Program-made: the position numbers and the translations under genes
Source of the DNA: a virus
Virus record (IMG/VR): IMGVR_UViG_3300007511_000019
Reading direction: 5' to 3' (one strand)
Length of the DNA stretch: 64,000 nt
Notes under the pieces: generated by a model
What the model was told of the DNA's origin: nothing
Database searches by the model: none
Seen by the model: only the letters and a program-made list of their open reading frames with translations
Shown: piece after piece, positions 1 to 64,000 of the stretch
How the letters are laid out: each line of letters opens with the position of its first letter
Numbering within the stretch: position 1 is the stretch's first letter

Positions 1-20
1 CTAGTGAAGCCAAGAAACCC

Positions 21-488
21 TTGCTAGACAAGGTTACGGCCAGCAACGTGCACTGGACGGCATACGTTATGCCCCGCAATGCCTGGGAAGGTATTAAGGC
101 GATTCTATACGAGTACGAGCGGAACTTCCTCGACGGGCGACACTATTCCAAGCGACCCCATGAGCACATCCGAACCTTCATGCGAGGATTGGTGCAGAAC
201 GCCGTGGCTCCGCGTGGTCCCCGACCCTTTACGGCTGGCACTTGGTGCGGTCTAGGGGCGGAAATGCTTCAACGAGGCAGCAAATGGCCGAGCGGGCAAG
301 ACGCCTGTACGGCCCTTGCCTGCTTCAACAAAGGATTATGCAAAGTGCATACGGTGGTCAACCGCGTGCAATACACTGGTCGCCATGGAATCCACGGCAC
401 TGACCAGAATTGGAAGGCATGGGGCTACGACGATGTCAAGCTTGACGTCTTCCCCGACGATACTGACCGCAAGGAATTTACGGCATGA
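21..488 (+). CDS. hypothetical protein, possibly truncated at the 5' end by the window edge
   Basis: The ORF is open from the window start with a + strand codon pattern consistent with its neighbours. No recognisable motifs were found. Confidence 0.3.
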   Translation: MLDKVTASNVHWTAYVMPRNAWEGIKAILYEYERNFLDGRHYSKRPHEHIRTFMRGLVQNAVAPRGPRPFTAGTWCGLGAEMLQRGSKWPSGQDACTALACFNKGLCKVHTVVNRVQYTGRHGIHGTDQNWKAWGYDDVKLDVFPDDTDRKEFTA

Positions 489-1525
489 CGACCAGAGCAT
501 TATTGACAGGTGTCGGCGGATTCATCGGGTCGCACACCGCCCAGTGGATTTTGGAACATACCGACTGGGACCTGGTCGGAATCGATAGCTGGCAACTCCG
601 ACATCGAAGCAGCCCGTCGCGACTGCAGGCCGTTCAAAAAAACGTAACACCAGAGCAATGGGATCGTCTCAAGCTAATGCAATGGGATTTATCCCACGAA
701 TTCACAACCCCATTCCGTAACGAACTATTTGACGCCGGACCGATTGACTACTGGATTAACATGGCCAGCGATAGCCATGTTGCTCGCTCTATTGACCGCC
801 CAGGGGCTTGCTGGCTGAACAACGTACACCTGGTCTACAACATGTTGGAACTGGCTCGCGTTGGCAAGCCGCGAGTTTTTATACAGGTTAGCACTGACGA
901 GGTTTACGGCGACTCCGGCTGGAGTGGGCCTGGTCACGCAGAGTGGTCTTCAATGCTGCCTAGCAACCCTTACGCAGCAAGCAAGGCAGCTCAAGAGGCT
1001 CTTGCCACATCTTACTGGCGAACGTACAACGTTCCCGTGGTAATCACCAATACCATGAACGCAGTAGGTGAGTGGCAAGATCCAGAGAAATTCTTGCCAA
1101 TGGTTATCAACAGGCTTACCAACGACAAACCAATCGTGCTGCACGGTGAGTCGGATAACAAACTGGCTAGGCGAGTTTGGCTCGACGCAAAAAACATGGC
1201 GGCGGCACTAGTCTATATCTGTAAACAGGGCCCACCGACTGCTTTCCGGCACCCAGAAGACCGCCCCGATCGATTTCACATAATCGGAGAGACTGAGCTT
1301 AATGTAGGCGAGCTTGTGCACAGAGTGGCGGGCAAGCTAGGTGTGGTCGCCAAAACACGACTGGTACACGGCGACACTGTTCGACCCGGATACGATCGCC
1401 GATACGCACTGCAAGACAACTTATTGCGAGCGAGCGGGTTTAACTACCCGTTCGAACTAGACACAACACTAGACCGTATCATCGAGTGGGTACGGGCGAA
1501 TCCTAACTGGATTTATGAGGACTGA
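485..1525 (+). CDS. NAD-dependent epimerase/dehydratase (NDP-hexose 4,6-dehydratase-like SDR)
   Basis: The N-terminal Rossmann motif is TGVGGFIGSH. A YxxxK-like catalytic region (YAASKAAQE) is present. Length and layout match dTDP-glucose 4,6-dehydratase / UDP-sugar epimerase family enzymes. Confidence 0.75.
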   Translation: MTTRALLTGVGGFIGSHTAQWILEHTDWDLVGIDSWQLRHRSSPSRLQAVQKNVTPEQWDRLKLMQWDLSHEFTTPFRNELFDAGPIDYWINMASDSHVARSIDRPGACWLNNVHLVYNMLELARVGKPRVFIQVSTDEVYGDSGWSGPGHAEWSSMLPSNPYAASKAAQEALATSYWRTYNVPVVITNTMNAVGEWQDPEKFLPMVINRLTNDKPIVLHGESDNKLARRVWLDAKNMAAALVYICKQGPPTAFRHPEDRPDRFHIIGETELNVGELVHRVAGKLGVVAKTRLVHGDTVRPGYDRRYALQDNLLRASGFNYPFELDTTLDRIIEWVRANPNWIYED

Positions 1526-1527
1526 TT

Positions 1528-2154
1528 ATGAGCAACCCCTATGTAGTGGTTGAAGAGTTTGAGCGAGAGGTGGCCAAGTACTGCGGTGCCCCTTATGCGG
1601 TGGCAGTCGATAGTTGCACCCACGCCCTCTTTCTCTGCTGCAAACACGAACACGTAGACAAACAACCTTACATCAAAATTCCGAAGCGGACCTATGTGTC
1701 TGTACCTTGCGAGATCATTCATGCAGGCGGCCGCGTCCGCTTCGCCGACTGGACCTGGTCTGGTGAATACCAGCTTGGTGACACCTGTATTTGGGATTCG
1801 GCCAAGAGATTCACCAGCGGCATGTTCGTACCTGGTCGTATGCAATGCCTGTCCTTCCACTTCTCCAAAATCCTCAACGCCGGTCGCGGTGGTATGATTC
1901 TTCACGACGATCCGGACGCCGATCGGTGGCTCCGTGAAGCTCGCTTTTCGGGACGACATCCGGAGGTGCCACTACGAGAGGATGATATCGAAATGGTGGG
2001 CTGGCACTACACGCTCGACCCTGTCTTCGCAGCAGCAGGCCTTCTACGGCTGAGTCGTTTGCCGGATTACAATGCCGATCAACAGGAAATCTACCCAGAC
2101 CTCTCTCAATTTGCGTGCTTCCAGGGGATGACCGATGAAGTTTCAGCGAGTTAG
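1528..2154 (+). CDS. compact DegT/DnrJ/EryC1/StrS-like PLP-dependent sugar aminotransferase/dehydratase (208 aa)
   Basis: FEREVAKYCGAPYAVAVDSCTHALFL matches the N-terminal DegT block. SFHFSKIL matches the PLP-lysine block (SFHxxK). GWHYTLDPVFAAAGLLRL matches the C-terminal Y-N-L block. The protein is about 170 aa shorter than canonical members. Confidence 0.55.
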   Translation: MSNPYVVVEEFEREVAKYCGAPYAVAVDSCTHALFLCCKHEHVDKQPYIKIPKRTYVSVPCEIIHAGGRVRFADWTWSGEYQLGDTCIWDSAKRFTSGMFVPGRMQCLSFHFSKILNAGRGGMILHDDPDADRWLREARFSGRHPEVPLREDDIEMVGWHYTLDPVFAAAGLLRLSRLPDYNADQQEIYPDLSQFACFQGMTDEVSAS

Positions 2155-2692
2155 CATGGCTATGGGAATTGAGGGGCTGACAACAGTCAAAGAACTCGAA
2201 TTCCTATATGACACGATTCTAAACGAGGTTCCAATTATCGGGTTGGTGGTAGAGCTAGGAACCTTCAAAGGCCGCTCCACCGCCGCTATTTGCGGAGCTG
2301 TAGTCGATCGACCTGGTCACCTATTTGTGATCGGCATCGATCATTTCAAGATGCAGCACCACGGCAAGAATGACCTGTGGACTACCCACAACAACCTGGC
2401 GGCACTGGGGTACTTTCCCGGACTTATGCGAGCCGAATCCACCAAACCTCAGCCCTCCATCAAACAAGTCTCAGCACTGATCATCGATACCGATCACAAG
2501 GCGTCGGTCCTAAACAAAGAGCTAGATGAGTGGCTGCCTAAGATCGTCGATGGTGGTGTGATCATCTTGCATGACTACGGTAGTGCTAAATGGCCCGAGA
2601 TCACCGACGTGGTAGACCAGAGGCTAACCAACAGCTCTGACTGGGAACTTCTCGGCCTGGCCGGGATGATGGTCGCTTTTAGAAAGCTATAA
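2135..2692 (+). CDS. class I SAM-dependent methyltransferase, TylF/MycF-like (macrocin-O-methyltransferase family)
   Basis: The motif GLVVELGTFKGRST resembles the TylF-family SAM-binding glycine-rich block. Downstream acidic residues are present (IDTDH). Confidence 0.55.
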   Translation: MKFQRVSMAMGIEGLTTVKELEFLYDTILNEVPIIGLVVELGTFKGRSTAAICGAVVDRPGHLFVIGIDHFKMQHHGKNDLWTTHNNLAALGYFPGLMRAESTKPQPSIKQVSALIIDTDHKASVLNKELDEWLPKIVDGGVIILHDYGSAKWPEITDVVDQRLTNSSDWELLGLAGMMVAFRKL

Positions 2693-2693
2693 C

Positions 2694-3545
2694 ATGACCG
2701 ACTACCGTTTGCCCGAGGGCAACGCTGAGTTCTGGGAACAACGTATCCAGAAACATGCCAACTCTTCCGACTCTTCCTGGGCTGACATTTTTGCCGTAGA
2801 GAAAGAGCGGGAGTCGTTGATCAGATGGTTGACCCCTTGGCTAACCCCCTACCCGATCACACTCGAGCCTACGCGGGCGTCTGTGATCCGACAAATCGAC
2901 TCATTTCTAGACGCTGGCTGCAACAACGGGCACTCTACTGCGGTTTACCGCAAGAATTTTCCCGAAATTGATTTTTACGGCTGTGATCTAAACCAGCAAG
3001 CGATCGATATAGCCTCAGCCGATTGCCCCAACTACTTCCAGCACGACGTTTGCGAACCCTTTGATCGGCAATGGGACGCCGTGTATACGTCTCGCGTTCT
3101 CTGTAACCTAGGCACTCGAGCCAGACAACATCAGGCGATCAAGAACCTAGCCGATGCAAGCCGCAAGCAGCTGATATTGCAGGAGCCTATTGGCGAGGGG
3201 TTCCGTACGCTGAATGCATTTCGAGTTGAGGTCGGGCTACCTGCGTTACAGATGCCGGAGCAAAATCTCTATCTTAATGGCGAGTTGACAACAAAGTGGC
3301 TACATGACCTAGGCTTTCGCCTGCTTGCTAGGCCATACGACAACCACAGCACCTACTTCGCTATCACCCGCGTTCTCAAGGACAAGTTGAACGTACCTGT
3401 TGCTGGGCAGGCATACACTTCTCAAATCAATAAGCTCGCCGCGTTACTGCCCAGCGTTGGCCAGTTTAGTCCTCACCGGTTTATGGTGTTTTACAATGAC
3501 CGCGAAACTGACGATGGGGTTGCTGACACACCGTCGGCCCAATAA
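2694..3545 (+). CDS. class I SAM-dependent methyltransferase
   Basis: Motif I is LDAGCNNGHS, post-I is YGCDLN, and motif II is DAVYTSRVL. Confidence 0.6.
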   Translation: MTDYRLPEGNAEFWEQRIQKHANSSDSSWADIFAVEKERESLIRWLTPWLTPYPITLEPTRASVIRQIDSFLDAGCNNGHSTAVYRKNFPEIDFYGCDLNQQAIDIASADCPNYFQHDVCEPFDRQWDAVYTSRVLCNLGTRARQHQAIKNLADASRKQLILQEPIGEGFRTLNAFRVEVGLPALQMPEQNLYLNGELTTKWLHDLGFRLLARPYDNHSTYFAITRVLKDKLNVPVAGQAYTSQINKLAALLPSVGQFSPHRFMVFYNDRETDDGVADTPSAQ

Positions 3546-4161
3546 CGTACGACGCGTTGTGAACAGTGTAGCAGCCCAAAGCTGTTCACCGGCTATCTGG
3601 ATGTGGAACAACTCTCCTGACAAGCTTCCTAGCGACCTTGTTGCTAGGTGCGATACGATTATTCGTAGCAGCCGCAATCTGCGGTGCGGAGCTTGGGCCA
3701 GCATGATGGCTCTTTGTGACACCGAGTTCGTTGGCAAAATTGACGACGACCTATCGCTGGCCGATCCGGCAGTCTTGCAGGATTGTTTGGGCTTCTTGGC
3801 CAAGCAGGACGACGATGTCATTATCGGGTCTCACGGGATTGTTCTCGAACCCGACAAGACCTACCGAGAGAGCCCCGGCGTCAACCTACCTAAGGTCGAC
3901 TCGCCGGTGGACATAGTCAAAGGCAGATTTTGGATAGCCCGTAGATCCGCCTTACTCAAAGCACCATTCGGGGCGATTGCCCACGATGGCGACGTGAGCT
4001 GGCCCGGCTTCTTGGCCAACGGAAGAAAGTGTTTTCACTGCGTTCCGGGCATGCTTCACGGTCGCTTTCACAATTTACCCGAAGGAAAGGAAGCGGTGTC
4101 GAGCGGACAGGGGCATTACGAGCGGCGAGAAGTTATTCGTCGTCAATGGTTTCCTTTCTAG
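3497..4161 (+). CDS. glycosyltransferase family 2-like (start chosen at the internal ATG; the tracker ORF begins at 3400)
   Basis: LTMGLLTHRRPNNVRRVVNSVAAQS resembles the GT2 N-terminal block. There is a DXD motif (KIDDDLSL). The 3400 start would overlap the upstream methyltransferase by 145 nt. Confidence 0.45.
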
Positions 4162-4170
4162 GGCACTACG

Positions 4171-4449
4171 ATGACAGATTACGATGCACAGTTAGGGCGG
4201 CACAAGCTCGCCACCCTGAAAGCACAGGATCGAATAAAGCGGCGTTGCCAAGCAATGCATGCAACCATGCAGTCGATCATTGACAATCTTGTAGACGGCT
4301 CTGATACTCGCGAAATACTATACAGTTCCCTGCGAAAGATCCAGGAGTCTGCCGATATGCTTTACGAAGAAGCTTGCTACTACCATACGCCTCGCCTTGA
4401 GTTGCGAGTGGCCAAACTCGAAACCATTATCGACGGACTGATCCAATGA
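4171..4449 (+). CDS. hypothetical protein
   Basis: The ORF is 92 aa and is coupled to the next gene by an ATGA overlap at 4446. Confidence 0.4.
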   Translation: MTDYDAQLGRHKLATLKAQDRIKRRCQAMHATMQSIIDNLVDGSDTREILYSSLRKIQESADMLYEEACYYHTPRLELRVAKLETIIDGLIQ

Positions 4450-4943
4450 ACGCTTTCACTCTTATTCTGTTGTTCGGAGCCAGTGGTCACGGCATGCCTT
4501 CGTTGATCATCCACGATCACTTCGATCGATTGGAGATCAACCATGTGTATGACGATGCTGGCCGTTGGCAGCTGACCCAGTTGCTGTGCTGTGACTTCAA
4601 AGAGATCTACCTGGACGCGAAGCAGCGGGAATACCTGGACGGCCCGCTTTGGTATCAGAAAAAGAATGGCCAGTTACCGCGAAGATATGTGGTACAGCAC
4701 TGGCATATGATCAGGGTCGACAAACCGGCTCTGTATCCGCACAAAGCCAAATCTGGGCTGTACACGATGATTTATCACGACAACAGCGGCGTGTTACGGA
4801 AGGTCACTGCACCAGTGTACGAAGAGACCCACACTGCTTTCGACCCCGAAGTCTGGGAACGTAGGATTTGGAGCAAGGATTCGAAACGTAGGGGCCTATC
4901 TGACGTGATTACTAAAGTAGCCCGCACGGCTACTTCCAACTGA
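4446..4943 (+). CDS. hypothetical protein
   Basis: The ORF is 165 aa and is ATGA-coupled to the preceding gene. Confidence 0.4.
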   Translation: MNAFTLILLFGASGHGMPSLIIHDHFDRLEINHVYDDAGRWQLTQLLCCDFKEIYLDAKQREYLDGPLWYQKKNGQLPRRYVVQHWHMIRVDKPALYPHKAKSGLYTMIYHDNSGVLRKVTAPVYEETHTAFDPEVWERRIWSKDSKRRGLSDVITKVARTATSN

Positions 4944-4982
4944 CCAAGGGCGGTCTTCGACTAACGAGTTCTAGGAATTCAA

Positions 4983-5459
4983 ATGTACGAGACCCAAACA
5001 AACGTGTCTTCTGGCGTGAACGTGTATCTGTCCGGACCTATTACCGGTGAGGGCTACGACACGGTCACTGACTGGCGAAAAGAAACATCTGACGTTCTAG
5101 CGGGCTACGGAATTACAGCCCTGTCGCCGTTACGACACAAACACTACTTGGCAGGCGAGACTGAGATTGCTCCCTCGTACGAGGAGCACACGATGTCTAA
5201 GCAAAAGTCCATCACTAACCGCGATCGGTGGGATGTGATGCGGTCCGACGTAGTGTTTGTTAACTTGCTCAACACCAATCGCATCTCAATCGGCACGGTG
5301 ATGGAAATCGCCTGGGCTGATGCTTTCCGTAAACCAATCGTCTTGGTGATGGAGCAGGACGGGATGCATTCTCACCCACTCCTCGAGGAGGTCTGTGCGT
5401 TTCATATCGAGACGCTAGAAGAAGGTATCGAGGTTTTGAAGGGCCTTCTGGTCCCGTAA
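4983..5459 (+). CDS. nucleoside 2-deoxyribosyltransferase-like / SLOG-fold protein
   Basis: The N-terminal VYLSGPITG motif is present. The C-terminal block DVMRSDVVFVNL...ISIGTVMEIAWADAFRKPIVLV matches the NDT/LOG-like signature (D..D....SD....DSGT.fElG.A.A.gKPv). Confidence 0.5.
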   Translation: MYETQTNVSSGVNVYLSGPITGEGYDTVTDWRKETSDVLAGYGITALSPLRHKHYLAGETEIAPSYEEHTMSKQKSITNRDRWDVMRSDVVFVNLLNTNRISIGTVMEIAWADAFRKPIVLVMEQDGMHSHPLLEEVCAFHIETLEEGIEVLKGLLVP

Positions 5460-5467
5460 AGGACAAC

Positions 5468-6292
5468 ATGTTTGAACGATTTACCGACAGAGCACACCAT
5501 AGCTTCACCGAAGCCAAGCGTTTTGCCAAACGCCTGCGGCACGAGTACATCGGCGTAGAGCATGTCGTGTACGGTCTGCTCAAAAGCGGTGGCATTGCCC
5601 AGACCGTGCTCAACAACGCTAATGTCTTTGCCGGAGATGTCGAACGATTTATGGCTGCTCGGCTTGGCGACGGTCCTAGCTATATAGTCTATGTGGACAG
5701 CCTACCGAGGACTCCTCGCTGTAAACGTGTGACGGACAAGGCGATAACCTACTCAAGTGACGTGGATGGTCTGTACGTAGGAACTGAGCATCTGCTACTG
5801 GCTATACTGGACGAAGAAGACAGTATGTGGCTTGATCTGCTTAGCAAAGTAGGCTCACGGACTGTTGAGCAGCTTCGCATGGACGTTAGACTGTCGCCCA
5901 GTTCAGCGAAGCCGGTCACCTACATGTTTGGCGTATTTGACCCATTTCACGTGGGTCATTACATGCAGTTGGAGCGTGCTGCCGAGTTGGGCAGCAGCCT
6001 GATAGTCGGCGTCCAGTCTGACGCTGCCGTCGAGAACGAGCATGGAAACCCGCCGCTCTTGACACTTTCATCGCGTAGGCGGCTGCTTAACGCGTTGCCT
6101 GTTGTAGATGCAACGGTAACCTATACCGAACCCGACCAGTCCAGTGTACTTAGCGTTTTAGCTCCGAGCATCTTTGTCTGCGACCCGCTTTACGATCAGG
6201 AGCAAACTCTGGCATACTGCAAAGACAATAACATCCGCGTTGAGCGAATGTTGTCGGAATCGGTGCCATGTAATCCTCGTTCGATGTCGTAA
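5468..6292 (+). CDS. fusion of a Clp N-terminal repeat domain and a cytidylyltransferase-like nucleotidyltransferase
   Basis: Residues 1-140 contain two Clp_N repeats (YIGVEHVVYGLLKSGGIAQTVL and YVGTEHLLLAILDEEDSMWLDLL). The C-terminal half has GVFDPFHVGHYMQLERAAELGSSLIVGV, matching the (H/T)xGH motif of glycerol-3-phosphate cytidylyltransferase / RfaE domain II enzymes. Confidence 0.65.
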   Translation: MFERFTDRAHHSFTEAKRFAKRLRHEYIGVEHVVYGLLKSGGIAQTVLNNANVFAGDVERFMAARLGDGPSYIVYVDSLPRTPRCKRVTDKAITYSSDVDGLYVGTEHLLLAILDEEDSMWLDLLSKVGSRTVEQLRMDVRLSPSSAKPVTYMFGVFDPFHVGHYMQLERAAELGSSLIVGVQSDAAVENEHGNPPLLTLSSRRRLLNALPVVDATVTYTEPDQSSVLSVLAPSIFVCDPLYDQEQTLAYCKDNNIRVERMLSESVPCNPRSMS

Positions 6293-6306
6293 GCCCTATA
6301 CGGCTT

Positions 6307-6340
6307 CACACCGCCCTGATGGTATACTAGGGGCGGTGTG
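6307..6340 (+). terminator. 10-bp GC-rich hairpin (CACACCGCCC / GGGCGGTGTG) 15 nt after the 5468-6292 stop; the loop carries an extended -10-like TGGTATACT
   Basis: Perfect inverted repeat at 6307-6316 and 6331-6340. There is no strong U-tract, so its role as a terminator is tentative. Confidence 0.35.
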
Positions 6341-6619
6341 AGTTGGAGTGGTTTGAGTGCGGTCAGTAACAACCACTCTTAGCCGCTGTTGGTTTTGCAT
6401 AGTGGGGCCAACTTTGGCGACGGTCTCCCTTACCCCGCACGTAGACCGTTCTGGTAGTTAGTGGACGACGGCCTTATGGCCTCGAGGGTTTTTGCGTAAG
6501 GGCGTATCCTCCCCTTGAAATCGAACGGCGTTATAACCTGTGATACGGAGCCTTTGGGGTTCGTTGCTTACCTGAAAGCTTAAACGGTCAGGGTGTGACT
6601 ACCTAGCACCATTTTTATT

Positions 6620-6931
6620 ATGAACAAACCAAAACAAGACGAACTCAATCGAATGGCCATGTGCACTACACGTGGGCTAATCGAGGCTGTACTACACCGG
6701 TTTGCAGAAAACCTGGGGCCAGATTTAGCCGCTCCGGAGACCCCCGACTCCCTCCGCAAACTCGAGAAGTCTATTCAACAAGGAGCCGAATTCGTAGACC
6801 GGTTAGAGAACTCTTTCCAGGTCAACCCACAAGGTACCCATTGTCGTTTTACGCTACACTATCCTGGCACCGACCTGGATTTTGACTTCGAAGGGAAGCT
6901 CGTGGTCAACTCGCTCCCTAGCTCTGAATAA
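6620..6931 (+). CDS. hypothetical protein
   Basis: The ORF is 103 aa with an AT-rich leader and no obvious Shine-Dalgarno sequence. Confidence 0.35.
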   Translation: MNKPKQDELNRMAMCTTRGLIEAVLHRFAENLGPDLAAPETPDSLRKLEKSIQQGAEFVDRLENSFQVNPQGTHCRFTLHYPGTDLDFDFEGKLVVNSLPSSE

Positions 6932-7021
6932 CGTGGCGAAACGTGTCATAATGAAATGATACGCCCCCAATTATGTCGGGACGATTTCCCCCTTATTCCT
7001 TAGCTAGGAGCTACGAGGAAC

Positions 7022-7567
7022 ATGACCACACGACCCCAGATGATTTATGTCGGTACGGAAGAGAATGCCAAGGCCGGGATCCTGACCCACGGCATTTTGG
7101 AAACCACAATGGAGAAGGCCAACGCAGCCGTTGAGGCACTGCAGGCCCTTCGACAATCCGTCAACAACCTTACGTTGTGTTGCGAGGCCACAGACCTCGC
7201 GGCCTGTCGGGACATCATCGACGGTGCCATCGACGAGATCAACGCCATGGCCGACGCGACGTCAACGACACTGGCGACAGCACTCGCGGCGGAGAGCCCG
7301 CATCGGCAAGGCCTAGCGGAACTAATGACCGAACGGCTTGGCGGACTCATGACGATGCTCAACAGCGGCGGCGGATCGAACACGGGCAGAAGCCTGAGTC
7401 TGGCTGAACTCTTTGGCCCGGGTACCGTGATCGAAGAACCTACTGCCCAGGACGGCTCATCGCAGCTTTCGCCAACCATGTCTTCGGAAACCTCCGAAGA
7501 TGGTGCGTCCTCGGACACTAGCGACCAAGCGGTTGACCCCAACCCTGCCAACCCGGTTTCGTCGTAG
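7022..7567 (+). CDS. hypothetical protein with an acidic, disordered C-terminus
   Basis: The ORF is 181 aa. An RBS (GGAG) lies upstream. It is followed by a strong intrinsic terminator. Confidence 0.4.
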   Translation: MTTRPQMIYVGTEENAKAGILTHGILETTMEKANAAVEALQALRQSVNNLTLCCEATDLAACRDIIDGAIDEINAMADATSTTLATALAAESPHRQGLAELMTERLGGLMTMLNSGGGSNTGRSLSLAELFGPGTVIEEPTAQDGSSQLSPTMSSETSEDGASSDTSDQAVDPNPANPVSS

Positions 7568-7589
7568 CCGGTCCGGCGGTCACAACTAA

Positions 7590-7627
7590 CACCCCTGGAT
7601 TGTAAGAAATCCAGGGGTGTTTTTCTT
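7590..7627 (+). terminator. rho-independent terminator
   Basis: Perfect 11-bp stem (CACCCCTGGAT / ATCCAGGGGTG) with an 8-nt loop, followed by TTTTTCTT. Confidence 0.75.
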
Positions 7628-7631
7628 ACAT

Positions 7632-8078
7632 ATGACCAGCACAATATTGCCTCTACCTCCCTTGTTGCCGAATTTCAGGCGAGAGTTGCATCTCGACGAT
7701 GTTGCGGTAATCTTACCTGGGTTTCAAAACTACATAGACGCGGAATGGCGTGTACTGTACTCTGCAGCCATGAACGTACAGCTGCGTACGGAGTTACCTT
7801 TCTTCGACTTTACGCAGCTGTATCCAGGCACTCGGCAGTTTCGTCACTTCTGCCGAGTTATTGGTAACATAGACACCGCTTCCGCCGAGTATCAGTACGC
7901 GGCAAAAGACGCTGACAAGGTAATGGAAGATTACCGAACAGCAATGCTCGAAGCTGCCGCTGGCCAACGCCTTTCGTTTATGCAAGAGGCGTTCGACCGA
8001 ACACGGTTGGTCGGTAATATAGCTCGAGCGTACGGTAAGCTCCAAGCACTGTACGCAGACGCCCGTCTCGATCTGTAG
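7632..8078 (+). CDS. hypothetical protein (start moved to the ATG at 7632, because the tracker GTG at 7617 lies inside the terminator)
   Basis: ORF in the same frame, 148 aa. Confidence 0.35.
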   Translation: MTSTILPLPPLLPNFRRELHLDDVAVILPGFQNYIDAEWRVLYSAAMNVQLRTELPFFDFTQLYPGTRQFRHFCRVIGNIDTASAEYQYAAKDADKVMEDYRTAMLEAAAGQRLSFMQEAFDRTRLVGNIARAYGKLQALYADARLDL

Positions 8079-8098
8079 CCAGTTCCGGAGAGGTAGGG

Positions 8099-8128
8099 TA
8101 GAATCAGGTAGATCGCCACCTGATTCTA
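8099..8128 (+). promoter_or_regulatory. TAGAAT -10-like hexamer embedded in a perfect 11-bp inverted repeat (TAGAATCAGGT-N8-ACCTGATTCTA); candidate promoter/operator or 5' hairpin
   Basis: The arms are perfectly symmetrical at 8099-8109 and 8118-8128. TAGCCA lies 17 nt upstream of TAGAAT. The element sits between the stop at 8078 and the ATG at 8138. Confidence 0.5.
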
Positions 8129-8137
8129 GGAACCCAA

Positions 8138-8968
8138 ATGACTGATCCCAGTTTTGCGGTATTTGACGAAGACCGATTTCCTCCCACGAGTAACCTCGCC
8201 GAAGCATATCAGCAAGAGGTTACCTACGGATACGAGGTAATGAAGGAACGATCGGTAGTGATCGCTGGTCTCGCTCGTAACATCGAAAAGGCAGTCCCGA
8301 TAACAACCTCCCGCATTGAGCGGCTAGGAGAGCTGTTTCAGGACTACCGTGTGGTGCTTTACGAAAACGACTCTCGCGACCGTACGCCTGAATTGTTACA
8401 GGCTTGGGCTGATTCCAACTCCAGCGTAGACCTTACGTCTGAACGCCGGGGCGATCCTGTGAATCCGCAAATCCGGTGTCTAAACCGGGCAGCCCGTATG
8501 GCTCACTACCGAAATCAGTGCCGACTCAAAATTGCGGAGAAGTACCCTGACGTAGATAACGTCATCGTACTTGATACCGACCTGACTGGCGGGTGGAGCT
8601 ACGACGGCATCGCCCACACCTTTTCCAAGACCGAGGCATGGGACTTCGTTGGAAGCAACGGGATCATGTTCAAACACTTTAACGGCCAGAACAACTACCC
8701 AGTCTACTTCGACGTCTGGGCATTTCGCTGGCAAGGCACCTATCAACCTTGCTTTGCACCAAAGATCAATCCCCGACGCTGGAACCGGGGCGAAGCTTTA
8801 GTTCCGCTCTACTCCTGCTTCGGCGGGTTAGGGGTTTATCGTGTAGAGGCAATGTTGCGGTGCTCGTACGACGGTTCGGACTGCGAGCATGTCCCATTTC
8901 ACCGCAAAATGCGGGAAGCCGGAATGGGCCGTATTTTCATGAACCCGAGCCAAATCGTACTCTATTGA
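8138..8968 (+). CDS. putative glycosyltransferase (GT-A-like)
   Basis: The protein is 276 aa with a DXD-like motif (VIVLDTDLTG). Its layout loosely resembles polysaccharide glycosyl/mannosyl transferases. Support is weak. Confidence 0.3.
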   Translation: MTDPSFAVFDEDRFPPTSNLAEAYQQEVTYGYEVMKERSVVIAGLARNIEKAVPITTSRIERLGELFQDYRVVLYENDSRDRTPELLQAWADSNSSVDLTSERRGDPVNPQIRCLNRAARMAHYRNQCRLKIAEKYPDVDNVIVLDTDLTGGWSYDGIAHTFSKTEAWDFVGSNGIMFKHFNGQNNYPVYFDVWAFRWQGTYQPCFAPKINPRRWNRGEALVPLYSCFGGLGVYRVEAMLRCSYDGSDCEHVPFHRKMREAGMGRIFMNPSQIVLY

Positions 8969-9118
8969 GGAAGAGGTGCACAATGGATTTGTTCGCTACG
9001 GAAGTTGGTCAATTCCCTGACTGGCTAAAAGGTATGCTGTTCATCGTCTTCTGTATCGGTGGCAGCCGACTACTAATGTCGATCTTCAAGTCGTAACAAC
9101 GACAACACTGGAGACCAC

Positions 9119-9721
9119 GTGCAACCACTACCAGGTGAATCTCTCCCGGAAGGCGAGATTCGTCGTCGACTACTTTCGATGCTGCGGGACGCACACAAGT
9201 GGTTATTTGTAAGCCCATCCGAGAAATCCTTCCTCACCGTCCTACGTATAATACAACCGCTGGTTGACGTGGACGATGAGGAAGTTGCGGCTGAGGCCGT
9301 TGACGCGTACACTATTGAAACCTCTGAGGGCGGCACGATCTACCTGCTGGCCTTCCCGAAGGAACTTCTTACACCTGCTAAGCTACTTCAGCGACTACAG
9401 GCTGTAAACGAACTTCCACCTGACTTAGGATCAGCCGACTGGATCGAGCGAGTTGAGCACGCAAACGTTATTACTCCGACGTGTCCGCCACAAGAGTTGG
9501 CGGCGATGCTGTCCTGGCTCTCTAAGCTCGTATCCGCCGAAGTCGAGATCAATGCCATGGCTACCTACCATGCAGAAAACAGCAGTGATCTGTCTGACGA
9601 AATCTTCAAAGCCTTAGGCGTAGCGGGACTCTCGGCCCTACACGAGGAGACCGGGTTTGAACTTTTTGACAAGCCTGAGGAGCGAGCACACCCGTACTAC
9701 GCACCGTTTAGCGATAACTAG
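9119..9721 (+). CDS. hypothetical protein
   Basis: ORF of 200 aa. Confidence 0.4.
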   Translation: MQPLPGESLPEGEIRRRLLSMLRDAHKWLFVSPSEKSFLTVLRIIQPLVDVDDEEVAAEAVDAYTIETSEGGTIYLLAFPKELLTPAKLLQRLQAVNELPPDLGSADWIERVEHANVITPTCPPQELAAMLSWLSKLVSAEVEINAMATYHAENSSDLSDEIFKALGVAGLSALHEETGFELFDKPEERAHPYYAPFSDN

Positions 9722-9764
9722 AGAGGAGTCGCATGGTCCCGACAACAAAGGAAGGATCGAAACA

Positions 9765-10307
9765 ATGACTACACAGTGTCAGCGGTACCTGGAGCTAACT
9801 GTAAGTTCCGAAGGAGTAATTCACCCGTCCGTAGGTGACTGCAGCTATTGTGGCAGCATACGACCACTGATCGCGGTCATGGACACGATCAGATACGAGG
9901 CCGGTAGGTGGACAGCACGTTGTCCCAATTGCAGTCGCGAACGTCAGGAAATCAGTGTCCTAAACTTCTTCGACGACAACGCCTGGTCTGTTGATCTGTC
10001 AAAACTTCGACAGTCGCTGCTGGACGAGTTTCGTCGGCGACAGAAACCGATCCCGTTTCCTGACCGTACCGGTACCGATACTTACCGCCGGTCGCGTCGG
10101 TTACGAAACCCTGGGCGTAACGGTGATCCGCCAGCATCGCCCCACAATTACTACGAACACGGTTCTGCCATATTCTCCCAGCCGTTTCACGACGAAATGT
10201 CCGGACGGACATACAGTGCGGGTTGTCAAACCTGCGGTTGCGAGCGGTGTCGTTTGTCTCGAGATCGCATCGCTCAAAGGATGTGGGAGGAAGAAGGGTT
10301 AAGGTAA
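9765..10307 (+). CDS. hypothetical zinc-ribbon protein (start at the internal ATG with RBS AAGGAAGGA)
   Basis: Cysteine pairs CSYCGS...CPNCS and a C-terminal CQTCGCERC are present. Confidence 0.4.
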   Translation: MTTQCQRYLELTVSSEGVIHPSVGDCSYCGSIRPLIAVMDTIRYEAGRWTARCPNCSRERQEISVLNFFDDNAWSVDLSKLRQSLLDEFRRRQKPIPFPDRTGTDTYRRSRRLRNPGRNGDPPASPHNYYEHGSAIFSQPFHDEMSGRTYSAGCQTCGCERCRLSRDRIAQRMWEEEGLR

Positions 10308-10600
10308 TGTTCATTCTGATTCGCTTGCTGATTGTTTTGGGGCTAGTCGCGGCCATCGTGTGGTTAGCCACTAAGCTGACGCATAGCCCATGGTTTGGAC
10401 GCCTTGTTGACGTATTTCTGGGGCACAAGCCCACTGACAGTGAATTGACTGGCAACATCGACGAAGCTCGAGCCGACCTTGCGAACAGGGTCGAGGCTAA
10501 CCGTCTTGAAGCCGAACGTCTTGACGCATCGCGTAGACGTCTGGAGGCACACGGCCTTGCAGACAAACAAGACCATGCAAATCCTGGCAAACCCAGGTAG
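10307..10600 (+). CDS. small membrane protein with one TM helix and a coiled-coil tail (start at the internal ATG)
   Basis: MFILIRLLIVLGLVAAIVWLA forms a TM segment, followed by a charged helical tail. The gene sits immediately upstream of the SPFH gene. Confidence 0.45.
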   Translation: MFILIRLLIVLGLVAAIVWLATKLTHSPWFGRLVDVFLGHKPTDSELTGNIDEARADLANRVEANRLEAERLDASRRRLEAHGLADKQDHANPGKPR

Positions 10601-10613
10601 GAGCAATTCACCC

Positions 10614-11960
10614 ATGGAACGTAAGCACTTTGCCTACGCAGCCGCCGCCGTTCTCGGCGTCGTCGCACTGATTGTTTTGTTTGGAAATATGGGGTACAAC
10701 CGCGACGACCAGTGGCAAATCCACCAGTCTGTTACGGGCAAGATCACGGTGATTGACCGTGGCGGTTACTACCTCAACATGTTCGGTACCGTAACTGACT
10801 ACCCGCGTTACCGTGACTCGTTCTACTCGGCCCACCACAAGGAAGGCGGTGAAGAGGACGATTCGATTCGGTGCACCTTTAACGACGGCGGCACCGCTAA
10901 GGTGTCGGTGTACGTTAGGTTCTCCACTCCCCCAGAGGAGGACCAACGTCGAGCATTCCACCGTGTGTATTCTGCGAACATTGACAACACCTCGCAGGCG
11001 GTACGGGCTCACCTTGTTAACTGCGTTAAAGCGGCGGCACCGCTAATGTCTGCTAGCGAGAACCAGGCGTCACGCAAAGCCGAGTTTGCTCAAGTCATTC
11101 AGAACATGATGCAAGACGGCCTATACGTGATGCGACAAACAAGAGTTACTCTCGAAGATCAGGCGTTGATCGAAGTAGAGGCCAACGCGGACGGTAAGGC
11201 TCCCGTTCTTCGCGAGAAGCCTACCGAGGTTATGGCGACAGAGATCGTGCGAGATACCGAGACAGGTAAGCCGCTGATCGCTGAAGCATCGCCACTGACC
11301 AAGTACGGTATCGGGGTTGAGCAATTCTCGGTTACCGATATTGACTATGATCCAGAGACCCTCAAACAGTTCGCTGCGAAGAAAGAATCGTTCTTGCTGG
11401 CGGAACAGGCTAAGGCCCAACGACAGCAGTTCGTACAAGAGAAGCTGAAGATCATCGCTGAAGGTGAATCTGAAGTTGCCCGTATCGAGCAAGAGGGAAA
11501 CAAAGAGAAGATGGCCGCGACAGTATCCGCCGAGAAAGAGGCGGCTGTGGCAATCATCAACAAAGATAAAGCCGTGACCGAGGCTACACAAAAGGTCGAG
11601 GTGGCCCAGCAAGAAAAGCTGGAAGCCGACACCCGATTTGAGATTGCCGAAGTCCAGGTCAAGATCGCGGAAGAGGATAAGAAGGCCGAGATTGCCGTCG
11701 CCGAAGCCAAACAAAAGGCTCTGGAGATCGGCGGTGCTCTGTCGGAAGAAGAACGCGTTCTTGCAGAGATCGCTGCCGAACGCGATGCTAAGGTCGCCAC
11801 AGCCCTTGCTGGGTTAAAGGTACCAGGCGTCGTCATCGTCGGCGGTAAAGGTAGTGACTCAGGTGGTGGCGGAGAAAATCTCCAAAGCAATCTGATCAAC
11901 CTTACACTGTTGCGAGCCCTGGGGATCATTCCCAAAGACGCGACGAAGCCCGTCGAGTAA
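10614..11960 (+). CDS. SPFH/band-7 (flotillin/YqiK-like) membrane protein (start at ATG 10614 with RBS AGGTAGGAG)
   Basis: An N-terminal TM segment (AAAAVLGVVALIVLF) is followed by an SPFH-like globular region. The long C-terminal E/A/K/Q-rich coiled coil (AEQAKAQRQQFVQEKLKIIAEGESEVARIEQEG...) is typical of flotillin/HflKC-type proteins. Confidence 0.65.
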   Translation: MERKHFAYAAAAVLGVVALIVLFGNMGYNRDDQWQIHQSVTGKITVIDRGGYYLNMFGTVTDYPRYRDSFYSAHHKEGGEEDDSIRCTFNDGGTAKVSVYVRFSTPPEEDQRRAFHRVYSANIDNTSQAVRAHLVNCVKAAAPLMSASENQASRKAEFAQVIQNMMQDGLYVMRQTRVTLEDQALIEVEANADGKAPVLREKPTEVMATEIVRDTETGKPLIAEASPLTKYGIGVEQFSVTDIDYDPETLKQFAAKKESFLLAEQAKAQRQQFVQEKLKIIAEGESEVARIEQEGNKEKMAATVSAEKEAAVAIINKDKAVTEATQKVEVAQQEKLEADTRFEIAEVQVKIAEEDKKAEIAVAEAKQKALEIGGALSEEERVLAEIAAERDAKVATALAGLKVPGVVIVGGKGSDSGGGGENLQSNLINLTLLRALGIIPKDATKPVE

Positions 11961-11992
11961 ACGTGAGTTGCCAACGCAACTGCTGAAGTGAA

Positions 11993-12028
11993 GCACCGGG
12001 ACCCAAAGATCCCGGTGCTTTTGCTTTT
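11993..12028 (+). terminator. rho-independent terminator after the SPFH gene
   Basis: The stem is GCACCGGGA / TCCCGGTGC with an 8-nt loop, followed by TTTTGCTTTT. Confidence 0.7.
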
Positions 12029-12051
12029 AACAACCATGGCTAGGAGTACGG

Positions 12052-12453
12052 ATGCCAACAACCAACCAACTGGTTCGCAAGAACCGCAGAAAGCCAAGGA
12101 ACAAGTCCAAGCACCGGCTGATGCAGGAAAACCCGCAGCGGCGAGGAACAGTGCTAAAGGCTTGGGTGATGTTGCCGCGTAAGCCCAACTCAGCTAACCG
12201 CAAGGTGTGTCGGGTCCGGTTTGCCGATGGCAACGAGGCGACGTGCCACATTCCGGGCGAAGGCCACAACATCGTGGAGCACAACACCGTGCTCGTGCGA
12301 GGCGGCGGCCCACCTGATCTGTCCGGCGTTAAGTACCGTGTTGTTCGCGGTACGCTTGACTGTATCGGCGTTACCGAAGGTGCTAACAAGCAGCGGCGAA
12401 ACCAAGGCCGCAGCAAGTACGGTTCGCCAAAACCGTCCAAAGCAAAGAAGTAG
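12052..12453 (+). CDS. rpsL: ribosomal protein uS12 (S12) homolog, bacterial type
   Basis: The match to bacterial S12 is near full length: [14 protein letters not shown]..., [51 protein letters not shown], and SKYG. An RBS (AGGAG) lies 9 nt upstream. Confidence 0.85.
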
Positions 12454-12610
12454 ACGATCGTGGTGTTCTGGCGAGTGATTTTTCATGGAGGAGCCCTCAT
12501 CGCTTTGGGACGGAGTCCCAACAAGGATCAGGGATTATCCAGTGGCGAGGGCAGTCGCCGCCGAATTGGAGTTGGCTCTTGCCAGAACACCTTTTTTACA
12601 TGGAGGGCAC

Positions 12611-13147
12611 ATGACCACCATACCTGAGTTGAAACCTTGCGATTGCGGCGTCAAGCCTGTGGTGTTTGGCGAAGCCCTGATGCTGAGTATCCGCTGCCCG
12701 ACCTGCAGTGGCCAATTTATTATGGGAGTAGATGTTCCAGATTTACGTGATCGCTGGAATAACGGCGAACGCGGGGTTGTGGCTAACTACAACCGCCCGG
12801 CCCGGCCTAACGTGGTCGATCTCGACGAAACATCGGATTACCCGCCCCTCAAGCCTCTACCCAAGCTGGGCATAGTTTGCACTATCGACCGAGTTAAGCC
12901 ACCCACCTTCTGGGATCGGCTGTGTGCCTCATTTTCCCAGGGGGGAAGATGTTACCTCGAGTTCGCTGCTTTGCATCCTTCCGCGTTTGTAATCGAGTGG
13001 GAACCAAAGTTTCGGGTATTATTCGGGCATCGAACTTACCTGGACGACCAAGGCCAACCATTCGCTACGAGAAAAGCTGCTGAGCAGTACGAAGCCGTCC
13101 TGATTAGGCGGCGTTGCTTCGAGGTGCAGGATAGCCGCCGCTCCTAA
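12611..13147 (+). CDS. Lar-family-like zinc-ribbon protein (start at ATG 12611 with RBS GGAGGG)
   Basis: ELKPCDCGVKP...IRCPTCSGQF...DLRDRWNNG resembles the Lar restriction-alleviation family signature (LKPCPFCG...C..CG...W). Confidence 0.4.
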   Translation: MTTIPELKPCDCGVKPVVFGEALMLSIRCPTCSGQFIMGVDVPDLRDRWNNGERGVVANYNRPARPNVVDLDETSDYPPLKPLPKLGIVCTIDRVKPPTFWDRLCASFSQGGRCYLEFAALHPSAFVIEWEPKFRVLFGHRTYLDDQGQPFATRKAAEQYEAVLIRRRCFEVQDSRRS

Positions 13148-13219
13148 TCGGAGAGGTGGCTAGGGCGAGGGAGGGCTCTATCCGAACCACTCCCCCTCGC
13201 TTTAGCTATTAGCTGCTGC

Positions 13220-13247
13220 TTGACAAATTGCTCTTGACAGGGATAAT
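13220..13247 (+). promoter_or_regulatory. sigma70-like promoter: TTGACA-16 nt-GATAAT, with a second TTGACA copy
   Basis: TTGACA is at 13220-13225, a second TTGACA at 13234-13239, and GATAAT at 13242-13247. The preceding hairpin (13185-13220) resembles a terminator. AGGAG lies 7 nt before the ATG at 13286. Confidence 0.5.
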
Positions 13248-13285
13248 CTAAAGGAGAACCGGTTCATCCTCCTTAGGAGCAGCGA

Positions 13286-14020
13286 ATGTCCAACATCCCG
13301 TTAGTGACTGCTGTAATGGTCACCGGGAAGGATCCTGAAAGAGCACCGTATGCTCTGGCGGCAGTACAGAGCTTCTTGTCGCAAACCTGGCCCAATAAGG
13401 AATTGGTCATCATCAATGACGGCAAAGTGCCGTTGTTACCGTTCCTGTCTACCAGTTTACCCCCTGGTACCGATATTAGAGAATCGACATTTCCGTCAGG
13501 AGCTTACACACTAGGCGATCTTCGTAACAAAGGCTTAGAGAAAGCTGACGGCGAATGGGTTATACAGTGGGACGATGACGACTGGTACCATCCTTGGCGA
13601 ATCGCTATGCAGATGGACGAGGCCGTTGACGACCACGCCGTTTTGCTAAAGTGTCAAGTCCGATACAGTTTTCCTAACGATTCTGCGAAAGCTTTTCGGT
13701 GGCCTTACAAACCCAACCCGGCCATTCCCGGCACCGTTCTGCACCCCAACAAACCAGGCCTGGCCTATCGTTCTGAGCGTAAAGCTGAGGACGACCACTT
13801 TTTGCAAGACCACTTCAAGGACAAAATGATCGTTCTTGATAATGCAGCCAACCCGCACCTCTACTTGCGGTTTTTCACAGGACACAACACGTGGGACCAT
13901 TTCCACGTCATGGGTCTGCACGCTAACCCGGACCATAAAGGTAGGTGGACCTTACCAGAAGAATCTTCTGATTACCTTCGTACGGTCATTGACACCCACT
14001 ACAAATTTGCGGTTAGCTAA
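13286..14020 (+). CDS. glycosyltransferase family 2
   Basis: VTAVMVTGKDPERAPYALAAVQSFLSQTWPNKELVIINDG matches the GT2 N-terminal block, and there is a DXD motif (QWDDDDWYH). Confidence 0.65.
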   Translation: MSNIPLVTAVMVTGKDPERAPYALAAVQSFLSQTWPNKELVIINDGKVPLLPFLSTSLPPGTDIRESTFPSGAYTLGDLRNKGLEKADGEWVIQWDDDDWYHPWRIAMQMDEAVDDHAVLLKCQVRYSFPNDSAKAFRWPYKPNPAIPGTVLHPNKPGLAYRSERKAEDDHFLQDHFKDKMIVLDNAANPHLYLRFFTGHNTWDHFHVMGLHANPDHKGRWTLPEESSDYLRTVIDTHYKFAVS

Positions 14021-14953
14021 ATGCCAGAATCCATCCAACAATATCTGATCACTGGAGCCAACGGCCAGCTAGGGATGGAACTGGTGCGGCAGCTGGGCGA
14101 GGAGTCTGTAATAGCCAAGCCCCGCGAGACCTTCAACGTATCCGACATGACGAAGGTCAAGGAACTGATTCCTTTGCTGCGACCAGCCGCTGTTATCCAT
14201 ACCGCTGCTATGACGGATTGGGTTACTGCCGAACACAAGCGGAATGATTGCTGGCAGACTAACGTTCAGGGGACGGACAATCTCGTTAAGGTATGTGCCT
14301 TGCACGGGATTCCTTTTGTACATATCAGTTGTGACAGTGTTTTCGGCTCCAACCGCGACCCTAGGCCGCGTACGGAGACCGATCCGGTGGTGCCTTGCCA
14401 CCAACTGGCTATTACGAAAGCATGTGCTGAGCACAGCGTGCTCCGACTTGGGCAATGTGTTTGCCCCGAGTTTTGGCAAAAAGGCTTCCGGTACTGGGTT
14501 ATTCGCACAGGACTTCTGTACGAACGCCCATGGCGACAAAACCAGAACCTCGTCAGCCGGATACTTCGTCAAGCGGATAACCGCCGTGGCGAAGAGGTGT
14601 CCCTTGCTTCCGACATGATCTTCACTCCGACATACGCTCCGCACCTGGCCAAGGCTCTGGTCTGGTTGGTGCGGCACTACCGTGAAATGCCGTCGGGTGT
14701 ATACCACGTTGGCAATCTAGGTCACTGTTCTGCCTACCAGTTTGGGCAAGAAATCTCGTCAAATTCACGACGTCCGCTAAAGATCCGGTCAACTACACGC
14801 GAACAGATGTCGCAGGCCTTCGGTGGCTGGGACGCTAAGCTCCTGCCATACCATACGGCTCTCGACTGTAGCAAATTCGCTGATGTAGTACCTATTCCTC
14901 TGCCGGATTGGCGGGAAGGTGTCGAGCAATTTTCGCTTGACTACGAGAGTTAA
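14021..14953 (+). CDS. RmlD-like NAD(P)H-dependent 4-ketoreductase (dTDP-4-dehydrorhamnose reductase family)
   Basis: The N-terminal LITGANGQLGMEL motif, followed by VIHTAAMTDWVTAEHKRNDCWQTNVQGTDNLVKVCALHGIPFVHISCDSVFG, matches the RmlD substrate-binding-domain family. Confidence 0.65.
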   Translation: MPESIQQYLITGANGQLGMELVRQLGEESVIAKPRETFNVSDMTKVKELIPLLRPAAVIHTAAMTDWVTAEHKRNDCWQTNVQGTDNLVKVCALHGIPFVHISCDSVFGSNRDPRPRTETDPVVPCHQLAITKACAEHSVLRLGQCVCPEFWQKGFRYWVIRTGLLYERPWRQNQNLVSRILRQADNRRGEEVSLASDMIFTPTYAPHLAKALVWLVRHYREMPSGVYHVGNLGHCSAYQFGQEISSNSRRPLKIRSTTREQMSQAFGGWDAKLLPYHTALDCSKFADVVPIPLPDWREGVEQFSLDYES

Positions 14954-15214
14954 GTCCATATTGGTGCAGCACATGCGATCGTGGTAAACTATTGGGCTGT
15001 TCAACAGGCCGAAGGCACCGGCTGGTTTGGAGACGCCTCTGCTCCGGAAAAGGAAACGAGCAAGCGTCCGGCAACCGTACTTGGTAACAACCGTGGTACG
15101 GGAGGTGGAGTGGTGGGTGTGCCTATTAGACGCCACAGTAACCGGTCAGAAAAGCCGGTAGGTCCTCGGGAGGGGAATCCGGGGTGTTGAGCACTCGTAA
15201 TGGAAACTAACTGA

Positions 15215-15664
15215 ATGAATCATCACGATGAACATCCAGAAGGGGCAGCCATGGACGGTAAAATCATTGAAGTCTTGGACCGGCTCGCTGATCGGCTACA
15301 CGATCAGGAACAACCGTCCGGCCTGTTGTCGATCGAAAAGATCGTCGCGGCGGTCATCATGTTACTTGTCACCGGTGTATGTCTTTGGGTTGGATCATCC
15401 TTGACCACGATGACTCAAAAGGTGATCGAGCTTCAGGCCAACGTTTCACACCAGAGCCAGACAGTCGCCGAACTCAAGGCGGAGGTTCGCGACTTACGTA
15501 CTGGGGCACTCAGTACCAGCACGAATAACACACAAAACATTCAACTCATTCTCGAGCGAATGAAAGCCGACGACGCCCGAGAGATTCGCGACGACGAAAC
15601 CATCGCAGAGATCCGTCGACAGATCCAGGCATTACAGGAACAAGTTAGAGGTAACAAACCGTGA
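15215..15664 (+). CDS. membrane protein with a coiled-coil region
   Basis: A central TM helix (VAAVIMLLVTGVCLWVGSSL) is flanked by charged helices. Confidence 0.4.
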   Translation: MNHHDEHPEGAAMDGKIIEVLDRLADRLHDQEQPSGLLSIEKIVAAVIMLLVTGVCLWVGSSLTTMTQKVIELQANVSHQSQTVAELKAEVRDLRTGALSTSTNNTQNIQLILERMKADDAREIRDDETIAEIRRQIQALQEQVRGNKP

Positions 15665-16176
15665 GCCTGTATCGTCCCAGTACAGTAACGACGCCAGGCC
15701 AGGCCCTCTACGAGCTGTCTCACGACTTCGTGAAGGTCTCCAGCAAACCATGGCTGTCGTATGGGCTGGCAGGCAAACTCTATATCTCCAACTCCGGCTG
15801 GGGCCTGCTTAGCGTCCCAAACGCCCTTGTTCACGGTGCTTTCGACGCCCTGGAAGAACCCGGCGTAGAGCTGCCGCGACAGGACAGCGGGACATTTAAT
15901 GCCCATATTTCTGTCTTTCGCAAGGACGAAATCGATAAAATCGGGGGATCTGGCAAAATCAGGGAACGCGGTCACACTTTTCGGTACACCCTCGGACCGG
16001 TAAAATGTGTGAAGCCCTATGGTTGGGACGAAATGTCCAAAGTGTGGATGATCGAGGTCCACTCACCCGAACTACAGAACCTGCGGAAAAGCTACGGGCT
16101 ATCTGCGTTGCCCAAGGACAATAGGTTCAAGTTCCATATCACCATAGGAGTCCGACGCAAGAACGCATTCAAGTAA
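15661..16176 (+). CDS. 2H phosphoesterase superfamily protein (LigT / cyclic phosphodiesterase-like)
   Basis: Two H-x-T/S-x motifs are present (AHISVF and FHITIG), spaced about 90 aa apart as in LigT/CPDase. The GTG start overlaps the upstream stop (GTGA). Confidence 0.55.
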   Translation: MSLYRPSTVTTPGQALYELSHDFVKVSSKPWLSYGLAGKLYISNSGWGLLSVPNALVHGAFDALEEPGVELPRQDSGTFNAHISVFRKDEIDKIGGSGKIRERGHTFRYTLGPVKCVKPYGWDEMSKVWMIEVHSPELQNLRKSYGLSALPKDNRFKFHITIGVRRKNAFK

Positions 16177-16198
16177 CGTCTACCCTAACGGAGTAGTA

Positions 16199-16651
16199 AT
16201 GGGCGACTACACTGTGCGACTTGAATACAGGCCAGGGGACAAGAACGACCATCTCGCCGAGGTCATCCGTCGCCTGGACGAAAAGTGCTTTCCGGACAAG
16301 GACGTACATCGAGAGCCGTTTGGTACAACCTGGTGGTGGATCGCCAGGGATAAGACTAACGGATCACCTGTTGGCTATGCTGGCCTCAGGTATCTTACAA
16401 AACCCGATGACTGTGCCTACTTCTGCCGAGCTGGGGTGATTGCCTCGCATCGTGGACAGGGGTTGCAAAAACGCCTCATACGGGCCAGAGTGGCGTATGC
16501 AAGGCGGCAAGGTTGGTCGGGTGTTTTGACGTACACTTCCGCCGACAACTATCCGTCGGCAAATTCTCTCGTCAGCCAAGGCTTTCGGCTTTACAGCCCA
16601 AGCTTCGCATGGTCTGGTAGAGAGATGTTGTATTTTCGACTATTGTTCTAG
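16199..16651 (+). CDS. GNAT family N-acetyltransferase
   Basis: Motif A is RGQGLQKRLI, and the GNAT-like beta/alpha layout is recognisable. Confidence 0.65.
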   Translation: MGDYTVRLEYRPGDKNDHLAEVIRRLDEKCFPDKDVHREPFGTTWWWIARDKTNGSPVGYAGLRYLTKPDDCAYFCRAGVIASHRGQGLQKRLIRARVAYARRQGWSGVLTYTSADNYPSANSLVSQGFRLYSPSFAWSGREMLYFRLLF

Positions 16652-16659
16652 AGGACATA

Positions 16660-17016
16660 ATGACTAAAGCAGATCTCCAGAGCCGCATCGCAACAGCGGC
16701 ACAAGGCGAGCTAGGAGGCCCACAAACAAGCCAGGGGAACAGCCCCCGCCTATTGGAGCAAATCATGGCAGCAGGAGAGCAACGAGCTGAACGCAAGATT
16801 GGTCGCGTCGAGTACTCAGAGGAAGAGTGGGCAGAACTGATGGAGCTGATTCAGGCATGGTACGACGGCGACAACCCGGTATTAGCCGAAATGACTGTAT
16901 GGACGCTGCAAAAAGAGATTAAACGTTTCATGCCACGTACGCCCTCGCCAAATACTTTCATCAAGTATTTGCAGGACAACAATCTCATGCCTAACCGAGA
17001 AAGCACTGACAAGTAA
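16660..17016 (+). CDS. hypothetical protein
   Basis: ORF of 118 aa. Confidence 0.4.
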   Translation: MTKADLQSRIATAAQGELGGPQTSQGNSPRLLEQIMAAGEQRAERKIGRVEYSEEEWAELMELIQAWYDGDNPVLAEMTVWTLQKEIKRFMPRTPSPNTFIKYLQDNNLMPNRESTDK

Positions 17017-17019
17017 CCC

Positions 17020-18213
17020 ATGGCCAAAAAGAAGCAGTCCCTCAAAGAGCAGGTAGAAGCTCGAGGACAGGAGGCCCAGGTAGCCGCAGACGACCGTGTG
17101 CGGCTTCTGACCAAGGAAAACAAACGCCTCTCTTCACAGCTATCGCGGGCCAAGTCCGACGCGGCTGTGTACATTCAAGAGGCCAAAGACATTCTCGGAG
17201 AGCAAGTTACATTTGTGCTTGCCCCACCCGAGGTTGCCCCTGACGACAAGCGTAAGGGCATTCGCGAGGAACGCCCCGTATTCTGTTTGGGTGACGCTCA
17301 CTTCGGACACTACGAGCCCAAAGGCCCGCACAAGTTCGATAAAGACATCGCCCGCGAACGTGTGCTGCAAGCCACTAGCAAGTTCATTGCTACTACAAGG
17401 GACAGGCGAAGCAGTGCCCGTATTGATACGTGCCATCTCTACTTCATCGGCGATATGGTCGAAGGTGAGATGATGCGGCTGGGGCAAGCACACGGTATCG
17501 ATAGCCCTGTGTTCCTGCAGGCGATGTATCACGCCCCTGGTGCTATGGCTGAAGCCATCGTAGCCCTGGCGGCTGAGTTCAAAGAACTGATCATCGTCGC
17601 AGTCCCGGGCAACCACGGACGTAACGGGCGGTTCGGTAACGGTGCCCACCCCATGACTAACTGGGATCGCGTAGCCTACCAAACCTGTCGACACATGGTC
17701 GAGTCTGCCTTACTCAAGCTGGGTAAGAAAGGCGAGAAGCTGTGGAAGCGTATCAAGTGGAATCTGCCTACCGATCGCTCGTTGGACGAAGACTGTCCGG
17801 ACGACGACTACTTGGCAATCGACTACGTGTTCGATTGGTGTAACTGCCTAGCCCATGGTGAAAACCTCAGGGGTAAAGGTTGGGGCGGTATTCCGTTCTA
17901 CGCTGTCGAAAAGATGGTTACCCGATACGACGCCATCCTCGACGACCCGATCGACTTTATGTACATGGGTCATATCCACGTACATGCAAGCATCCCGTCG
18001 AATTATCGGCAGGTGTTCGTGAACGGGGCGATCGAGTCCAGCACAACGTTCGTCCGAAAGGAACTCATGTCGGCGAACCCTCCGAGTCAATCGGCAGTGT
18101 TCTACGATCCGGAATTGGGACCGATTAGCGAACACACGTTCTATCTGTGTGATCGATTCCCGTCAGGCACGCGAGTCATGTCGGCACTCAAGAACCGGGG
18201 GATCATCCAGTGA
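17020..18213 (+). CDS. calcineurin-like metallophosphoesterase with an N-terminal coiled coil (phosphatase or SbcD/Mre11-like nuclease)
   Basis: All four MPP motifs are present: CLGDAHFGH, IGDMVEG, GNHGRNG and MGHIHVH. Confidence 0.65.
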   Translation: MAKKKQSLKEQVEARGQEAQVAADDRVRLLTKENKRLSSQLSRAKSDAAVYIQEAKDILGEQVTFVLAPPEVAPDDKRKGIREERPVFCLGDAHFGHYEPKGPHKFDKDIARERVLQATSKFIATTRDRRSSARIDTCHLYFIGDMVEGEMMRLGQAHGIDSPVFLQAMYHAPGAMAEAIVALAAEFKELIIVAVPGNHGRNGRFGNGAHPMTNWDRVAYQTCRHMVESALLKLGKKGEKLWKRIKWNLPTDRSLDEDCPDDDYLAIDYVFDWCNCLAHGENLRGKGWGGIPFYAVEKMVTRYDAILDDPIDFMYMGHIHVHASIPSNYRQVFVNGAIESSTTFVRKELMSANPPSQSAVFYDPELGPISEHTFYLCDRFPSGTRVMSALKNRGIIQ

Positions 18214-18260
18214 GATGGTGATCTAAATAAGCCAGACCTTCGCGTCACAATAAATTGGTA

Positions 18261-18294
18261 AGGGCTTAGCTCGGATGCTAAGCCCTCTTTTATT
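18261..18294 (+). terminator. rho-independent terminator
   Basis: Perfect 10-bp stem (AGGGCTTAGC / GCTAAGCCCT) with a 6-nt loop, followed by CTTTTATT. Confidence 0.7.
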
Positions 18295-18302
18295 GCCGTC
18301 AG

Positions 18303-18638
18303 ATGATGGAGGCTTTCATGCAAAGCCAGCGAAGTGTCGAGGTCGGGCCAGACTACCTGGATGTGGACGTCCGACAACTTGTCTTACACTGGAATAGTCA
18401 CATCCATACGTTTGGGTTCGATGTGATATACGTCAACAGCAATGACAACATTTCAGTTAAGCAAGGCGGACTTTACCGCAACGAAATCCCGACACTCTGT
18501 GAACTGGGCAGACGGGTACTTGACTTCTTCCCGTATGGCTTCTTCCCCCCTGAGATTGCAAGCCAGCTCGCGGCCATACGTGCCGAATCTACGTCGCTTA
18601 ACAGACGATCGCGACCACTGGCCGCGTTCATGAGTTAG
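18303..18638 (+). CDS. hypothetical protein
   Basis: ORF of 111 aa that sits between two terminators. Confidence 0.3.
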   Translation: MMEAFMQSQRSVEVGPDYLDVDVRQLVLHWNSHIHTFGFDVIYVNSNDNISVKQGGLYRNEIPTLCELGRRVLDFFPYGFFPPEIASQLAAIRAESTSLNRRSRPLAAFMS

Positions 18639-18660
18639 GCTGCGAGAAGTCACACTAGTG

Positions 18661-18689
18661 GGTCCCGACGAAAGTCGGGGCCTTTTTTT
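18661..18689 (+). terminator. rho-independent terminator whose U-tract is part of the conserved TTTTTTTAGCTATCAG motif
   Basis: Stem CCCGAC / GTCGGG with a GAAA loop and a 7-T run. Confidence 0.65.
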
Positions 18690-18711
18690 AGCTATCAGGG
18701 CCTGCTAGAAT
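18683..18711 (+). promoter_or_regulatory. conserved motif TTTTTTTAGCTATCAG followed 7 nt later by TAGAAT (copy 1)
   Basis: Identical 16-mers occur at 18683, 21930 and 62103. Here TAGAAT is at 18706-18711 and the ATG is at 18730. Confidence 0.5.
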
Positions 18712-18729
18712 CTTTGGGAGGAGATCCTT

Positions 18730-20509
18730 ATGCCCAATATCTTGCTGCCTGAACTCAGCACTGACGCCGAAGAGATGTCTATGCTCGGATTCCCGATCGG
18801 GAATTTGGAGAAGGTATCATCACCCCTAACAGGGGGTTTGTGGCCAGAACTTCTTTCGTATCTTCCCGTTCGGGAAAATCGCCTCCATGGGGAAATTCAC
18901 GAAAAGAGGGGTGAAGACGCGAAAGGCATTCCAGACCGAAAGTACTATGGCGACCTATCTAGAGTTTCTCCGCAGTTACTGGACTTCGTTATCCAACGGC
19001 ATCTTGCCGAGAGAGCTGGCCCTCACTTTGATTTCCGATTCGGAGACCCCAAAGGGCTCTTCTCCTGGGCAACCAGAAAACCGATGCCCGGCATTGGCGG
19101 ACGAACCGCCCTATTCCAGCAGCCCATGCACTCCTACAAGTACAAAGATTGGGAGGGCACAATTCCTAGCGGACGCTATGGGGCTGGACGGGTTAAGAAA
19201 CAAGAGGATGGCAAACTTCTCATTACCAAAGCCAGTCCGGAATCTATCCACTTCACCATGGCCCACAAGAAGCACCCGCAACGCTTCGTGATGATCAAAC
19301 CGAAGGGCTGGAAAGATAAAGACTGGTTGCTTATCAACAAGACCCCGACTGAGCAATTGCCGTACGAGAAAGTACGGTACAAAAAGATTCCAGCGGAGCA
19401 GGTCGACAAGTACATCGGCCAAATGCAAAAAGGCGATACTCTGGAGGCAAAGGTTGACGGGGCCTCCTCGCTGATTAAACTAATGAAAGAGGGCGTCGAG
19501 GTGATGTCCTACCGTACGTCCAAGGAAACGGGCCGACCGATACTTCACACAGAAAGATTGCTTCATGGTCTCCCCGCTTACAACATCCCAGACGACCTGG
19601 TTGGCACGGTACTTAAAGGCGAACTCTACGGAGTGCGACCTGGAGGATCCGGAGATGGTGATGGCTCCGCTGACAAGGGAGACCCTCTACGCGGCCATGT
19701 TGCTGATGAACCTCAGCTGGCGGAAGGGAGCTTTGAACCTGACGGAGGGCGAGAAAGAGATACTCGAGTTTCAGAGAGAGCAGACCAGGAGGATGTTCCC
19801 GGAACTGTTAGGCCCCAAGACGACGGACTCGGAGAATATCTTCAAGAGGCTCTTTCCGCCGGTACCGGTAGACCAACTCAGCGAGAGCGAGTACTCCGCC
19901 CTCAAGAACTTGGAGGACTGCTCAACTCCTCCGTCGCCAAATCAATCCAAGACCAGCGAGAGCGACAAGTAAAACTCAGAAATGCCGTTTACGATATCCA
20001 ACAGCTAGGCAACAAACCAATCGACTGGCATGTGACTCCCCGGCTCGAGCGTAGGGATATGATTCGAAAAGTTCTTGAGCACCTACCGCCCGAGACGTTT
20101 CACATCTCAGAAGCCGCAGAGACGCCCGAAGCCGCCCAGAGACTCTGGCAACAAATACAGTCTGGTGAGCACCCGATTACTCGAGAGGGTGTAGTCATGC
20201 ATCCGCTACACGGTCCCCCCACGAAAGGAAAAATTTTAGAAGACGTAGACGTGTATTATCGCCAAGCATTTCCGGGCAAAGGTAAACACGAAGGATCGGG
20301 TGCTGGCGGCTTCGAATACTCACTCACACCTGACGGGCCTATAATTGGTAAGGTAGGAACAGGTTTCACGGACGAGTTACGCAGGTCCCTTTTCGAGAAC
20401 GATCAAGACTATGCCGGAAGGATTGCACGAATCCAATCGCAAGAACAGCTTCCTAGCGGAGCTTATCGAGCACCGAGCTTTCTGGCTTTTCACGAGGATC
20501 AACCTTATG
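18730..20509 (+). CDS. LigD-type 3'-phosphoesterase domain fused to an ATP-dependent polynucleotide ligase (no in-frame stop, so the 3' end is uncertain; the tracker ORF runs to 21927)
   Basis: PE domain: GPHFDFRFGDPKGLFSWATRKPMPG...DWEGTIPSGRYGAGRV matches the LigD phosphoesterase signature. Ligase motifs: I is KVDGAS, III is LKGELYG, IIIa is AVYDI, IV is EGVVMH, plus an OB fold (GKVGTGFTDE...RAPSFLAFHED). A low-complexity insert of about 110 aa lies between motifs III and IIIa. Confidence 0.6.
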
Positions 20510-21046
20510 CAACAACGAAACAGTCTAGGCAGGTTTCTGCAAGGACACAAATCCAGAACGACTCACGGACAAAGTGGAACGAAAACATACAAGGTGTGGG
20601 CGGGGATGAAACGCCGCTGCCTGGACCCAAAACGGCACAATTACAAACACTACGGAGGACGAGGCATAAAGATATGTGCAAGGTGGCGGGACTCCTTCGA
20701 GAACTTTCTGGAAGACATGGGAACGTGCCCAGACGGTTATTCGCTGGAGAGGGAGAACAACGACAAAGACTACTGTCCCACGAATTGCACTTGGATACCT
20801 CTCGAGAAACAGGCAGCAAACACTCGGAGCAACGTGTGCTTGACTTTTCGCGGCGAAACCAAGCATCTGACACAATGGGCGAGAGAGTCGGGAATCAGGC
20901 AGCAGACATTGACCAGGCGTCTTCAGCGAGGTTGGTCCGTGCAGCGTGCACTAACCGAGAAGCCAGTAGTAGGCAAAAATCAATTCTCGTCCAGCCAGAC
21001 CTCGGACTCACGTCTGAAAAACTCGCTGAACTCGGGATCGGAATAG
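20507..21046 (+). mobile_element. free-standing HNH/AP2-like homing-endonuclease gene with a C-terminal helix-turn-helix (+1 frame relative to the ligase ORF)
   Basis: YKVWAGMKRRCLDPKRHNYKHYGGRGIKICARWRDSFENFLEDMG...GYSLERENNDKDYCPTNCTWIPLEKQAAN is typical of phage HNH homing endonucleases, and LTQWARESGIRQQTLTRRLQRGWSVQRAL is an HTH tail. The ATG at 20507 coincides with the expected C-terminus of the ligase OB domain. Confidence 0.6.
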
Positions 21047-21049
21047 ATC

Positions 21050-21927
21050 CCGACGAGCACACAGCCCTGGAAAAAGAAGCCTCACTTGCTAGACTTCTGA
21101 CACTACCTGGCGTCAAGCACCTACTTCGCTGGCAGTCAAAGCTTGGTCGGAAGGCTAACGACTACTTGTGGAACAAACTGCTAACCGCAAATCGCCGAAC
21201 CGCGTTGGGCACCGCAGGCGTCGTAGGCGGTGCCGGTTACGGCGGCTACCGGATGGGCCAAGGCGACTGGCAAACTCCAGGCGACATTCTACACGACCCG
21301 ATCATCCAAAAGCCGCTGGAATGGTCTACAGTTATCCCGGAGAAATATAACATCCCATTGTGGACAGCAGCAGGTATTGCTGGTGGCCGTAGTGTGGGCC
21401 GTCACGCGGCCCAAGCCGCCGTAGGCAGTGCCAACGCGTTGCGGCGGCTAGTTACGATGCAGCCCTTATCGCAAGCGTTGTCTGGTCAAATCGGTAGTAC
21501 CCTTGGTGTTGCTGGGCCTATCTTAGGCGGTGCCAAAGGCGGCGTCGGAACCTACTACACTCACCGGGCAGTAGAGAAAGCCAGGGAAGCTGCTGAGCAG
21601 CCAACAGTACCTGAAGTCAAGCACAGCACAGATTCGCACTACCTGCGAGCCTTCTCCCAAGTAAACCCTGCACACCTTTACCGAGGCGACCAGTCTGCTC
21701 TGCGTAACGCTAGCAACTACATCAACGCCTTGTTAATACAGGGTCGGCAAAACGTCGCCAAAGCCTATAATACTGATAGCCTCAACCTGGCCTTGGCTCC
21801 GATGGGGCAACGTTGGCAACGAGCCTTGGCCAGTCTTGAGGGTTACGATCCCATCATGTCCAATCCCCTTGATCGGGTGTTGCACATGATGCCAGCAACC
21901 CCGCAGCTGAGTCGTCCGTACGTATGA
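21050..21927 (+). CDS. Gly/Ala-rich putative membrane/virion protein encoded by the 3' part of the 18730-21927 ORF (start undefined)
   Basis: Segments such as TAGVVGGAGYGG, AAGIAGGRSVG and GVAGPILGGAKGG resemble the downstream gene 21953-22792. There is no ATG near the 5' end, so an alternative start or continuation of an upstream exon is possible. Confidence 0.3.
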
Positions 21928-21929
21928 CC

Positions 21930-21945
21930 TTTTTTTAGCTATCAG
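21930..21945 (+). promoter_or_regulatory. conserved motif TTTTTTTAGCTATCAG (copy 2), directly after the stop at 21927
   Basis: Exact 16-mer. There is no clear upstream hairpin and no TAGAAT downstream (the ATG is at 21953). Confidence 0.4.
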
Positions 21946-21952
21946 AGAAACC

Positions 21953-22792
21953 ATGGACCTACTGGAAAAGACTCGCGAGCTAATTGAATGGCAACGTGTG
22001 CCCGAGACGGCTGTGGCTCTCTTTAACGAGAAACGAGCCGAAATCCTTGAGGCGTTTGAAAAGGACGCCTACTCGCCCACGTTGCGTACTTTAGGCGAAT
22101 CCATGAATTTGTTGCCGGGCAAGTTTCCTGGCGGCATACCCAACGCCCCCTCCCCGTTGGCCTCAATGCTGGTCAGCGGCATGGCTGGCGGTGCTCTAGG
22201 CTACGGTCTGGGTACTGTTGGCGAAGCTGTCTTACCCAAGGAATGGAAACGTAGACGACTTCGCCGAACCCTCGCCCTACTGGGTGCCGGAGCCGGAATG
22301 GCTCCCGGAGCCGCCTGGGGCATGGTAAACATGGGGGATGATCGCAACTTCAACGACCCCTCGCTAATCACAGGACCGGCTTCTCCGTACCAGGGAGAGA
22401 AGACAGCGGTTCACGATGAGATCAAACAGTCCTATGATAATACAGGCCTGGAGGGTTCCTTTACACCGATCCCAGTTAACGAGTTCAACCAGATCATCTG
22501 GAAAGATCCTCGAGTGTCGCGACCTCTCTCACCGGCCGTTCAAGCTGCAGCCACCGGGCTTGTTACCGGAGCCGCTAATCTGCCGGGCCGACGTAATGTG
22601 AACTTTGTCACACCAATGGATATTGGACGTATGGCCGCAGGTATGGGCTCGGGTTACCTCTCTGGGGCCCTTGTCGGTAAAGCCCTCGGCACTATGATGG
22701 GAATGCCGCCGTCTACGCAGGACCGGCTAAAAAGTACCGGTATGTGGGCAGGTATGGTGGCTAATCTAGTTCCTATTGCCTTTGGAGGCTAA
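21953..22792 (+). CDS. Gly-rich putative membrane/virion protein
   Basis: The protein is 279 aa with GxxxG-rich hydrophobic segments. Confidence 0.4.
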   Translation: MDLLEKTRELIEWQRVPETAVALFNEKRAEILEAFEKDAYSPTLRTLGESMNLLPGKFPGGIPNAPSPLASMLVSGMAGGALGYGLGTVGEAVLPKEWKRRRLRRTLALLGAGAGMAPGAAWGMVNMGDDRNFNDPSLITGPASPYQGEKTAVHDEIKQSYDNTGLEGSFTPIPVNEFNQIIWKDPRVSRPLSPAVQAAATGLVTGAANLPGRRNVNFVTPMDIGRMAAGMGSGYLSGALVGKALGTMMGMPPSTQDRLKSTGMWAGMVANLVPIAFGG

Positions 22793-22793
22793 T

Positions 22794-23420
22794 GTGGCCA
22801 AGCGTTGCATCAAGATCTACGGGCTGACACGTACTTGCACCAACCTCACCATGCTGTTGCTACAGCGAAATTTCGATTGCACCGTCTGGTCGAACGAAGG
22901 TGACAGTTGGAAACACGGCAGAAACAAAATCGAGAACCGCAAGGTAAATCTACCTGAGCGTAACATGGTTGCAGAGGACATCCGCTTCGTTATCTGTACC
23001 AAACATCCATACACTTGGTTCTTCTCGCAGTTGCGTTGGGAGAACCGGCAAGGCGGATTTCGTCGGAATATGGACGACTTGCTCAAATACTCCAACACCT
23101 ATCAAGGGTGTCCGTTCAAAGCCTACAACGAACTCAACAAGCACTGGCTAACGCTTTCAGACGACCCAGCCATTTTGCAGCAAGTTACCCAGGAAGAACT
23201 GGAAGCAGACCAAGGCAAGGTATTAGCTCGCGTCGAAAAAGCATTCGACTTGCCCCGCCTTCATACAGATTGGCAGTTGGAGCACCGTAGTGTGCGGCCT
23301 AATCTGAAGCCGACTTCAGCTTACCAAAAACGGAATCAGCAGCTGTTGCCAGGGCAGAAAGCTTATGCGGACAGCAAGTTAGACCGCGAGACGTTACAAC
23401 TACTTGGCTACGAACTCTAG
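22794..23420 (+). CDS. hypothetical protein (GTG start with RBS GGAGGC; the tracker TTG start is at 22776)
   Basis: The N-terminus YGLTRTCTNLTML is Ser/Thr-rich and P-loop-like. Any resemblance to sulfotransferases is weak. Confidence 0.35.
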   Translation: MAKRCIKIYGLTRTCTNLTMLLLQRNFDCTVWSNEGDSWKHGRNKIENRKVNLPERNMVAEDIRFVICTKHPYTWFFSQLRWENRQGGFRRNMDDLLKYSNTYQGCPFKAYNELNKHWLTLSDDPAILQQVTQEELEADQGKVLARVEKAFDLPRLHTDWQLEHRSVRPNLKPTSAYQKRNQQLLPGQKAYADSKLDRETLQLLGYEL

Positions 23421-23446
23421 CGTACTTTCCCTCTGGAGGCTAGAAT
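23418..23446 (+). promoter_or_regulatory. candidate promoter TAGCGT-17 nt-TAGAAT
   Basis: It has the same TAGAAT hexamer and TAGC-type upstream element as the site at 8076-8104, and lies 43 nt before the ATG at 23489. Confidence 0.4.
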
Positions 23447-23488
23447 GTCTAAAGATAAAGTGCGGCAACCAACACACGAGGAAGACGG

Positions 23489-23953
23489 ATGACACATATT
23501 CTAGGTGGCAACACCCGGATGGCTATCCTTCGCTCAATGGACGGGAGAACCCAACTCCGGTTCTGGGCTGAGCGTGGCCTCATTTGCGTGGAGGACTCCC
23601 GCGATAACTCCTTCGAAACATTGTCAGTCAAGGAAGTATTGACACGTATGGCTGGTCTTAGCGATATGCTAGGCAACAAGACCACCTCCGACGAGTCGAT
23701 CATCGATAGTGCCTACCGCACGATGATTCAAAAGTACCTGGAAGACATGATCGACATCATCAAGCAGGCCCAGGAGCAGGGACAACCCACCGACGAGTCT
23801 GCCATTCGCGATCTTAATCGCCGACGAGCTAAGACGTTTACCTTACCTAACGGAGCCAAGGTAAGCCGCAACATCGCTTCGGCTGACGAAAACCGTTCTA
23901 GGAAGAAGGTAAAAGTACAGCCAAACGTTATTGACACTTCCGCTTTTGACTAA
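23489..23953 (+). CDS. hypothetical protein
   Basis: ORF of 154 aa. Confidence 0.4.
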   Translation: MTHILGGNTRMAILRSMDGRTQLRFWAERGLICVEDSRDNSFETLSVKEVLTRMAGLSDMLGNKTTSDESIIDSAYRTMIQKYLEDMIDIIKQAQEQGQPTDESAIRDLNRRRAKTFTLPNGAKVSRNIASADENRSRKKVKVQPNVIDTSAFD

Positions 23954-23961
23954 GGACCCAC

Positions 23962-24234
23962 ATGACCACTGCAACGATGCTCACCGTTATCGGCCAACGA
24001 CTACTCATTCGCCGCGATACTGCCCCAACAAAGAGCGAAGGCGGTATTCATCTACCCGAGCAGGTACGAGAGAAGCTGAGTGAGGGTAACGTAATCACCG
24101 CCGGTGCCAAGTGCGAACACGAATTTACCGAGGGCCAACGTGTGGTCTTCAACCCTTACTCGGGCGATACCGTCAAAATCGACGGAGAAGATTTGTTGGT
24201 CGTCCGCGAAGACGATATCCTACTGGCGTTCTAA
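23962..24234 (+). CDS. groES: co-chaperonin GroES (Cpn10) homolog
   Basis: The 90-aa protein matches GroES at IGQRLLIRRDTAPTKSEGGIHLPE, GNVITAGAK and GQRVVFNPYSGDTVKIDGEDLLVVREDDILLAF. An RBS (AAGGA) lies upstream. Confidence 0.75.
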   Translation: MTTATMLTVIGQRLLIRRDTAPTKSEGGIHLPEQVREKLSEGNVITAGAKCEHEFTEGQRVVFNPYSGDTVKIDGEDLLVVREDDILLAF

Positions 24235-24244
24235 GGAACCGAAC

Positions 24245-24637
24245 ATGTTGACGGAACGACAATCCTTTAAGGTGGCCTTTCTAAAGCGTTGTGCCGACGC
24301 AGGCCTGACGATCGAGGAAACGCACGGATGCGTCAAGGAAGCCCTGGACAGCATGAAACAGGCTGATGGCCTGTTCGGGGCTATCAATAGCTTGACGGCC
24401 AAGCCACTCAACACTGCATGGGACGTAGTTGGCGACACTGCGAAGACTCTCGGCAATATCGGTATTACTGGACTCGTGCTTGGCCCGCCTGCAGCAGGTG
24501 CAGGTGCAGGCTATCTAGCTTCTCGCCTTGGCGACGTTGACGACGACGACATCGAGGCTGCAAAGAAGAAAGAGTTGATCGAGGCCTACCGTATGCATGC
24601 GGAGAAGCTTCGTCGTAAACAGCAGGCTACGCTGTAA
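24245..24637 (+). CDS. hypothetical protein with a Gly-rich hydrophobic segment
   Basis: The start is at the internal ATG with RBS AAGGAACC. Confidence 0.4.
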   Translation: MLTERQSFKVAFLKRCADAGLTIEETHGCVKEALDSMKQADGLFGAINSLTAKPLNTAWDVVGDTAKTLGNIGITGLVLGPPAAGAGAGYLASRLGDVDDDDIEAAKKKELIEAYRMHAEKLRRKQQATL

Positions 24638-24642
24638 GACGC

Positions 24643-25116
24643 ATGAGCTTCTTAAAATTTCACGACCAGACCAATGGGAATGGTCGTGGGAACATCTACT
24701 ACCACCGTGCTGCTCAAGATGGTGCCCCGTTTCGTGGGCCAGCCGCCCCGCTTATGCGGGACGCGGAGTTCGAAGATCTTACGGAACAAGTATACGATTG
24801 CTACTCCGGAACTTTCGACACCTCCGACGCAACAATGACCCAGCACGGGCGAAGATACCACGAAATTCTAGAAGGAACCGCTATTAACTGGTTCCGGCTA
24901 TTATGCGAGCGACAGTACACTTGGACCGAAAAGACTGACGGACCGCCCAAAATGTACGTGTACATAGAGTGGGCGGAACCTTACAATGAATTGGCTCCGG
25001 AACGAGCGTCTGCTTCCGTCGGTACAAGAACACAAGTGGTCGAGAAGGAACGAAAGTATGACCAACCTAGCATTGGTTCTAAAAGCGTCCCGCCAATCCT
25101 CCGAGAAATCGGCTAA
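24643..25116 (+). CDS. hypothetical protein
   Basis: ORF of 157 aa. Confidence 0.4.
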   Translation: MSFLKFHDQTNGNGRGNIYYHRAAQDGAPFRGPAAPLMRDAEFEDLTEQVYDCYSGTFDTSDATMTQHGRRYHEILEGTAINWFRLLCERQYTWTEKTDGPPKMYVYIEWAEPYNELAPERASASVGTRTQVVEKERKYDQPSIGSKSVPPILREIG

Positions 25117-25894
25117 CCAACCTACCTTCTACGACGCTGTACAACACGTCACTGCTAAGGCTTTGCAACGTAAAGCTCTAGCTGGAGCAGGTACAGCGGC
25201 ACTAGCTGGTCTCGGTACTGGTGCAGGTCTACGAGGTATCCTCGGCCTGTTGGAAATGAGCAGGCAAGGTGCCCAGCCGCCCCAGGCTCAAGCCCCTACC
25301 GGTCAGATCGAGGTCCCGGTGGACGACGAGAAGATCGCTGCCTTGGCGGATTTCCTCAAAGGCGACTATGCCAAATCGACTTCTGGTGTGCCTTGGGCCA
25401 TTCCTGCCGCTGTTGGTGCCGGTGCTGCCGGAGCGTACGGTGGTTGGAAAGGTATCGACGCACTGCTCGAGCAAAGACGAAAAGGCGAACTAGAGGCTGA
25501 GCTTGAAAAAGCCAAGATGGACTACGAAGCTGCCTTGTCTGGCGACACCAAGTTAGCGGAAGACCTGGACGAACTCTACGACACAGTAGAGAAACAAGCT
25601 GTCTCCGCGTCAGACGCAGCAGGAACGGCTACAGGACTCTACGGAGTCTACGGCGGTACTTCAGCTTTGTTGGCCGCCATTATGGCTTACCAATACGGTA
25701 AGAAGCGACAACGCCGGTCCTTGCTTGAAGCGGCACAAGAGAAACGCCGCCGACAACGCTTTGCACGACAACCTGTGCCGATCCAAGTACGGCCAGTGCC
25801 TAAGCAGCATGAGCAGGACCCGCTGCAGGCAAGTAAGTCCCCGTTCCAGGCCGCACCTAGCTTGGACGAACAAGAAGATCAACTGGATAAGTAA
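25058..25894 (+). CDS. hypothetical Ala/Gly-rich membrane-associated protein with a charged C-terminus (start uncertain; the tracker start is 24986)
   Basis: An RBS (AAGGAA) precedes the ATG at 25058. It is TAATG-coupled to the RNAP gene at 25894. Confidence 0.35.
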   Translation: MTNLALVLKASRQSSEKSANQPTFYDAVQHVTAKALQRKALAGAGTAALAGLGTGAGLRGILGLLEMSRQGAQPPQAQAPTGQIEVPVDDEKIAALADFLKGDYAKSTSGVPWAIPAAVGAGAAGAYGGWKGIDALLEQRRKGELEAELEKAKMDYEAALSGDTKLAEDLDELYDTVEKQAVSASDAAGTATGLYGVYGGTSALLAAIMAYQYGKKRQRRSLLEAAQEKRRRQRFARQPVPIQVRPVPKQHEQDPLQASKSPFQAAPSLDEQEDQLDK

Positions 25895-28800
25895 TGCCAA
25901 ACATTCTGTCACCGCCCTCCGGCGTGCTAAGCGGGACCAAACCTGCTCTGCCGCAACCGGTACGTCCTCTGCAAAAAGAGGAACCGGAAAAGCGAGAGTT
26001 CGGTGACGCTTTGGCCACGCGGCGGCTTATCTACAACAACGTGCTGGCGTCGACTCAAACACTTGAGCCGATCTCTAACCAACGCCACACGCTACAACTG
26101 CGTGATGTTAAATACGCTGACGATCCCAAGTTCTCGTACAAGCAGCAAAAGGAAGCCATCCTCGGCGGTAAGAGTCTCAACCGTCGACTGCAAGGCACCT
26201 GGGAGCTGTCGGATAACGAAACTGGCGAAGTGCTTGACAGCAGGCCCGGCGTAGTTGCTCGTGTACCGCACCTGACGGATCGCGGTACGTTTATCCACAA
26301 CGGTAACGAGTACACCCTGTCCAACCAGATGCGGTTGCGGCCAGGCGTGTTTACCCGTGTCAAAGACAATGGAGAAATTGAAGCCCACGCAAACCTATTG
26401 CCGGGTAAAGGCGTCAGCCACCGGTACTTCCTAGACCCCGAGAAGGGTATTTTCCACATGCGGATGGGGCAGGCGAAAATACCGCTGATGCCTCTTCTCA
26501 AGTCGCTCGGAGCAACAGACAAACAATTGCAGGAAGCATGGGGCAACGAACTGTGGCAAGCTAACGCTCAAAAGGACAACCCAGGAACCCTATCGAAGCT
26601 GTACCAAAAACTGGTACGTAAGATTGACCCTGATGCCGACGAGCCAGCTAAACGCCTAGCCGTTGCCGAAGTCATGGAGAAAATGGAACTGGACCCCGAG
26701 GTTACACAACGAACCTTAGGTAACAGTTTCAACAGGATGGGGTTGGATGCGATTCTAGCCACCACCAATAAATTGCTCGCAGTATCCCGTGGAGAACAGG
26801 AGGTCGATGACCGTGATCATCTCGCTTATCAAAATGTCCTGGGCCCAGAAGATTTGTTCGCGGAACGTATCGCAAAGGATTATGGCGGACTCCGCCGACA
26901 ACTTTTGCATAGATCTAGCTTTAAGGGAGACTTGTCAGCCGCACAGTCCGGTATGCTAAGTCGCCAGTTAGAAGCCGCGTTACTCCATTCTGGATTAGGG
27001 CAAAGCCTTGAAGAAATCAACCCAGCAGACATCTTCGACAAACAATCAAGAATCTCACGTCTCGGTGAGGGCGGCATCCCGTCCATCGACGCCGTGCCAG
27101 ACGAAGCTAGGGCGGTTCAGCCGAGCCACTTGGCTTTCATGGACCCAGTACGCACGCCGGAATCATTTAAGGTCGGTGTGGATGTGCATATTGCCAACAC
27201 GGCTCGTAAAGGATCTGATGGCCGAATTTACTCACCGTTCGTTGATCCTCGTAGCGGAAAAGAGGTGTGGAAGTCGCCCCAGGACCTTGCAGATCTCACA
27301 GTCGCTTTTCCCGGCGAAATGCGTAGGGAAACTAAGCGGGTTGGTGCCATGCAAGGCGGCAAACTCAAGTTTGTCCCAAAACAGTCTGTGGACCTGGTTG
27401 TGCCCACTTTCGAAAACGCTTTCTCGCCGCTAGGTAACATGGTTCCCATGAAGTCAGCGGTCAAGGCCCAGCGTATGGCTATGGCTAGCCGTATGCTCAC
27501 ACAGGCCTTGCCGCTCGAGAACGCAGAGAGTCCGCTTGTACAGACCGGCATCTCTGGCGAAGAGGATACAAGTTACGAGCAGCGATATGGTCGTAAGATG
27601 GGTGCCGTCTTCGCCGACAAGCCAGGACGAGTAGTTTCAATAAGCGACCAAGGGATTAAGGTCAAGTACGACGACGGAACTACAGAAGAGAAGCAGCTCT
27701 ATAACAACTTCCCGTACAACCGCAAAAGCGTAACCGGTGACACTCGTATTGTGATCCGACGCAAGAATGGCGAACTGTGGACTGGATCAATCGATAAGTA
27801 CCACTGGGAAGATAGCGACCAAGTGCAGTCGGTGGACCCAGACTCCAAGCAGTCTGCCTGGAAACGCGTCACAGGTTACATTACGCACTGCAACGACAAA
27901 CAGCTGTTGCGGATAACTACTAAATCCGGGAGATCGGTCGTGGTCACGGAAGACCACAGCCTTATTACGCTGGACAAACACGGAGAACTGGTACCGGTCT
28001 ACCCTAAAGACTGCGAGATCGGGCTAACCCGCCTGCCTGTAGCCATGTTGCAGGGTCATCGATCTCGGCGACATGGCCAGGAGATTAGCAAAGACCCGAG
28101 CGGCATTCTGTGGGGGCTGTACGTAGCCGAGGGGCACTGTCCGCCTACCCAACCAGGGCTAGTTAACATTGCAGTAGAGCCAGACGACCGTGCAGAACAG
28201 GTGTTGGAAGTGGCTCGTCAGTGCGGTTATGAGGCGTACCGCAATGGCGGTAACGTATGCTTTACTGACCACGCCTTCGCCGCCAAGGCGACTGAGCACT
28301 TTGGCCACCTGTCGCACAACAAGCGAATTCCCGCCTGGGTGCTTGGTACTCCCGTCTGGTTTCGGGAAAGTTTTGTTCAAGGCTATATGGCTGGCGACGG
28401 GTGCTTGTGGGAGGACTCAAACGGGTCGCTACAGCTGCAGGCCGTTACGGTTTCTAGAGAGCTTCGCGACGGATTTGTCGAGTTGCTGTTAAGCCTAGGC
28501 ATTATGACGACGCTTTTCGATGCACCTAGAAAGCACCTCAACGACAACTGGCGTGACGCGTACGGTTGCCGCATAATCAGTAGCCACGTAGGGCGACTTC
28601 GTAAGTGGTTCTACTACGCAGACCGTGAGCGACAACTCCACGAGCTGCTAAAGCCTACGTATCGAGCCGCAAGCTTTGACCTGGTCCCGGTAGCCGCCGA
28701 GGCCCGTAAACTTCTGTACAAGGGTTATATCGGGACGGTTCCTAGCTATGTCTATAAGACCGCCAACCAGGGAGCAGTTGCTAAGCACCGGTTGAAAGAA

Positions 28801-31551
28801 AATACAGGCGTGTTCGGCGACTGGGCACGCTCTGATGTACTGTGGGACCCTATCGAAGAAATTATCCCTGTTGCTTACGAGGAACGAGTATATGACCTTT
28901 GCGTCCAGCACTCCGAGGCATTTTGCGTCAACGGCGGACTGCTCGTGCACAACACCTACATTCACAATACTCCGACAGTCAAGCCAGGTGACACCTTTGG
29001 TGTGGGGCAGGCCTTGGCTAAATCCAACTTTACCGATGCTGGTGGCACTACCGCTCTCGGTAAGAACGCTCGCGTTGCGTACATCCCATTCCGAGGGCAG
29101 AACTTCGAGGACGCTCTTGTGATCTCCGAGTCTTTCGCCAAGCGAATGAGTTCGGAGCACATGTATCAACACGGCGTGGACTTCGCAGACGACAAGAAAA
29201 CCAAACGACGCGACTATGTCTCACTCTTCCCATCCAAGTATGACAAACAAACTTTAGAGAGCATCGACGAAGACGGCGTCATCAAGCAGGGCACTATCGT
29301 CAGTCACGGCGACCCCCTTATTCTGTCGGCACGGCAGAAGGACGTTGCTCAGCATAAAGTCCATCGTCGCAAGGCTCCTGGCTTTACCGACCAATCCGAG
29401 ATCTGGAAGCACCATGCCCCTGGCGTGGTTACTGATGTATTCAAGGGCAAGAAGGGCACCACGGTCCTAGTCAAATCGCTCTCAGCTATGCAAAAGGGCG
29501 ACAAGCTATCAGGCCGCTACGGTGACAAAGGTGTTATCTCGGCGATCGTGCCGGATAACGAGATGCCCCACTCAAAGGACGGACAGGCTTTCGAAGTTTT
29601 GCTTAACCCTCTTGGTATTATCTCCCGTACAAACCCGGCCCAAATGGTTGAGGCCGCACTGGGAAAGATTGCTGCCAAGACAGGGAAACCTTACAAGGTG
29701 GTTGATTTTGAAGACATACAAGATTTGACGGACTTTGCGATCCAGGAACTCAAGAAGAACCAAATGGAGGACCTGGAGGACATAACCGACCCGTCGAACG
29801 AGAGAAAGATTCCCGGCGTCTTCACCGGCAACCGCTTCTTCATGAAACTCCACCATACGGCGGAGGGAAAGGGGCAGGGTCGTGGTACAGGAGGTTATAC
29901 GATGGAAGGTACTCCCGCGAAAGGCGGTGAGACCGGTTCCAAGCGAATTTCACTTCTCGATAACAACGCACTCCTCTCGCACGGTGCCACTGAGGTTCTT
30001 CGAGACGCAGGAGCAATTCGAGGACAACGTAATGAGGAGTTCTGGCTCCCATTCATGCGTGGTGTTACTCCCCCAAAGCCCAAGGTACCCATTGTCTATC
30101 AAAAGTTCGTGAACGAGCTTAAGGCATCAGGTATTAACGTGGTGGAGGACGGAACACAAACACACATTATGGCCCTCACCGACAAAGACGTCGGTGAGCT
30201 GGCTGGACAGAGATACCTCAAGAGCGGCGACACGGTTCAATTTGAAAAAGGATTGAAACCGATCACCGGCGGTCTGTTCGACCCCGCACTAACCGGCGGA
30301 CACAACGGCAATCGCTGGTCGGCAATCAAACTCGCAGAACCTATGCCGAACCCGGTAATGGAAGAACCCATTCGCCGCGTCTTGGGACTTACACAAAAGC
30401 GATTCGAGGCCGTCCTATCCGGGCAGGAAGAGTTGCAAGGACACCGTGGTCCTGCAGCCTTTACCAAGGCCCTAGGTAAGATGGACCTGGATAAAGAGAT
30501 TGCTTACGCACAAGCGGAATTCAAATCCGGACGTAAGGCCTCTCGAGATATGGCCATACGTAAACTGGGTTACCTCAAGTCCGCCAAGAAACTAGGCATA
30601 CACCCTAAAGACTGGATGCTGACCAAGGCTCCTGTATTGCCCCCGATGTTTCGTCCGGTGTCGGTGATGTCCGACAACCGCCTTCCTTTGGTATCGGATG
30701 CTAATTTCCTTTACAAGGAATTACTGGAAGCTAACGACAACCTAACAGAGATGTCAAAAGAGGTGGACGATGTCGCCGACGAACGTCTTGCGGTCTACAA
30801 CGCTTTCAAAGCAGTCACAGGACTTGGAGATCCAATACACCCAAAACTGCAGGAGAAACGCGTCAAGGGGATTCTTAAGCACGTATTTGGTTCTAGCCCT
30901 AAGCTGGGTGCTGTGCAGCGTAGGCTTGTATCCAGTACTGTGGATCTTGTTGGCCGTGCAGTTATTACTCCTAACCCTGACCTGGACATGGACCATGTTG
31001 GGCTTCCAGAGAATAGAGCCTGGGACATCTACAAGAACTTCATCGTACGAAGACTCAAGCGGCGGGGTATGCCGCTGGTCGAAGCGGCCAAGCAGGTCGA
31101 GAACCGTTCAGAAGTAGCTAAACAAGAGTTGGTCAAAGAGATGGGCGAACGGCCCGTGGTGATCAACCGAGCCCCGGTTTTGCACCGTTTCGGCATCATG
31201 GCTTTCTACCCCAGACTTACCAAGAGCGACACTCTGGAGGTCTCCCCGTTGATCGTGAAAGGCTTCGGAGCTGACTTCGATGGGGATGCTATGCAATACC
31301 ACGTACCGGTCTCCGACGAGGCCAAAGACGAGGCCGTGGACCGTATGTTGCCAAGTCGCAACCTCTTAAGCCCGGCTGACTTCAAGTCGCCTATCCACGT
31401 ACCGAGTCAAGAATACACCGGTGGATTGTACGCTGCGTCGTCCACCAAATCTAAGCGGCGGGTGCGTACCTTCCGCAATACCAAGGATATGCTCGCAGCC
31501 TATCGGCGTGGTGAGCTAGACATCAACGATGAAGTGGAGGTGATGGAGTAG
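25894..31551 (+). CDS. rpoB: phage multisubunit RNA polymerase: beta subunit fused to the N-terminal (rpoC1/gamma-like) part of beta', interrupted by an intein
   Basis: Beta blocks include LTDRGTFIHNGNEY...RPGVFT, GKNARVAYIPFRGQNFEDALVISE, GDKLSGRYGDKGVIS...LLNPLGIISRTNP and GNRFFMKLHHTAEGKGQGRGTGGYT. Beta' blocks follow in the same ORF: PITGGLFDP, VLPPMFRPV, NRAPVLHRFGIMAFYP and GADFDGDAMQYHVP. The ORF ends about 90 aa after the DFDGD motif. Confidence 0.85.
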   Translation: MPNILSPPSGVLSGTKPALPQPVRPLQKEEPEKREFGDALATRRLIYNNVLASTQTLEPISNQRHTLQLRDVKYADDPKFSYKQQKEAILGGKSLNRRLQGTWELSDNETGEVLDSRPGVVARVPHLTDRGTFIHNGNEYTLSNQMRLRPGVFTRVKDNGEIEAHANLLPGKGVSHRYFLDPEKGIFHMRMGQAKIPLMPLLKSLGATDKQLQEAWGNELWQANAQKDNPGTLSKLYQKLVRKIDPDADEPAKRLAVAEVMEKMELDPEVTQRTLGNSFNRMGLDAILATTNKLLAVSRGEQEVDDRDHLAYQNVLGPEDLFAERIAKDYGGLRRQLLHRSSFKGDLSAAQSGMLSRQLEAALLHSGLGQSLEEINPADIFDKQSRISRLGEGGIPSIDAVPDEARAVQPSHLAFMDPVRTPESFKVGVDVHIANTARKGSDGRIYSPFVDPRSGKEVWKSPQDLADLTVAFPGEMRRETKRVGAMQGGKLKFVPKQSVDLVVPTFENAFSPLGNMVPMKSAVKAQRMAMASRMLTQALPLENAESPLVQTGISGEEDTSYEQRYGRKMGAVFADKPGRVVSISDQGIKVKYDDGTTEEKQLYNNFPYNRKSVTGDTRIVIRRKNGELWTGSIDKYHWEDSDQVQSVDPDSKQSAWKRVTGYITHCNDKQLLRITTKSGRSVVVTEDHSLITLDKHGELVPVYPKDCEIGLTRLPVAMLQGHRSRRHGQEISKDPSGILWGLYVAEGHCPPTQPGLVNIAVEPDDRAEQVLEVARQCGYEAYRNGGNVCFTDHAFAAKATEHFGHLSHNKRIPAWVLGTPVWFRESFVQGYMAGDGCLWEDSNGSLQLQAVTVSRELRDGFVELLLSLGIMTTLFDAPRKHLNDNWRDAYGCRIISSHVGRLRKWFYYADRERQLHELLKPTYRAASFDLVPVAAEARKLLYKGYIGTVPSYVYKTANQGAVAKHRLKENTGVFGDWARSDVLWDPIEEIIPVAYEERVYDLCVQHSEAFCVNGGLLVHNTYIHNTPTVKPGDTFGVGQALAKSNFTDAGGTTALGKNARVAYIPFRGQNFEDALVISESFAKRMSSEHMYQHGVDFADDKKTKRRDYVSLFPSKYDKQTLESIDEDGVIKQGTIVSHGDPLILSARQKDVAQHKVHRRKAPGFTDQSEIWKHHAPGVVTDVFKGKKGTTVLVKSLSAMQKGDKLSGRYGDKGVISAIVPDNEMPHSKDGQAFEVLLNPLGIISRTNPAQMVEAALGKIAAKTGKPYKVVDFEDIQDLTDFAIQELKKNQMEDLEDITDPSNERKIPGVFTGNRFFMKLHHTAEGKGQGRGTGGYTMEGTPAKGGETGSKRISLLDNNALLSHGATEVLRDAGAIRGQRNEEFWLPFMRGVTPPKPKVPIVYQKFVNELKASGINVVEDGTQTHIMALTDKDVGELAGQRYLKSGDTVQFEKGLKPITGGLFDPALTGGHNGNRWSAIKLAEPMPNPVMEEPIRRVLGLTQKRFEAVLSGQEELQGHRGPAAFTKALGKMDLDKEIAYAQAEFKSGRKASRDMAIRKLGYLKSAKKLGIHPKDWMLTKAPVLPPMFRPVSVMSDNRLPLVSDANFLYKELLEANDNLTEMSKEVDDVADERLAVYNAFKAVTGLGDPIHPKLQEKRVKGILKHVFGSSPKLGAVQRRLVSSTVDLVGRAVITPNPDLDMDHVGLPENRAWDIYKNFIVRRLKRRGMPLVEAAKQVENRSEVAKQELVKEMGERPVVINRAPVLHRFGIMAFYPRLTKSDTLEVSPLIVKGFGADFDGDAMQYHVPVSDEAKDEAVDRMLPSRNLLSPADFKSPIHVPSQEYTGGLYAASSTKSKRRVRTFRNTKDMLAAYRRGELDINDEVEVME
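27727..28953 (+). mobile_element. intein (409 aa) with a LAGLIDADG homing-endonuclease domain in RNAP beta
   Basis: The flanks (...YNRK and TYIHNTPTV) match the beta region ...YTRSNQN / TCINQMPCV. Hint block A is SVTGDTRIV (Ser1). The C-terminus is ...LLVHN with Thr at +1. LAGLIDADG-like motifs are ILWGLYVAEGH and FVQGYMAGDGCL. Confidence 0.7.
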
Positions 31552-31612
31552 CCTAGTCTGTGCTAAACTGCTGGTTACTACACCCTTTACGTCCAATGGA
31601 AGGCTATTCCTC

Positions 31613-32296
31613 ATGACCATGTTTTCTGGAAAACTCCAAGAACTCGTGAAGATCGCCCGAGCCCAAAACGGTAAACAGGCCTTTGTCGACCCCGCAATGG
31701 CTGCGGGTGGTGGAATGCCCCCAGGTGGCGATCCCGCCGCGATGGGTATGGATCCTGCCGCAATGGGCGGTGCTCCCCCTGCAGATCCTGCTGCGATGGG
31801 TGGAGCCCCTCCGGCTGATCCTGCTGCTGGTGGCGGAGGTATTTCTCGACCAGAAGTCGAGGCAATGATTCAACAAGCCGTAATGGCTGGTGGCGGGGGC
31901 GGTGCTGGAGGTCCTGGCGGAGAAGCCGGACTCAAACCTAAAATCGATGTCAACGTCGAGATCATGCAGATGAAGAACCTGCTGGCCAAGGTTGTTGACA
32001 CTCTTGGTATTCCGGTACCTGCTGAAGAAATGACAGCTACGACTGACAAACTCACCGCGATGGCCCAGGGTCAAGACCCAATGGCTGGCGGCGGAGGTGC
32101 TCCCGGCGGAGACCCAGCTGCGGCTGGTGGTGCAGGCGGAAGTGCGATTGCTCCGATTGGCCCGATGGCTGGGGCGTCTCCCGAGCTTGCTAAGTCCGGC
32201 TGCGATATGGGCACTGCGGCAGACCCGATTGATATGGTAGGTCTGCGAGACAAGGCGTCAGCTTTGGCTGCTGTGCTGCGGCGGAAAGATTCGTAA
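31613..32296 (+). CDS. Gly/Pro/Ala-rich protein with DPAAMGG repeats
   Basis: GDPAAMGMDPAAMGGAPPADPAAMGGAPPADPAAGGGG is repeated. The same motif type occurs in the scaffold-like protein at 46182. Confidence 0.4.
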   Translation: MTMFSGKLQELVKIARAQNGKQAFVDPAMAAGGGMPPGGDPAAMGMDPAAMGGAPPADPAAMGGAPPADPAAGGGGISRPEVEAMIQQAVMAGGGGGAGGPGGEAGLKPKIDVNVEIMQMKNLLAKVVDTLGIPVPAEEMTATTDKLTAMAQGQDPMAGGGGAPGGDPAAAGGAGGSAIAPIGPMAGASPELAKSGCDMGTAADPIDMVGLRDKASALAAVLRRKDS

Positions 32297-32571
32297 TGAA
32301 AGTCGTCAGTACTGATGGCCAGCTTAGATCGATTACTCAGGAAAACATTTCCCAAGTAATCGTTTACGATCTGTTCGATAACCCTATAATGGTTGTGGTG
32401 GAAGTTCAGCCGGGTGTTCACACTTGCGTGGCTGCCAACGACAAGGACTTCAATCGCATCATGGCCGGACTGGGTATTGACAAGGTTGTGATAGATACTC
32501 CGCTGATCCCTGACAGGGAGATTCCTGCGGAGGCCAAACTTATTTCTGGCCCCTTTGGGAGCGTACAATGA
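32296..32571 (+). CDS. hypothetical protein
   Basis: The 91-aa ORF is TAATG-coupled upstream and ATGA-coupled downstream. Confidence 0.35.
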   Translation: MKVVSTDGQLRSITQENISQVIVYDLFDNPIMVVVEVQPGVHTCVAANDKDFNRIMAGLGIDKVVIDTPLIPDREIPAEAKLISGPFGSVQ

Positions 32572-32792
32572 CACGACGCGGAGCAAAAGACGAACGAGCC
32601 AAACGCATTGCCGCCTCCGAGCGGCATTTTGGCATGACGCCTGCCGACCACGACGCCGCTTTGTTACAAGTAGCCGAGGAGCTGGCGGCGTTCGACAGAA
32701 AATCTGATAAGCTAGATGCGTTCCTACATATGCTCGAAGACAAAGTGGACGGAATAAGCGATGGCTCTGCAGGGCGGATTCGGGGTTCCTGA
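32568..32792 (+). CDS. hypothetical protein
   Basis: The ORF is 74 aa, with an ATGA overlap. Confidence 0.3.
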   Translation: MTRRGAKDERAKRIAASERHFGMTPADHDAALLQVAEELAAFDRKSDKLDAFLHMLEDKVDGISDGSAGRIRGS

Positions 32793-33045
32793 GCAATTGC
32801 GGGCTCGAATGGCCCGACCAGCTACCCCCACACTCAAAGTTCTGTCTGTCTGGGTACAGCACGGAGTAGAACAGCAGTTACTGCCCATAGCATCTGGCGA
32901 TGACGACGCCCAGCTGCGTGGACTGCTTGCAAATTGGGAGCAGCAACTGGACTACGGGGAAATGGTCGCTTCAAACATGCGGTATCTAGGGCGGCACCGG
33001 ATTGTAACAGTTCCTTTCATCGGACGGCAAAATGGCAAAGCGTAA
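32761..33045 (+). CDS. hypothetical protein
   Basis: The 94-aa ORF overlaps both neighbouring genes. Confidence 0.25.
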   Translation: MALQGGFGVPEQLRARMARPATPTLKVLSVWVQHGVEQQLLPIASGDDDAQLRGLLANWEQQLDYGEMVASNMRYLGRHRIVTVPFIGRQNGKA

Positions 33046-36000
33046 GGCTACTGCTGGCCAGATCCTCATCAACGAAGTGTTGCCTGAAGACATGCGGGAC
33101 TACAACCGCACGCTCGACAAGAAGGGTCTGTCCAAACTGCTTACCGAGGTAGCCCAGAAGCACCCGGACGACTATCGAGATATCTCCCACCGACTGGGCA
33201 AGATCGGACGCGAAGCCGCCTTTACATCAGGCGGCAATTCTTTTGGCCTAGCCCACATGAAGCGTGCTTTGGTCGCCCGCAAAATGCAGTCTGGCCTGAA
33301 AACCCGTATCAACGCATTGCTGGACAACGACAGCCTTGACGATGACGCAAGAGACGCAGCCATTATCAAACTGGTTGGTAAGGCCATGCCGCAGCTGCAG
33401 GACGCCATTCTTGAAGAGAGCGACGCCGAAGGTAACCCGCTCGCCCAACAACTCAAAGGTGCCGGTCGCGGTAACAAGATGAACCTCTCTTCGTTACGAG
33501 GTAGCGACGGGCTGTATCAAGATCACCGTGACAACATCATCCCGATTCCTGTACTCAAGAGTTACTCAGAAGGGCTCTCGCCGCTAGAGTATTGGGGCGG
33601 GACTTACGGTGCCCGGCAAGGTGTTATGGCGGTTAAGTTCGCTACACAGGACGCTGGCTTTCTATGCCTTGCGGAAGGCACGGAAGTGCGGATGGCTGAC
33701 TGGAGCACCAAGCCTATCGAAGAGATCCAAGTAGGTGACACGGTACTGGGAGCTAACAAGTACGGAACGACCTTTCCCGTCAAAGTGACCGCCACTTTTG
33801 ACAACGGTGTGCGGCAGCTAACAAAGTTCCGCTTCCGGTACGGCAAGGCCCGCAACCGTTTTATTGAGGTGACAGCCACCGACAAACACAAAGCCCTGGC
33901 CGAGCATCTTCGTCGCCGACGCAAACGCCCTGATCCTAGGTTACATATTGAGATCAGCCAAGACGTTATGCCAATGGGTACGTTCGAACGACGGACAGTT
34001 TCGCGGCACGCTCTAGTCCCACCTCAAGGCTACTCCTGCCCGCAAACCGGTCCGAGAGACGAGTACTGCTGGCTGCTAGGCCTCCTGACTGCCGAAGGCG
34101 GTTTAACTACGAATCACGTAGGACTGTCTTGTGGAGATCCGGAGCTGCTAAAAGAGGCTCGACGGTTGACAAAGCCAATGGGTTTCGAGATACGCCAAAA
34201 GAAAAATGCCCAGTACGAATACAGCTTTTATGACACCCAGCCCTTGCCCGCAAAAGGTAAGCCTGGCGGAGGCATTGCCACCGGTTCTTTCCGAAACCGG
34301 CTCAAGGCCAAGCTGGCTGAACACGGGCTGCTAGGTAAACTGGCCCAGGACAAGGAATTGCCCGAACAAATTTGGGCGTGGCCCAACTCACATGTCTGCG
34401 GTTTTCTTCGTTGGCTCTTCGCCGGTGACGGGGGTGTCAGTCCGTCGAACAACGCTACGCTGCCTGTAGTCACGTTGGGCATGACAGCGGAGCCGGTTGT
34501 GCGGGGCGTCGAACGCTTGTTGGCCGATCGTTTTGGCATCTACGGTCAGATTAGTATGGACAAGGCGGAGAACTGCCCTAAAGCCAACCATGACTGCCAT
34601 GTTCTTGCCATTTCCGATCCCCAGTCGGTGGAACGCTTCGCACAACACATAGGTTTTGTTGCTGGTAGTAAGCAGGCCCGTCTAATGACGCTGCTGGCCG
34701 AGGCCGACCCTTGCGAGAGGCACAGCCGCTTTCTCTTCCATTACCTCGACTCCGAGGACGTTGGCGAAGGTCCTACTTACGATATCGAGGTCGACAACGA
34801 GGACCACCTATTTGTACTGGCCAACGGGGCAATTGTCTCCAATTCCAAACAACTCAATCAAATCGCACACCGCTCAGTCGTGATCGACGAAGACAGCGAT
34901 GGCGAGCCCGACACCCTCATTGGTCTGCCTGTCGATACTGACGACATGGACAGCGAGGGTTCGTTGTTGGCGGCTCCTGCGGGCAAGTATAAACGAAACA
35001 CAGTGCTCACTCCTAAGATCATCCGCGAATTGAAGCAAGCGGGAATCAAACGGCTCTTGGTGCGAAGCCCAGCAATCGGTGGTACGCCAGACGGCGGTGT
35101 GTACGGCAGGGACGTCGGTATTAGAGAATTCGGTCGACTTCCTACACGAGGCGAAAATGTTGGACTCACAGCTGCTCAAGCCCTATCTGAACCGCTGTCT
35201 CAGGCTCAACTCTCGGCGAAGCATACAGGCGGGGTGGCTGGCGAATCCCAAGCAGTCTCTGGATTTGATTACATCAACCAACTCGTACAAGTTCCCAAAA
35301 CCTTCAAAGGCGGAGCAGCCCATTCAACGCTTGACGGTATCGTACAAGCTGTCGAGCCCGCTCCTGCCGGTGGTACCTATGTCTCCATCAACGGAGAACG
35401 ACATTACATCGCAGGAGGGTTCGAGCCAAAGGTTAAGAAAGGCGATCACGTCGAAGCTGGAGACGTTATTTCTGACGGCACTCCGAACCCTTCGTTGATT
35501 ACCAAACACAAAGGCGTGGGCGAAGGCCGACGTTACTACATCAAGTCGTTTGCTGACGCCATGAGTTCTGCTGGCATCAAATCCCACCGCCGCAACGTCG
35601 AACTACTAGCGAGAGGGCTTATCAACCACGTTCGCCTTACAGACGAGATCGGGGACTTTGCACCTGACGACGTGGTGCCCTACTCCATGATGGCCGCTCG
35701 GTACATTCCCCGAGAAGGGTTCAAAACAATGGATCCCAATCGTGCAACAGGTAAGTATCTTGAGAGGCCCTACCTGCACTATTCGATCGGCACCAAGATC
35801 CGCCCATCGATGATGAAAGACTTCAAAGACTTTGGCGTGAAAAGCGTTGATGTACATGACGACGAACCGCCTTTTGAACCAGAAATGATCCGAGGCATGG
35901 CTAACCTGCAACACGACCCAGACTGGATGACCCGTATGTTCGGTTCTGGTCTGAAAGGTAGCCTGCTTCGCGGTGTACATCGAGGCGGCACTTCGTCGGA

Positions 36001-36094
36001 GACCGGAACCAGCTTTGTGGCCGGTCGGGCGAAGGCCGTTGACTTTGGTCGTACAGGTATTATCCAAACTCCGAAGGAGCCTCCCAAACCATGA
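33032..36094 (+). CDS. rpoC: RNA polymerase beta' C-terminal (rpoC2-like) subunit, interrupted by an intein
   Basis: [12 protein letters not shown]...KKGLSKLL matches beta' at AILNEILP...KKAISKML. Further matches are [25 protein letters not shown] to [41 protein letters not shown] to TRRLVDVAQDLVVTEDD, and [23 protein letters not shown] to [23 protein letters not shown]. Confidence 0.85.
   Translation: [1020 protein letters not shown]
33665..34843 (+). mobile_element. intein (393 aa) with a LAGLIDADG endonuclease domain in RNAP beta'
   Basis: It begins [10 protein letters not shown] (Cys1, Hint block A) directly after the GFL of the GYL|TRRL-equivalent site, and ends ...NGAIVSN with Ser at +1. 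LAGLIDADG-like motifs are [14 protein letters not shown] and [12 protein letters not shown]. There is no penultimate His. Confidence 0.65.
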
Positions 36095-36204
36095 TCGATC
36101 CTACCGCCGTATTTGTTGAAATCGCTTTCGGTCTCGGACTGCTCGGTAGCATAGTTGCCCTTGGGGCGTACGCAATCTACCGTATCCTCAAAATCAAACG
36201 ATGA
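36091..36204 (+). CDS. unlisted 37-aa single-TM peptide, ATGA-coupled to the beta' stop and to the next gene
   Basis: MIDPTAVFVEIAFGLGLLGSIVALGAYAIYRILKIKR has a hydrophobic core plus a basic tail. Its ATG at 36091 overlaps the TGA at 36092-36094, and its own TGA at 36202-36204 overlaps the ATG at 36201. Confidence 0.4.
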   Translation: MIDPTAVFVEIAFGLGLLGSIVALGAYAIYRILKIKR

Positions 36205-36383
36205 GCAAGACTACCTACAAACAGTGCAGGCTCGAGAAAAAGATGCCTGGAGCGTTACAACGAAAAGTTACTCACCTCCCTGGTAAGTTTGCCAAGGTAG
36301 GTAAGGTGTTAAAACTCAAAGACGATCAAGGTGACTGGGACGCCGGTTGGAAGGTTGTGTCGGTAGACACATTGCCAAAATGA
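36201..36383 (+). CDS. small basic protein (60 aa)
   Basis: It is ATGA-coupled on both sides. Confidence 0.35.
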   Translation: MSKTTYKQCRLEKKMPGALQRKVTHLPGKFAKVGKVLKLKDDQGDWDAGWKVVSVDTLPK

Positions 36384-37024
36384 ACGCACAAGAGCTAGGG
36401 AAAGCGACAAGAGAGAAGCAGGCCGTTGTAGCCCACGGCCAGCAAGGCTCTCCGTACATGCAGGGTGGCCCGATGGGTCAGCAGAGTTTTGGCGGCTTCG
36501 GCCAACAAAGCCAGGCTCAGGCACCTGTGCAAACTCCTGGAATGTCGCAGTACGTACCACAACGTTTCCAGCAACAGTTCAAACAACAGCCTGGCCGCAC
36601 CTGGGGCCAGTGGTGGAACCATGTTCGTAGTCCGCAGGGCCGAAACGAATATCACCAGTACCAAACCCCCGATAACCTCGACGCCGGTATGAACTACGGC
36701 TGGGCAGCAATGTCAGCTAATCCTGCCGGTATGGTATTCGGCCCACTGGGCGAGGCTGCCAGCTGGGGTTTGTACGGTATGCCGAGCAAAGCACAGATCA
36801 ACGATGTCAACCGTCCTGGCAGCTATATGAATGCTTACCACATCGACCCCGATATGAGTGCTGGTGAGAAATTCAGGCGTGTCGGCGGGGCAGTTGCCCC
36901 TTGGCGATGGGCTTCCGGAATGAAAAACGTCTATCACGAGGCTCAGAAGGGCCAGGCGGCCCACCAGGCAAATAAGCCTGAGGCCATTCGTAACATGCCA
37001 TGGATTCATAAGGACTGGTTCTAA
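36380..37024 (+). CDS. Gln/Gly-rich hypothetical protein (start at the ATGA overlap; the tracker start is 36347)
   Basis: Low-complexity N-terminus (QQGSPYMQGGPMGQQSFGGFGQQSQ) with aromatic-rich C-terminus. Confidence 0.4.
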   Translation: MNAQELGKATREKQAVVAHGQQGSPYMQGGPMGQQSFGGFGQQSQAQAPVQTPGMSQYVPQRFQQQFKQQPGRTWGQWWNHVRSPQGRNEYHQYQTPDNLDAGMNYGWAAMSANPAGMVFGPLGEAASWGLYGMPSKAQINDVNRPGSYMNAYHIDPDMSAGEKFRRVGGAVAPWRWASGMKNVYHEAQKGQAAHQANKPEAIRNMPWIHKDWF

Positions 37025-37077
37025 ACCCTCAAAGGGTTTACAATCAAAGTCGAGTCCACCATTGGAGATACACACGG

Positions 37078-38229
37078 ATGTCAACCAGTTTTAACATGCT
37101 CAAGCTGGCAGCACAGGCCCGAGTAGCCCGCGAGAAGCAAGCGGAAGGTGAAGGCCCTGGCCTTAACGAGGGTATTGGCAACATTCTCGGTACGCTCGGC
37201 GGTGGAGCTGCTGGTGGGTTTGCTGGTGCCGATGCTGGCGACTATCTGGGGCACTTGTTGGGCCAAAAGAACAAAGACCTTGTTGCAGGCAACGCTGTAA
37301 TGGATCACCTAGGCCGGGCCGGAAAAGGCCTTAGCGGTTTGGCTGATCGATTTGGTAGTGCCACCAAGGCCGTTGGTAAGGGTGCCTTGGGCAGTGGTTT
37401 GGCGTCCGCACCAGGATTCGCGGGCAAGCTGGCCAAGTACTTGTCGTTGCTTCGCCGAGGCGGTGCAGTAGGCGGCGGACTCGCTGGTATCCTCGGAGGT
37501 GCTGCACTAGGCGGTTCCGCGTTGAGCGGCGTCGGTAGCTACTTCGACAAAAACAGTTCAGAGAAACGAGCCAACATCGGTATCCTCAAAGGGCTCGGTG
37601 GTTTGGCCGATGACGCTATCCGCTACGGCGGCAAGGCTCTCGGCTCTGGCTTCATGACCGGTATGAAACAACCTGGGCTGATTCCGAAGGGACTTACCCT
37701 GGGTGCTTACGGTATTGGTGGTACGGCGGCTAACGAAGCCCTTGCTTCTGCTGGCCTACCGCATATCGGCGGTTCAGAACACTGGTCACCACACCGACAA
37801 GGTTTGCGAAACCAGGAGGCTAACGCTCGCGGACCACTTGCCTCACTAACACAAATGGCCACTCGGCCAATTCAGAGCACCATGCACGCGATGGGCTGGA
37901 CACCACCAGCTGGCGGTGCTGGCGACTTTATCAACAACATTGATAAAGGTGACGCCACCGTTCAGTCGCAGGGCTGGGATCCCCAGACCGGGGAGGCACG
38001 CTACCGATTTGGTGGTGGCGGCAAGGGTCAAATGGACCCGGCCTTCCTTAGCCGCATGGAGCAGATCAAACGTGACGTGGCCCAATTAAAGGCCATGGGC
38101 ATCAGTATTGACGGCTTGGGCGGCGACGCCCCGGGTCGAGGTGGCAGCGGATCCGGCGGCGGCTCCAACAGCCATATATTCCGTTTTGAAGACCAACCAC
38201 CGGGCCTTTCTCTGGGTTCTACGTACTAA
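37078..38229 (+). CDS. Gly-rich putative internal virion/ejection protein
   Basis: The protein is 383 aa, dominated by GxGxxG-type glycine-zipper segments. Confidence 0.4.
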   Translation: MSTSFNMLKLAAQARVAREKQAEGEGPGLNEGIGNILGTLGGGAAGGFAGADAGDYLGHLLGQKNKDLVAGNAVMDHLGRAGKGLSGLADRFGSATKAVGKGALGSGLASAPGFAGKLAKYLSLLRRGGAVGGGLAGILGGAALGGSALSGVGSYFDKNSSEKRANIGILKGLGGLADDAIRYGGKALGSGFMTGMKQPGLIPKGLTLGAYGIGGTAANEALASAGLPHIGGSEHWSPHRQGLRNQEANARGPLASLTQMATRPIQSTMHAMGWTPPAGGAGDFINNIDKGDATVQSQGWDPQTGEARYRFGGGGKGQMDPAFLSRMEQIKRDVAQLKAMGISIDGLGGDAPGRGGSGSGGGSNSHIFRFEDQPPGLSLGSTY

Positions 38230-38234
38230 AGTCC

Positions 38235-40670
38235 ATGGACGGCAGAATGAACAACATCTCCGCACTTCGTAAGAAGCTCGCAAGCTACAAAATGGATCGT
38301 ATGAAATTCGCGGCCATCGGTGGCGATCAGGAGCAGGGCTTCGAACAGTCCTTCGCTAGCCTCGCCTACGCCTACATACAGGACAAGGCCCCCGGTCTTT
38401 TGGACTACATGGTGGGCTTCCAACTTGTCGACCGCAACGATGACAACACCAAAGCGGTTGGCATTTTTGGTTTTAAGGTAGGCCCGCAGTGGGTATACGC
38501 ACCAGTCTTCTTCATCAACGGCGACTTGAAAGGGCACGAGCTGCTCTACATCAAGAACAAAGACACCTTTGTCCCGATGAAGGAAAACTGGATCAACTAC
38601 CTGCTCTCCAACCGCCCGCATATTCTCGGCGAGCCGACTCCAGATAACGAGAACCAACTCGGTATTCTGCAGCCCGATCTTACGGACATGTCCAATCCTC
38701 CCGAGGACGGCAAGTTCGCTTCGGATCGTACACGCATTCCGAAACTGCCTAAGCGGGCACTCGACGAGGTTATGCCTAAGCTAGCCTCCTGGGCGACTAA
38801 GAATCCGTACACCCTGACTAAATTCGCTGGCCTGAACGATCGTTCAGGTCTTCAGGATTTTCTCAAGTCGGACGTTCGCCTGGTCAAGCTGGCCATGGAC
38901 ATCGCCAAGTCGTACCCGTCTGTCAAGTCGGCAATGCGGCAATTTTATGGGCCTACGCTTTTCCGGGACGTGCTCTTGGGGATGCGGAAAGAGGCCTCCC
39001 ACTCGTCTATCCTGGACGCGGCCAGCCAACCAGCACAATCGGTAGTCAGTGGTGGTATCCTCGCCAAGGAAGCCGCCGCAGACAAGGCTCCCAAGGTCAA
39101 GGTGATCACAGATCAAGTGACCACCGAGAACATGCCGGAGCTGACAGAGACCGAGCGAGGCAAACTATTAACCGACAGCTACTTGATCAAAGATCATCGA
39201 GACGGGAAAGAAGTCTCGCGAGTCTACAACACTCAAGTCGAGATGTCGTTGGTCAACCCAGACTGCACAGATACCTACGAAGTCCTAGTCAAGCCAAACG
39301 GCTTCGAGAAGTGCTTGGTGATTCATCACCCGCACGGACCAAGAGGTCGTAAGCCTCACTGCGTCGTAATTCGTCTTGACGGCAAGAAAAACTACTGCAA
39401 CGTCCACAAGACCAAATTGTTCGTGAAAGAACAAGCACGCGGTAAGTCTGACGTAGAGGAGTGGGCAGACTGGTACAAGAATAACGGCAGTGACAGGACC
39501 GATCTGCGAAAAGGCACTGTCGCGGTTATCGTATCAGACAACGGCCAGGGCACCTGTGCTTTCGAAGTCGAAGAGGACTTGGGCGACGATTGCTACCAGG
39601 TCTACTGGAAGGATTACGGCGGAGACACCCGACCTGATTATCTTCCCGACGTGGATTACGACCGGGGTATTGACACGTGCAGCAACGATTGTGACATCAT
39701 ATATTTCAATCAACGCGAGGGCTCTGGTTTTAAGTCGGTGAACGGCAAACTGTATATCCCGCCGGAAGCCAAGGTTGTAAAGATCCACGACCCAGACAAG
39801 TGCAAGAAATGCAGTAAAGAAGAATACGACTGCACCTGCGAATACTTCCGCCGCGACCACAAACGTAAGAGTGATCCTGTCAAGCCAGGCAACCTAGTTG
39901 ACTTGCAGATGGAGATCATGCAGAAGTCGGCGTCAGGCGAACTGCCGCAGTTGAAGATCATCGTAGACAACCAAGAGGTTTGCGTTAACCGTGCACGCAT
40001 GTCCAAGAAGGCTGCCCTCTTCCACCTAGTGGTTGAGCATGGTTTGCGTGAGAAGGTTGCTAAGCGAATGATTCGCGAAGCGGAGCTAGACCGCACAGGC
40101 GGTAAACGCTACTACGTCAAGTACGCCCAGCCTTATCCGGCCATGGAAGGTCCTGGTGCTCCAGGTATGCCTGGCCCACAATACGGCATGGATCCAGCGT
40201 ACGGTGGCGTTCCAATGCAGAACCCGCAAACCGACTACATGGGTGTACCGGAACTCAGTGCGGGCAACACTGACCCGTCAGTGTACGATCCAATGCAAAA
40301 TATAGACCCCATGGCCATGCAAGTGGCTCAACAGGCAGGACAAACGGGACAGAAAGAAGTCTTCGACACGGCTATGCTCTCGAGCATGCTCAAGGCTGTA
40401 CGGGAAGACTCTATCGTAGATCGTTACCTTGGCGACCTGATGAAAGCATTGGATCGTCTAGGCAGAATCCTGTTTATGTTCTACTGGCACAACGAAGAGT
40501 TCACGGGCCGTTACGGTAAGCAGGACTTACCGGAACTCGAAGATACTCTACGTAACGCTTTTGAGGTCATGGGTGACCTAGTGCTTTGGCTGAAAGAGAA
40601 AACTATCAGTCCTCTCGGAACAGCCGTTGAGGCGGGCGTTCCGGGTATCGACGAAGCTGCGAGGAACTAA
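38235..40670 (+). CDS. large virion protein, possibly the portal
   Basis: The protein is 811 aa and sits at the head of the morphogenesis block upstream of the scaffold and capsid genes. The assignment rests on size and position only. Confidence 0.3.
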   Translation: MDGRMNNISALRKKLASYKMDRMKFAAIGGDQEQGFEQSFASLAYAYIQDKAPGLLDYMVGFQLVDRNDDNTKAVGIFGFKVGPQWVYAPVFFINGDLKGHELLYIKNKDTFVPMKENWINYLLSNRPHILGEPTPDNENQLGILQPDLTDMSNPPEDGKFASDRTRIPKLPKRALDEVMPKLASWATKNPYTLTKFAGLNDRSGLQDFLKSDVRLVKLAMDIAKSYPSVKSAMRQFYGPTLFRDVLLGMRKEASHSSILDAASQPAQSVVSGGILAKEAAADKAPKVKVITDQVTTENMPELTETERGKLLTDSYLIKDHRDGKEVSRVYNTQVEMSLVNPDCTDTYEVLVKPNGFEKCLVIHHPHGPRGRKPHCVVIRLDGKKNYCNVHKTKLFVKEQARGKSDVEEWADWYKNNGSDRTDLRKGTVAVIVSDNGQGTCAFEVEEDLGDDCYQVYWKDYGGDTRPDYLPDVDYDRGIDTCSNDCDIIYFNQREGSGFKSVNGKLYIPPEAKVVKIHDPDKCKKCSKEEYDCTCEYFRRDHKRKSDPVKPGNLVDLQMEIMQKSASGELPQLKIIVDNQEVCVNRARMSKKAALFHLVVEHGLREKVAKRMIREAELDRTGGKRYYVKYAQPYPAMEGPGAPGMPGPQYGMDPAYGGVPMQNPQTDYMGVPELSAGNTDPSVYDPMQNIDPMAMQVAQQAGQTGQKEVFDTAMLSSMLKAVREDSIVDRYLGDLMKALDRLGRILFMFYWHNEEFTGRYGKQDLPELEDTLRNAFEVMGDLVLWLKEKTISPLGTAVEAGVPGIDEAARN

Positions 40671-41086
40671 TGAGCGTACCATACACCAACAAGCTGATTT
40701 TTACTGCACCCAGCGGCGAGCCTACGTGTGTAGCTATTGATGCTCCGCCTCGTGGTGCGGTCACTAAGCTTGTAGTCAAACAAGTTGACGGGGCGTTGGC
40801 TGGTTTCGACGTGGATCTTTACGACTCCGAAACCGCATGCAGCTCACTCTCGTCGTCGTCAGGCGACGTGGATGACGAATTACACCGTGTCCTTGCTACG
40901 GATACGGTTTCAGCGGCTGCCGATATTTCCGAGCGATACGGGATTGCGGCTCCGTATACCAATCAAGACCCTCGTGATGACCGACAAATACCGACTTCAA
41001 AGCTTTATCTAGAGGTCGTGCCCGCAGGTAGCGGTGTCAAGACTTTCCACGCCAGCTGGACTATTACCGTCGCTGAGCTTACGTAA
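40670..41086 (+). CDS. hypothetical protein
   Basis: ORF of 138 aa. Confidence 0.4.
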   Translation: MSVPYTNKLIFTAPSGEPTCVAIDAPPRGAVTKLVVKQVDGALAGFDVDLYDSETACSSLSSSSGDVDDELHRVLATDTVSAAADISERYGIAAPYTNQDPRDDRQIPTSKLYLEVVPAGSGVKTFHASWTITVAELT

Positions 41087-41109
41087 ACCAATTGTCGCTT
41101 ATGGGATTA

Positions 41110-42128
41110 TGAACACACGGCTGCTTAGCAAAGAGTTCCAACAGTTTGATCCTTATCGTTCGCCAGCATGGCGTTACGAAGAGGCTGCCCGTCTGAACGA
41201 ATCTCGGCTACGTGACGCGGAGAACAGTGCCCCGGATAACGAAAGCCGGGAATGCGTTAAGTTTCTTCGAGCATGGAACCGGTGCACACGAGGCAACGTA
41301 ACGGACAACACGGTTGAGGAACGCAAGCGGCGACTCGCCCTCAAGTTCCCCGGGCTGTTCTGGGCGTACATGGTTTACTCACGCCCAGAGGGCGACTGGA
41401 TTCGAACAGAGATTGACGCCCGCGTACTTGCCGGGCAAACCGACGAGGAAATTGCACAAAAAGTAAGCACACGCCCCGAAGCCATCAAATGGTACGAGGC
41501 GTTGTGGTTTAACGTACGAGACCGGCTAGCTAACCAAGGTTACATTTCCAATCACATCATCGGCCCTACGGTGGGTTTCGGATTGACTGGCAGCACCCTG
41601 GATATGTCGGCTAAGTTCTTCGGCTACTTCGGTGGCCCGTACGTACTTGAATACATACTGCGGGGCTCCAACGGGACTGTGGCAAAACCGTCTAAGCCAG
41701 ATGACGACGTGGCACCGTTTTTCAATGCACATTGGGACGCGGCGGTTCGTCGACGATCAGCTGAGGCGGCAAATACATTCGACGTTAACCAGTTCAACGT
41801 GATGCAGCTGTTTGACGTTCACGAACGGCTTATTGCTGAGGCTAACCGTCGAGACGAGATGGACGGGGCAAAGACCCCGATCGAAGAGAATGTGTCAGCC
41901 ATGCTTATGTCCATTCCGTGGTGCGTAGGCAAAGGCCGCAAACAGGTATTGGAAGCGTCTCCACTTGGCGAATATACTGGACACGCAGCGGAAATTCGTG
42001 CAGACGACATGTACAAGATCGCCGCTGGTGAGCCGGTCCCGCACTTGGCTGATCTCTCCGAGCGAAAGTTGCGGCCTCCTAGCAAGAAGGAAAACAAAAC
42101 CGATGAAGACGATGGGCAAGGAAGCTGA
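41110..42128 (+). CDS. hypothetical protein (internal ATG start)
   Basis: ORF of about 339 aa. Confidence 0.35.
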
Positions 42129-43476
42129 GCAGCTCGTCCTTGATTCTATCAAGGACATGTGCAGTGAGGTTAACGCAGGCTCGGATCCCACAGATGCCGC
42201 CGTTAAGGTAGCTGAGGATCGCGGTCTGTCCAAGAACTTCATCAAGCTCATGTGCACTGGGTATAACTCCGGTGCTTCAACATATCAGCGGGAGTCGGGG
42301 AGCGGCGTTCTCGAGAAATTCGCCGAAGTGCCTCTCTCCCGCACGGAACAGGTTGTGGAGAAGTTGTACCCTTCACAAGTCCTGTCACCAGCGGAAGAGA
42401 AAGCTGCTGGTGCCGTGTCTGCCGAATACTCGCAACCTGTGCAGGTGTTTGCCAAGGAGGCCGAAGCCGACAGCAAGAACCTCTTGGCAGTCAACTTGAA
42501 AGAAGCCTACGGTATTCAAGACCAGGCTCCTGTCGAGATTCCCGTAGCAGACCAGATGAAGCGGGCCTACAGTGAAGCCTTGAGCATGCGGCGAGACCAC
42601 GAATTGTCTCGCCGCACATACACGCGGCTCCAGGATGAACTCCTGTCAGGCATTAGCCGGTTGACGGACTACTTCAAGGTCAGTTCCTACGATCGCAAAT
42701 GGACGCTCGAGGAAGTCGACTACGCTGTGAGTGAGCGGTTTAGCAAAGCTGGATCATTGCTGATGCAAGCAGTGACCTCGCGGTTGCCAAAAACCGAAAA
42801 GCGAGCCAGCGGCCCACCGAAAACCGTTCGGCCTATCGAATGGAACGACACCCCGTTCAAACTGGCAGCTTATTGCATCGACAAGGCCAAACAGGTCAAT
42901 GTGATCCGGCAGGACTTCCGTGACAACGAAGCCCACCTCAACGAGAAGATTGCGGAGACCCTCCGCCCTTTCGACTCAGCCCCTACGGAAAAGAACGACG
43001 GGATTTTGAGCCAGCCAGCTCAGGAGAAAGAAGCGTCCTTTCTGGGGGCCATGTTAGGAAGCGGAGCAGTGCGAGGAGTTGCCTCGACCTTGGGCAGCCC
43101 GCCGGACCGGGGCAACATGGTGCAGGGTATGGCGGATGATCTGGCTGATCCTGCTCACGAAGCCCAGCTACGGCAGATCCAGACGCAGACGATGCTTCAG
43201 GATCTAATGAACAACGACGAGGTGGTTTCCGGTTACGACCCTGACACTGTGGCCGACGCCTTCAACGAGATCTCCGAAAGCATGCCGCGAGCGTCCAACC
43301 GCGTAGCTTTCGTCCGACCTCTGTTGCGAAAGCGTTTGACCCAGGGTGCCATGGAGCCGTTTGAGGCGGCTGAAATGGCCAACATCGAGAAGACCCTCGG
43401 ACAGTCTGAAGACTCTCAAGTAAATCCAATGGCGAAGGAATCCGATGTCCTCAAAAACCGATCGATCCTGGACTAA
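42103..43476 (+). CDS. hypothetical structural protein (start at ATG 42103 with RBS AAGAAGGA)
   Basis: ORF of about 457 aa. Confidence 0.4.
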   Translation: MKTMGKEAEQLVLDSIKDMCSEVNAGSDPTDAAVKVAEDRGLSKNFIKLMCTGYNSGASTYQRESGSGVLEKFAEVPLSRTEQVVEKLYPSQVLSPAEEKAAGAVSAEYSQPVQVFAKEAEADSKNLLAVNLKEAYGIQDQAPVEIPVADQMKRAYSEALSMRRDHELSRRTYTRLQDELLSGISRLTDYFKVSSYDRKWTLEEVDYAVSERFSKAGSLLMQAVTSRLPKTEKRASGPPKTVRPIEWNDTPFKLAAYCIDKAKQVNVIRQDFRDNEAHLNEKIAETLRPFDSAPTEKNDGILSQPAQEKEASFLGAMLGSGAVRGVASTLGSPPDRGNMVQGMADDLADPAHEAQLRQIQTQTMLQDLMNNDEVVSGYDPDTVADAFNEISESMPRASNRVAFVRPLLRKRLTQGAMEPFEAAEMANIEKTLGQSEDSQVNPMAKESDVLKNRSILD

Positions 43477-44659
43477 CGGGACGACCAAGGAAGCAGCGGA
43501 AATGCTGGCGAAGGCGGCTGTAACAGGCCGCTATCGTCGTATGCACAAGCAAGCTGATCTCGGCGAGTTACTTTCTCAGGCCAAAGATGGTGTTGGCAGT
43601 TTCGTGCAAAACAACCCCGGCCTGATGGCTACGGGTGCCGGTGCTTTGGCCGGTGGTGCTATCGGTGCGGGAACGGGCGATAAAGACGACAGCATGTCGA
43701 GTCGAGCCTTAACAGGTGCTTTGGCCGGTGGTGCTATCGGCGGCGGCGGTTACCTGGCCTCCCAGGCACTACCCTCGGCGGGAAGAAACGCTGGCGAGTT
43801 TTTCGACAGCCGTGGTAACAAGCGAAAAATCCTCGACCGACTGGTGGGCGGCAACCCGGACCTAGTAAAACAGCTTGATGAACTCAACAACAGGTCCCCG
43901 GTTACCCAGGCTGTCGGCAAGACCTGGGACTTCGGTACTGGTTACGCTAAGAACCACCCGCTTCTGGCTACGTTGCTAGCAGGCGATATCGGTACACAGA
44001 CGCTGGGTACTGCTAACCGGATTATGAATCAGGGTCGAGGTAGTCTTCGCGTAGACCACTTACGTCAGGGCCTAGCCAAGGCTGTTGGCAAAGGCGGTGA
44101 AGAGTTCTTTCCGGAAGTAGCCGGTAAGCTCGACGGCGGCAAAGTCGCGATTAAAGACCTGCTCTCACAACTTTCAAGCCAGTCCGACGAACAACTAGGT
44201 GGCATGCTTCGCAGTCTCCGAGCTGGTAGAAGCCACGAAATGCTCGGTGGTGCAGGCAAGCTGAACCCCGACCAGATCCGTCGATTGCTGGAGGGTGGAA
44301 GCCAAGGCCCGCAGCGTGGCGGCGTTGATGCAGTACTGCAACTAGTCAACAAGATCCGAGGCAAGGAAGTCTTCAAGCCCATGATGGGTACAGGCTTCAA
44401 CGCCGGTGGTCAGGCTCTGCGTAGTTCACGGCCAGGCGTCCTTGGCGGTCTAGAAAACGTAGGCTACAAGGGTATGCGTACCTTGAGTACAGCCAAGAAC
44501 CCCTTCGGGCGGTCACTTGCGGGTCGACTGGGACCCCGTGCTGCTCTATACTTAGGGATACCGGCCCTCGCGGCGTACTGGGGATTGGGTAGTCAAGAAT
44601 CGGCCAACCAGTCCAAGTACCAGGATTTGATGAGGCAACTGTCGGAGAAGGTACGATAA
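43445..44659 (+). CDS. Gly-rich putative internal virion protein
   Basis: The protein is 404 aa with glycine-zipper segments. Confidence 0.4.
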   Translation: MSSKTDRSWTNGTTKEAAEMLAKAAVTGRYRRMHKQADLGELLSQAKDGVGSFVQNNPGLMATGAGALAGGAIGAGTGDKDDSMSSRALTGALAGGAIGGGGYLASQALPSAGRNAGEFFDSRGNKRKILDRLVGGNPDLVKQLDELNNRSPVTQAVGKTWDFGTGYAKNHPLLATLLAGDIGTQTLGTANRIMNQGRGSLRVDHLRQGLAKAVGKGGEEFFPEVAGKLDGGKVAIKDLLSQLSSQSDEQLGGMLRSLRAGRSHEMLGGAGKLNPDQIRRLLEGGSQGPQRGGVDAVLQLVNKIRGKEVFKPMMGTGFNAGGQALRSSRPGVLGGLENVGYKGMRTLSTAKNPFGRSLAGRLGPRAALYLGIPALAAYWGLGSQESANQSKYQDLMRQLSEKVR

Positions 44660-46131
44660 TGGAAAAGACTTTCACCCCCTCGTCCTGGGAGATGGGCGAT
44701 CAGATCGTACAGTTGGTTAAGGTAGCCAGCGGCGGTCGGCTCATCGGCAAAGACTACAACATCCTGGTAAAACGAGCTGGTGAGGAGTTTGCCTGGCGAG
44801 TCAAGAACGAGCTTGATATTGATCCAGGACACGTCCCCGTCCACATTCTGGCGATGGGTGCGACGGAAGGTTACGGTTCCAATCGTAATGGTGACGGCTT
44901 TAAGGAAGCCTCCCTAATCGACTATCACCCCACCTTCGTCAAGTACGCCCGACACTACCGCCATCACAAAAACAAAGACCCGAGTAAGTCGTACGGCCAG
45001 GTAAAAGCTTCCTGCTACAACAAGGCCATGCGTCGGGTAGAACTCCTCAACACCCTCTTCGCCACAAAGGAAGCAGCGGAAAAGGGTGGGGGGTTCGTAG
45101 CAGACAAAGAGATGGACATGCTGGAATCTGGGAAGGACATCCCAGTCAGTATGGCCTGTAAGATTGCATACGACGTGTGTTCTGGCTGCGGCAACAAGGC
45201 CAAGAACCGATCAGAGTATTGCGACGCAACTACCTGTAAGTACGGCGGCTGCAAGCACAATCTAACCAAGGTGGCTGAGGACGGACACGTGTTGCACGTG
45301 GATAACCCGCATCCCAGCTTCTTTGACATGTCCACGGTTATCCGTGGGGCAGACCGCAACGCGTTTGGCGTTGGTGCAGACTATTTCTCCAAAGCTGCGT
45401 CCGCTGAAGTTATCGGCGGGGCCCAGTGGGCGGAGATCTACGGGGTGATCGCACCACTAGAGATCGCCCTAGAGAAAGTCTCCAACCCACGCATTGCAAA
45501 CCAAATCAAGCTCGCATATCTTCTCGCTGATCGAGAAGATATCGTGCAAGAAACCAGTCTTAGCGAACTGAACAGGGCATTTTCCTCTGAACTACAGCCT
45601 GAGGCGGACCTTAGTCCGTTGGGCAAAGTAGGCAGCACCAAGTGTGCTACGGGATTGGCAGCCCTGGCGAGCCAGAAGATCTCGCTACCTGTGAGGGATT
45701 TCCTCCGACTGGCCCTAGATGGCGACAGTGAAAAAACGGCTGCCGTTGTCGATAGTGTTACCCAGGCCTTGCCAGGGATTTACAACCGTCTGATCTCGAG
45801 CGGCACCCTTGAGTCCGCTATTCAGAGCAACCCGTTTACGCCGTCACAGAAGCTGGCTTCTGCATCTCAACGGCAATGGGCAATCGGAATGGCCGAAAAA
45901 TACTCACTGGATGTCGATCACGTTCGGCAACGAGTGGCGAGATCAGCGATTCGTGAGATAACCAGGCCCAGCCTGCTTCAGTCAGCTGGTACTAAGTCAG
46001 CAGCGGAGTCGAGCGAGGTCGAAAGCCTCGCTCGGCGTTACGCTCTCTACAAACTAGCTATGCTAGCTAGCCAAGAGCGTGATGTGCCGTTGACATACGA
46101 CCTCGCTGTAAGGCAAAATTACCTTATCTGA
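44659..46131 (+). CDS. morphogenesis protein (candidate prohead protease or portal) with a Cys-rich insert
   Basis: The 490-aa protein lies directly upstream of the scaffold-like gene. It carries a CSGCGNK...CDATTCKYGGCKH cysteine cluster. The call rests on position only. Confidence 0.3.
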   Translation: MEKTFTPSSWEMGDQIVQLVKVASGGRLIGKDYNILVKRAGEEFAWRVKNELDIDPGHVPVHILAMGATEGYGSNRNGDGFKEASLIDYHPTFVKYARHYRHHKNKDPSKSYGQVKASCYNKAMRRVELLNTLFATKEAAEKGGGFVADKEMDMLESGKDIPVSMACKIAYDVCSGCGNKAKNRSEYCDATTCKYGGCKHNLTKVAEDGHVLHVDNPHPSFFDMSTVIRGADRNAFGVGADYFSKAASAEVIGGAQWAEIYGVIAPLEIALEKVSNPRIANQIKLAYLLADREDIVQETSLSELNRAFSSELQPEADLSPLGKVGSTKCATGLAALASQKISLPVRDFLRLALDGDSEKTAAVVDSVTQALPGIYNRLISSGTLESAIQSNPFTPSQKLASASQRQWAIGMAEKYSLDVDHVRQRVARSAIREITRPSLLQSAGTKSAAESSEVESLARRYALYKLAMLASQERDVPLTYDLAVRQNYLI

Positions 46132-46181
46132 AGCATGGTTGGCGGAATATCCTAACCAACCAGTTAACCTGGAGTACAGGG

Positions 46182-47750
46182 ATGACTACACGACAAAAAC
46201 AAGCTTCCTTCGCCGGTACGATTGAAAGCCTTCTGGCTGAACTCGGTGAGGAAGAAAAAGTCGCCGAGGCGAAAAGTGAGCCGGGCGGCTACCAGGGTGG
46301 GACGACTCACCCCGTAGCGAACGTTGACGATCGTTTGGATGACGCTCAAGAAGGTGCTCGATCTTCCGAGAACACCGAAGATGTCAAGACCGAACCAAAC
46401 CGTGGCCAGACCGTGGATGAAACCACGCCGGGTCCGGGCGGCGGACAAGAGAGCGTTCAAATGGATGTCGGTATCACGTCCAAAGCCACTGGCGACGACT
46501 CCTCAGCTGAGACTGACTCGGCCAAGGATGGTAAGCAAGATGGCGGGACACATCGTGGTGGCTCTGCCCACCCCGCTCGAACCGACAACGAACAACTTGA
46601 CGGTCACAAATACTCGAGCGACCTCGAAGCCCTTCGGGCTCTCTGCAAGCAGGCAGAAGATCTTGGCTCCGCTATCTGTGCTTCCATTGCGGTTGGTACA
46701 GAAAAAGGTGCTGAGGGTGCCGGTAAAGCGGACCCTAAGGGAGCGGGCAACACTAACAGCCAAGCTGGCGGTTGTGGCGTCAAAGACGGCCCAATCACCG
46801 AAGACGGCAAAGTGAATGCTCGCGACGAGAGCGGCGGCAACGCTGCAAAGCAATCCGCAGACGCTGGCGATGAGTTGGCTGCTCGGTTTGCAGGTCTCGA
46901 CTTGAGTGCGGAAGACAAAGTGGCTACCGACAACATGGTTGTCGAGACGTTGCAAGAAGTCGTCGAGACTGCTTGGCGTCGAGCCGAGAAGTGTGCAGAG
47001 TTTTATGCTGAGCACTTCAAAGCGGAGAACCCCTCGGATTTTCCGAAGGGCAGCACGAGTAAGGTCGCAATGCCCGAAGGTGAGGGCGATGCTGGTGCTG
47101 CCGAAGAGAAGGACGACTCCGACGAATCAAAGTCCGAGTCCGAAGGCGGCGAAGGCGGCGGACCACCTGTCGAAGGTGGCGATGCTAGCATCCCGGCTGA
47201 GGGCGGAGGCGGCGGTGAGGAAGAAGCCTTGCTCAGTATGCTAGAAGGCGGCGAAGGCATGGGTGCCGAAGACGCAGCTGGCGGTATGGGCTTGGGTGGC
47301 GGAGAACCTCCTGTCGATCCGATGGCTGGTGGCGGTGACGCTGCTGGTGCGGATCCTCTTGCTGCCATGGGCGGTGGTGATCCAATGGCTGCTCTCGGTG
47401 GCGGTGACCCCGCAGCCGCAGGCGGCGACCCGATGGCGGCTCTTGGTGGTGGTCCAGAAATGGGCGGCGATCCGGCAGCTATGGGCGGAGCACCTGGCCT
47501 CGGCGGTGAAGTCGGTGGCGATATGGGTGGACTCGGCGGGGGCGGTGACGAACTGGCCCAACTCGAAGCTATCCTTCAAGAACTCGGCATCACCCCGGAA
47601 GAACTGGAAATGGCCATTGCGGGCAAGCAGGCATCTTTGCTTCGGCAAAAGCAGGCTGCAGCCAAGCAAGCTGCTGGCAAAAAGGCTCATGACGCGAAAT
47701 ACGCGGCCATGAAAGCCATGGTCCAGGAACTTGTCGGTCGTTCTCGCTAA
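46182..47750 (+). CDS. scaffolding-like acidic low-complexity protein with GGDPAAMGG repeats
   Basis: The 522-aa protein is highly acidic and Gly/Ala/Pro-rich. It has a helical C-terminus and sits between the morphogenesis and capsid genes. Confidence 0.45.
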   Translation: MTTRQKQASFAGTIESLLAELGEEEKVAEAKSEPGGYQGGTTHPVANVDDRLDDAQEGARSSENTEDVKTEPNRGQTVDETTPGPGGGQESVQMDVGITSKATGDDSSAETDSAKDGKQDGGTHRGGSAHPARTDNEQLDGHKYSSDLEALRALCKQAEDLGSAICASIAVGTEKGAEGAGKADPKGAGNTNSQAGGCGVKDGPITEDGKVNARDESGGNAAKQSADAGDELAARFAGLDLSAEDKVATDNMVVETLQEVVETAWRRAEKCAEFYAEHFKAENPSDFPKGSTSKVAMPEGEGDAGAAEEKDDSDESKSESEGGEGGGPPVEGGDASIPAEGGGGGEEEALLSMLEGGEGMGAEDAAGGMGLGGGEPPVDPMAGGGDAAGADPLAAMGGGDPMAALGGGDPAAAGGDPMAALGGGPEMGGDPAAMGGAPGLGGEVGGDMGGLGGGGDELAQLEAILQELGITPEELEMAIAGKQASLLRQKQAAAKQAAGKKAHDAKYAAMKAMVQELVGRSR

Positions 47751-47791
47751 CTTGTAACACCTAACGCGGCCACGCGGCCCCGGAGGAAATA

Positions 47792-48229
47792 ATGAGTGCT
47801 CAATTGAACGAGCAGGTCCTCGGTTACATCGAGACCACTGGCCAGGCTTTGGGTATTGCCCTGAAAATGGCCGAAGCGAACGAAGCCCAAAAGGCCGAGT
47901 CCGCTGAAAAAGTCGCCAAGTTGGCTGACCTGTTGAAACAGGCCGGTCTGGTTGACGATCACGAAACCGAGAAGGCTGCTGGCCAACTGGCCAATCCTTC
48001 TCAAGCTCTCGACATTCTACAGAACGTGCTGACCCACTATCATGGTGAGTTGAAGCAGGCTCAGGCGAAGGTCGCAAGCGTTACGATGGGTGGCGGTGTC
48101 AGCGACGAAGCTGGCGATCCTGCAGTTGCCCGATACGAGAAGCAGTCCAACTACACCGGCCACCGCCGGGGTAATGACGAACTTGCTCCCTCGGACATGG
48201 CGATCCTGAGTCTACTGGAACGTCGTTAA
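47792..48229 (+). CDS. hypothetical helical protein
   Basis: ORF of 145 aa. Confidence 0.4.
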   Translation: MSAQLNEQVLGYIETTGQALGIALKMAEANEAQKAESAEKVAKLADLLKQAGLVDDHETEKAAGQLANPSQALDILQNVLTHYHGELKQAQAKVASVTMGGGVSDEAGDPAVARYEKQSNYTGHRRGNDELAPSDMAILSLLERR

Positions 48230-48312
48230 TCTCAACTTACTTTTTCCGTCTTTGGAGATAGCACACAGTCTGTTAAACTGACAGCACTGTTGAAAATACC
48301 AAGGAGGTAGCA

Positions 48313-48867
48313 ATGGTAGCTCCACGACAAATGACCGACCACACGCTGGAGGCACCGAAAGGTTGGCCCAGTCCGCACGCCGTGGACTTCCAAGCCAAGC
48401 ACGATGCCACCCAGTTGTCAACTATCAGCGGCAACGTTGCGTTTGCTGGTCGCGTCGTTCACCTCGCCTCTGACGGCGAGTTCGAATTCGGTATCACTAA
48501 CCGATCAATGGCTCTCTTCCTCTTCCAAAACAGCGATGATCCCGACGTCAGCAATGACGGTGGTGATCCTTCCACTGATGCTCATGCTTGGGTCCCTGTC
48601 GCACCGACAGGCAAGCTGAACGCTTTGGTTGCTGCGGGTGCCTACGAGTTGGCGTCGACCGAATTCAATTCGGCTTTGACGTACAACCCGAATGACACGC
48701 TGACTGCCGTTACGGGCACGACTCTGGCTACGGCCGGTGTCTTGACCAACGCGTCGGCCACCCCCTACACCAACCCGGTGTGTGGCGTTGTTTCTAAGGG
48801 TGTTCAAACGAACAGCCACGGGAAGTCGGAACTTCACTTCTGGCCGGTATACTTGCCAGTTGCGTAA
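48313..48867 (+). CDS. hypothetical structural protein (possible decoration or minor capsid protein)
   Basis: The 184-aa ORF has an RBS (GGAGG). Confidence 0.4.
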   Translation: MVAPRQMTDHTLEAPKGWPSPHAVDFQAKHDATQLSTISGNVAFAGRVVHLASDGEFEFGITNRSMALFLFQNSDDPDVSNDGGDPSTDAHAWVPVAPTGKLNALVAAGAYELASTEFNSALTYNPNDTLTAVTGTTLATAGVLTNASATPYTNPVCGVVSKGVQTNSHGKSELHFWPVYLPVA

Positions 48868-48878
48868 TCGTTAACCAT

Positions 48879-48914
48879 GTGGGTGCTCTCGCCGCAGAGG
48901 GTCACCCACTTTTT
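48879..48914 (+). terminator. hairpin plus T5 run immediately upstream of the major capsid gene RBS
   Basis: Stem GTGGGTG(CTCT) / (AGAG)GGTCACCCAC, followed by TTTTT. Confidence 0.5.
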
Positions 48915-48933
48915 CAAAACAGGGAGGTGCAGT

Positions 48934-49878
48934 ATGGCTACTGCGACTCTTTCGCAGGAAGACTCAAAACTCCTGAACGAAGTCGTGTTCGAGAAACTTT
49001 CGAGCCGCGACCCGATCATGGAAAAAGAAGCCATTGATGCGGTCAATGACTTTACCCGCCTGAAAATGCGGGAAGACGGGTTTTACCGGCGAATCATGCC
49101 GCCTCTGCCCATCACCAACGATGAGCTGGATCGGCAAGTCAATACGGACAAACCCGTTAAGGTGGTTGACAAGGAACCCGATAGTCCTGCGGCTATCTCG
49201 ATCCCATTCGCCACCCTGCCCATGAACCTCTATATTCGTGGTCAACGATACCTGGTCATGCTTGACCGTATCGTGACTCCGCGTTTCACAAAAGACGCGG
49301 ACGAACTACGAACTTGGATCATGGACATTCGCCAAGTCCTGTCGGACAACGCCATCAAAGATATGTTGGCGGAAGAAGACGGCAAATTCATCACGGCTGT
49401 GGATACAGCCCTGGTTGGTGCAGGCGTCACCCTCCCGACCTCGAACACGGTCCAATTCGAGCAGATTGCCGGTGGTATCACTCGTGATACATTGTGGGAT
49501 TCGTTCAAGACGATGCCCAACACGCCGTTCAACCTCGAAGTCCACACGGTGTTGGTCAACAACATCACCATCAAAGAAGTTGCGAAATTCGGTCGTAACG
49601 AAATGGGCGGTGACTTGTCGGTCGATATCATGCGGAATGGTTGGTCCGAGCAAGAGTTCATGGGCGTTCGATGGATCGTCACGATCAAGAAGGATCTTGT
49701 CGCCACGAACCACATGTATCATTTCTCTGACCCGAAATTCATCGGCAAGCACTACCAGCTGGAAGACACCACGATGTACATTCGTCGTGAAGCTTACATG
49801 CTCGAGTTCTTCGCCTACGAAACCTCGGGCGGTACGCTGGGTCACACCGGCGGACTGGCTCACATCCAATTCACGTAA
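48934..49878 (+). CDS. major capsid protein (HK97-fold-like)
   Basis: The start is taken at ATG 48934 with RBS AGGGAGG. The protein is 314 aa. It lies after the scaffold-like gene and is followed by a strong terminator. Its composition and length are typical of an MCP. Confidence 0.55.
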   Translation: MATATLSQEDSKLLNEVVFEKLSSRDPIMEKEAIDAVNDFTRLKMREDGFYRRIMPPLPITNDELDRQVNTDKPVKVVDKEPDSPAAISIPFATLPMNLYIRGQRYLVMLDRIVTPRFTKDADELRTWIMDIRQVLSDNAIKDMLAEEDGKFITAVDTALVGAGVTLPTSNTVQFEQIAGGITRDTLWDSFKTMPNTPFNLEVHTVLVNNITIKEVAKFGRNEMGGDLSVDIMRNGWSEQEFMGVRWIVTIKKDLVATNHMYHFSDPKFIGKHYQLEDTTMYIRREAYMLEFFAYETSGGTLGHTGGLAHIQFT

Positions 49879-49896
49879 ACCGATACTGATCATAGG

Positions 49897-49930
49897 CTCG
49901 CCAGTTTTCGGACTGGCGAGTTTCGATCTT
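49897..49930 (+). terminator. rho-independent terminator after the capsid gene
   Basis: Perfect 9-bp stem (CTCGCCAGT / ACTGGCGAG) with a TTTCGG loop, followed by TTTCGATCTTTCGTTT. Confidence 0.7.
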
Positions 49931-49952
49931 TCGTTTACGCACGGAGACCCCA

Positions 49953-50381
49953 ATGTCCGACAACAAACAAGCTGACATCCAGCTTCCTGGGCTTGATGAA
50001 TCTGCTGCCCTGTTGGATCGTGTCTACGGTGACGCCTTCTTCGCGAAGATGGCTGAGCTAGGTCACGTCCCGCAAACGCAACAAGATGCCATCGGCATGC
50101 TGGAAACGGCTTTTTCACTGGATATGGTCGATCCTGGCCAGCCAGAGAAGCAAGCATCGGAAAGCCCCTACGCCTCAGCTAACGAAAGCCTCAAGCAGGT
50201 TCTCAACGAGCAAGGTATTGGTCCGGGGCCGGAAGGTGAGAAGCAGGCTGCGGCCAAGCAAACGGCTTACGCGTTGGCCCACGACGTCAACGTCTACAAG
50301 TCGGTCCTTGGTGTGAAGGCTGCCGAAGCTGCTTATCAGGCTCAGGCGACCGATAGTGGCGATCAGGAAGCCGCTGAATAA
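49953..50381 (+). CDS. hypothetical protein
   Basis: ORF of 142 aa. Confidence 0.4.
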   Translation: MSDNKQADIQLPGLDESAALLDRVYGDAFFAKMAELGHVPQTQQDAIGMLETAFSLDMVDPGQPEKQASESPYASANESLKQVLNEQGIGPGPEGEKQAAAKQTAYALAHDVNVYKSVLGVKAAEAAYQAQATDSGDQEAAE

Positions 50382-50411
50382 ACGCAATAAGGCCATGGAG
50401 GGAAACGAACC

Positions 50412-50768
50412 ATGCCTATCAATACCAACTGCCTTCTGACGACCGTGAAGAACACTTCCGGCGGCACGAAGAAATTCGGGTTCCTGCCTCCTCATGGTAA
50501 AGAACTCGCGAACAACGAGGAACTCACGTTCATCGGCGACCCGTATGACGGCGTCAACCGTGGTGAGCGTGTAACGAGCAAGCGTCACTTTGACGCTTTG
50601 ACGGCAAGCCTCGAAGCTGAAGACCTCGATATTATCTCGACCCCGACTCCTGTGCTGTACGACGAGACGAATGACTCTTCGCACATTCTCAAGATTGAGG
50701 GTGGTGCATTGTTCGCTGTCGACGGTTGCTGGATCGATCCTGCTTCAAGCTCGTCGATCGCTCTGTAA
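50412..50768 (+). CDS. hypothetical protein
   Basis: ORF of 118 aa. Confidence 0.4.
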   Translation: MPINTNCLLTTVKNTSGGTKKFGFLPPHGKELANNEELTFIGDPYDGVNRGERVTSKRHFDALTASLEAEDLDIISTPTPVLYDETNDSSHILKIEGGALFAVDGCWIDPASSSSIAL

Positions 50769-50804
50769 GACTAACCTCTTACTTCCAAGTCCAATCAACG
50801 GCTT

Positions 50805-50840
50805 GGCCTGGAAAGCCGGGTCAGGCCGTTTTTTCTTTTC
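50805..50840 (+). terminator. GC stem (GGCCTG / CAGGCC) plus TTTTTTCTTTT
   Basis: It sits between the stop at 50768 and the ATG at 50851. Confidence 0.55.
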
Positions 50841-50850
50841 GGGAGAGTGT

Positions 50851-51259
50851 TATGGCTAATACCCTGTTCGATGCAGGCCGCGAAGCCTTCTTGGCCGGTA
50901 ACGCGGACTGGGATGCTGACGACATCAGAATGATCCTGATTGATGCGGCTGACGACGACCCTAATACATCGGTCGACGACAACCTTGACGACATCGCTGC
51001 CGGTGCTCGGGTTGCCACCTCAGGTGCATTCACAAGTAAGACAACAACTGCTGGCGTTGCCGACGCTGCCGACGTTACGTTCTCAAGCGTTTCTGGCGAC
51101 GAGTCCGAAGAGCTGTTGATCTACAAACATACTGGTGTCGAGACCACAAGTACATTGCTCGTTAGTATCGACACCGCAACTGGCCTACCTGTTACACCTA
51201 ACTCGGGCGACATTACCGTACAGTGGGACAGCGGAGCCAACAAAATCTTCAAACTGTAA
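50851..51259 (+). CDS. hypothetical acidic structural protein (internal ATG start)
   Basis: The 136-aa ORF follows a terminator. Confidence 0.4.
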
Positions 51260-51267
51260 AGGCGGCT

Positions 51268-51600
51268 ATGAGCATCGTGGATTTACGCGTTCGACAGGAA
51301 GGTCGTAACGTATTGGTACTCCAGGATGGTAAGGTCTTGTTCGACATGCCTTACGAGGCAGCCCTACAACTAGCCAAGGCTCTACAGGCCAAGGCTAAGT
51401 GCTGTGAGCAACTGGTCAGAGCGGAGAGAGTCATTGCCGACCAGGTTGTTTTACTTAAGGCGGGTGTTCCGCTAAACCTGTCCGGACCCCTTCCTAAAAT
51501 TTTCACAGAGGCAGCCAAACAACTGCCTGGTGCCGGTAATGTTCCGAGTCGGATGAAAGTCGGGACGCCAGGAGTCACCCAACATCCGCCTAGGAGTTAG
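51268..51600 (+). CDS. hypothetical protein
   Basis: The ORF starts at an internal ATG and encodes 110 aa. Confidence 0.35.
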   Translation: MSIVDLRVRQEGRNVLVLQDGKVLFDMPYEAALQLAKALQAKAKCCEQLVRAERVIADQVVLLKAGVPLNLSGPLPKIFTEAAKQLPGAGNVPSRMKVGTPGVTQHPPRS

Positions 51601-51602
51601 CG

Positions 51603-51848
51603 ATGGATTTTGACACATTGAGTATCGCCGAACTACAAGAAGTGCAGCGACAATACGGACTAGAGCATGCAGAGTTGCGACAGAAACGGGTTGCAGTGGC
51701 CGCTGCTTTGGACAAAAAGATCACAGCAGAGAACGTCAAGCGTAAGCTACGCCGGTTGTCTCCTGGTGAGGCCCTAGCATTGCAACAACTTGTACAGGCA
51801 CCAGCCCCTACCTCTCAATCTGTAGTGGGCGAACCTGGAGCCAACTAA
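51603..51848 (+). CDS. hypothetical protein
   Basis: ORF of 81 aa. Confidence 0.35.
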   Translation: MDFDTLSIAELQEVQRQYGLEHAELRQKRVAVAAALDKKITAENVKRKLRRLSPGEALALQQLVQAPAPTSQSVVGEPGAN

Positions 51849-51869
51849 TCTGCCGGTTGAGGGAACACC

Positions 51870-53180
51870 ATGGCACACGTCGTTGCGAACGCGGTGGAGG
51901 ATACCACTGCCACCACACTTACTGGTAGCTATACGGTTGATGGCGTACCCCCGACAGGGGCACAGTCATTTGATACTGTATTGGCTGACGGTGACACCTG
52001 TGTCTATCAAATTGACGACCTCGATATTGCAGGTAGCGATGTCGAGGTCGGTCTAGGTACCTGGACCGAGATTGGCGGGATACTAACCCGCACAACGATC
52101 TTCTACTCAACTAACGGCGGCTCTGCGGTTAGTTGGGGCTCTGGCACCAAAAAGCTTCGAATGGTCTTCGCTGCCGACAGGCACTGTGACAGCGAAGCTG
52201 GTATCGGCATCGGAACACTAACCGATAATACCCTACCGTTCTATGACGCTGCCGCTGGCCAAGTGATTGACAGCTCGGTCACCGACGATGGTTCGATCGT
52301 ACGAGTGTCGAGCGATCTGCGTGTGGATACCAACACAGTTGTCGGCGACACTACGCAAAACCCAAAGACTGTCGCATCTTGGACGTCCGGCGGAGACCAC
52401 GCCTACCTTAATCTCTATGAAGGTACAAACGACGCCTATATTGTTTGCCAAGGGCAAGGCGGTGCCTACCTAGCGATGGTCGACCTGGGCGGCGGAGTTA
52501 ACGACAAGTTCGGTATGTGGTGTGTCGAAAGTGGTCGTATGGATTTGCATTCATACAACGACAACGGCACAGCTAGAACACAGAACATCATCTCGTGCGA
52601 CATGGGTACGGGTGGTGTTGGTATCGGTGTAGTTAACTCCGGTACGTCGGCTTTGTATGTTAGCGGTGGGCGTATACAGCTAGCCAATGACGAAGACTTC
52701 ATGGTACTCAACTCCACCAGCGGCGTAGGCGGTACGTGGACATGCGATACTAGCAACGACGTACACCTCACCGTCGGCACCGGTGGGACGAAGATGATTA
52801 CGTTCGACGAAACCAACACCGAGCTGGAGTTCGGGCAGAACGCACACTTTGGAACAAACACCAAGGTAATATCCGCTAACGCAGTTACGCTTGACCTTGG
52901 CGAATCGAACCACTTCGAGTTGGACCTCGCCGCCGCAACTGCTGATCCCACGATTACGTACACCGAACCCGTGGGTCAGTCTGCTGGCTGTGTTCTAATG
53001 AAGCAAGACACAACGGTTCGCAGCCCTTCCTTCGCGACAACTGGCTCTGCTGTAATCAAGTGGCCCGAGGGCGAGCCGATATGGGCCAGCGATACAGCGA
53101 GCTACTATCGCCTGATTAGCTGGTCGTATTGTCCCGACGCAGACTTCCTGATTCTCATCGCTTCTGCTGAATTCAACTAA
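51870..53180 (+). CDS. putative tail spike/fibre (beta-helix-like, Thr/Gly/Asn-rich)
   Basis: The 436-aa protein has a repetitive polar beta-strand composition. Confidence 0.35.
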   Translation: MAHVVANAVEDTTATTLTGSYTVDGVPPTGAQSFDTVLADGDTCVYQIDDLDIAGSDVEVGLGTWTEIGGILTRTTIFYSTNGGSAVSWGSGTKKLRMVFAADRHCDSEAGIGIGTLTDNTLPFYDAAAGQVIDSSVTDDGSIVRVSSDLRVDTNTVVGDTTQNPKTVASWTSGGDHAYLNLYEGTNDAYIVCQGQGGAYLAMVDLGGGVNDKFGMWCVESGRMDLHSYNDNGTARTQNIISCDMGTGGVGIGVVNSGTSALYVSGGRIQLANDEDFMVLNSTSGVGGTWTCDTSNDVHLTVGTGGTKMITFDETNTELEFGQNAHFGTNTKVISANAVTLDLGESNHFELDLAAATADPTITYTEPVGQSAGCVLMKQDTTVRSPSFATTGSAVIKWPEGEPIWASDTASYYRLISWSYCPDADFLILIASAEFN

Positions 53181-53189
53181 GGGGCGAAC

Positions 53190-54335
53190 GTGAAGTTCTA
53201 CTTAACAAAGCCCCGAATAGCAACCAAAATAGACGACACGGGCTACCACCCAGCCGCCAGCGATTGGCTACAACTCTCGCCGCAATGTTCAATTGTCGCC
53301 TTACCCAACCGGGTTGCTGCACCAATTGACCATCAGTGGCTAGGAACTGGGCCTGATCTAGCCAAAGTCCAGGTTACTCGACCGCTTCGAAAACTCCTAT
53401 TTGATCAAGCTAGGTTGAAGACACCTGTACGGGCCAATCGTCTCGGGCCAGCGTTATTCGAAGCTATGTCTTTAGGTGCAGACGTAGCTAACGCAAACGC
53501 TCCAAACCCATTGGAGCCTGCTCGAAACAAAACTATGACTCTCTGGTTCGGCGGTGAACCGCTCCACCAAGAGGTCTTTGATTGTAAGCAAGAATATGCC
53601 TTAGAGACCATCGCCAACAAGAAGAAAGGCTACTCGGAACTTCGGACAGTCGAGGTGGCTCAAGCACGAAAGTGGTTATACCTACAGGCCCGTAAAGGCT
53701 TTGACTGGAAAGAGATTCAGAATACATTCACCGTAGATGGGCCGCCCTTGAAGCCGTCGACGGTTGTTACGGAAATAGCCGCGACGATCCCCGTCAACAC
53801 ATGGACCGGATATAATTGCACGCCGGACTTTTCGAACAGCACAATCAGCATTGTCGAAAGTACGGGCCACAGAGCGATGCACTGCGAGACCGGTGTAAGT
53901 GACGGCGATCATACCTGTACAGGGACGGTGACCGCAGGCACGTCAACCACCCCACTCGGACCGGCTGTGCGTATGCCTGCTCCCTTGTTTATCGGAACAA
54001 AGTGGTTTTACGTACTGTACTGGTGGAGTGGTACTTGGTACTTACGCCGCCACGACCTTAACAACGTCGGTAACTTCAGTACGCTTGCTTCCGCCTCGAT
54101 GGGCGGAGGATCGCACCTTGTTGAGTGGGTTACCGAAGCTAGTGGCTCCGACATCTCCGGTTCACACGATGGAAACGCTATAGGGCCGTACACTGACACT
54201 AACGGACCGGATACACAACTCTACGGCGGGGCGTACGTTTACAGCAACGCCGCTGAGATGATTCCGTGGGAGCTTAGCGATGAGGCCGGAGGTGGCGGAG
54301 GGTCCAGCCACACAACATTTCTAATGCCTTTTTAG
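53190..54335 (+). CDS. hypothetical structural protein
   Basis: ORF of 381 aa. Confidence 0.4.
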   Translation: MKFYLTKPRIATKIDDTGYHPAASDWLQLSPQCSIVALPNRVAAPIDHQWLGTGPDLAKVQVTRPLRKLLFDQARLKTPVRANRLGPALFEAMSLGADVANANAPNPLEPARNKTMTLWFGGEPLHQEVFDCKQEYALETIANKKKGYSELRTVEVAQARKWLYLQARKGFDWKEIQNTFTVDGPPLKPSTVVTEIAATIPVNTWTGYNCTPDFSNSTISIVESTGHRAMHCETGVSDGDHTCTGTVTAGTSTTPLGPAVRMPAPLFIGTKWFYVLYWWSGTWYLRRHDLNNVGNFSTLASASMGGGSHLVEWVTEASGSDISGSHDGNAIGPYTDTNGPDTQLYGGAYVYSNAAEMIPWELSDEAGGGGGSSHTTFLMPF

Positions 54336-54345
54336 GGACGGTGCC

Positions 54346-55623
54346 ATGAGTATTGGTGGAATCGGCGTTAGAACTATCGGGCTTCAGACGATTGCCTACT
54401 TCCCCGCCGAAGCAGCCGATCAGTTTCTATCGCCAACAGGTATCGCTTCGGCTGAGGTTTTCGGCTCGGCGTCGGTACTGGTCGGTACCGTTACGCTTAA
54501 CCCATCCGGTGTTGCCGCTGTCGACGCCTACGGCTCCGCAACAATCTTGGCTGGTGCAGTCATACTGACACCATCCGGCATCACTACTGCAGATGCCTAC
54601 GGCTCGGCGACTGTTTCAGTAGGTGCAGTTACTCTCAGCCCGACTGGTTTGGCCGCTGCAGATGCCTATGGCTCGGCGACAGTTATAGCGGGCAGTGTTG
54701 TACTTACACCGAGTGGGTTGGCCTCGGGTGAGGCGTACGGAACAGCGACCCTCGATATCGCAGTCAGTGTAACCGGCCTGTCTTCTGCCGAGGGGTACGG
54801 TTCTGCTACGTTAAGTCCTGGGGCAGTAACGCTTGCCCCAACAGGCATCGGTTCGCTAGAGAGTTTCGGCGTAACGGTATTGTTAGCCGGGCCAGTTACG
54901 CTGACACCAACCGGTTTAGTCGCTGTCGATGCTTACGGCTCGGCAATCGTTTCTCCGGGAACTATTTCAATCACCCCGACAGGGGTAGCGTCCGCAGCTG
55001 CTGTGCCTAGTCCTACGCTGAACCTCTCGCTTCTGCTCGGAGGTATAGCCACGGCGGAAGCCCACGGTGCCAGCGTTGTAGCTACTGCCACTACGGTGCT
55101 CGAGCCAGGGGGTATAGCTACAGCCGAAGCCCACGGGACAACAACAGTAATACCTGGTGCGGTAGCCATTGTTGGAGCGGGAATTGTTACAGATGAGGCG
55201 TACGGTACAGTAAGTTTGCTGCCCGGAGAGGTTACACTGTTGCCGACAGGGCTGGCCACGACCGACGCCTACGGCAGTGCCACGCTTCAACCCGGGGCGG
55301 TAACCGTAAATCCAACAGGGTTTACCGACGAGGTCGTGGGCAACGCTACGCTAGCTGCATCCGTATCCGTACAACCTGCAGGACTAGCTTCCGACCAAGC
55401 TATACCCAGTCCGGCTCTAGCAATGACGCTCGCGATTGTAGGAATAGCCACGGCGGAAGCTTACGGCTCGCCTTCTGTACTAGCAGGCGTTGTGGTAATA
55501 TCACCTACAGGATTAGCGGACGAATTTGCCCTGGGGCTGGGTCTATTTGTATTTGCTGGCTCGGGTGAGAAGGGCATGTGGAGCCCAACTCTCTGGGGAA
55601 CAGAAAGCACAGGAATGTTTTAA
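54346..55623 (+). CDS. fibre-like protein with about eighteen tandem 21-aa repeats
   Basis: The consensus repeat is P(T/S)G(L/I)AxxDAYGSATxxxGAVTL(T/S). Confidence 0.5.
   Translation: MSIGGIGVRTIGLQTIAYFPAEAADQFLSPTGIASAEVFGSASVLVGTVTLNPSGVAAVDAYGSATILAGAVILTPSGITTADAYGSATVSVGAVTLSPTGLAAADAYGSATVIAGSVVLTPSGLASGEAYGTATLDIAVSVTGLSSAEGYGSATLSPGAVTLAPTGIGSLESFGVTVLLAGPVTLTPTGLVAVDAYGSAIVSPGTISITPTGVASAAAVPSPTLNLSLLLGGIATAEAHGASVVATATTVLEPGGIATAEAHGTTTVIPGAVAIVGAGIVTDEAYGTVSLLPGEVTLLPTGLATTDAYGSATLQPGAVTVNPTGFTDEVVGNATLAASVSVQPAGLASDQAIPSPALAMTLAIVGIATAEAYGSPSVLAGVVVISPTGLADEFALGLGLFVFAGSGEKGMWSPTLWGTESTGMF
54420..55520 (+). repeat. in-frame tandem repeat of about 63 bp inside the fibre-like gene
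   Basis: Cores such as GA(T/C)GC(C/T)TA(C/T)GGCTCGGC recur every 63-66 nt. Confidence 0.6.
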
Positions 55624-56276
55624 TGGCAACAACTCTTGACCGCGACGTCTTTACCGGTATCGACATCAGCAGCTACATACAGGTGTCGTCTTATACCAAT
55701 ACAACCAGCAAATCACAGGTTGTATTGGGCCAAGTACAGTTGAGTCCGGTAGTCGGGGGCGGGGCTTATGCTCTACGTACCGATATCGACGCCTTGCGAA
55801 TGGCACCAGACAGTAATGTAGTGGTCGCCTCCGGTGCGACTGCCGCAGCGATACAGAGCCGCAGCCTAATTCTCGAAGCCGGGGCTACATTGACTGTGCA
55901 AGTTCTGGGGCTCCCCGGCGATACAGCAGTTAACACTGTTGCGGAAATCGTAGACGTCGGACCCCTTACTGCAACAGATCTATACGGCCTTAGCGGAGAG
56001 GTAGTGGACCACAATTACGGAAGCACCGACGCCTATACTGTCCTAGACACCAGCGGAGCTGCAATTGCTGACGTGCAGATTCTGCTGTACTTACAGACCG
56101 ATTATAATGCCGGTAACCGAGGCCAGGCCTACATCAAGGCTCGGTCAAGTACCAATGTGTCTGGCCAATGGCGTGAGCCCGTACTGCTTGAGCCAGCAAC
56201 CTACGTTGCCGTGTTCTCCAAATCCGGCTCCTTCCAAACCAAGGCGGTGTCGATCACTGTCACAGCATCACCCTAA
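55623..56276 (+). CDS. hypothetical structural protein (TAATG-coupled; internal ATG start)
   Basis: ORF of 217 aa. Confidence 0.4.
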   Translation: MATTLDRDVFTGIDISSYIQVSSYTNTTSKSQVVLGQVQLSPVVGGGAYALRTDIDALRMAPDSNVVVASGATAAAIQSRSLILEAGATLTVQVLGLPGDTAVNTVAEIVDVGPLTATDLYGLSGEVVDHNYGSTDAYTVLDTSGAAIADVQILLYLQTDYNAGNRGQAYIKARSSTNVSGQWREPVLLEPATYVAVFSKSGSFQTKAVSITVTASP

Positions 56277-56285
56277 GGAGCGATT

Positions 56286-57233
56286 ATGACAGTTATCCTA
56301 ACTCCGCTCACGAGCGATCTTGCTTCCGGCAACGTAAGCTGCGTAGAGCTGGATGTCGTTTCGCCCGAAGATACGGAGTACTTGGAATGCCCGATCCTCA
56401 ACAAGGTCCGAACAGTATCGTTGACGCCAGGCGTTTGCTCTACAATACTTTGGCCAATACGGGATCGGTCGGGGAATGCAGTGGACCTGACTACATGCTT
56501 GGACTCCTCCTTGTCGTCCAGCAGCGAAAGCTCCGCCGCAGCAACCGGAAGCCAGGTAATCGCTCGGTTCAAAGACATCTTCAGCGTAAGTCCGACCGTA
56601 CATCAGATCATCGGCGAAAGTCTCGAGCCCTCTACTGGCCAGGTCCGAATCACGTTGGATGACGCCTTGCTGGACTCTCCGGGCATCTACCACATGGAGA
56701 TCGGTATTACCGACGTTGACGGGTTGTTGCAGTTCACCGACAAGGGACTGGTCTCTATCGAACGAGGTCTATTCGAGTCTGCTCTAAGCCTGAGTGGCCC
56801 AATCACATTGGGCGAGATTCGCACGGAGCTGCAGGATCACCAAGTACAGAACGACCTGTTGGACGATGTACAGTTCAAGGATTCAGATCTGATCCATGCG
56901 ATGATTCAACCTATTCGCTACTGGAACGAAATGCCGCCGCCGTTGCAGGGCATGAACGCAGGCAATTTCCCGTTTCATTACTGGTGGCTGCAAGCCACTA
57001 CGGCACATTTGCTTAAGATGGCTGCCCACTGGTACCGGCGTAACAAGTTACAGGCATCGCACGGCGGCATCAAAGTAGACGATAAGAACAAGGACCAGGA
57101 ATACTACGCCATTGCCAGAGACATCGAGAAGCAGTGGAAAGAATTCGTCATCCTCAAGAAAGCCTCGATCAACGCTGGCCTAGCTATGGGCTCGGTCAAC
57201 TCGGTTTACGGCTACGGCTTCTTCGGAAGGTAA
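56286..57233 (+). CDS. hypothetical structural protein
   Basis: ORF of 315 aa. Confidence 0.4.
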   Translation: MTVILTPLTSDLASGNVSCVELDVVSPEDTEYLECPILNKVRTVSLTPGVCSTILWPIRDRSGNAVDLTTCLDSSLSSSSESSAAATGSQVIARFKDIFSVSPTVHQIIGESLEPSTGQVRITLDDALLDSPGIYHMEIGITDVDGLLQFTDKGLVSIERGLFESALSLSGPITLGEIRTELQDHQVQNDLLDDVQFKDSDLIHAMIQPIRYWNEMPPPLQGMNAGNFPFHYWWLQATTAHLLKMAAHWYRRNKLQASHGGIKVDDKNKDQEYYAIARDIEKQWKEFVILKKASINAGLAMGSVNSVYGYGFFGR

Positions 57234-57244
57234 AGGAATAAGTT

Positions 57245-58597
57245 ATGACTTTCAGTACAGTTACGGTCGTAGATGCCTCTGCTGGTGTTGAGATCCTAGT
57301 GGATGACGTGTCGGGCCAACTGCTTCAGTGTATCAAGCCCTTCTTCGGAAAAGAAGGTTCGGCGACCGCCGTGTCCGCTGACAATCCGATGCCAGTAGTT
57401 AGGCAAAACGGAGAGTACGACGCGTTTGGTCGCCAGCGAGTTAGCCTACCAGTTACGCTGTTCGATTTCAAACAAACGTCGGACATGATAGACGCATTGG
57501 TGTGGAGCACGTTAGCTACGGGGTCCGGAACCGGTACTTTTCGTACTAACGAGTCCGCGTTCAGACTGGAGGTTGGTACCGGCAACGGTGACGAGTTTGT
57601 GCGACAAAGCAAGTCGCGGCCAATGTATCAGCCCGGGAAGTCGATGCTGTATCACTTCACCTGCTCTCTCGGGGCCAATGACGCAAACGTACTCAAGCGT
57701 ATTGGATTCTTCGACAACGACAACGGTCTATTCTTCCAGAAAATCGGTGGGACGGCCTCGGTAGGTTTGCGATCCAAAGTCACCGGAAGCGTTGTAGACA
57801 CCTTACACGACCAATCCACCTGGAACGTAGACAAGATGGACGGAACCGGTCCGTCGGGCATTACTATAGACTGGACCAAGTCGCAAATATTTGTGGTGGA
57901 TTACCAGTGGCTGGGTGTGGGCCGCGTTCGATTTTGCATGGTTGTAGACGGTGTACTGCGTATTGTGCACGAGCTAATGCACACCAACACGCTCAGTACA
58001 GTCTACATGAGCTACCCGAACCTGCCCGCTCGAGCTGAGATTAAGAACTTGGCTACGACTACGGGCAGTAGCTATTTGGACCAGATCTGCGTCAACGCTG
58101 TTCTGGAGGGCGGCGATGTAACTCCACAAGGTGTTCGGCACTCGGTTAACCGAGATGTAACCGCACTGGCCAACGACGACACTGCACCCAAACCACTGAT
58201 CTCTATTCGACTTGACAACACCAAAGCCATCTACAGCCAACTTCGTGGGCTGACCGGCAGCATAATGACTTCGAGCAAGTCCAACTTTTTGTGGGAGGCC
58301 TACCTTAACCCGGTATTTGCCAGCCCTATTGGGCACGTGTGGGGTAGTGTTCCGTTTAGTGCAGTGGAATACGACACAACCGAAACATCAGACATATCTG
58401 GCGGACTGCTGCTAGACAGCGGCTACGTAGCCGACAGTGCCGAGTCGGTAGGCTACTCGGCCTTACCTGAGGCATCGGAGCTGTCGCTCGGTCGAAACTT
58501 AGACGGTAGCCAGGATGTTTTGGCAATAGCCGTACGAAACCTGGCAGCGGCCACCGAAAGCTACTATGGATCCGTAACCTGGCTCGAGGTTTCCTAA
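57245..58597 (+). CDS. hypothetical structural protein
   Basis: ORF of 450 aa. Confidence 0.4.
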   Translation: MTFSTVTVVDASAGVEILVDDVSGQLLQCIKPFFGKEGSATAVSADNPMPVVRQNGEYDAFGRQRVSLPVTLFDFKQTSDMIDALVWSTLATGSGTGTFRTNESAFRLEVGTGNGDEFVRQSKSRPMYQPGKSMLYHFTCSLGANDANVLKRIGFFDNDNGLFFQKIGGTASVGLRSKVTGSVVDTLHDQSTWNVDKMDGTGPSGITIDWTKSQIFVVDYQWLGVGRVRFCMVVDGVLRIVHELMHTNTLSTVYMSYPNLPARAEIKNLATTTGSSYLDQICVNAVLEGGDVTPQGVRHSVNRDVTALANDDTAPKPLISIRLDNTKAIYSQLRGLTGSIMTSSKSNFLWEAYLNPVFASPIGHVWGSVPFSAVEYDTTETSDISGGLLLDSGYVADSAESVGYSALPEASELSLGRNLDGSQDVLAIAVRNLAAATESYYGSVTWLEVS

Positions 58598-59493
58598 TGT
58601 CGTTACTGCTTCTTTTTAGAAACGCAGCCACAATACCGGTAGTCGATACCACCGTAGTTAGTTGCGAGATCAAGTGCGGTCCGGAGTGCGAGTGGATTTT
58701 CGGGCGACTACGGTCGTGGCCGCTGATCGATGGCGGTACGCGTGTAGAGTGGGCAGTCCACCCGCAATTCGAAGACGCGATGCCCTACACATTTCAGCTG
58801 CAAATGGGCCGCACGGGCAATCCGGATGCTGATGACTGGTGCGACGTTGGGCTTCCGGTAACAGACACGTACTTTGCTGTGGACGATACTCAGCGAGTGT
58901 ACAGTAAGTTTCCCTGGACACATTACCGGGTCCTGATGACGACAAGTGAGGCTACCTACGCCTCTAAGCCGATTAAGGCCTATAATAACATGTCCAAGCG
59001 GGACTGGTTACGGGCACGGGAAATCACCCGGCTCGAAACAACCATGTTCCGTAAAGAGTCTGGTACGGAGGGTTACCTACTAAAGCGGCGTCACTTCGGT
59101 ACGGCTTGCGACTGTGTCGACAGCATGACTGGCGAGCCGAGAAAACACAACTGCCCAAACTGTTATGGTACGGGGATTCTTAATGGTTACTACGATCCTT
59201 ATCCTTGCTTTTATGTCGACGCAGATCTTCAAAAATTTCGTAACGAAATCACTGATGGCCGTGGCACTACTCAAGACGGACCCCGCGTTTTTGGCCGGAT
59301 GCTTAATGATCCTCAGCTCTTCTCTTATGATGTCTGGGTTGATCGCTATAGCGATCATCGCTGGATGCTGCATCGAATCGTGGGCCTGGTGGAAATCGGG
59401 GGAGTTCCAGTTGTGGTAAAAGCCGAGATGCGACTATTGCCCTTCTCGCACCCTGTATACGACATACCGATCGCCGGACAGATTCCGAGCTAA
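58597..59493 (+). CDS. hypothetical structural protein
   Basis: The ORF is 298 aa with a cysteine cluster (CDCVDSMTGEPRKHNCPNCYGTG). Confidence 0.4.
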   Translation: MSLLLLFRNAATIPVVDTTVVSCEIKCGPECEWIFGRLRSWPLIDGGTRVEWAVHPQFEDAMPYTFQLQMGRTGNPDADDWCDVGLPVTDTYFAVDDTQRVYSKFPWTHYRVLMTTSEATYASKPIKAYNNMSKRDWLRAREITRLETTMFRKESGTEGYLLKRRHFGTACDCVDSMTGEPRKHNCPNCYGTGILNGYYDPYPCFYVDADLQKFRNEITDGRGTTQDGPRVFGRMLNDPQLFSYDVWVDRYSDHRWMLHRIVGLVEIGGVPVVVKAEMRLLPFSHPVYDIPIAGQIPS

Positions 59494-59532
59494 ATAACCC
59501 CCACTCCCGCGTCACAATCAAGTGTATAAGGT

Positions 59533-59567
59533 TACCCCGTACTAGTCGTGCGGGGTATTTTCTTTTT
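59533..59567 (+). terminator. rho-independent terminator (stem ACCCCGTAC / GTGCGGGGT, then TTTTCTTTTT), followed by a second 7-bp hairpin at 59569-59587
   Basis: Direct sequence inspection. Confidence 0.6.
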
Positions 59568-59609
59568 ACTACGGGCAGAACCCGTAGAACCTTTCTTGAT
59601 TGAGGTGAA

Positions 59610-60269
59610 GTGATGAAGAGTCGTTATCTGGCAGGGGCAGCGAGAGTTTCGTTGGCCGGGATGGTATTGTTGGCGACCATAACGGTTGGCAACGTGGCAA
59701 AGGCGAACACGGAGCAGGATGCGGACAATGCGTTGATTGCCGCCAGCAACGCGGCGGCGGCAATGGCTGCCAAGAGGACTGAAGCAGCTAGTGCGATGAC
59801 AGCAGCACAACAGGCTATTGTCGACGCGTTAGCCGCCCGGCCTGGGTGCTCTGATCCGGTCGAGCTGTTACTTGGCGACGGGGCCGTACTGCTCGCCTAC
59901 GAGCTTATGAGCGGTAACGGAGTCGGGGGCTTCTGCGACTATGCTGAGCATGCCTGGGAACAGGGTGAGTCGGTTATGACGTCGGCTGGTACGAAGTTCA
60001 CAAACGCCGCGAACCAGCATGATCTGCTAGCGGCTCGGGCCCACGACTGGGACTTTACCAACGATCCGACAGCAGCCGAGTGGACAGCGGTAGTCAATGC
60101 CTACAATGCGGCTATTACGGAAACCAATTTGGCTACAGCCTGGTTTAACAATGCCAAGAACTATGCCAATGCGTCTAAGTCCGCTGCCGACGACGCAAAG
60201 CAACACTACCTGGACGGGTTCATCCCCGGAGGACCTGGCCCAGGCACACCGCCGCCGCTAGTGCCGTAA
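59610..60269 (+). CDS. secreted Ala-rich helical protein (Sec signal peptide, AKA cleavage site)
   Basis: The signal peptide is MMKSRYLAGAARVSLAGMVLLATITVGNVAKA. The protein is paralogous to the product of 61519. Confidence 0.45.
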   Translation: MMKSRYLAGAARVSLAGMVLLATITVGNVAKANTEQDADNALIAASNAAAAMAAKRTEAASAMTAAQQAIVDALAARPGCSDPVELLLGDGAVLLAYELMSGNGVGGFCDYAEHAWEQGESVMTSAGTKFTNAANQHDLLAARAHDWDFTNDPTAAEWTAVVNAYNAAITETNLATAWFNNAKNYANASKSAADDAKQHYLDGFIPGGPGPGTPPPLVP

Positions 60270-60375
60270 CCCCCAGCATCTGTTTGTTCTGGCGATCGCA
60301 AGTGATAGATTAGTACGTTGGCTGAATTAGCCAGGTACACTCTACACTGCGATCGCCTACGGGCAGGAGATTGGG

Positions 60376-61476
60376 ATGCTGCATTTCTTTGGAGACTCGA
60401 TTGGTATGGGTAAGTTGGCAGTACCTGCGTCATGGTACTTAGCTGACCTAACCTCCGTCACTAATCACGCTGTTGCTGGGGCCGACCTCGACGCTATCAA
60501 AGGCCAGATTCAGGCCGCGTCGTTTGCCCCAGGAGATATAGCCGTCATCAATGGTGGCGTCAACGACTTGGCACTAGGCAGTACGCCAGCCCAAGTGGAC
60601 AGTAAGATGCAAGATTGTGTCGATGCTGTTCCTGCCGGGTATGCCTACCGGGTGCTACCCGTGTTCCCGTATCTGCCACAGGCAAGCAATATCTCGGCAG
60701 CTAACGCCCTACTACAAACCCGGTTCGGTAACGAGTTCGACAGTACGGTTTTTGCTGCGTTAGAGGATCCCGTCACGAGCGGCTTGCTACTCAAGTATTA
60801 CGGCGTAGATGGTCTCCACTTATCACCGGCAGGGCAGCGTGTCGTAGCGGAGTCGTTACATAACACGTTGTTTACCCCTGACCCGACGCTATGGCGTTTT
60901 CCCAGCTTGTCGGCTGACATTACTGACGGGCTGACACCGGGAACTGCCTCGCCGTGTCTGGGCCGTCGGTGGGAGGTATGGCACTCTCCGATCGGTTATG
61001 ACGGCAGCAAGGTCTCCACTATCGGTTACGCGGGAGCACTAGCAGCTCTGCAAACTGCCCCAGATAACTTTACTATGCGTGCAAACGTAGCACTGAACCG
61101 AACGAGCCAGCATTCCTGGTTCTCGTTTGTTTCGCGAGCTACTCCGACAGAGTGGATCCAAAGTGGTTTCAACTTTGCAGGACAACAGTTACGGGTGGCT
61201 CACTGGAAGTCGTTGGTGCACACTAACAACTTGACGCCACCTGTGGATGATTTCGAATTCAAGGTGGCAGCGAATAAGTTCTTTGACGCCCGCGTCGACA
61301 TTGAACTATCCTTGTCACATTTTGACGGCGACGTGTACCTGGCCGTCAACGGCGAGCCTGTTCTACAGGCCGCTATTCCTGGCACCTTACCCGGTGACAA
61401 GATAGGTGTCTGGATACGAGACTGCCATGTACATAGTTTGACTATCGAAGACCTACAATGCCTACCGCTCCCCTAA
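60376..61476 (+). CDS. SGNH/GDSL hydrolase fused to a C-terminal beta-rich domain (candidate polysaccharide deacetylase of the tail)
   Basis: Block I is FFGDSIGMG, block III is GGVNDL, and block V is DGLHLSPAG. Confidence 0.55.
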   Translation: MLHFFGDSIGMGKLAVPASWYLADLTSVTNHAVAGADLDAIKGQIQAASFAPGDIAVINGGVNDLALGSTPAQVDSKMQDCVDAVPAGYAYRVLPVFPYLPQASNISAANALLQTRFGNEFDSTVFAALEDPVTSGLLLKYYGVDGLHLSPAGQRVVAESLHNTLFTPDPTLWRFPSLSADITDGLTPGTASPCLGRRWEVWHSPIGYDGSKVSTIGYAGALAALQTAPDNFTMRANVALNRTSQHSWFSFVSRATPTEWIQSGFNFAGQQLRVAHWKSLVHTNNLTPPVDDFEFKVAANKFFDARVDIELSLSHFDGDVYLAVNGEPVLQAAIPGTLPGDKIGVWIRDCHVHSLTIEDLQCLPLP

Positions 61477-61518
61477 GGAGTCGGTAGGTTACTACCAACT
61501 TCAGGGAGTGTTTAGGAC

Positions 61519-62025
61519 ATGTTGAGCAAAGGACTAACAGCGGTTGCAATGGTTTTCGCCTTGTGTGGCTCGGTTTTGGCCGGGGCCAAAGAGGATGCTG
61601 AGGCAGCAATCGCCTCAGCAGATACCATGAAAGGTCAGGTCGGAGAAGAGCTTCTCGACGTGCAGGAACAGAAAGAAACTCTGGAAGCGAGAAAGACCGC
61701 CCTAATCCAGCAATATACTGCGTTACCCACTGGGCCAGTACGAACCGCGTGTCACAACCACATGCTTGCTGCCACGCCACACCTGGTGCAAGGCAGCGTA
61801 GACGTGGGTGCCGGATGGTATCTCTTGCAGTTCGGTGACGCTGAGCTAACCAACGCTATCGACAGCTACACACAGGTGCAGTACGGTACAGCGATAACTC
61901 AAGCGAACGCCGCCGAAGATCTGTACACCAGCGGTAGCGAAAAAGCGTGTAAAGCGTTTCAGGAATTTTACGAAGTCGAGGGGGAGTTTGACGCCATTGA
62001 CGTCTTGCTGGGGGCACAGCCCTAG
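61519..62025 (+). CDS. secreted helical protein (signal peptide, AGA cleavage site); paralog of the 59610 product
   Basis: The signal peptide is MLSKGLTAVAMVFALCGSVLAGA. It shares a segment of the form NAxxxYxxxxxxAxTxxNxA...Y with the 59610 product. Confidence 0.45.
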   Translation: MLSKGLTAVAMVFALCGSVLAGAKEDAEAAIASADTMKGQVGEELLDVQEQKETLEARKTALIQQYTALPTGPVRTACHNHMLAATPHLVQGSVDVGAGWYLLQFGDAELTNAIDSYTQVQYGTAITQANAAEDLYTSGSEKACKAFQEFYEVEGEFDAIDVLLGAQP

Positions 62026-62067
62026 AACTTCCCGAAACAGTCGTCGAGGGCCCCTCGACGGCCTACT

Positions 62068-62109
62068 GCCCTGGGTGCCACTGCCCCGGCCCCAGGGCGG
62101 GCTTTTTTT
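62068..62109 (+). terminator. rho-independent terminator (8-bp stem GCCCTGGG / CCCAGGGC plus T7) leading into motif copy 3
   Basis: It is preceded by a second hairpin at about 62041-62062. Confidence 0.6.
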
Positions 62110-62131
62110 AGCTATCAGCGACCGGTAGAAT
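62103..62131 (+). promoter_or_regulatory. conserved motif TTTTTTTAGCTATCAG followed 7 nt later by TAGAAT (copy 3)
   Basis: The geometry is identical to copy 1. The ATG is at 62138. Confidence 0.5.
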
Positions 62132-62137
62132 GGTACT

Positions 62138-62380
62138 ATGCCACACGTACCTGAGAACTTTCGTCCAAAGCCCAAGTTCGTTCCGAACAAAAAGGCTATC
62201 TCCACCGTGCCGGATCTGGGCGTACCGCAGAATATGCCGCCTACCCCGAAGCCTGCTATGGGGCCACGGAAGCCAAGGGTGAGAACACTCCGCAAGGTGT
62301 CCTTACGAGAGAAGCCCGTCAGCATAGCCGACTGGGACGTACCGCCTGCCCGAATCCTTCAAGACTTTGAGGGCGTATAA
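62138..62380 (+). CDS. small basic Pro-rich protein
   Basis: ORF of 80 aa. Confidence 0.35.
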   Translation: MPHVPENFRPKPKFVPNKKAISTVPDLGVPQNMPPTPKPAMGPRKPRVRTLRKVSLREKPVSIADWDVPPARILQDFEGV

Positions 62381-63042
62381 TGGCTGATACCAGCTCAAGC
62401 AGCTCAGCCTCTACTCTACCGACACAGTTCGTAGGGCTCAATCCATCGGCCCTGTGTTCGTTGCTCCCCCGGCCCCTGATTATCAGCGGTATCCTACGGG
62501 ACTGGCTTACACGGCATTTTGCCTCAGCAGACTATATTGAGGAGCCCGATCTCCGGGAGCTGATCTGGAAACCAGGTGAGGATACTGGTATCTTGATAGA
62601 GACGGATACTCGCTGGAGACCGGAACTTACGGAGTTTCGACCAGGGGTGATCCTCAAACGTAACACCTATCAAAACATGCGACGTGGCATCGGAGATAGG
62701 CGTCAGGGTCCTCCCGCTGACATCTATGGCCAGGACAAAAGGGTTACCTTCTGGACTGGGTCCCATACGTTGTTTTGCGTTGGTGGGACTGGTGCACAGG
62801 CCGAATTACTCGGTGCGGAAGTGCAAAGAGAGCTGACACAGTTCGCTCTGGAAATTGCGAGGGATTTGCGGTTGATCAGATTTCAGGTCACACAAATCGG
62901 AGCACCTGCTTCCCTTGAGGAAGCCCAAGAGAACTTTGTTGTTCCAGTAACCGTTGGTTACACCTACGAGGAGCGTTGGGCTGTTCGACGCCAATCTCCT
63001 CTGTTGTCAGGTATATCACTGTCGATGCTTTTGGAGTGCTAA
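62380..63042 (+). CDS. hypothetical protein
   Basis: ORF of 220 aa. Confidence 0.4.
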   Translation: MADTSSSSSASTLPTQFVGLNPSALCSLLPRPLIISGILRDWLTRHFASADYIEEPDLRELIWKPGEDTGILIETDTRWRPELTEFRPGVILKRNTYQNMRRGIGDRRQGPPADIYGQDKRVTFWTGSHTLFCVGGTGAQAELLGAEVQRELTQFALEIARDLRLIRFQVTQIGAPASLEEAQENFVVPVTVGYTYEERWAVRRQSPLLSGISLSMLLEC

Positions 63043-63071
63043 CCCACAATTACTAGGCAGGGAGGCCAAGA

Positions 63072-64000
63072 ATGGCAACCTACGTCCTTCCGCAAGTTCG
63101 CGTCTTTCAGGAATTCAATATCGCCGCTGAGGCTGATATACGGGACCTGTTCGCCTTCATTACTGGCGGTCACGCATACTTGCTTCGCTGCGACGTCGCA
63201 GACGAAAAGGCTCTGGCGGGCCTTGGCGAATACGACGACGTCGGCACACTCATCGACGGCGACTTCAAAACCTGTTACAGTTGGCCGACGAAGCCCGCTG
63301 GCAGCGTTATCGATACTACTTACACAAAGCTGTGCATCGACGATGCTCTGCTTAAGTATTTCGAAGACACGTCGCACACGATGACCAAGACGGATTCCAA
63401 CAAGATTCGTCACCCAACCAAATCTTTCAAAGACAACCCGTCCGATCCGACGACCTACCCTCGCTCGGCTGCGGACTTTTTTGATCGTGACGTAGCTGTC
63501 GGTGACATCGTTAAGGTGTCGGCTCGGCCAGTTACGGGAACGATCTCATCCTCGTCTGTGCTGGGCACCCGAGCGGGTCTATGCACTTACGTCAAAGACA
63601 TTGAGGCGGAAGTTGTTGCGGCAAGTATCGCAGCAGCTACTGGCGATACCGCCAACCAGGCTACTCAGTCGGCTTCGTCTTCGGACTCAGCCAATGCCGG
63701 TAATAGCGGTGACGCTACTATCGCATCGACTGACGAGACCAGCTACGACGGGCACGACGACGGCGACATGACGGAAGTCTATACCGTTCGCGTTATCGTC
63801 AGCTCAACTGGTGGTGATGCAACTACGGGTCGCCTCCAGGTTATCTCGGCATCCGGCAACGACGACGTGTCCTCGGTTACGCCGGTGGCTTTCGGTGTTG
63901 CTCAACCTATTGGTGCTCGAGGCGGCACGGCAACGTTCTCCGGCGGTTCCACTAACTTCACAGCTGGTGATGAGTGGACCGTGACGATGAACCAGGCGTT
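63072..64000 (+). CDS. hypothetical structural protein, 3'-partial (runs off the window; not in the ORF track)
   Basis: The frame is open from the ATG at 63072 with RBS GGGAGG. The product begins MATYVLPQVRVFQEFNIAAEADIRDLFAFITGG and has a Ser/Thr/Gly-rich C-terminal part. Confidence 0.4.
   Translation, partial: MATYVLPQVRVFQEFNIAAEADIRDLFAFITGGHAYLLRCDVADEKALAGLGEYDDVGTLIDGDFKTCYSWPTKPAGSVIDTTYTKLCIDDALLKYFEDTSHTMTKTDSNKIRHPTKSFKDNPSDPTTYPRSAADFFDRDVAVGDIVKVSARPVTGTISSSSVLGTRAGLCTYVKDIEAEVVAASIAAATGDTANQATQSASSSDSANAGNSGDATIASTDETSYDGHDDGDMTEVYTVRVIVSSTGGDATTGRLQVISASGNDDVSSVTPVAFGVAQPIGARGGTATFSGGSTNFTAGDEWTVTMNQA

Follow-up and report, generated by a model that had tools for sequence, protein, structure and literature searches.

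Background

A general cage model has been put forward for SPFH proteins (PMC12624060, PMC13220708). The biology of HflK/C and FtsH has been described (PMC13220708, PMC12005517), as has a domed ring model for the prohibitin and erlin cages of eukaryotic organelles (PMC12624060, PMC12478178). These are type II-anchored proteins with a non-cytoplasmic body that form hetero-oligomers of two paralogs and have no known small co-encoded partner. A further arrangement is that of the NfeD-SPFH operons (QmcA-YbbJ, FloA-NfeD and PH1511-PH1510), in which a small membrane gene adjoins the SPFH gene, runs in the same direction and is co-inherited with it; QmcA-YbbJ is oriented toward the cytoplasm (PMC13086221). 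SPFH cages are now structurally understood, their cargo and purpose in most bacteria much less so, and in viruses least of all. Viral SPFH proteins include those of the Vibrio phages pVp-1, River4 and CHOED, of a crAss-like Kehishuvirus, and the Band 7 proteins of T4-like and RaK2-like phages and of giant viruses. Phage SPFH genes have been on record since 2006 with no function given, and in the literature that we found no phage SPFH protein had an assigned function.

In this study we analysed a pair of adjacent genes in a 64,000-nucleotide stretch of viral DNA (IMG/VR record IMGVR_UViG_3300007511_000019, hereafter the window), which an earlier note had described as a small membrane protein followed by an SPFH/flotillin-like protein and had likened to bacterial NfeD-SPFH and HflKC operons, with membrane microdomain remodelling, protease regulation or superinfection exclusion as suggested roles. 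We examined how the two proteins are built and predicted to lie in the membrane, in which phages and bacteria the pair recurs, and which of the functions known or suspected for SPFH systems fit it best.

Results and discussion

Organisation of the locus

The window is phage DNA: it encodes a minor tail protein (phrog_13352, 2e-41), a virion protein (phrog_1645, 7e-92) and phage-type RNA polymerase subunits, and nearly all of its genes lie on one strand. A near-identity DNA search of a phage collection with its first 25 kb returned a single chance-like match of 37 bp. The features recognised at the locus are the following.

10285-10304, + strand: purine-rich Shine-Dalgarno-like tract (GGGAGGAAGAAGGGTTAAGG) before the small ORF (read from the sequence)
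10307-10600, + strand: small-protein gene, 97 aa, ATG at 10307, TAG stop at 10598-10600 (ORF list)
10310-10381, + strand: transmembrane (TM) helix of the small protein, residues 2-25 (AF2; Kyte-Doolittle maximum 3.01)
10388-10417, + strand: short juxtamembrane helix of the small protein, residues 28-37, PWFGRLVDVF (AF2)
10436-10576, + strand: 47-residue charged helix of the small protein, residues 44-90 (AF2, composition)
10599-10603, + strand: AGGAG ribosome-binding site of the SPFH gene (read from the sequence)
10614-11960, + strand: SPFH/Band 7 gene, 448 aa, ATG at 10614, stop at 11958-11960 (Pfam, PHROG, fold)
10620-10685, + strand: N-terminal TM anchor of the SPFH protein, residues 3-24 (AF2; predicted N-in by flank charge)
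10689-11348, + strand: SPFH alpha/beta body, residues 26-245 (AF2, invariant alignment columns, Pfam match)
11130-11246, + strand: long beta-hairpin insertion in the SPFH body, residues 173-211 (AF2)
11352-11720, + strand: single 123-residue helix of the SPFH protein, residues 247-369 (AF2, composition, Foldseek)
11742-11810, + strand: second helix of the SPFH protein, residues 377-399, coiled-coil 2 equivalent (AF2)
11811-11957, + strand: C-terminal segment of the SPFH protein (alignment conservation, AF2)
11990-12031, + strand: 12-bp GC-rich hairpin followed by a T-rich run (terminator scan, RNA fold)

The small protein proved to be one residue shorter than the 98 aa given previously, and independent gene callers placed both it and the SPFH gene identically in five further contigs of this phage, which is present, for example, in sample JGI 3300007754. 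The stop codon of the upstream ORF (180 aa, also called so on sister contigs), TAA at 10305-10307, overlaps the start of the small ORF as TAATG. Between the small ORF and the SPFH ORF lie exactly 13 nt, as had been noted, and the AGGAG motif overlaps the stop of the former 10 nt ahead of the ATG of the latter, an arrangement compatible with coupled translation. Downstream, the region 11961-12051 folds at -33 kcal/mol (z = -3.0 relative to shuffled sequences), and the hairpin within it is likely to be an intrinsic terminator closing the transcription unit before an rpsL-like gene.

A divergent SPFH protein with a cage-type fold

The Band_7 search called for by the earlier note placed the 448-aa protein in the SPFH family: it matched PF01145 over residues 41-271 (E=8e-9, 36.2 bits, gathering cut-off 23.6 bits) and no other Pfam domain at E<=0.1, and it matched phrog_11908 with E=1.7e-43. 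The other virus SPFH proteins named above share that PHROG family and about 25% identity (tblastn), whereas the window protein falls within a closer-knit clade, with more than 237 full-length homologs of which the best 120 are 47-58% identical to it. The clade is centred on Planctomycetota-Verrucomicrobiota (PVC) bacteria and their large phages.

The AF2 model (mean pLDDT 75) agrees with the previous description of an N-terminally anchored protein. The hydrophobic helix at its N-terminus (Kyte-Doolittle 2.47) is kept in 26 of 26 aligned homologs, and the body that follows carries the motifs FNDGGTA and MSASENQASRKAEF, both invariant in the family alignment. The 123-residue helix would measure about 18 nm if straight, and the composition of residues 247-399 (21% A, 18% E, 12% K) makes "long EA-rich coiled coil" a fair description. 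In the C-terminal segment a conserved strand-like VPGVVIVGG is followed by a Gly-rich variable linker and an amphipathic helix with the motif L-x-x-N-L-x-N-L-x-L-L-(K/R)-x-x-G-I; residues 401-425 have low pLDDT in the monomer model, which places a helix at 422-435. In known SPFH cages the C-terminal segment forms the cap, and by analogy this segment is a candidate for the same role.

Foldseek retrieved 44 PDB chains at E<=1e-3, and all of the matches listed were SPFH-domain cage proteins, comprising HflK/C, prohibitin, erlin, stomatin, flotillin, QmcA and the major vault protein. HflK/C was the best (7vhq, 1e-8), followed by prohibitin (8rrh, 8e-8), erlin (9vvg, 3e-7) and flotillin (9bq2, 7e-6), with stomatin (9z7u) and QmcA-YbbJ (8z5g) as further matches; in a viral structure library the best matches were phage proteins. 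The alignments cover the 123-residue helix in HflK/C, prohibitin, erlin and flotillin, and in the model this helix corresponds to coiled-coil 1, which makes up the walls of SPFH cages. The likeness to prohibitin and erlin is strong in fold and extends to type II anchoring, whereas identity to the window protein is only 10-16%. Flotillin, a weaker fold match than HflK/C, also differs in that the window protein is anchored by a single N-terminal TM helix, not by a membrane hairpin, and has no flotillin-specific Pfam domain.

Kinship with HflK/C was not seen at the sequence level. A PDB sequence search with the protein and its family profile gave nothing significant, no NCBIfam HflK or HflC model matched at E<=0.1, and hhalign comparison of the family profile with E. 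coli HflK, HflC and QmcA returned no significant match, with probabilities below 4% (HflK 0.2%, HflC 3.4%). Moreover, the 64-kb window contains no second SPFH gene. The proposed HflKC-type operon was therefore not borne out, although the two systems share the order of their parts (N-terminal TM anchor, SPFH body, long helix, second helix, C-terminal segment) and a body predicted to be periplasmic. They differ in the single SPFH gene of the phage, its dedicated small single-pass partner upstream and the 123-residue helix.

A new family of small membrane proteins

The 97-aa protein had been characterised as a single-TM protein with a coiled-coil tail; its AF2 model, built from the single sequence, consists of helices only and shows no OB fold. 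Its long tail helix is rich in A, R, D, E and L, and in the alignment the PWFGRLVDVF helix corresponds to the basic segment R-x-L-I-x-S-x-W-F of the family, whose juxtamembrane C-terminal flank is K/R-rich in 20 members.

No Pfam, NCBIfam, PHROG or PADLOC entry matched the small protein and, because a word-index protein search with it as query returned only itself, homology was demonstrated with a local HMM instead. A profile trained on eight small proteins from loci other than the window matched the window ORF at E=1.4e-4 as the sole hit among 459 window ORFs (database of 3441 ORFs), and iterated searches of the 3441 ORFs retrieved almost exclusively ORFs lying upstream of SPFH genes. The family evolves fast and is under purifying selection (dN/dS 0.04-0.24 among relatives). 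The pairing with the SPFH gene is thus not accidental. Weak matches of its members to DUF4446 (5 of 20, best E 3e-4) and to ATP-synt_B (2 of 20) were treated as compositional and not as kinship; both are TM-plus-coiled-coil look-alikes. The 97-aa protein is thus a member of a new family, distinct from NfeD, that partners this SPFH clade.

Predicted membrane topology

In all 26 SPFH sequences compared, the charge difference between the C- and N-terminal flanks of the anchor is negative (mean -3.5), which predicts an N-in orientation with the body in the periplasm. The small-protein family carries on average 0.3 K/R in the N-terminal flank of its TM helix against 3.1 in the C-terminal flank, which would place the tail in the cytoplasm, opposite the SPFH body. 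The simple K/R count misjudged both HflK and HflC of E. coli, so net-charge differences were added, and we place less confidence in how the small protein is oriented; by net charge HflC was negative, hence correctly placed by that measure only, and HflK neutral, the crude charge method being ambiguous for HflK and QmcA. The net-charge difference of the small proteins is only +0.75 (positive in 12 of 20, zero in four and negative in four), and that of the window protein is 0.

These predictions bear on the suggestion that the pair is an NfeD-SPFH-type operon, in which the small protein would act as a minimal functional analogue of NfeD, aiding or regulating SPFH oligomerisation from the same side of the membrane. 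The adjacency, common direction and co-inheritance of the two genes are those of NfeD-SPFH operons (PMC13086221), and QmcA-YbbJ appears among the fold matches. However, PF01957 (NfeD) matched neither the window protein nor any of the 20 family members, and one TM helix with a long charged helix takes the place of the several hydrophobic segments of YbbJ and of the OB-fold NfeD domain. Judged by K/R bias, tail and SPFH body would also lie on opposite faces of the membrane, although the net-charge bias of the small proteins is weak; the SPFH body is itself predicted to be periplasmic where QmcA-YbbJ is cytoplasmic. The NfeD label is accordingly dropped for the small protein, and we consider a functional analogy of this kind quite unlikely.

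Conservation of the pair in phages

In each of the 21 distinct phage-type loci examined, the SPFH gene is immediately preceded by an ORF of 71-100 aa whose product has an N-terminal TM helix and a charged tail; the loci comprise 18 IMG/VR contigs (47-461 kb), two further metagenome or MAG contigs and the window. SPFH identity across these loci ranges from 37% to 58%, the two genes are co-directional in the 20 related loci with gaps of -11 to +132 nt, and the small ORF of one locus (L008) appears frameshifted. An all-against-all search of neighbours found no third conserved gene beyond sub-clade synteny. The two genes are therefore real, homologous across loci and co-inherited, the larger one encoding a protein with the SPFH fold, so that the two-gene unit noted earlier holds well beyond the window.

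Similar small TM proteins also precede distant SPFH genes in the Vibrio phages pVp-1 and River4, in a crAss-like phage and in LR756500, a 462-kb phage, and the Vibrio phage CHOED encodes a homolog of the small protein (CHOED_063) four genes upstream of its SPFH gene. The paired genes are 0096/0097 in pVp-1, gp164/gp165 in River4 and 86/85 in a Bacteroides crAss-like phage. No adjacent small TM gene accompanies the SPFH gene of a Victivallales chromosome (L031), Aeromonas phage 1233 or Pseudomonas phage Milchi, and the partner is thus not obligatory in the wider family.

Cellular counterparts and alternative functions

The pair also occurs in bacterial chromosomes, in contexts that are not phage-like. 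In the complete chromosome of Schlesneria sp. T3-172 a trio of small, SPFH-A and SPFH-B genes lies between chemoreceptor and dioxygenase genes; the same trio is found in a Planctomycetota MAG amid DUF1501, DUF1559 and sulfatase genes, and in Akkermansiaceae MAGs small and SPFH genes sit amid SurA-like and dehydrogenase genes. Tandem SPFH paralogs are present in four of the cellular relatives (L036, L037, L039 and L043). On the best reading, the small-SPFH pair would constitute a membrane-cage module common to phages and PVC bacteria.

The tandem arrangement, reminiscent of hflK-hflC, is one of the points in favour of a strict HflK/C-type protease trap, in which the cage would enclose host FtsH hexamers and protect phage proteins from degradation. 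The predicted N-in, periplasmic orientation matches that of HflK/C, and the top structural matches, HflK/C and prohibitin, both cage AAA proteases. It is known that lambda CIII and SpoVM act on FtsH, and the cytoplasmic helix of the small protein could act on it in a similar manner. By virtue of the orientation and the tandem paralogs the HflK/C analogy keeps some force. Nevertheless, the lack of a sequence relationship to HflK or HflC argues against the trap, as does the absence of ftsH or any protease gene near the pair in every locus examined, and we regard it as unlikely. The sole AAA gene found nearby, an ATPase downstream of the pair in one locus (L001), was considered as a possible FtsH and rejected, being Cdc48/VCP-like and seven genes away.

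The chromosomal occurrences bear equally on superinfection exclusion or a block to entry, whereby cage and partner would alter or sequester inner-membrane components needed by incoming DNA. Phages usually bring about exclusion through small membrane proteins, the SPFH protein is a membrane protein, and the pair lies within a region of non-structural auxiliary genes, its scanned neighbours in the window being glycosyltransferases, uS12, RmlD, nucleotide-metabolism genes and hypotheticals. Retention of the pair in bacterial chromosomes outside prophage-like contexts would, however, be unexpected for a dedicated exclusion device, and PADLOC gave no match; this explanation appears very unlikely. 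The only case that we found in the literature of a "superinfection exclusion protein" adjoining a phage SPFH gene, in the Vi01-like phage PhiSH19, was rejected as a precedent: that protein is soluble and acidic, and its SPFH neighbour is of an unrelated short lipoprotein type.

The small protein has, in its size, its one TM helix and its charged tail, features that are generic among holins, and in a crAss-like phage the SPFH gene is two genes from a peptidoglycan hydrolase gene. Both observations would suit a lysis-timing device, with the small protein acting as a holin, antiholin or i-spanin organised or restrained by the SPFH protein. Yet the scanned neighbours in the window include no endolysin or lysis cassette, the pair is conserved on Schlesneria and Akkermansiaceae chromosomes at sites that are not near phage genes, and an i-spanin requires an N-in/C-out orientation, opposite to that indicated by the K/R bias. 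We give hardly any credence to a role in lysis.

A proposed role in infection

We favour, with moderate confidence, the proposal that the pair would form an SPFH cage shared with PVC bacteria and equipped with a new partner, which would compartmentalise the host membrane during infection. The divergent SPFH protein would be held by its one N-terminal TM anchor, its body lying in the periplasm as in HflK/C, prohibitin and erlin. Taking every solved SPFH protein as a guide, we infer that many copies would stand side by side and close into a dome, with the 123-residue helices as its wall and the C-terminal segment as its cap, and that the area of host cytoplasmic membrane beneath it would be enclosed. 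The dedicated 97-aa partner, probably in contact with the SPFH protein, would insert with its N-terminus out, so that its TM helix would lie inside or beside the enclosed area, while its charged helix of 47 residues would be cytoplasmic.

Such a structure would most likely serve the phage by setting part of the host inner membrane apart, or shielding it, during infection. Our best single guess is that the pair may corral host membrane proteins, for instance an FtsH-type quality-control protease, and thereby preserve membrane function while a long infection runs its course. In the phage and cellular loci examined, no gene for a protease, for lysis or for exclusion was consistently linked to the pair, and this target is consequently proposed purely by analogy.

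An extension of the cage proposal, which we consider unlikely, is that the pair forms a two-sided device, in which the membrane area enclosed by a periplasmic dome would be filled or lined with dozens of partner TM helices and the charged 47-residue helices would stand in a dense array on the cytoplasmic face. If true, this would constitute a phage-deployed platform that links the cage in the periplasm with a surface for docking or inhibition in the cytoplasm, and could be a membrane-anchored array of FtsH inhibitors or an anchor for phage replication or assembly. It would also represent a new class of SPFH accessory subunit, common to PVC bacteria and several phage lineages.

Conclusions

The two genes make up a compact and strongly conserved unit in which the SPFH protein has its own partner, not of the NfeD type; the unit occurs in phages as well as in their likely hosts, and distant counterparts of the pair exist in cultivable Vibrio and Bacteroides phages. 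It therefore makes two questions experimentally approachable, namely what a virus gains from fencing host membrane and what role small accessory subunits play in SPFH cages. Even if the pair should turn out to be an ordinary host-like auxiliary pair, it defines a new family of small membrane proteins and an SPFH clade centred on PVC bacteria.

Organization of the gene pair

The two genes, the translation signal between them and the genes adjoining them are arranged as follows:

9765-10307, + strand: 180-aa Cys-rich ORF, whose stop overlaps the ATG of the small gene
10307-10600, + strand: small ORF, 97 aa (ATG at 10307, TAG stop at 10598-10600)
10599-10603, + strand: AGGAG spanning the small ORF stop codon, 10 nt before the SPFH start
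10614-11960, + strand: large (SPFH) ORF, 448 aa (ATG at 10614, stop at 11958-11960)
12052-12453, + strand: bacterial-type uS12 (rpsL) gene, next after the pair and preceded by an AGGAG of its own

The small and SPFH ORFs are co-directional and separated by a 13-nt spacer, and the pair described in the earlier note is borne out. The overlap of the upstream stop with the small ORF start reads TAATG, and a 12-bp GC-rich hairpin followed by a T-run lies 30 nt past the SPFH stop; the RNA of this intergenic stretch has a folding energy of -33 kcal/mol (z = -3.0 vs shuffles). From the overlap, the AGGAG across the stop codon and the hairpin with its T-run, the small and SPFH genes therefore probably close a transcription unit, and their translation could be coupled. 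The same 97-aa and 448-aa genes were called independently on five further contigs of this phage, which come from several samples.

The large ORF encodes a divergent SPFH protein

The Pfam Band_7 profile, named in the earlier note as the check on its SPFH proposal, gives the 448-aa protein 36.2 bits (E=8e-9), above its gathering score of 23.6. The protein also matches phrog_11908, an uncharacterised phage family (E=1.7e-43), while NCBIfam and PADLOC gave no matches. An AlphaFold2 model built from 26 homologs (mean pLDDT 75) predicted the following segments:

residues 3-24: transmembrane (TM) helix
residues 26-245: alpha/beta body with a long beta-hairpin insertion
residues 247-369: single 123-residue helix
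residues 377-399: second helix
after residue 399: Gly-rich low-confidence stretch, then a short amphipathic C-terminal helix

When compared with the PDB using Foldseek, the model retrieved cage-forming SPFH-domain proteins at 10-16% identity, including HflK/C (E=1e-8), prohibitin, erlin, stomatin, flotillin, QmcA-YbbJ and major vault protein. Sequence searches with the protein and its family profile found no solved structures, and the profile did not match E. coli HflK, HflC or QmcA significantly. Profile, fold and anchor all place the 448-aa protein in the SPFH/Band 7 superfamily, of which it is a divergent member. By sequence it falls outside the HflK/HflC, flotillin and QmcA subfamilies, and the heteromeric pairing of HflK with HflC has no counterpart in the 64-kb window, which contains one SPFH gene.

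The family is compact: when 1.84 billion representatives were searched exhaustively with its profile, 1174 matched at E<=1e-3 and 330 reached E<=1e-30, and the best 120 full-length homologs show 47-58% identity. Conserved motifs in the homolog alignment are FNDGGTA, MSASENQASRKAEF and a C-terminal strand-like VP-x-VV-x-GG; beyond the last of these come a Gly-rich linker that varies and an amphipathic helix that is conserved. Residues 247-399 contain 21% Ala, 18% Glu and 12% Lys, which makes the earlier description of an EA-rich coiled coil accurate. One aligned homolog, P0066, carries an 18-residue insertion in the long helix (alignment columns about 336-353), equivalent to five full helical turns; this fits preservation of the register of the wall helix while its length changes.

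A new family of small membrane proteins tied to the SPFH clade

No match to the small protein was found in Pfam, PHROGs, NCBIfam or PADLOC, and the sole match in a word-index protein search was a 99%-identical copy of itself. Gene order was compared across 21 distinct phage-type loci, comprising the window itself, 18 IMG/VR contigs (47-461 kb), a 233-kb JGI metagenome contig and a 137-kb contig from a Thermoguttaceae MAG bin. In all 21, the SPFH gene is directly preceded by an ORF of 71-100 aa that encodes an N-terminal TM segment followed by a charged tail; the intergenic distance ranges from -11 to +132 nt. This synteny is kept down to 37% SPFH identity to the window protein, while conservation of the other neighbours is limited to sub-clades. 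The small proteins share just 12-26% pairwise identity with the window copy; nevertheless, an HMM built from eight of them, the window copy excluded, and run against a database of 3441 ORFs matched the small ORF of the window (E=1.4e-4) and none of the other ORFs among the window's 459, and on iteration it recovered almost exclusively ORFs upstream of SPFH genes. dN/dS ranged from 0.04 to 0.24 in six pairs of relatives. Synteny, HMM and dN/dS together indicate a pairing far beyond chance and the co-inheritance of both genes, and the small protein is real and represents a new family tied to the SPFH clade.

In one IMG/VR contig (L008) the small gene is split between two overlapping frames (5573-5980 and 5653-5868) that separate the TM part from the charged tail, indicating a frameshift, sequencing error or programmed slippage; the near-identical copy in L029 is intact.

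In a single-sequence model of the window protein, a TM helix (residues 2-25) is followed by a short helix (28-37) and, after a linker, by a helix spanning 44-90; the model has no OB fold. The NfeD-SPFH label thus fails on the OB-fold domain that defines NfeD. As for the operon of NfeD-SPFH or HflKC type suggested in the earlier note, its SPFH component stands and its NfeD or HflKC component does not.

Genomic context in phages

The window is phage. Its genes lie almost all on one strand, no tRNAs were found in it, and a DNA-level search of the GenBank phage collection found no close relative. Among its PHROG matches are phrog_1645 (virion structural protein, E=7e-92) and phrog_13352 (minor tail protein, E=2e-41). 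Its 1885-aa and 1020-aa ORFs (25894-31551 and 33032-36094, + strand) match several phage RNA polymerase beta subunit PHROGs piecewise, with phage-type beta and beta' pieces, which points to multisubunit RNA polymerase genes of jumbo-phage type that are fused or split. The genes near the pair are of auxiliary type and also include a GNAT and a 2H phosphoesterase gene; those located, together with a more distant ligase-like gene, are:

4983-5459, + strand: nucleoside 2-deoxyribosyltransferase-like gene
5468-6292, + strand: Clp_N repeats fused, unusually, to a cytidylyltransferase-like domain
8138-8968, + strand: CAP59-like/GT2-like transferase
13286-14020, + strand: family 2 glycosyltransferase
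14021-14953, + strand: RmlD-like dTDP-sugar reductase
18730-21927, + strand: 1065-aa protein, ATP-dependent DNA ligase-like in its centre only (residues 241-613, phrog_114, E=1e-14), with the remainder unassigned

The three sugar-modification genes flank the pair, and their targets could be DNA or the host envelope. The 180-aa ORF carries paired CxxC-like motifs (CSYCGS...CPNCS, CQTCGCERC), had no match in Pfam, PHROGs, NCBIfam or PADLOC, and is not kept beside the pair in the other loci examined. The uS12 gene (TIGR00981, 146 bits against a cut-off of 113; Pfam Ribosom_S12_S23, E=3e-23) is also present on sister contigs of the same phage. The regions that read PKKPNSA and RVKDLPGV in E. coli S12, positions tied to streptomycin response and decoding accuracy, are PRKPNSA and GPPDLSGV in the phage protein. 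The term S12 is absent from the text of a survey of 14 virus-encoded ribosomal proteins (PMC6375957).

Elsewhere, a gene for a Ro60/TROVE and vWA protein (4069-5667) lies immediately upstream of the pair in the 137-kb Thermoguttaceae-binned contig, L004. In L001, the 233-kb phage contig, a purA-like gene for adenylosuccinate synthetase (8642-9979) lies one gene past the SPFH gene; the E. coli purA gene comes after hflK-hflC and yjeT, which encodes a small membrane protein (DUF2065). This shared placement may be coincidence, and YjeT differs from the phage protein: it has two hydrophobic segments and lacks a charged helix.

Virus-encoded SPFH proteins were previously known from T4-like, Vi01-like, RaK2-like, T5-like and crAss-like phages and from giant viruses. 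More distant phage homologs show about 25% identity, and part of them have an upstream small gene: the SPFH gene is directly preceded by a gene for a 52-aa protein with a TM segment and charged tail in Vibrio phages pVp-1 and River4, and an upstream gene encodes a 63-aa TM protein in a crAss-like Bacteroides phage and one of roughly 75 aa in the 462-kb phage LR756500. A homolog lies four genes upstream in Vibrio phage CHOED, and no small TM gene adjoins the SPFH gene in Pseudomonas phage Milchi or Aeromonas phage 1233. In the searchable literature, no tested function is given for virus-encoded SPFH proteins, and no description was found of the present SPFH clade, centred on the Planctomycetota-Verrucomicrobiota (PVC) group, or of its dedicated single-pass partner family.

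Cellular counterparts

When one genome per species was scanned, members of the SPFH clade turned up in assemblies carrying the labels Planctomycetota, Verrucomicrobiota (Akkermansiaceae), Victivallales, Myxococcota and Patescibacteria/Saccharibacteria, and several of these contexts are clearly cellular. The complete chromosome of Schlesneria sp. T3-172 has the order small gene (100 aa), SPFH-A (449 aa), SPFH-B (538 aa), flanked by a PAS/MCP chemoreceptor gene and a dioxygenase gene, and a Planctomycetota MAG carries the same trio amid DUF1501, DUF1559 and sulfatase genes. Akkermansiaceae MAGs have the small gene and a single SPFH gene amid SurA-like and 2-hydroxyacid dehydrogenase genes. On a Victivallales chromosome the SPFH gene occurs with no small partner gene. 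The window SPFH protein is about equidistant from paralogs A (255 bits) and B (243 bits). On a Planctomycetaceae-labelled contig that may itself be viral (L038), genes for a sigma-70-like factor and a PARP catalytic domain flank the pair (2423-3349 and 7382-8740).

Predicted topology and proposed role

Across the SPFH family, the TM flanks average 1.6 Lys/Arg on the N-terminal and 0.27 on the C-terminal side, and the net charge difference (C-N) is negative in 26/26 sequences (mean -3.5). The small proteins show the reverse bias (0.3 vs 3.1), with a weak net charge signal: 12 of 20 are positive, four neutral and four negative, the window copy being neutral. This charge method is crude, as net charge placed E. 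coli HflC correctly and left HflK and QmcA neutral, and a raw Lys/Arg count would misplace both HflK and HflC. Given these limits, the SPFH protein is quite probably N-in with its body in the periplasm, like HflK/C, prohibitin and erlin, and an N-out small protein with a cytoplasmic tail is modestly favoured.

HflK/C and prohibitin enclose AAA proteases (PMC12624060, PMC13220708, PMC12478178). The fold, the membrane anchor, the long helix that would form the wall and the conservation of the C-terminal segment lead us to infer that the 448-aa protein would assemble into a homo-oligomeric dome, seated on the periplasmic side of the host cytoplasmic membrane, and that the co-expressed 97-aa protein would insert its TM helix in or at the patch enclosed by this dome, exposing its charged helix to the cytoplasm. 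Our best guess is that the phage would gain by shielding or sequestering host inner-membrane proteins and by keeping membrane function through a long infection; by analogy, an FtsH-type protease would be the prime candidate for the shielded protein. Rival readings, in which the pair acts as a strict FtsH trap, an NfeD-like assembly factor, or a device for superinfection exclusion or lysis timing, have no conserved neighbour tying any of them to the pair in the loci examined, and the occurrence of the pair in chromosomes outside prophages argues against a dedicated exclusion or holin role. The simplest reading is that the pair is a cellular PVC module also carried by large phages of those hosts. 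The data presented here show no surprising mechanism; what they define is a clean, conserved and experimentally tractable module.

Follow-up and report, generated by a model that had tools for sequence, protein, structure and literature searches.

The window, that is, the whole 64-kb stretch of DNA analysed here, carries on its + strand an intact open reading frame (12052..12453), evident both in the ORF list and in the sequence, that begins with ATG and encodes 133 aa followed by a stop codon. Judged by its sequence, the product is a genuine full-length ribosomal protein uS12 of bacterial type, a phage-resident paralogue. The features of the locus to which the argument refers are as follows:

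10479..11960, + strand: SPFH/Band-7 gene (Pfam PF01145), 5' neighbour of the uS12 gene; gene callers place its start at about 10614, which gives 448 aa
11990..12031, + strand: terminator-like hairpin in the gap between the SPFH and uS12 genes, a 12-bp stem and then a T-rich tail; from a consensus scan, a pattern match only
12042..12046, + strand: Shine-Dalgarno-like AGGAG, 5 nt 5' of the uS12 ATG, read from the sequence
12052..12453, + strand: uS12 (rpsL-like) coding sequence, assigned by PF00164, TIGR00981, matches to PDB chains and AlphaFold/Foldseek
12178..12198, + strand: decoding loop 1, R42-K43-P44-N45-S46-A47-N48, with K42R and L48N changed, K43 and PNSA kept
12307..12327, + strand: loop 2, on the side of h44 and the streptomycin pocket, G85-P86-P87-D88-L89-S90-G91, placed by alignments and codon positions
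12485..13147, + strand: hypothetical gene, 3' neighbour of the uS12 gene, with CxC...CxxC motifs; it has no family match and is not rpsG

Profile models place the protein in the bacterial branch of the family: NCBIfam TIGR00981 (rpsL_bact, the bacterial S12 equivalog) scores the protein at 146.1 bits against a curated cutoff of 112.95, and Pfam PF00164 at 82.1 bits (E=2.9e-23) against a cutoff of 22.3; the archaeal and eukaryotic S12 models give only about 36 bits against cutoffs of 140-196. A phmmer search of the PDB returns uS12 chains only (best E=5e-38). An AlphaFold2 model built on a 141-sequence alignment (mean pLDDT 77.9, core 87-93) predicts a beta-barrel/OB-fold core with extended N- and C-terminal tails, and all of the best 50 Foldseek matches to this model in the PDB are uS12 chains (TM 0.64-0.78, probability 1.00). 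In length and in this predicted fold the protein resembles bacterial uS12 (RpsL), as it does in the motifs it keeps: the N-terminal MPTxNQLVRK, K43-PNSA, GEGHN..EH, D88-L89, G91, YxxVRG and RSKYG. The preliminary description of this DNA had recognized a full-length bacterial-type S12 in phage DNA and had proposed an HMM search as a check; the scores of both TIGR00981 and PF00164 exceed their cutoffs, and the flanking genes are of phage type. The protein is very basic. A 137-aa antisense ORF at 12027-12440 found no support and was set aside.

Alignments were made with MAFFT and HMMER against uS12 of E. coli, Thermus and Mycobacterium and against PDB uS12 chains; residues are numbered as in the mature E. 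coli protein. A by-eye alignment had suggested that K42, K87 and P90 were replaced by R, P and S, amid conserved PNSA, GEGHN and VRG.LDC.GV blocks, and the formal alignments to cellular and PDB uS12 agree on every point. K42 is R (codon CGT, 12178-12180), K87 is P (CCT, 12313-12315) and P90 is S (TCC, 12322-12324). The other changes are R93K and H95R, together with R85G, V86P, L48N, L56F, Y65H, Q74V and K119P, which, like K42R, K87P and P90S, fall at positions 80-100% conserved in the uS12 sequences examined. Kept are K43, P44-N45-S46-A47, R49, GEGHN, E75-H76, D88, L89, G91, Y94 and R98-G99, as well as the VRG.LDC.GV block; 22 of the 23 columns that are invariant among 121 uS12 sequences are retained, the sole exception being L23M. 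D88 of bacterial uS12 is a beta-methylthiolated Asp.

The two loops have fared differently. In loop 1, all five residues of K43-P44-N45-S46-A47 equal the family consensus (PRKPNSA in the window protein). In loop 2, the canonical R85-V86-K/R87-D88-L89-P90-G91 retains D88, L89 and G91 and has lost R85, V86, K87 and P90; that is, the loop has gained two adjacent prolines, given up two positive charges and exchanged P90 for a small residue. Positive charge is retained at 42 (R) and 93 (K) and lost at 85 and 87.

Much is known of these positions from resistance genetics and structure. In Klebsiella, K42R confers a streptomycin MIC above 1,024 ug/ml at near-zero fitness cost; K42N, K42T and K87R are costly, and P90L, P90Q, P90R and G91D bring about streptomycin dependence (PMC4182516). 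In Thermus, a bulky residue in place of P90 collides with h44, deforms the decoding site and yields dependence, small residues there (G, A, C) yield plain resistance, and mutations at K42 suppress the dependence caused by P90 changes; uS12 was proposed to pre-organise the decoding site (PMC3884664). Molecular dynamics places K42 in contact with C912 of h27, R93 with C910/U911 and K43 with A1492, and describes a hydrogen-bond network of D88, N45 and R49 that joins the two loops (PMC4224418). The window protein is substituted at K42, K87 and P90 in the manner of a streptomycin-resistance allele: the positions are those of the classical rpsL alleles, K42R is the common low-cost resistance allele, P90S belongs to the small-side-chain resistance class, and K42 and P90 have changed together, as in intragenic suppression. 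The classical alleles are single-step laboratory mutations, whereas the residues of the window protein are long-standing natural states in a phage paralogue, and the rpsL-resistance papers cited here do not describe K87P, R85G or V86P. The preliminary description spoke of streptomycin-resistance and hyperaccuracy sites. The first half of this holds (PMC4182516, PMC3884664); a hyperaccurate or restrictive phenotype is not implied by the residues, because K42R is nearly cost-free, small residues at P90 give plain resistance and K87P also occurs in cells.

The setting of the gene is that of a virus. Of 70 ORFs in the window, 60 lie on the + strand. PHROG matches identify beta-type subunits of a multisubunit RNA polymerase at 25894-31548 and 33032-36091, in genes with both intein and LAGLIDADG domains. 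They also identify a virion structural protein at 57245-58594 (E=7e-92), which shares about 36% identity with proteins from marine cyanomyoviruses and from Puniceispirillum phage HMO-2011; most other genes lack a family match. The window is phage DNA, from a large phage of marine type. Within it, uS12 sits in a cluster of sugar- and nucleotide-modifying genes, among neighbours that encode the SPFH protein, the hypothetical protein, a GT2 and an RmlD. The hairpin at 11990..12031 may separate uS12 from the upstream transcription unit or attenuate read-through; no sigma-70-like promoter was found upstream of uS12, and no tRNAs were found in the window. The gene does not stand at the head of a str operon (rpsL-rpsG-fusA): tblastn of the window with S7 and EF-G gave no match, and the same queries do find both in bacterial IMG/VR fragments.

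At least 13 contigs, drawn from JGI, ENA and Logan assemblies, encode a protein identical to this one in every residue. Ten of these, when compared, had the same gene order and 100% nucleotide identity over 1.9-3.4 kb around uS12, with no SNPs; identical gene and flanks on at least ten independently assembled contigs mean that the arrangement is not an assembly chimera. What the window presents is a ribosomal-protein homologue inside a genuine viral genome, as Mizuno et al. 2019 define it. Read from its sequence, it is a virus-encoded ribosomal protein of an unusual kind, a core decoding-centre protein changed at resistance and accuracy sites.

How long the gene has been there can be gauged from its divergence. 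Among 5.8 billion proteins the closest relative is a one-residue variant (N61D), and all other matches are at most about 60% identical. In GTDB, with 185,579 prokaryotic species represented by one genome each, a pattern-based scan reached no higher than 51%; its matches were uS12 proteins of Patescibacteria and Gammaproteobacteria at 45-51% identity, with neither a donor nor a prophage among them. Cellular uS12 proteins of different phyla are on average 78.6% identical (minimum 63%); unlike them, the phage-encoded copy, outside rpsL-rpsG-fusA, averages 56.8% identity to cellular uS12 and reaches 61.8% at most. At 0.58, the GC content of the gene exceeds the phage mean by about 2 SD, as does its GC3 of 0.69; in its choice of synonymous codons the gene agrees with those that the phage prefers (-1.09 vs -1.17 +/- 0.06). 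The CGT codon of R42 lies at least two steps from AAR, and the CCT codon of P87 at least two steps from the Lys codons. Low identity to cellular uS12, phage-like codon preference and multi-step codons together point to an old, fast-evolving phage resident and not to recent host DNA, a possibility that had been raised from the outset. The best explanation of the sequence is that this uS12 has long been in the phage lineage and has evolved fast, apparently still under selection for its decoding-centre features. The database matches with the highest scores (P0002 and P0122) proved to be 195-199-aa tandem-duplicated chimeras on contigs of 1-2 kb and were discarded.

The window gene has company. 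A single-sequence scan of IMG/VR found no relatives of it; an alignment-seeded scan of the same collection gave 19 loci. Five of these (L020, L022, L023, L025 and L027) carry S7 or EF-G and are bacterial str-operon fragments, and a sixth (L026), whose contig ends soon after an S12 nearly identical to that of L025, is probably another; two incomplete matches (L030 and L031) were left unclassified. On the other 11 contigs, 11-442 kb in length (L013-L019, L021, L024, L028 and L029), uS12 occurs without S7 or EF-G. Its surroundings there are of phage character: L024 has an intein-bearing family A DNA polymerase, L018 an SNF2 helicase and a 5'-3' exonuclease/UDG, and L028 a protein with matches to virion-protein PHROGs, while L013 and L016 have RCC1-repeat proteins; L029 encodes an RNA polymerase subunit 36% identical to that of the window. 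In six metagenome copies, too, the gene stands apart from any str operon, with unannotated or phage-type genes around it: P0058/L011 (with Mtd_N and RCC1), P0020/L012 (with TROVE and a helicase), P0055/L044 (with AAA_24), P0099/L034, P0009/L035 and P0126/L038. In all, at least 16 uS12 genes besides that of the window were verified, in IMG/VR and metagenomes, as lying in phage-like surroundings outside the str operon.

The window and the other phage uS12 loci have no conserved neighbour gene in common; apparent shared neighbours on the opposite strand are antisense ORFs overlapping the uS12 gene itself. Examples comparable to the window are L011 (a contig of Logan SRR29078207), L013 (UViG_3300032954_000003), L016 (3300045141_000199) and L017 (3300031251_000003), where a uS12 outside the str operon has R or C in place of K42, the change K87P, and G, S or R as residue 90. 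The phage-context copies differ from the window protein in being 50-58% identical to it and in the exact residues at 85, 86 and 90, and six of them keep fully canonical loops.

Column-by-column comparison of 17 phage-context copies with 32 cellular ones separates what is frozen from what is free to move. Invariant in all 17 phage copies are Q5, L6, R11, P27, P41, K43, P44, N45, S46, A47, R49, G59, G68, N72, E75, H76, G83, D88, L89, G91, Y94, R98, G99, D102, R109, R113, S114 and G117. At least 90% conserved in cells and variable in the phage copies are T40, K42, L48, P90 and R93; further variation among the 17 falls at residues 85-87 and at several positions in beta strands. K87P is found in nine of the 17, a change at K42 in six and a change at P90 in six. 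Across 238 distinct sequences the K42 and P90 changes co-occur (2x2 counts 10, 4, 1 and 223; Fisher p=8e-14, uncorrected for phylogeny), and the triple combination, K87P with changes at both K42 and P90, is seen in the window, L011/P0058, L013, L016, L017/P0145 and P0055, in each of the six cases in a phage-like context. In a set of 150 diverse sequences, each representing a 50%-identity cluster, a single one departed from K at 42, and all of the about 145 whose loop could be read had P at 90. Clustering at this level merges the uS12 family into few clusters with odd representatives; it serves for background frequencies only and supplied no new clade members. As far as sequence can tell, the joint change at K42 and P90 in phage copies mirrors the suppression of P90 defects by K42 mutations reported for Thermus (PMC3884664).

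The likeliest way to understand this pattern is that the phage protein is built into ribosomes. That is, the phage would express its own uS12 during infection; this would replace host uS12 in 30S subunits assembled in the infected cell; it would keep the codon-monitoring loop K43-PNSA and the inter-loop network of D88, N45 and R49; and it would present a remodelled surface to h44 and h27 of 16S rRNA and to the streptomycin pocket, through K42R, the loss of charge at 85 and 87, and P90S. In such phage-type ribosomes the decoding site would be pre-organised differently, and ligands or factors that depend on the canonical K42/K87/P90 surface would probably have no effect on them. We infer that the window protein is a working uS12 with a remodelled surface, neither crippled nor necessarily hyperaccurate. 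The strongest support for incorporation is that precisely the decoding residues have stayed frozen in phage copies that have diverged, and that the surface next to them has changed in concert. A main difficulty is that uS12, an integral protein, is described as late-binding in 30S assembly (PMC10931766) and is not one of the loosely bound, exchangeable proteins that Mizuno et al. found enriched in viruses; for it to be incorporated, 30S subunits would have to be newly assembled in the course of infection. Nor do the phage loci share a conserved partner gene next to uS12. That the window protein enters 30S subunits assembled during infection, and alters the properties of the decoding site, has about an even chance of being right.

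In cells of mixed alleles the streptomycin-sensitive one is dominant, and any benefit from resistance would hence be limited. A broader version of the reading takes in the other phages. Several large-phage lineages carry uS12, and in a subset of them it would have been remodelled repeatedly and in concert (K42 change, K87P, P90 change) so as to make phage-specific ribosomes, with decoding tuned to the phage or resistant to A-site molecules of hosts or competitors. This is put forward tentatively, as a possibility with the odds against it; if true, no earlier case would be known in which a virus reprograms the decoding centre by way of an integral ribosomal protein. The phage copies suggest that phages can alter the decoding centre of the ribosome.

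A second perspective locates the source of the substitutions in the donor or host: they would mirror the uS12 of the cell from which the gene came and owe nothing to phage adaptation, and the copy would be an ordinary spare ribosomal protein. Cells do provide precedents. The cellular uS12 P0004, followed by an S7 gene, has K87P; the cellular P0017, followed by S7 and EF-G, has K42R, K87R, P90A and G91N; and about 4% of bacteria are reported to have Arg as residue 42 (PMC4224418). With K87P, and K42R together with P90A, on record in cellular uS12, some of the substitutions could come from a donor. Yet identity between the window protein and cellular uS12 goes no higher than about 62%, and the triple combination, among the 238 distinct sequences, is confined to the six phage-like contexts. 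Moreover, in a midpoint-rooted NJ tree the verified phage-context copies all form long branches outside cellular uS12, with the window protein pairing with L013, although the tree is descriptive only, the protein being short, the tree without support values and long-branch attraction a possible contributor. An origin of this kind for the substitutions is unlikely.

A third perspective takes the protein off the ribosome altogether, as an RNA chaperone that folds phage RNAs or introns, or speeds the folding of rRNA, and is no stable ribosome component. uS12 aids splicing of T4 group I introns in vitro and speeds co-transcriptional binding of uS4 (PMC10931766), and the basic character of the window protein would suit such a task. 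The 64-kb window, however, contains no group I intron and no other Rfam family, and the mobile elements here are inteins; nor would a non-specific chaperone need an invariant K43-PNSA, R49, D88, L89 and G91 across 17 diverged copies. An extraribosomal role of this sort seems distinctly unlikely.

A further alternative makes the protein a weapon: as a decoy or inhibitor it would compete with host uS12, or titrate a factor that binds uS12, and so stall ribosome biogenesis or translation in the host. Loop 2, with two positive charges fewer and two successive prolines more, might be read in this way, and viral bS21 in E. coli ribosomes lowered translation in vitro to about 5% (PMC6375957). Against this, functional ribosomes are a need of the phage too, not one of the decoding residues has been altered, and the known alleles K42R and small P90 residues support growth; the idea is improbable.

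That the gene is a neutral, decaying passenger might be supposed from its rank as the most diverged of the phage set, but the reading frame is intact, with a Shine-Dalgarno site and a codon preference that fits the phage; preservation of 22 of 23 invariant residues has an estimated chance of about 5e-5 under uniform substitution at 43% divergence; and uS12 has been retained in many distinct phage lineages, all of which makes the supposition very improbable. Host contamination or chimeric assembly has next to no probability, for though some S12 matches in GenBank phages and IMG/VR are indeed bacterial str-operon fragments, this locus was assembled at least ten times from different samples with the same phage flanks and without S7 or EF-G.

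Other ribosomal proteins are already known from viruses. The window gene resembles those of the published set (bS21, bL12, bL9, bL31, bL33, HPF and others; PMC6375957) in being a host-derived single-copy gene in a phage, with conservation indicating function. It differs in class: the proteins of that set are peripheral, loosely bound and exchangeable, whereas uS12 is an integral protein of the decoding centre, and the exchangeable ribosomal proteins listed (bS21, bL12, bL9, bL31 and bL33) do not include it. Mizuno et al. 2019 (PMC6375957) had an S12 HMM in their search, and in those parts of their text and supplements that were searched uS12 is not among the viral ribosomal proteins. Al-Shayeb et al. 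2020 list S1, S4, S21 and L7/L12; a search of 200 supplementary files did not turn up "protein S12". A full-text search combining S12 or uS12 with phage, jumbo-phage and virus-encoded found no report of a phage-encoded uS12. The expectation that uS12 would prove new in phages is so far upheld by the literature searched, but the window gene is no one-off, given the further copies described above.

A phage uS12 would widen viral control of translation from peripheral ribosomal proteins to the decoding centre itself, through the protein whose mutations set translational accuracy and the response to streptomycin. The divergent phage copies, with their joint changes at K42 and P90, their K87P and their frozen codon-monitoring loop, amount to a natural mutational scan of this surface. 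For the curation of viral contigs the implication is that uS12 is not automatically a cellular marker or a sign of contamination.

The phage uS12 sequences are already public, though unannotated. GenBank phages, searched by tblastn, gave 15 records with matches, all less than 54% identical to the window protein; these were judged to be bacterial contamination and not kin of the phage uS12. Two of the 15 are Salmonella genome records, two annotated ones label the gene rpsL, and most are unannotated.

The uS12 gene of the window (12052-12453, plus strand) has a GC3 of 0.69, as against 0.59 +/- 0.04 in the window's other phage genes, and its use of phage-preferred synonymous codons is stronger than average; codon use of this kind is consistent with high expression of the gene. 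Its surroundings, and the larger genes that lie beyond them in the window, are as follows.

Window features near and downstream of uS12
about 485-6292, 8138-8968 and 13286-16651: cluster of sugar- and nucleotide-modifying genes around uS12
18730-21927: LigD_N / ATP-dependent-ligase-like protein, 1065 aa
25894-31551: phage multisubunit RNA polymerase gene, 1885 aa
33032-36094: second phage multisubunit RNA polymerase gene, 1020 aa

The cluster encodes a DegT-type aminotransferase, methyltransferases, a nucleoside 2-deoxyribosyltransferase and a protein joining Clp_N and cytidylyltransferase domains, together with a GT2 protein, an RmlD-like reductase, a 2H phosphoesterase and a GNAT protein; a CAP59-like mannosyltransferase is matched only weakly. 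The gathering of such genes round uS12 suggests that their products modify DNA, the virion or the surface of the host. The region of the ligase-like gene is split into several shorter gene calls in the sister contigs L001, L003 and L006, with locus lengths identical. The two RNA polymerase genes carry intein-splicing and LAGLIDADG homing-endonuclease domains, and the first of them holds both Rpb2- and Rpb1-type domains in a single ORF.

Other phage-like contigs place uS12 among different neighbours. Large RCC1-repeat proteins are encoded close to it in the metagenome contig L011 and the IMG/VR contigs L013 and L016, which suggests that these three phages are related to one another; in all three uS12 carries K42R and K87P, with G or S at position 90. 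Mtd_N-domain proteins also lie near uS12 in L011. A family of small proteins (110-160 aa), present in multiple copies, recurs across several of the uS12-bearing phage contigs. The features concerned are these.

Features of other uS12-bearing contigs
L011, 3534-3881: small-protein family member
L019, 5899-6390: small-protein family member
L038, 5363-5740: small-protein family member
L014, L015 and L017: several copies of the small-protein family
L012, 258-1796: TROVE (Ro60-like) and VWA protein, immediately upstream of uS12 in a phage-like contig

In two of the phage contigs a member of the small-protein family lies immediately downstream of uS12, and one member gives an HNH match below threshold; the family may be a homing-endonuclease-like mobile gene. 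In L012, an RNA-quality-control gene, that of the TROVE/VWA protein, thus adjoins a ribosomal protein gene.

Two database matches, P0002 (on a 993-bp contig) and P0122 (1726 bp), have uS12 proteins of 195-199 aa in which most of the sequence is tandemly duplicated; both copies contribute to the score, which puts these proteins at the head of the hit lists, and they are probably assembly artefacts. Two further matches lie in genuine cellular str operons: uS12 is naturally K87P in L032 (P0004) and naturally K42R, K87R, P90A and G91N in L033 (P0017), and intrinsic insensitivity to streptomycin is likely in both cellular lineages.

Follow-up and report, generated by a model that had tools for sequence, protein, structure and literature searches.

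The window, a 64-kb stretch of DNA from a large uncultured phage, carries a run of plus-strand genes that encode a 2H phosphoesterase (2H), a GNAT acetyltransferase, a calcineurin-like metallophosphoesterase (MPP) and a large polyvalent protein (PE-ligase) in which a LigD-type 3'-phosphoesterase domain (PE) is joined to an ATP-dependent ligase. The features are as follows:

15661..16176 (+): standalone 2H-SAK phosphoesterase, 171 aa, motifs H82-I-S and H159-I-T
16199..16651 (+): GNAT acetyltransferase, 150 aa (PF00583, E = 5.4e-10)
16660..17016 (+): ORF of 118 aa without family assignment
17020..18213 (+): calcineurin-like MPP of the DP1/Mre11-like nuclease type, 397 aa
18261..18286 (+): terminator-like hairpin 3' of the MPP gene, 10-bp stem and T-rich tail
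18303..18638 (+): ORF of 111 aa without family assignment
18660..18683 (+): terminator-like hairpin, 10-bp stem with 7 G-C pairs, then TTTTTTT
18730..21927 (+): PE-ligase polyvalent protein ORF, 1065 aa
18733..18810 (+): junction motif copy 1, ~25 aa (aa 2-27, PNILLPELSTDAEEMSMLGF...; motif HMM)
18982..19344 (+): LigD-type PE domain (aa 85-205; PF13298, E = 5e-10)
19402..20505 (+): ATP-dependent ligase, nucleotidyltransferase and OB (aa ~225-592), ending ...RAPSFLAFHEDQP
19633..19899 (+): hypervariable 89-aa loop, rich in G/D/E/R, that separates ligase motifs III and IIIa
20506..20976 (+): insertion in the PE-ligase gene, 157 host-frame codons, no stop
20507..21046 (+): nested homing-endonuclease-like gene (HEG), HNH-type, +1 frame, 179 aa from ATG 20507
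20977..21057 (+): junction motif copy 2 (aa 750-776, KSILVQPDLGLTSEKLAELGIGIDPDE)
21601..21894 (+): conserved ~95-aa module near the PE-ligase C terminus (aa ~958-1055)
21953..22792 (+): Gly-zipper-like protein, 279 aa

The four proteins named in the original prediction were recovered on the plus strand with the domains claimed for them, and their catalytic motifs are all kept, from the two HxT/Sx motifs of the 2H to the KVDGAS of the PE-fused ligase, in which K241 is the adenylylation lysine. The end point had been misplaced: position 21046 is the stop codon of the HEG, a nested gene that was overlooked, and the PE-ligase ORF runs on to 21927. The unassigned ORFs at 16660..17016 and 18303..18638 matched no family in Pfam, PHROG or NCBIfam, and the 64-kb window contained no tRNA genes and no known RNA families. 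Both hairpins, graded strong, sit between the MPP and PE-ligase genes; the second is followed by GGGAGGAG and then by the PE-ligase ATG at 18730. An SPFH/Band_7 gene is located 3.7 kb upstream.

The PE-ligase consists, in order, of a junction motif, the LigD-type PE, the ATP-dependent ligase, the HEG-bearing linker, a second junction motif, a Gly-rich region and the conserved ~95-aa module. The Pfam LigD_N match spans aa 89-190, the PE catalytic set (H91, H99, D101, R103, H134, Y138) is conserved across relatives, and LigD-PE structures in the PDB matched the domain (3p43, E = 1e-12; 2e-22 in a profile search). Invariant ligase motifs (I, Ia, III, IV, V) were found as K241-x-D243-G244, E298, E486-G487 and K499-x-K501, and the loop between motifs III and IIIa is 41-126 aa long in relatives. 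P0005, P0008, P0012, P0013, P0015, P0075 and L005 likewise begin with the junction motif after the initiator Met. The ~95-aa module occupies an internal position in P0009 and P0015 and forms a protein by itself in P0290, P0291 and P0293. A homologue of the Gly-zipper-like protein comes 3' of the PE-ligase in L005, and in P0117 and P0118 it forms a C-terminal fusion with the PE-ligase.

The ligase belongs with PHROG_114 (E = 1.4e-14), and a profile search matched it to DNA ligases in the PDB (9fzx at 3e-4, PBCV-1 at 4e-3). The Pfam OB_2 hit at aa 515-586 was below threshold (21 bits against a gathering score of 28) and the window's own PE-ligase had no match to PF01068; PF01068 and PF14743 are both present in its relatives. 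No Rnl family was matched in Pfam, PHROG or the PDB profile search. Judged by these profiles, the ligase is of the DNA-ligase type, with a nucleotidyltransferase and OB fold, and is not an Rnl-type RNA ligase, so that the analogy originally drawn with T4 Rnl1 is not supported.

This ligase type also bears on whether, as originally proposed, the locus repairs RNA, with the 2H and PE healing 2',3'-cyclic phosphates in tRNAs cut by host anticodon nucleases and the ligase rejoining the RNA in the manner of T4 Pnkp/Rnl1. We consider this unlikely: no kinase domain was found in the 2H, GNAT, MPP or PE-ligase, and a search for Walker A motifs came up empty among the plausible plus-strand genes of the 64-kb window, which also has the above-mentioned lack of tRNA genes and RNA families. 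LigD-PE enzymes, moreover, have been characterised on primer-template DNA ends. What speaks for RNA repair is the upstream SPFH/Band_7 gene, a relative (P0109) that has a P-loop kinase and a HAD phosphatase, a Pnkp-like pair, added to the PE-ligase core, and the 2H itself, a member of the Pfam 2H-SAK family, whose name derives from the 'Swiss Army Knife' proteins of RNA repair; a review of jumbo phages likewise places 2H and SAK-HAD enzymes in RNA repair.

An ortholog of the 2H is fused to the PE-ligase, almost always N-terminally, in 27 of 120 relatives, and these segments share 38-59% identity with the standalone protein of the window (46-59% in all but one). A 2H was found within 10 kb of the PE-ligase at 13 of 60 loci (L005, L008 and 11 further IMG/VR loci) and was missing within that distance at the other 47. 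Inorganic pyrophosphatase (InPase) was added to the same core in P0032, P0034 and P0010, and a SNF2 helicase in some relatives. We regard as quite improbable an anti-signalling role in which the 2H, and perhaps the MPP, would act independently of the ligase as Acb1-like nucleases against cyclic or 2'-5'-linked oligonucleotide immune messengers. The window's 2H shares 9% identity with the anti-CBASS nuclease Acb1, with no sequence-level relationship, RNA cyclic phosphodiesterases score as well as Acb1 does, and, unlike Acb1, its ortholog is fused to the PE-ligase in relatives.

The remaining two genes are those of the GNAT and the MPP. The MPP had no Pfam match of its own, but PF00149 was matched by 12 of 30 members of its family, and the protein was assigned to PHROG_284 'exonuclease' (E = 2e-40) with invariant residues D92, G144-D145, G197-N198-H199, H279 and G317-H318-x-H320. 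Its AF2 model (pLDDT 85.5) shows residues 8-60 as a long N-terminal helix, and the best folds in Foldseek were the PolD DP1 exonuclease (E = 1.5e-9) and Mre11 (8e-7). None of the 120 PE-ligase relatives contains a segment homologous to the GNAT or the MPP, so that neither is ever fused there; an MPP occurred near the PE-ligase at only 4 of 60 loci, and GNAT synteny was confined to the close relative L005. On these comparisons, the GNAT and MPP are neighbours of the PE-ligase only in close relatives. The MPP appears to be a lineage-specific neighbour that may trim ends, and the GNAT is probably an unrelated effector.

The four-gene module of the original prediction is thus not supported, and terminator-like hairpins set the 2H, GNAT and MPP genes apart from the ligase gene. 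One could go further and propose that there is no module, the PE-ligase being the phage's general replication/recombination DNA ligase and the 2H, GNAT and MPP unrelated occupants of a variable early-gene region. The restricted MPP and GNAT synteny, the hairpins between genes, the lack of a 2H within 10 kb at most PE-ligase loci and the fact that no further ligase was seen in the window are in line with this view. We hold it to be quite improbable as well, given the 27 relatives with a 2H fusion, the repeated addition of end-processing domains (kinase, HAD, InPase) to the same core, and a 3'-phosphoesterase domain that is invariably joined to the ligase in the PE-ligase family. Within the four-gene cluster, sequence comparison strongly supports only the link between the 2H and the PE-ligase.

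We therefore favour, with a probability of about 0.55, a jumbo-phage polyvalent end-repair protein of the 'Swiss-army-knife' type that combines LigD-type PE and DNA-ligase-type sealing, works with a separate 2H and carries a HEG out of frame. Weighing against it are the 47 loci without a nearby 2H, the missing PF01068 match and sub-threshold OB_2 hit of the window's own protein, and the hairpins between the 2H-GNAT-MPP genes and the ligase gene. The PE would be a Mn-dependent 3'-phosphoesterase and the ligase of the minimal ATP-dependent type, partnered by a 2H that is encoded separately here and is an N-terminal domain of the same polypeptide in many relatives. From the enzyme families, we infer that the 2H would open 2',3'-cyclic phosphate ends, that the PE would strip the resulting terminal phosphate or trim 3'-ribonucleotides to leave a 3'-OH, and that the ligase, adenylylated on K241, would close nicks with 3'-OH/5'-phosphate termini in a nucleic-acid duplex. 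Phage duplex DNA or ribonucleotide-containing DNA is the likeliest substrate, a choice made only from the ligase type and its OB domain, while the Pfam name of the 2H points to RNA repair. To our knowledge, the sealing of 5'-OH ends is beyond a classical ATP-dependent ligase, and because the window has no 5'-kinase this enzyme set would be unable to heal such ends alone. The idea of end healing and sealing is supported by the intact PE and ligase, by the recurrent 2H fusion and by the kinase and HAD or InPase domains that other relatives add to this core; its four-gene scope is not, and the claim that every activity needed for 2',3'-cyclic-phosphate/5'-OH breaks is present was overstated.

Several known systems resemble parts of this arrangement. 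Bacterial LigD of NHEJ and standalone archaeal LigD-PE (PDB 3p43, 3p4h) share the PE His/His/Asp/Arg/His/Tyr set, and LigD likewise joins PE and ATP-dependent ligase in one polypeptide; by analogy, the PE-ligase may follow a LigD-like logic of 3'-end cleaning and then sealing. In contrast to LigD, the phage-encoded protein lacks a polymerase/primase domain, no Ku was seen, its ligase is a divergent minimal nucleotidyltransferase and OB with a long variable loop, its scores against the NCBIfam LigD equivalogs are far below cut-offs, and its polyvalent architecture includes junction motifs and a Gly-rich tail, with a HEG nested in the gene. T4 Pnkp with Rnl1 and yeast/plant Trl1 use the same scheme of 2',3'-cyclic phosphate healing followed by ATP-dependent sealing, and Trl1 also employs a 2H cyclic phosphodiesterase; here, however, there is no 5'-kinase in the window, the phosphatase is a LigD-PE rather than a HAD enzyme, and the ligase is of the DNA-ligase type with an OB fold, not of the Rnl1 or Trl1 type. 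Through the name of its Pfam family, the window's 2H is tied to the RNA-repair proteins dubbed 'Swiss Army Knife' (Burroughs and Aravind 2016). Polyvalent proteins from phages and conjugative elements are likewise large and assemble varying combinations of enzymatic domains (PMC5512222), as do the PE-ligase relatives with 2H-SAK, InPase, GNAT, NUDIX, C39 peptidase and SNF2 helicase. Iyer et al. (2017; PMC5512222) never saw 2H domains of polyvalent proteins with RNA ligases and do not mention LigD-PE, whereas here fusions between a 2H ortholog and a DNA-ligase-type enzyme recur.

This kind of enzyme had been predicted earlier; the nested HEG is an additional result. The HEG matched PHROG_3377 'HNH endonuclease' (E = 1.1e-55), a GAGGA at 20493-20497 lies 9 nt upstream of its ATG at 20507, and homologues were found in 988 phage records. 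The insertion (20506..20976) is not in L005, a HEG-less relative whose allele ends ...HEDYPQAKLGSVLVPE..., while a HEG copy with 50% identity occupies that site in L001. Neither an intron nor an intein signal was found at the insertion. Six loci together contain seven copies, each of which occupies the +1 frame over an uninterrupted host frame. Under a null of simulated synonymous recoding, 5.3-13.3 host-frame stops were expected in these copies and none was observed (P ≤ 0.003 each); for the insertion of the window alone, 9.1-9.5 were expected and none observed (P ~5e-5). The third frame of the copies has 4-11 stops, and the equivalent frame is interrupted by 2-26 stops in five free-standing homologues from cultured phages, which serve as natural controls. 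The host-frame peptide across the insertion is not conserved, in contrast to the 50% identity of the HEG frame. The HEG sits out of frame in the linker right after the ligase domain. Because the host frame is kept stop-free, ribosomes would read through the region in that frame, and the HEG would presumably be expressed as well; the outcome would be a 1065-aa protein with a meaningless 157-residue linker in an unbroken gene.

ShiLan-type 'hidden HNH' elements, out-of-frame insertions in actinophage DNA methylase genes (Arsenault, Gosselin and Gogarten 2025, PMC11855218), have in common with this HEG an endonuclease gene in another frame over a stop-free host frame, no intron/intein signature, a sporadic occurrence among host-gene homologues, and a start and stop tight on the insertion borders. 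The HEG differs from them in belonging to the PHROG_3377 family, in residing in jumbo-phage polyvalent repair protein genes, and in its seven copies being inserted in inter-domain linkers and always in the +1 frame; selection for an open host frame is, moreover, tested quantitatively here, with natural controls. A selfish, homing-endonuclease-like gene thus lies out of frame inside the PE-ligase gene, apparently leaving its host gene intact, an arrangement for which the 2025 study provides a precedent.

The original prediction proposed a four-gene end-healing and sealing module ending at 21046. Its four proteins, a 2H phosphoesterase, a GNAT acetyltransferase, a metallophosphoesterase (MPP) and a LigD-type 3'-phosphoesterase (PE) fused to an ATP-dependent ligase (PE-ligase), are all real by their domain profiles and catalytic motifs. 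The 21046 boundary, in turn, is the stop codon of a homing-endonuclease-like gene (HEG) nested in the PE-ligase ORF, which itself runs to 21927.

Features of the region
15661-16176, 2H phosphoesterase, 171 aa
16199-16651, GNAT acetyltransferase
17020-18213, MPP
18730-21927, + strand, PE-ligase, 1065 aa
20507-21046, nested HEG, 179 aa, +1 frame within the PE-ligase ORF

The window is phage-like, with almost all long ORFs on the + strand, a G+C content of ~54%, tail and head proteins, and giant RNA-polymerase beta/beta'-like ORFs. A blastn search of 50,697 cultured phage records found no DNA-level relative of 15200-23000, and PE-ligase had no tblastn match in the same records. Three ENA metagenome scaffolds contain identical sequence, and syntenic relatives are borne on contigs of 185-234 kb, so the window is assigned to an uncultured jumbo-phage lineage. 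RNA polymerase beta/beta' domains lie in the giant ORFs 25894-31551 and 33032-36094; precomputed Pfam matches place intein and LAGLIDADG domains in the first of these, and the phage therefore carries several kinds of selfish elements. In the independent ENA scaffolds of the same phage (L002-L004), 100-N assembly gaps fall exactly over PE-ligase codons 2-61 (18733-18912), and one scaffold is also gapped inside the RNA-polymerase ORF (26590-26817), a pattern suggesting that variable or mobile segments differ among members of the population.

Other genes in the window include a ribosomal protein S12/S23 homologue (12052-12453; PF00164, E 2.9e-23), conserved in the corresponding position (1551-1940) of the 185-kb relative L005. 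A Cpn10/GroES-like gene (23962-24234), a Clp_N plus cytidylyltransferase fusion (5468-6292), and sugar-nucleotide epimerase, dehydratase and glycosyltransferase genes (485-1525 and 13286-14953) provide auxiliary functions of the kind that very large phages commonly carry. An SPFH/Band_7 protein (10614-11960; PF01145, E 8e-9) is encoded 3.7 kb upstream of the end-repair cluster, with glycosyltransferase and epimerase genes in between. A scaffolding role in RNA repair has been proposed for Band-7 modules; neither tRNA genes nor tRNA-like RNAs turned up around the SPFH gene.

Layout of the PE-ligase ORF, derived by comparison with relatives
Residues 2-27, junction motif of ~25 aa
Residues 85-205, PE domain
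Residues ~225-592, ligase, ending ...RAPSFLAFHEDQP
Residues 302-390, hypervariable acidic/glycine loop within the ligase, 41-126 aa in relatives
Residues 593-749, 157 residues of non-conserved sequence
Residues 750-776, second junction motif, KSILVQPDLGLTSEKLAELGI...
Residues ~777-957, glycine-rich region
Residues ~958-1055, ~95-aa module also present in a few relatives

Both catalytic domains of PE-ligase appear intact. The PE domain (PF13298/TIGR02777) scored 39.9 bits against a Pfam cut-off of 31.1 and aligned with PDB 3p43 and 3p4h; the catalytic His-His-Asp-Arg-His-Tyr set is present, with H91, H99, D101 and R103 at least 90% conserved, H134 invariant, and Y138 read from the sequence. The ligase matched PHROG_114 (E 1.4e-14), has an OB domain, and carries motifs I (K241-V-D-G, KxDG), Ia, III, IV and V, all invariant; across 25 sequences K241, D243, G244, S260/R262, E298, E486-G487, K499 and K501 did not vary. 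The window ligase had no PF01068 match and its OB_2 score was below cut-off (21 versus 28 bits); PF01068 and PF14743 were matched by PE-ligase relatives, and profile matches to PDB DNA ligases were weak (3e-4 to 7e-2). By analogy with bacterial LigD, the core would act as that enzyme's PE and LIG parts do. PE-ligase is nonetheless not a LigD, because the ORF has no polymerase (POL) domain and its scores against the NCBIfam LigD equivalogs fall far under the cut-offs (TIGR02777, 52 bits versus 144; PRK09632, 55 versus 989). No Ku was found among the window proteins scanned.

Two hairpins (18261-18286 and 18660-18683, the latter with a T-run) lie upstream of the PE-ligase gene, which therefore probably starts its own transcript. 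Within the ligase, the 89-aa G/D/E/R-rich loop between motifs III and IIIa (19633-19899) was considered as a possible hidden gene; its +1 frame is open in three of four loci, yet has no homology or PHROG match, and we treat it as a variable disordered loop. An exhaustive search did not support the ~95-aa module as a constant C-terminal anchor, recovering seven representatives only, some internal and some standalone. Directly downstream of PE-ligase is a 279-aa glycine-zipper-like protein (21953-22792). In L005 its homologue likewise follows PE-ligase, and in the relatives P0117 and P0118 it is fused to the PE-ligase C terminus.

The 2H protein matched Pfam 2H-SAK (PF22547) with an E value of 9.4e-13, exceeding the curated cut-off, and carries the two H-x-T/S motifs of the 2H phosphoesterase superfamily, H82-I-S84 and H159-I-T161, along with a 2H fold. 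Across 34 homologues both histidines are invariant and S84 and T161 at least 90% conserved. Searches that included profiles gave no sequence-level link to Acb1 or any solved structure.

Comparison across relatives strongly links 2H to PE-ligase. Of the 120 best PE-ligase relatives, 27 contain a counterpart of the window's standalone 2H, nearly always N-terminally, at 38-59% identity (46-59% with one exception). Among 60 loci, 13 have a 2H within 10 kb of PE-ligase, three of them in the same ORF; L005 and L008 are among the loci in which a standalone 2H adjoins PE-ligase or lies close to it. The relatives, 600-1800 aa long, surround PE-ligase with 2H-SAK, InPase, SNF2 helicase, kinase, HAD, NUDIX, GNAT and C39 peptidase domains and inteins, in orders such as SNF2 helicase, P-loop kinase, HAD, PE, ligase (P0109); 2H, InPase, PE, ligase (P0032); and 2H, PE, ligase, HAD, InPase (P0010). 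The domains joined to the core in these examples serve end processing or support the ligase; InPase makes functional sense because adenylylation releases pyrophosphate. PE-ligase is thus one of the polyvalent, or 'Swiss Army Knife', phage proteins, as its family combines many unrelated domains in architectures that vary among relatives. The 'SAK' name reportedly originated with Burroughs and Aravind in 2016. A 2017 survey of polyvalent proteins did not mention LigD-PE and described 2H domains without association to RNA ligases (PMC5512222).

The other two proteins are less closely tied to PE-ligase. GNAT scored 40 bits against the Acetyltransf_1 cut-off of 20.7, and no particular subfamily could be given to it. 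MPP matched PHROG_284 'exonuclease' (E 2e-40); the protein itself misses PF00149 and has no Pfam match of its own, and 12 of 30 family members match PF00149. All of its metal-binding motifs are invariant (D92, G144-D145, G197-N198-H199, H279 and G317-H318-x-H320). In the predicted structure (pLDDT 85.5), residues 8-60 form a long helix. That model had 86 PDB matches at E <= 0.001; all 50 listed were MPP-fold proteins, with the PolD DP1 proofreading exonuclease and then Mre11 placed best. No segment homologous to GNAT or MPP occurs in any of the 120 PE-ligase relatives, their synteny is confined to the close relative L005, and an MPP of this family lies near PE-ligase in just four of 60 loci. 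The case for MPP in a repair set is therefore weak, although its apparent DP1/Mre11-like type would fit a DNA-end context, and a module of all four genes is not supported.

A mechanism can be proposed from the observed domain identities, intact catalytic residues, and fusion and neighborhood patterns, combined with the known activities of the families. Enzymes of the 2H family open 2',3'-cyclic phosphates; on primer-template ends, LigD-PE takes off 3'-phosphates and trims 3'-ribonucleotides; and nucleotidyltransferase plus OB ligases seal 3'-OH/5'-phosphate nicks in duplexes. Based on these activities, 2H and PE-ligase would form a 3'-end-healing, nick-sealing device, its substrate most likely being phage DNA or RNA-containing DNA. 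The healing and sealing roles first proposed are thus well supported by comparative evidence for 2H, PE and ligase, and the idea of a four-gene 'complete' RNA-repair module was overstated. In particular, the set was said to supply every activity needed for 2',3'-cyclic-phosphate/5'-OH breaks, a claim that fails because none of the four proteins has a kinase domain and the window has no credible Walker A motif; on its + strand, Walker A occurred only in two short ORFs, taken as spurious. Likeness to T4 Pnkp/Rnl1 extends to overall logic only: unlike that system, the four cluster proteins have no detected polynucleotide 5'-kinase domain, and the window ligase, with its OB domain and its matches to DNA-ligase families, is not of the Rnl RNA-ligase type.

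The endonuclease nested in the PE-ligase ORF matched PHROG_3377 'HNH endonuclease' (E 1e-55) and has homologues in 988 cultured-phage records, mostly as free-standing genes; the 'HNH endonuclease' label comes solely from PHROG and GenBank annotations, with no Pfam HNH family or PDB match. L005, whose ligase ends ...HEDYPQAKLGSVLVPE..., lacks the corresponding insertion (20506-20976), and its HEG-less junction reads ...HEDYPQAKLGSVL.... L001 holds a 50%-identical copy in the same place and relative frame, and a survey of 61 IMG/VR loci added five more (L010, L015, L018 and two in L023). All seven copies, from six loci, lie in the +1 frame of a giant ORF in an inter-domain linker, four of them directly where the ligase domain ends in HEDYP.

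In all seven copies the host (PE-ligase) frame has no stop codon. When each endonuclease was recoded synonymously with local codon usage, 5.3-13.3 host-frame stops were expected, and the probability of zero was at most 0.003 per copy; for the window copy, 9.5 were expected (P ~5e-5). The third frame, an internal control, has 4-11 stops, and five free-standing homologues, a natural control, have 2-26 in the equivalent frame. The host-frame peptides are unrelated between copies, and the endonuclease frame is conserved. An intron and an intein were both considered and rejected. Against a group I or II intron, Rfam gave no hit at the gathering threshold across the whole window and nothing relevant in 18500-22200 at E values up to 5, and the 471-nt insertion is filled almost wholly by the HEG ORF. 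Against an intein stand the separate reading frame of the HEG and the lack of any Hint/intein Pfam match in the PE-ligase ORF. The simplest reading of these sequences is that the ribosome translates straight through the HEG region and that selection holds the host frame open.

The genetic code may account for the constant +1 arrangement, because host-frame stops there should be removable synonymously: each would have to straddle two endonuclease codons as T|AA, T|AG or T|GA, where a third-base change would always suffice. In the other frame, the Met-Lys or Met-Ile dipeptide conserved in these endonucleases would bring an unavoidable TGA. In the window, a GAGGA built from host His-Glu-Asp codons lies 9 nt upstream of the HEG ATG. 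In L015 (11327-11340) and L023a (L023 1249-1262), the ATG lies inside host codons for the conserved Leu-His-Glu-Asp; these start-overlapping copies have a Cys-rich N-terminal extension. In Ralstonia phage AhaGv (L070; OR820515.1, 34869-35576), an HEG homologue underlies a CDS that the public record labels 'Rz-like spanin', probably in error.

One published precedent exists, the 'ShiLan domain' of actinophage methylase genes (PMC11855218). Like that type, the HEG is an alternative-frame endonuclease homologue in a stop-free host frame, with six further copies alike, no intron or intein signal found, and absence from some homologous host genes (the L005 allele). The nested endonuclease adds a further example of the ShiLan-type element.

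Copies of the conserved, ~25-aa junction motif ([KAG]S[VI]L.P..G....[ED]L.[ED]LGI) bracket the PE-ligase module at 18733-18810 and 20977-21057. It also occurs in P0005, P0008, P0012, P0013, P0015, P0075 and L005, in several directly after the initiator Met. An HMM of the motif found it within the window in the PE-ligase ORF only and in 13 of 120 relatives, a distribution that does not fit a universal signal for packaging or cleavage. Candidate roles for the motif are protease site, homing target and recombination joint. A broader scenario would make read-through HEG cassettes general, selection-maintained colonizers of jumbo-phage polyvalent-protein linkers, forming with the motif a domain-shuffling engine, and might also have the motifs mark where the polyprotein is split into individual enzymes following delivery or packaging; we consider this unlikely.

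Proteins like this repair enzyme, and endonucleases hidden in this way, have already been described computationally; the most useful new points are the repeated fusion of 2H to PE-ligase and quantitative evidence that selection acts on the read-through frame. That fusion is a concrete, testable functional link, with no comparable 2H/RNA-ligase link in the 2017 survey. If the biochemistry holds, uncultured jumbo phages would encode a compact, self-contained 3'-end-healing and sealing enzyme, distinct from both LigD and T4 Pnkp/Rnl; such an enzyme would be of interest for phage counter-defense against nucleases whose products end in a 3'-phosphate or cyclic phosphate, and might also find use as a reagent. 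The nested HEG provides the clearest statistical evidence of this analysis that a selfish endonuclease can reside inside a coding gene without intron or intein, its sole requirement being that the host frame stays open. Automated gene calling will report chimeric ORFs of this sort as one protein each and overlook the endonuclease. The HEG extends a phenomenon first described in 2025 to another endonuclease family and to jumbo phages.
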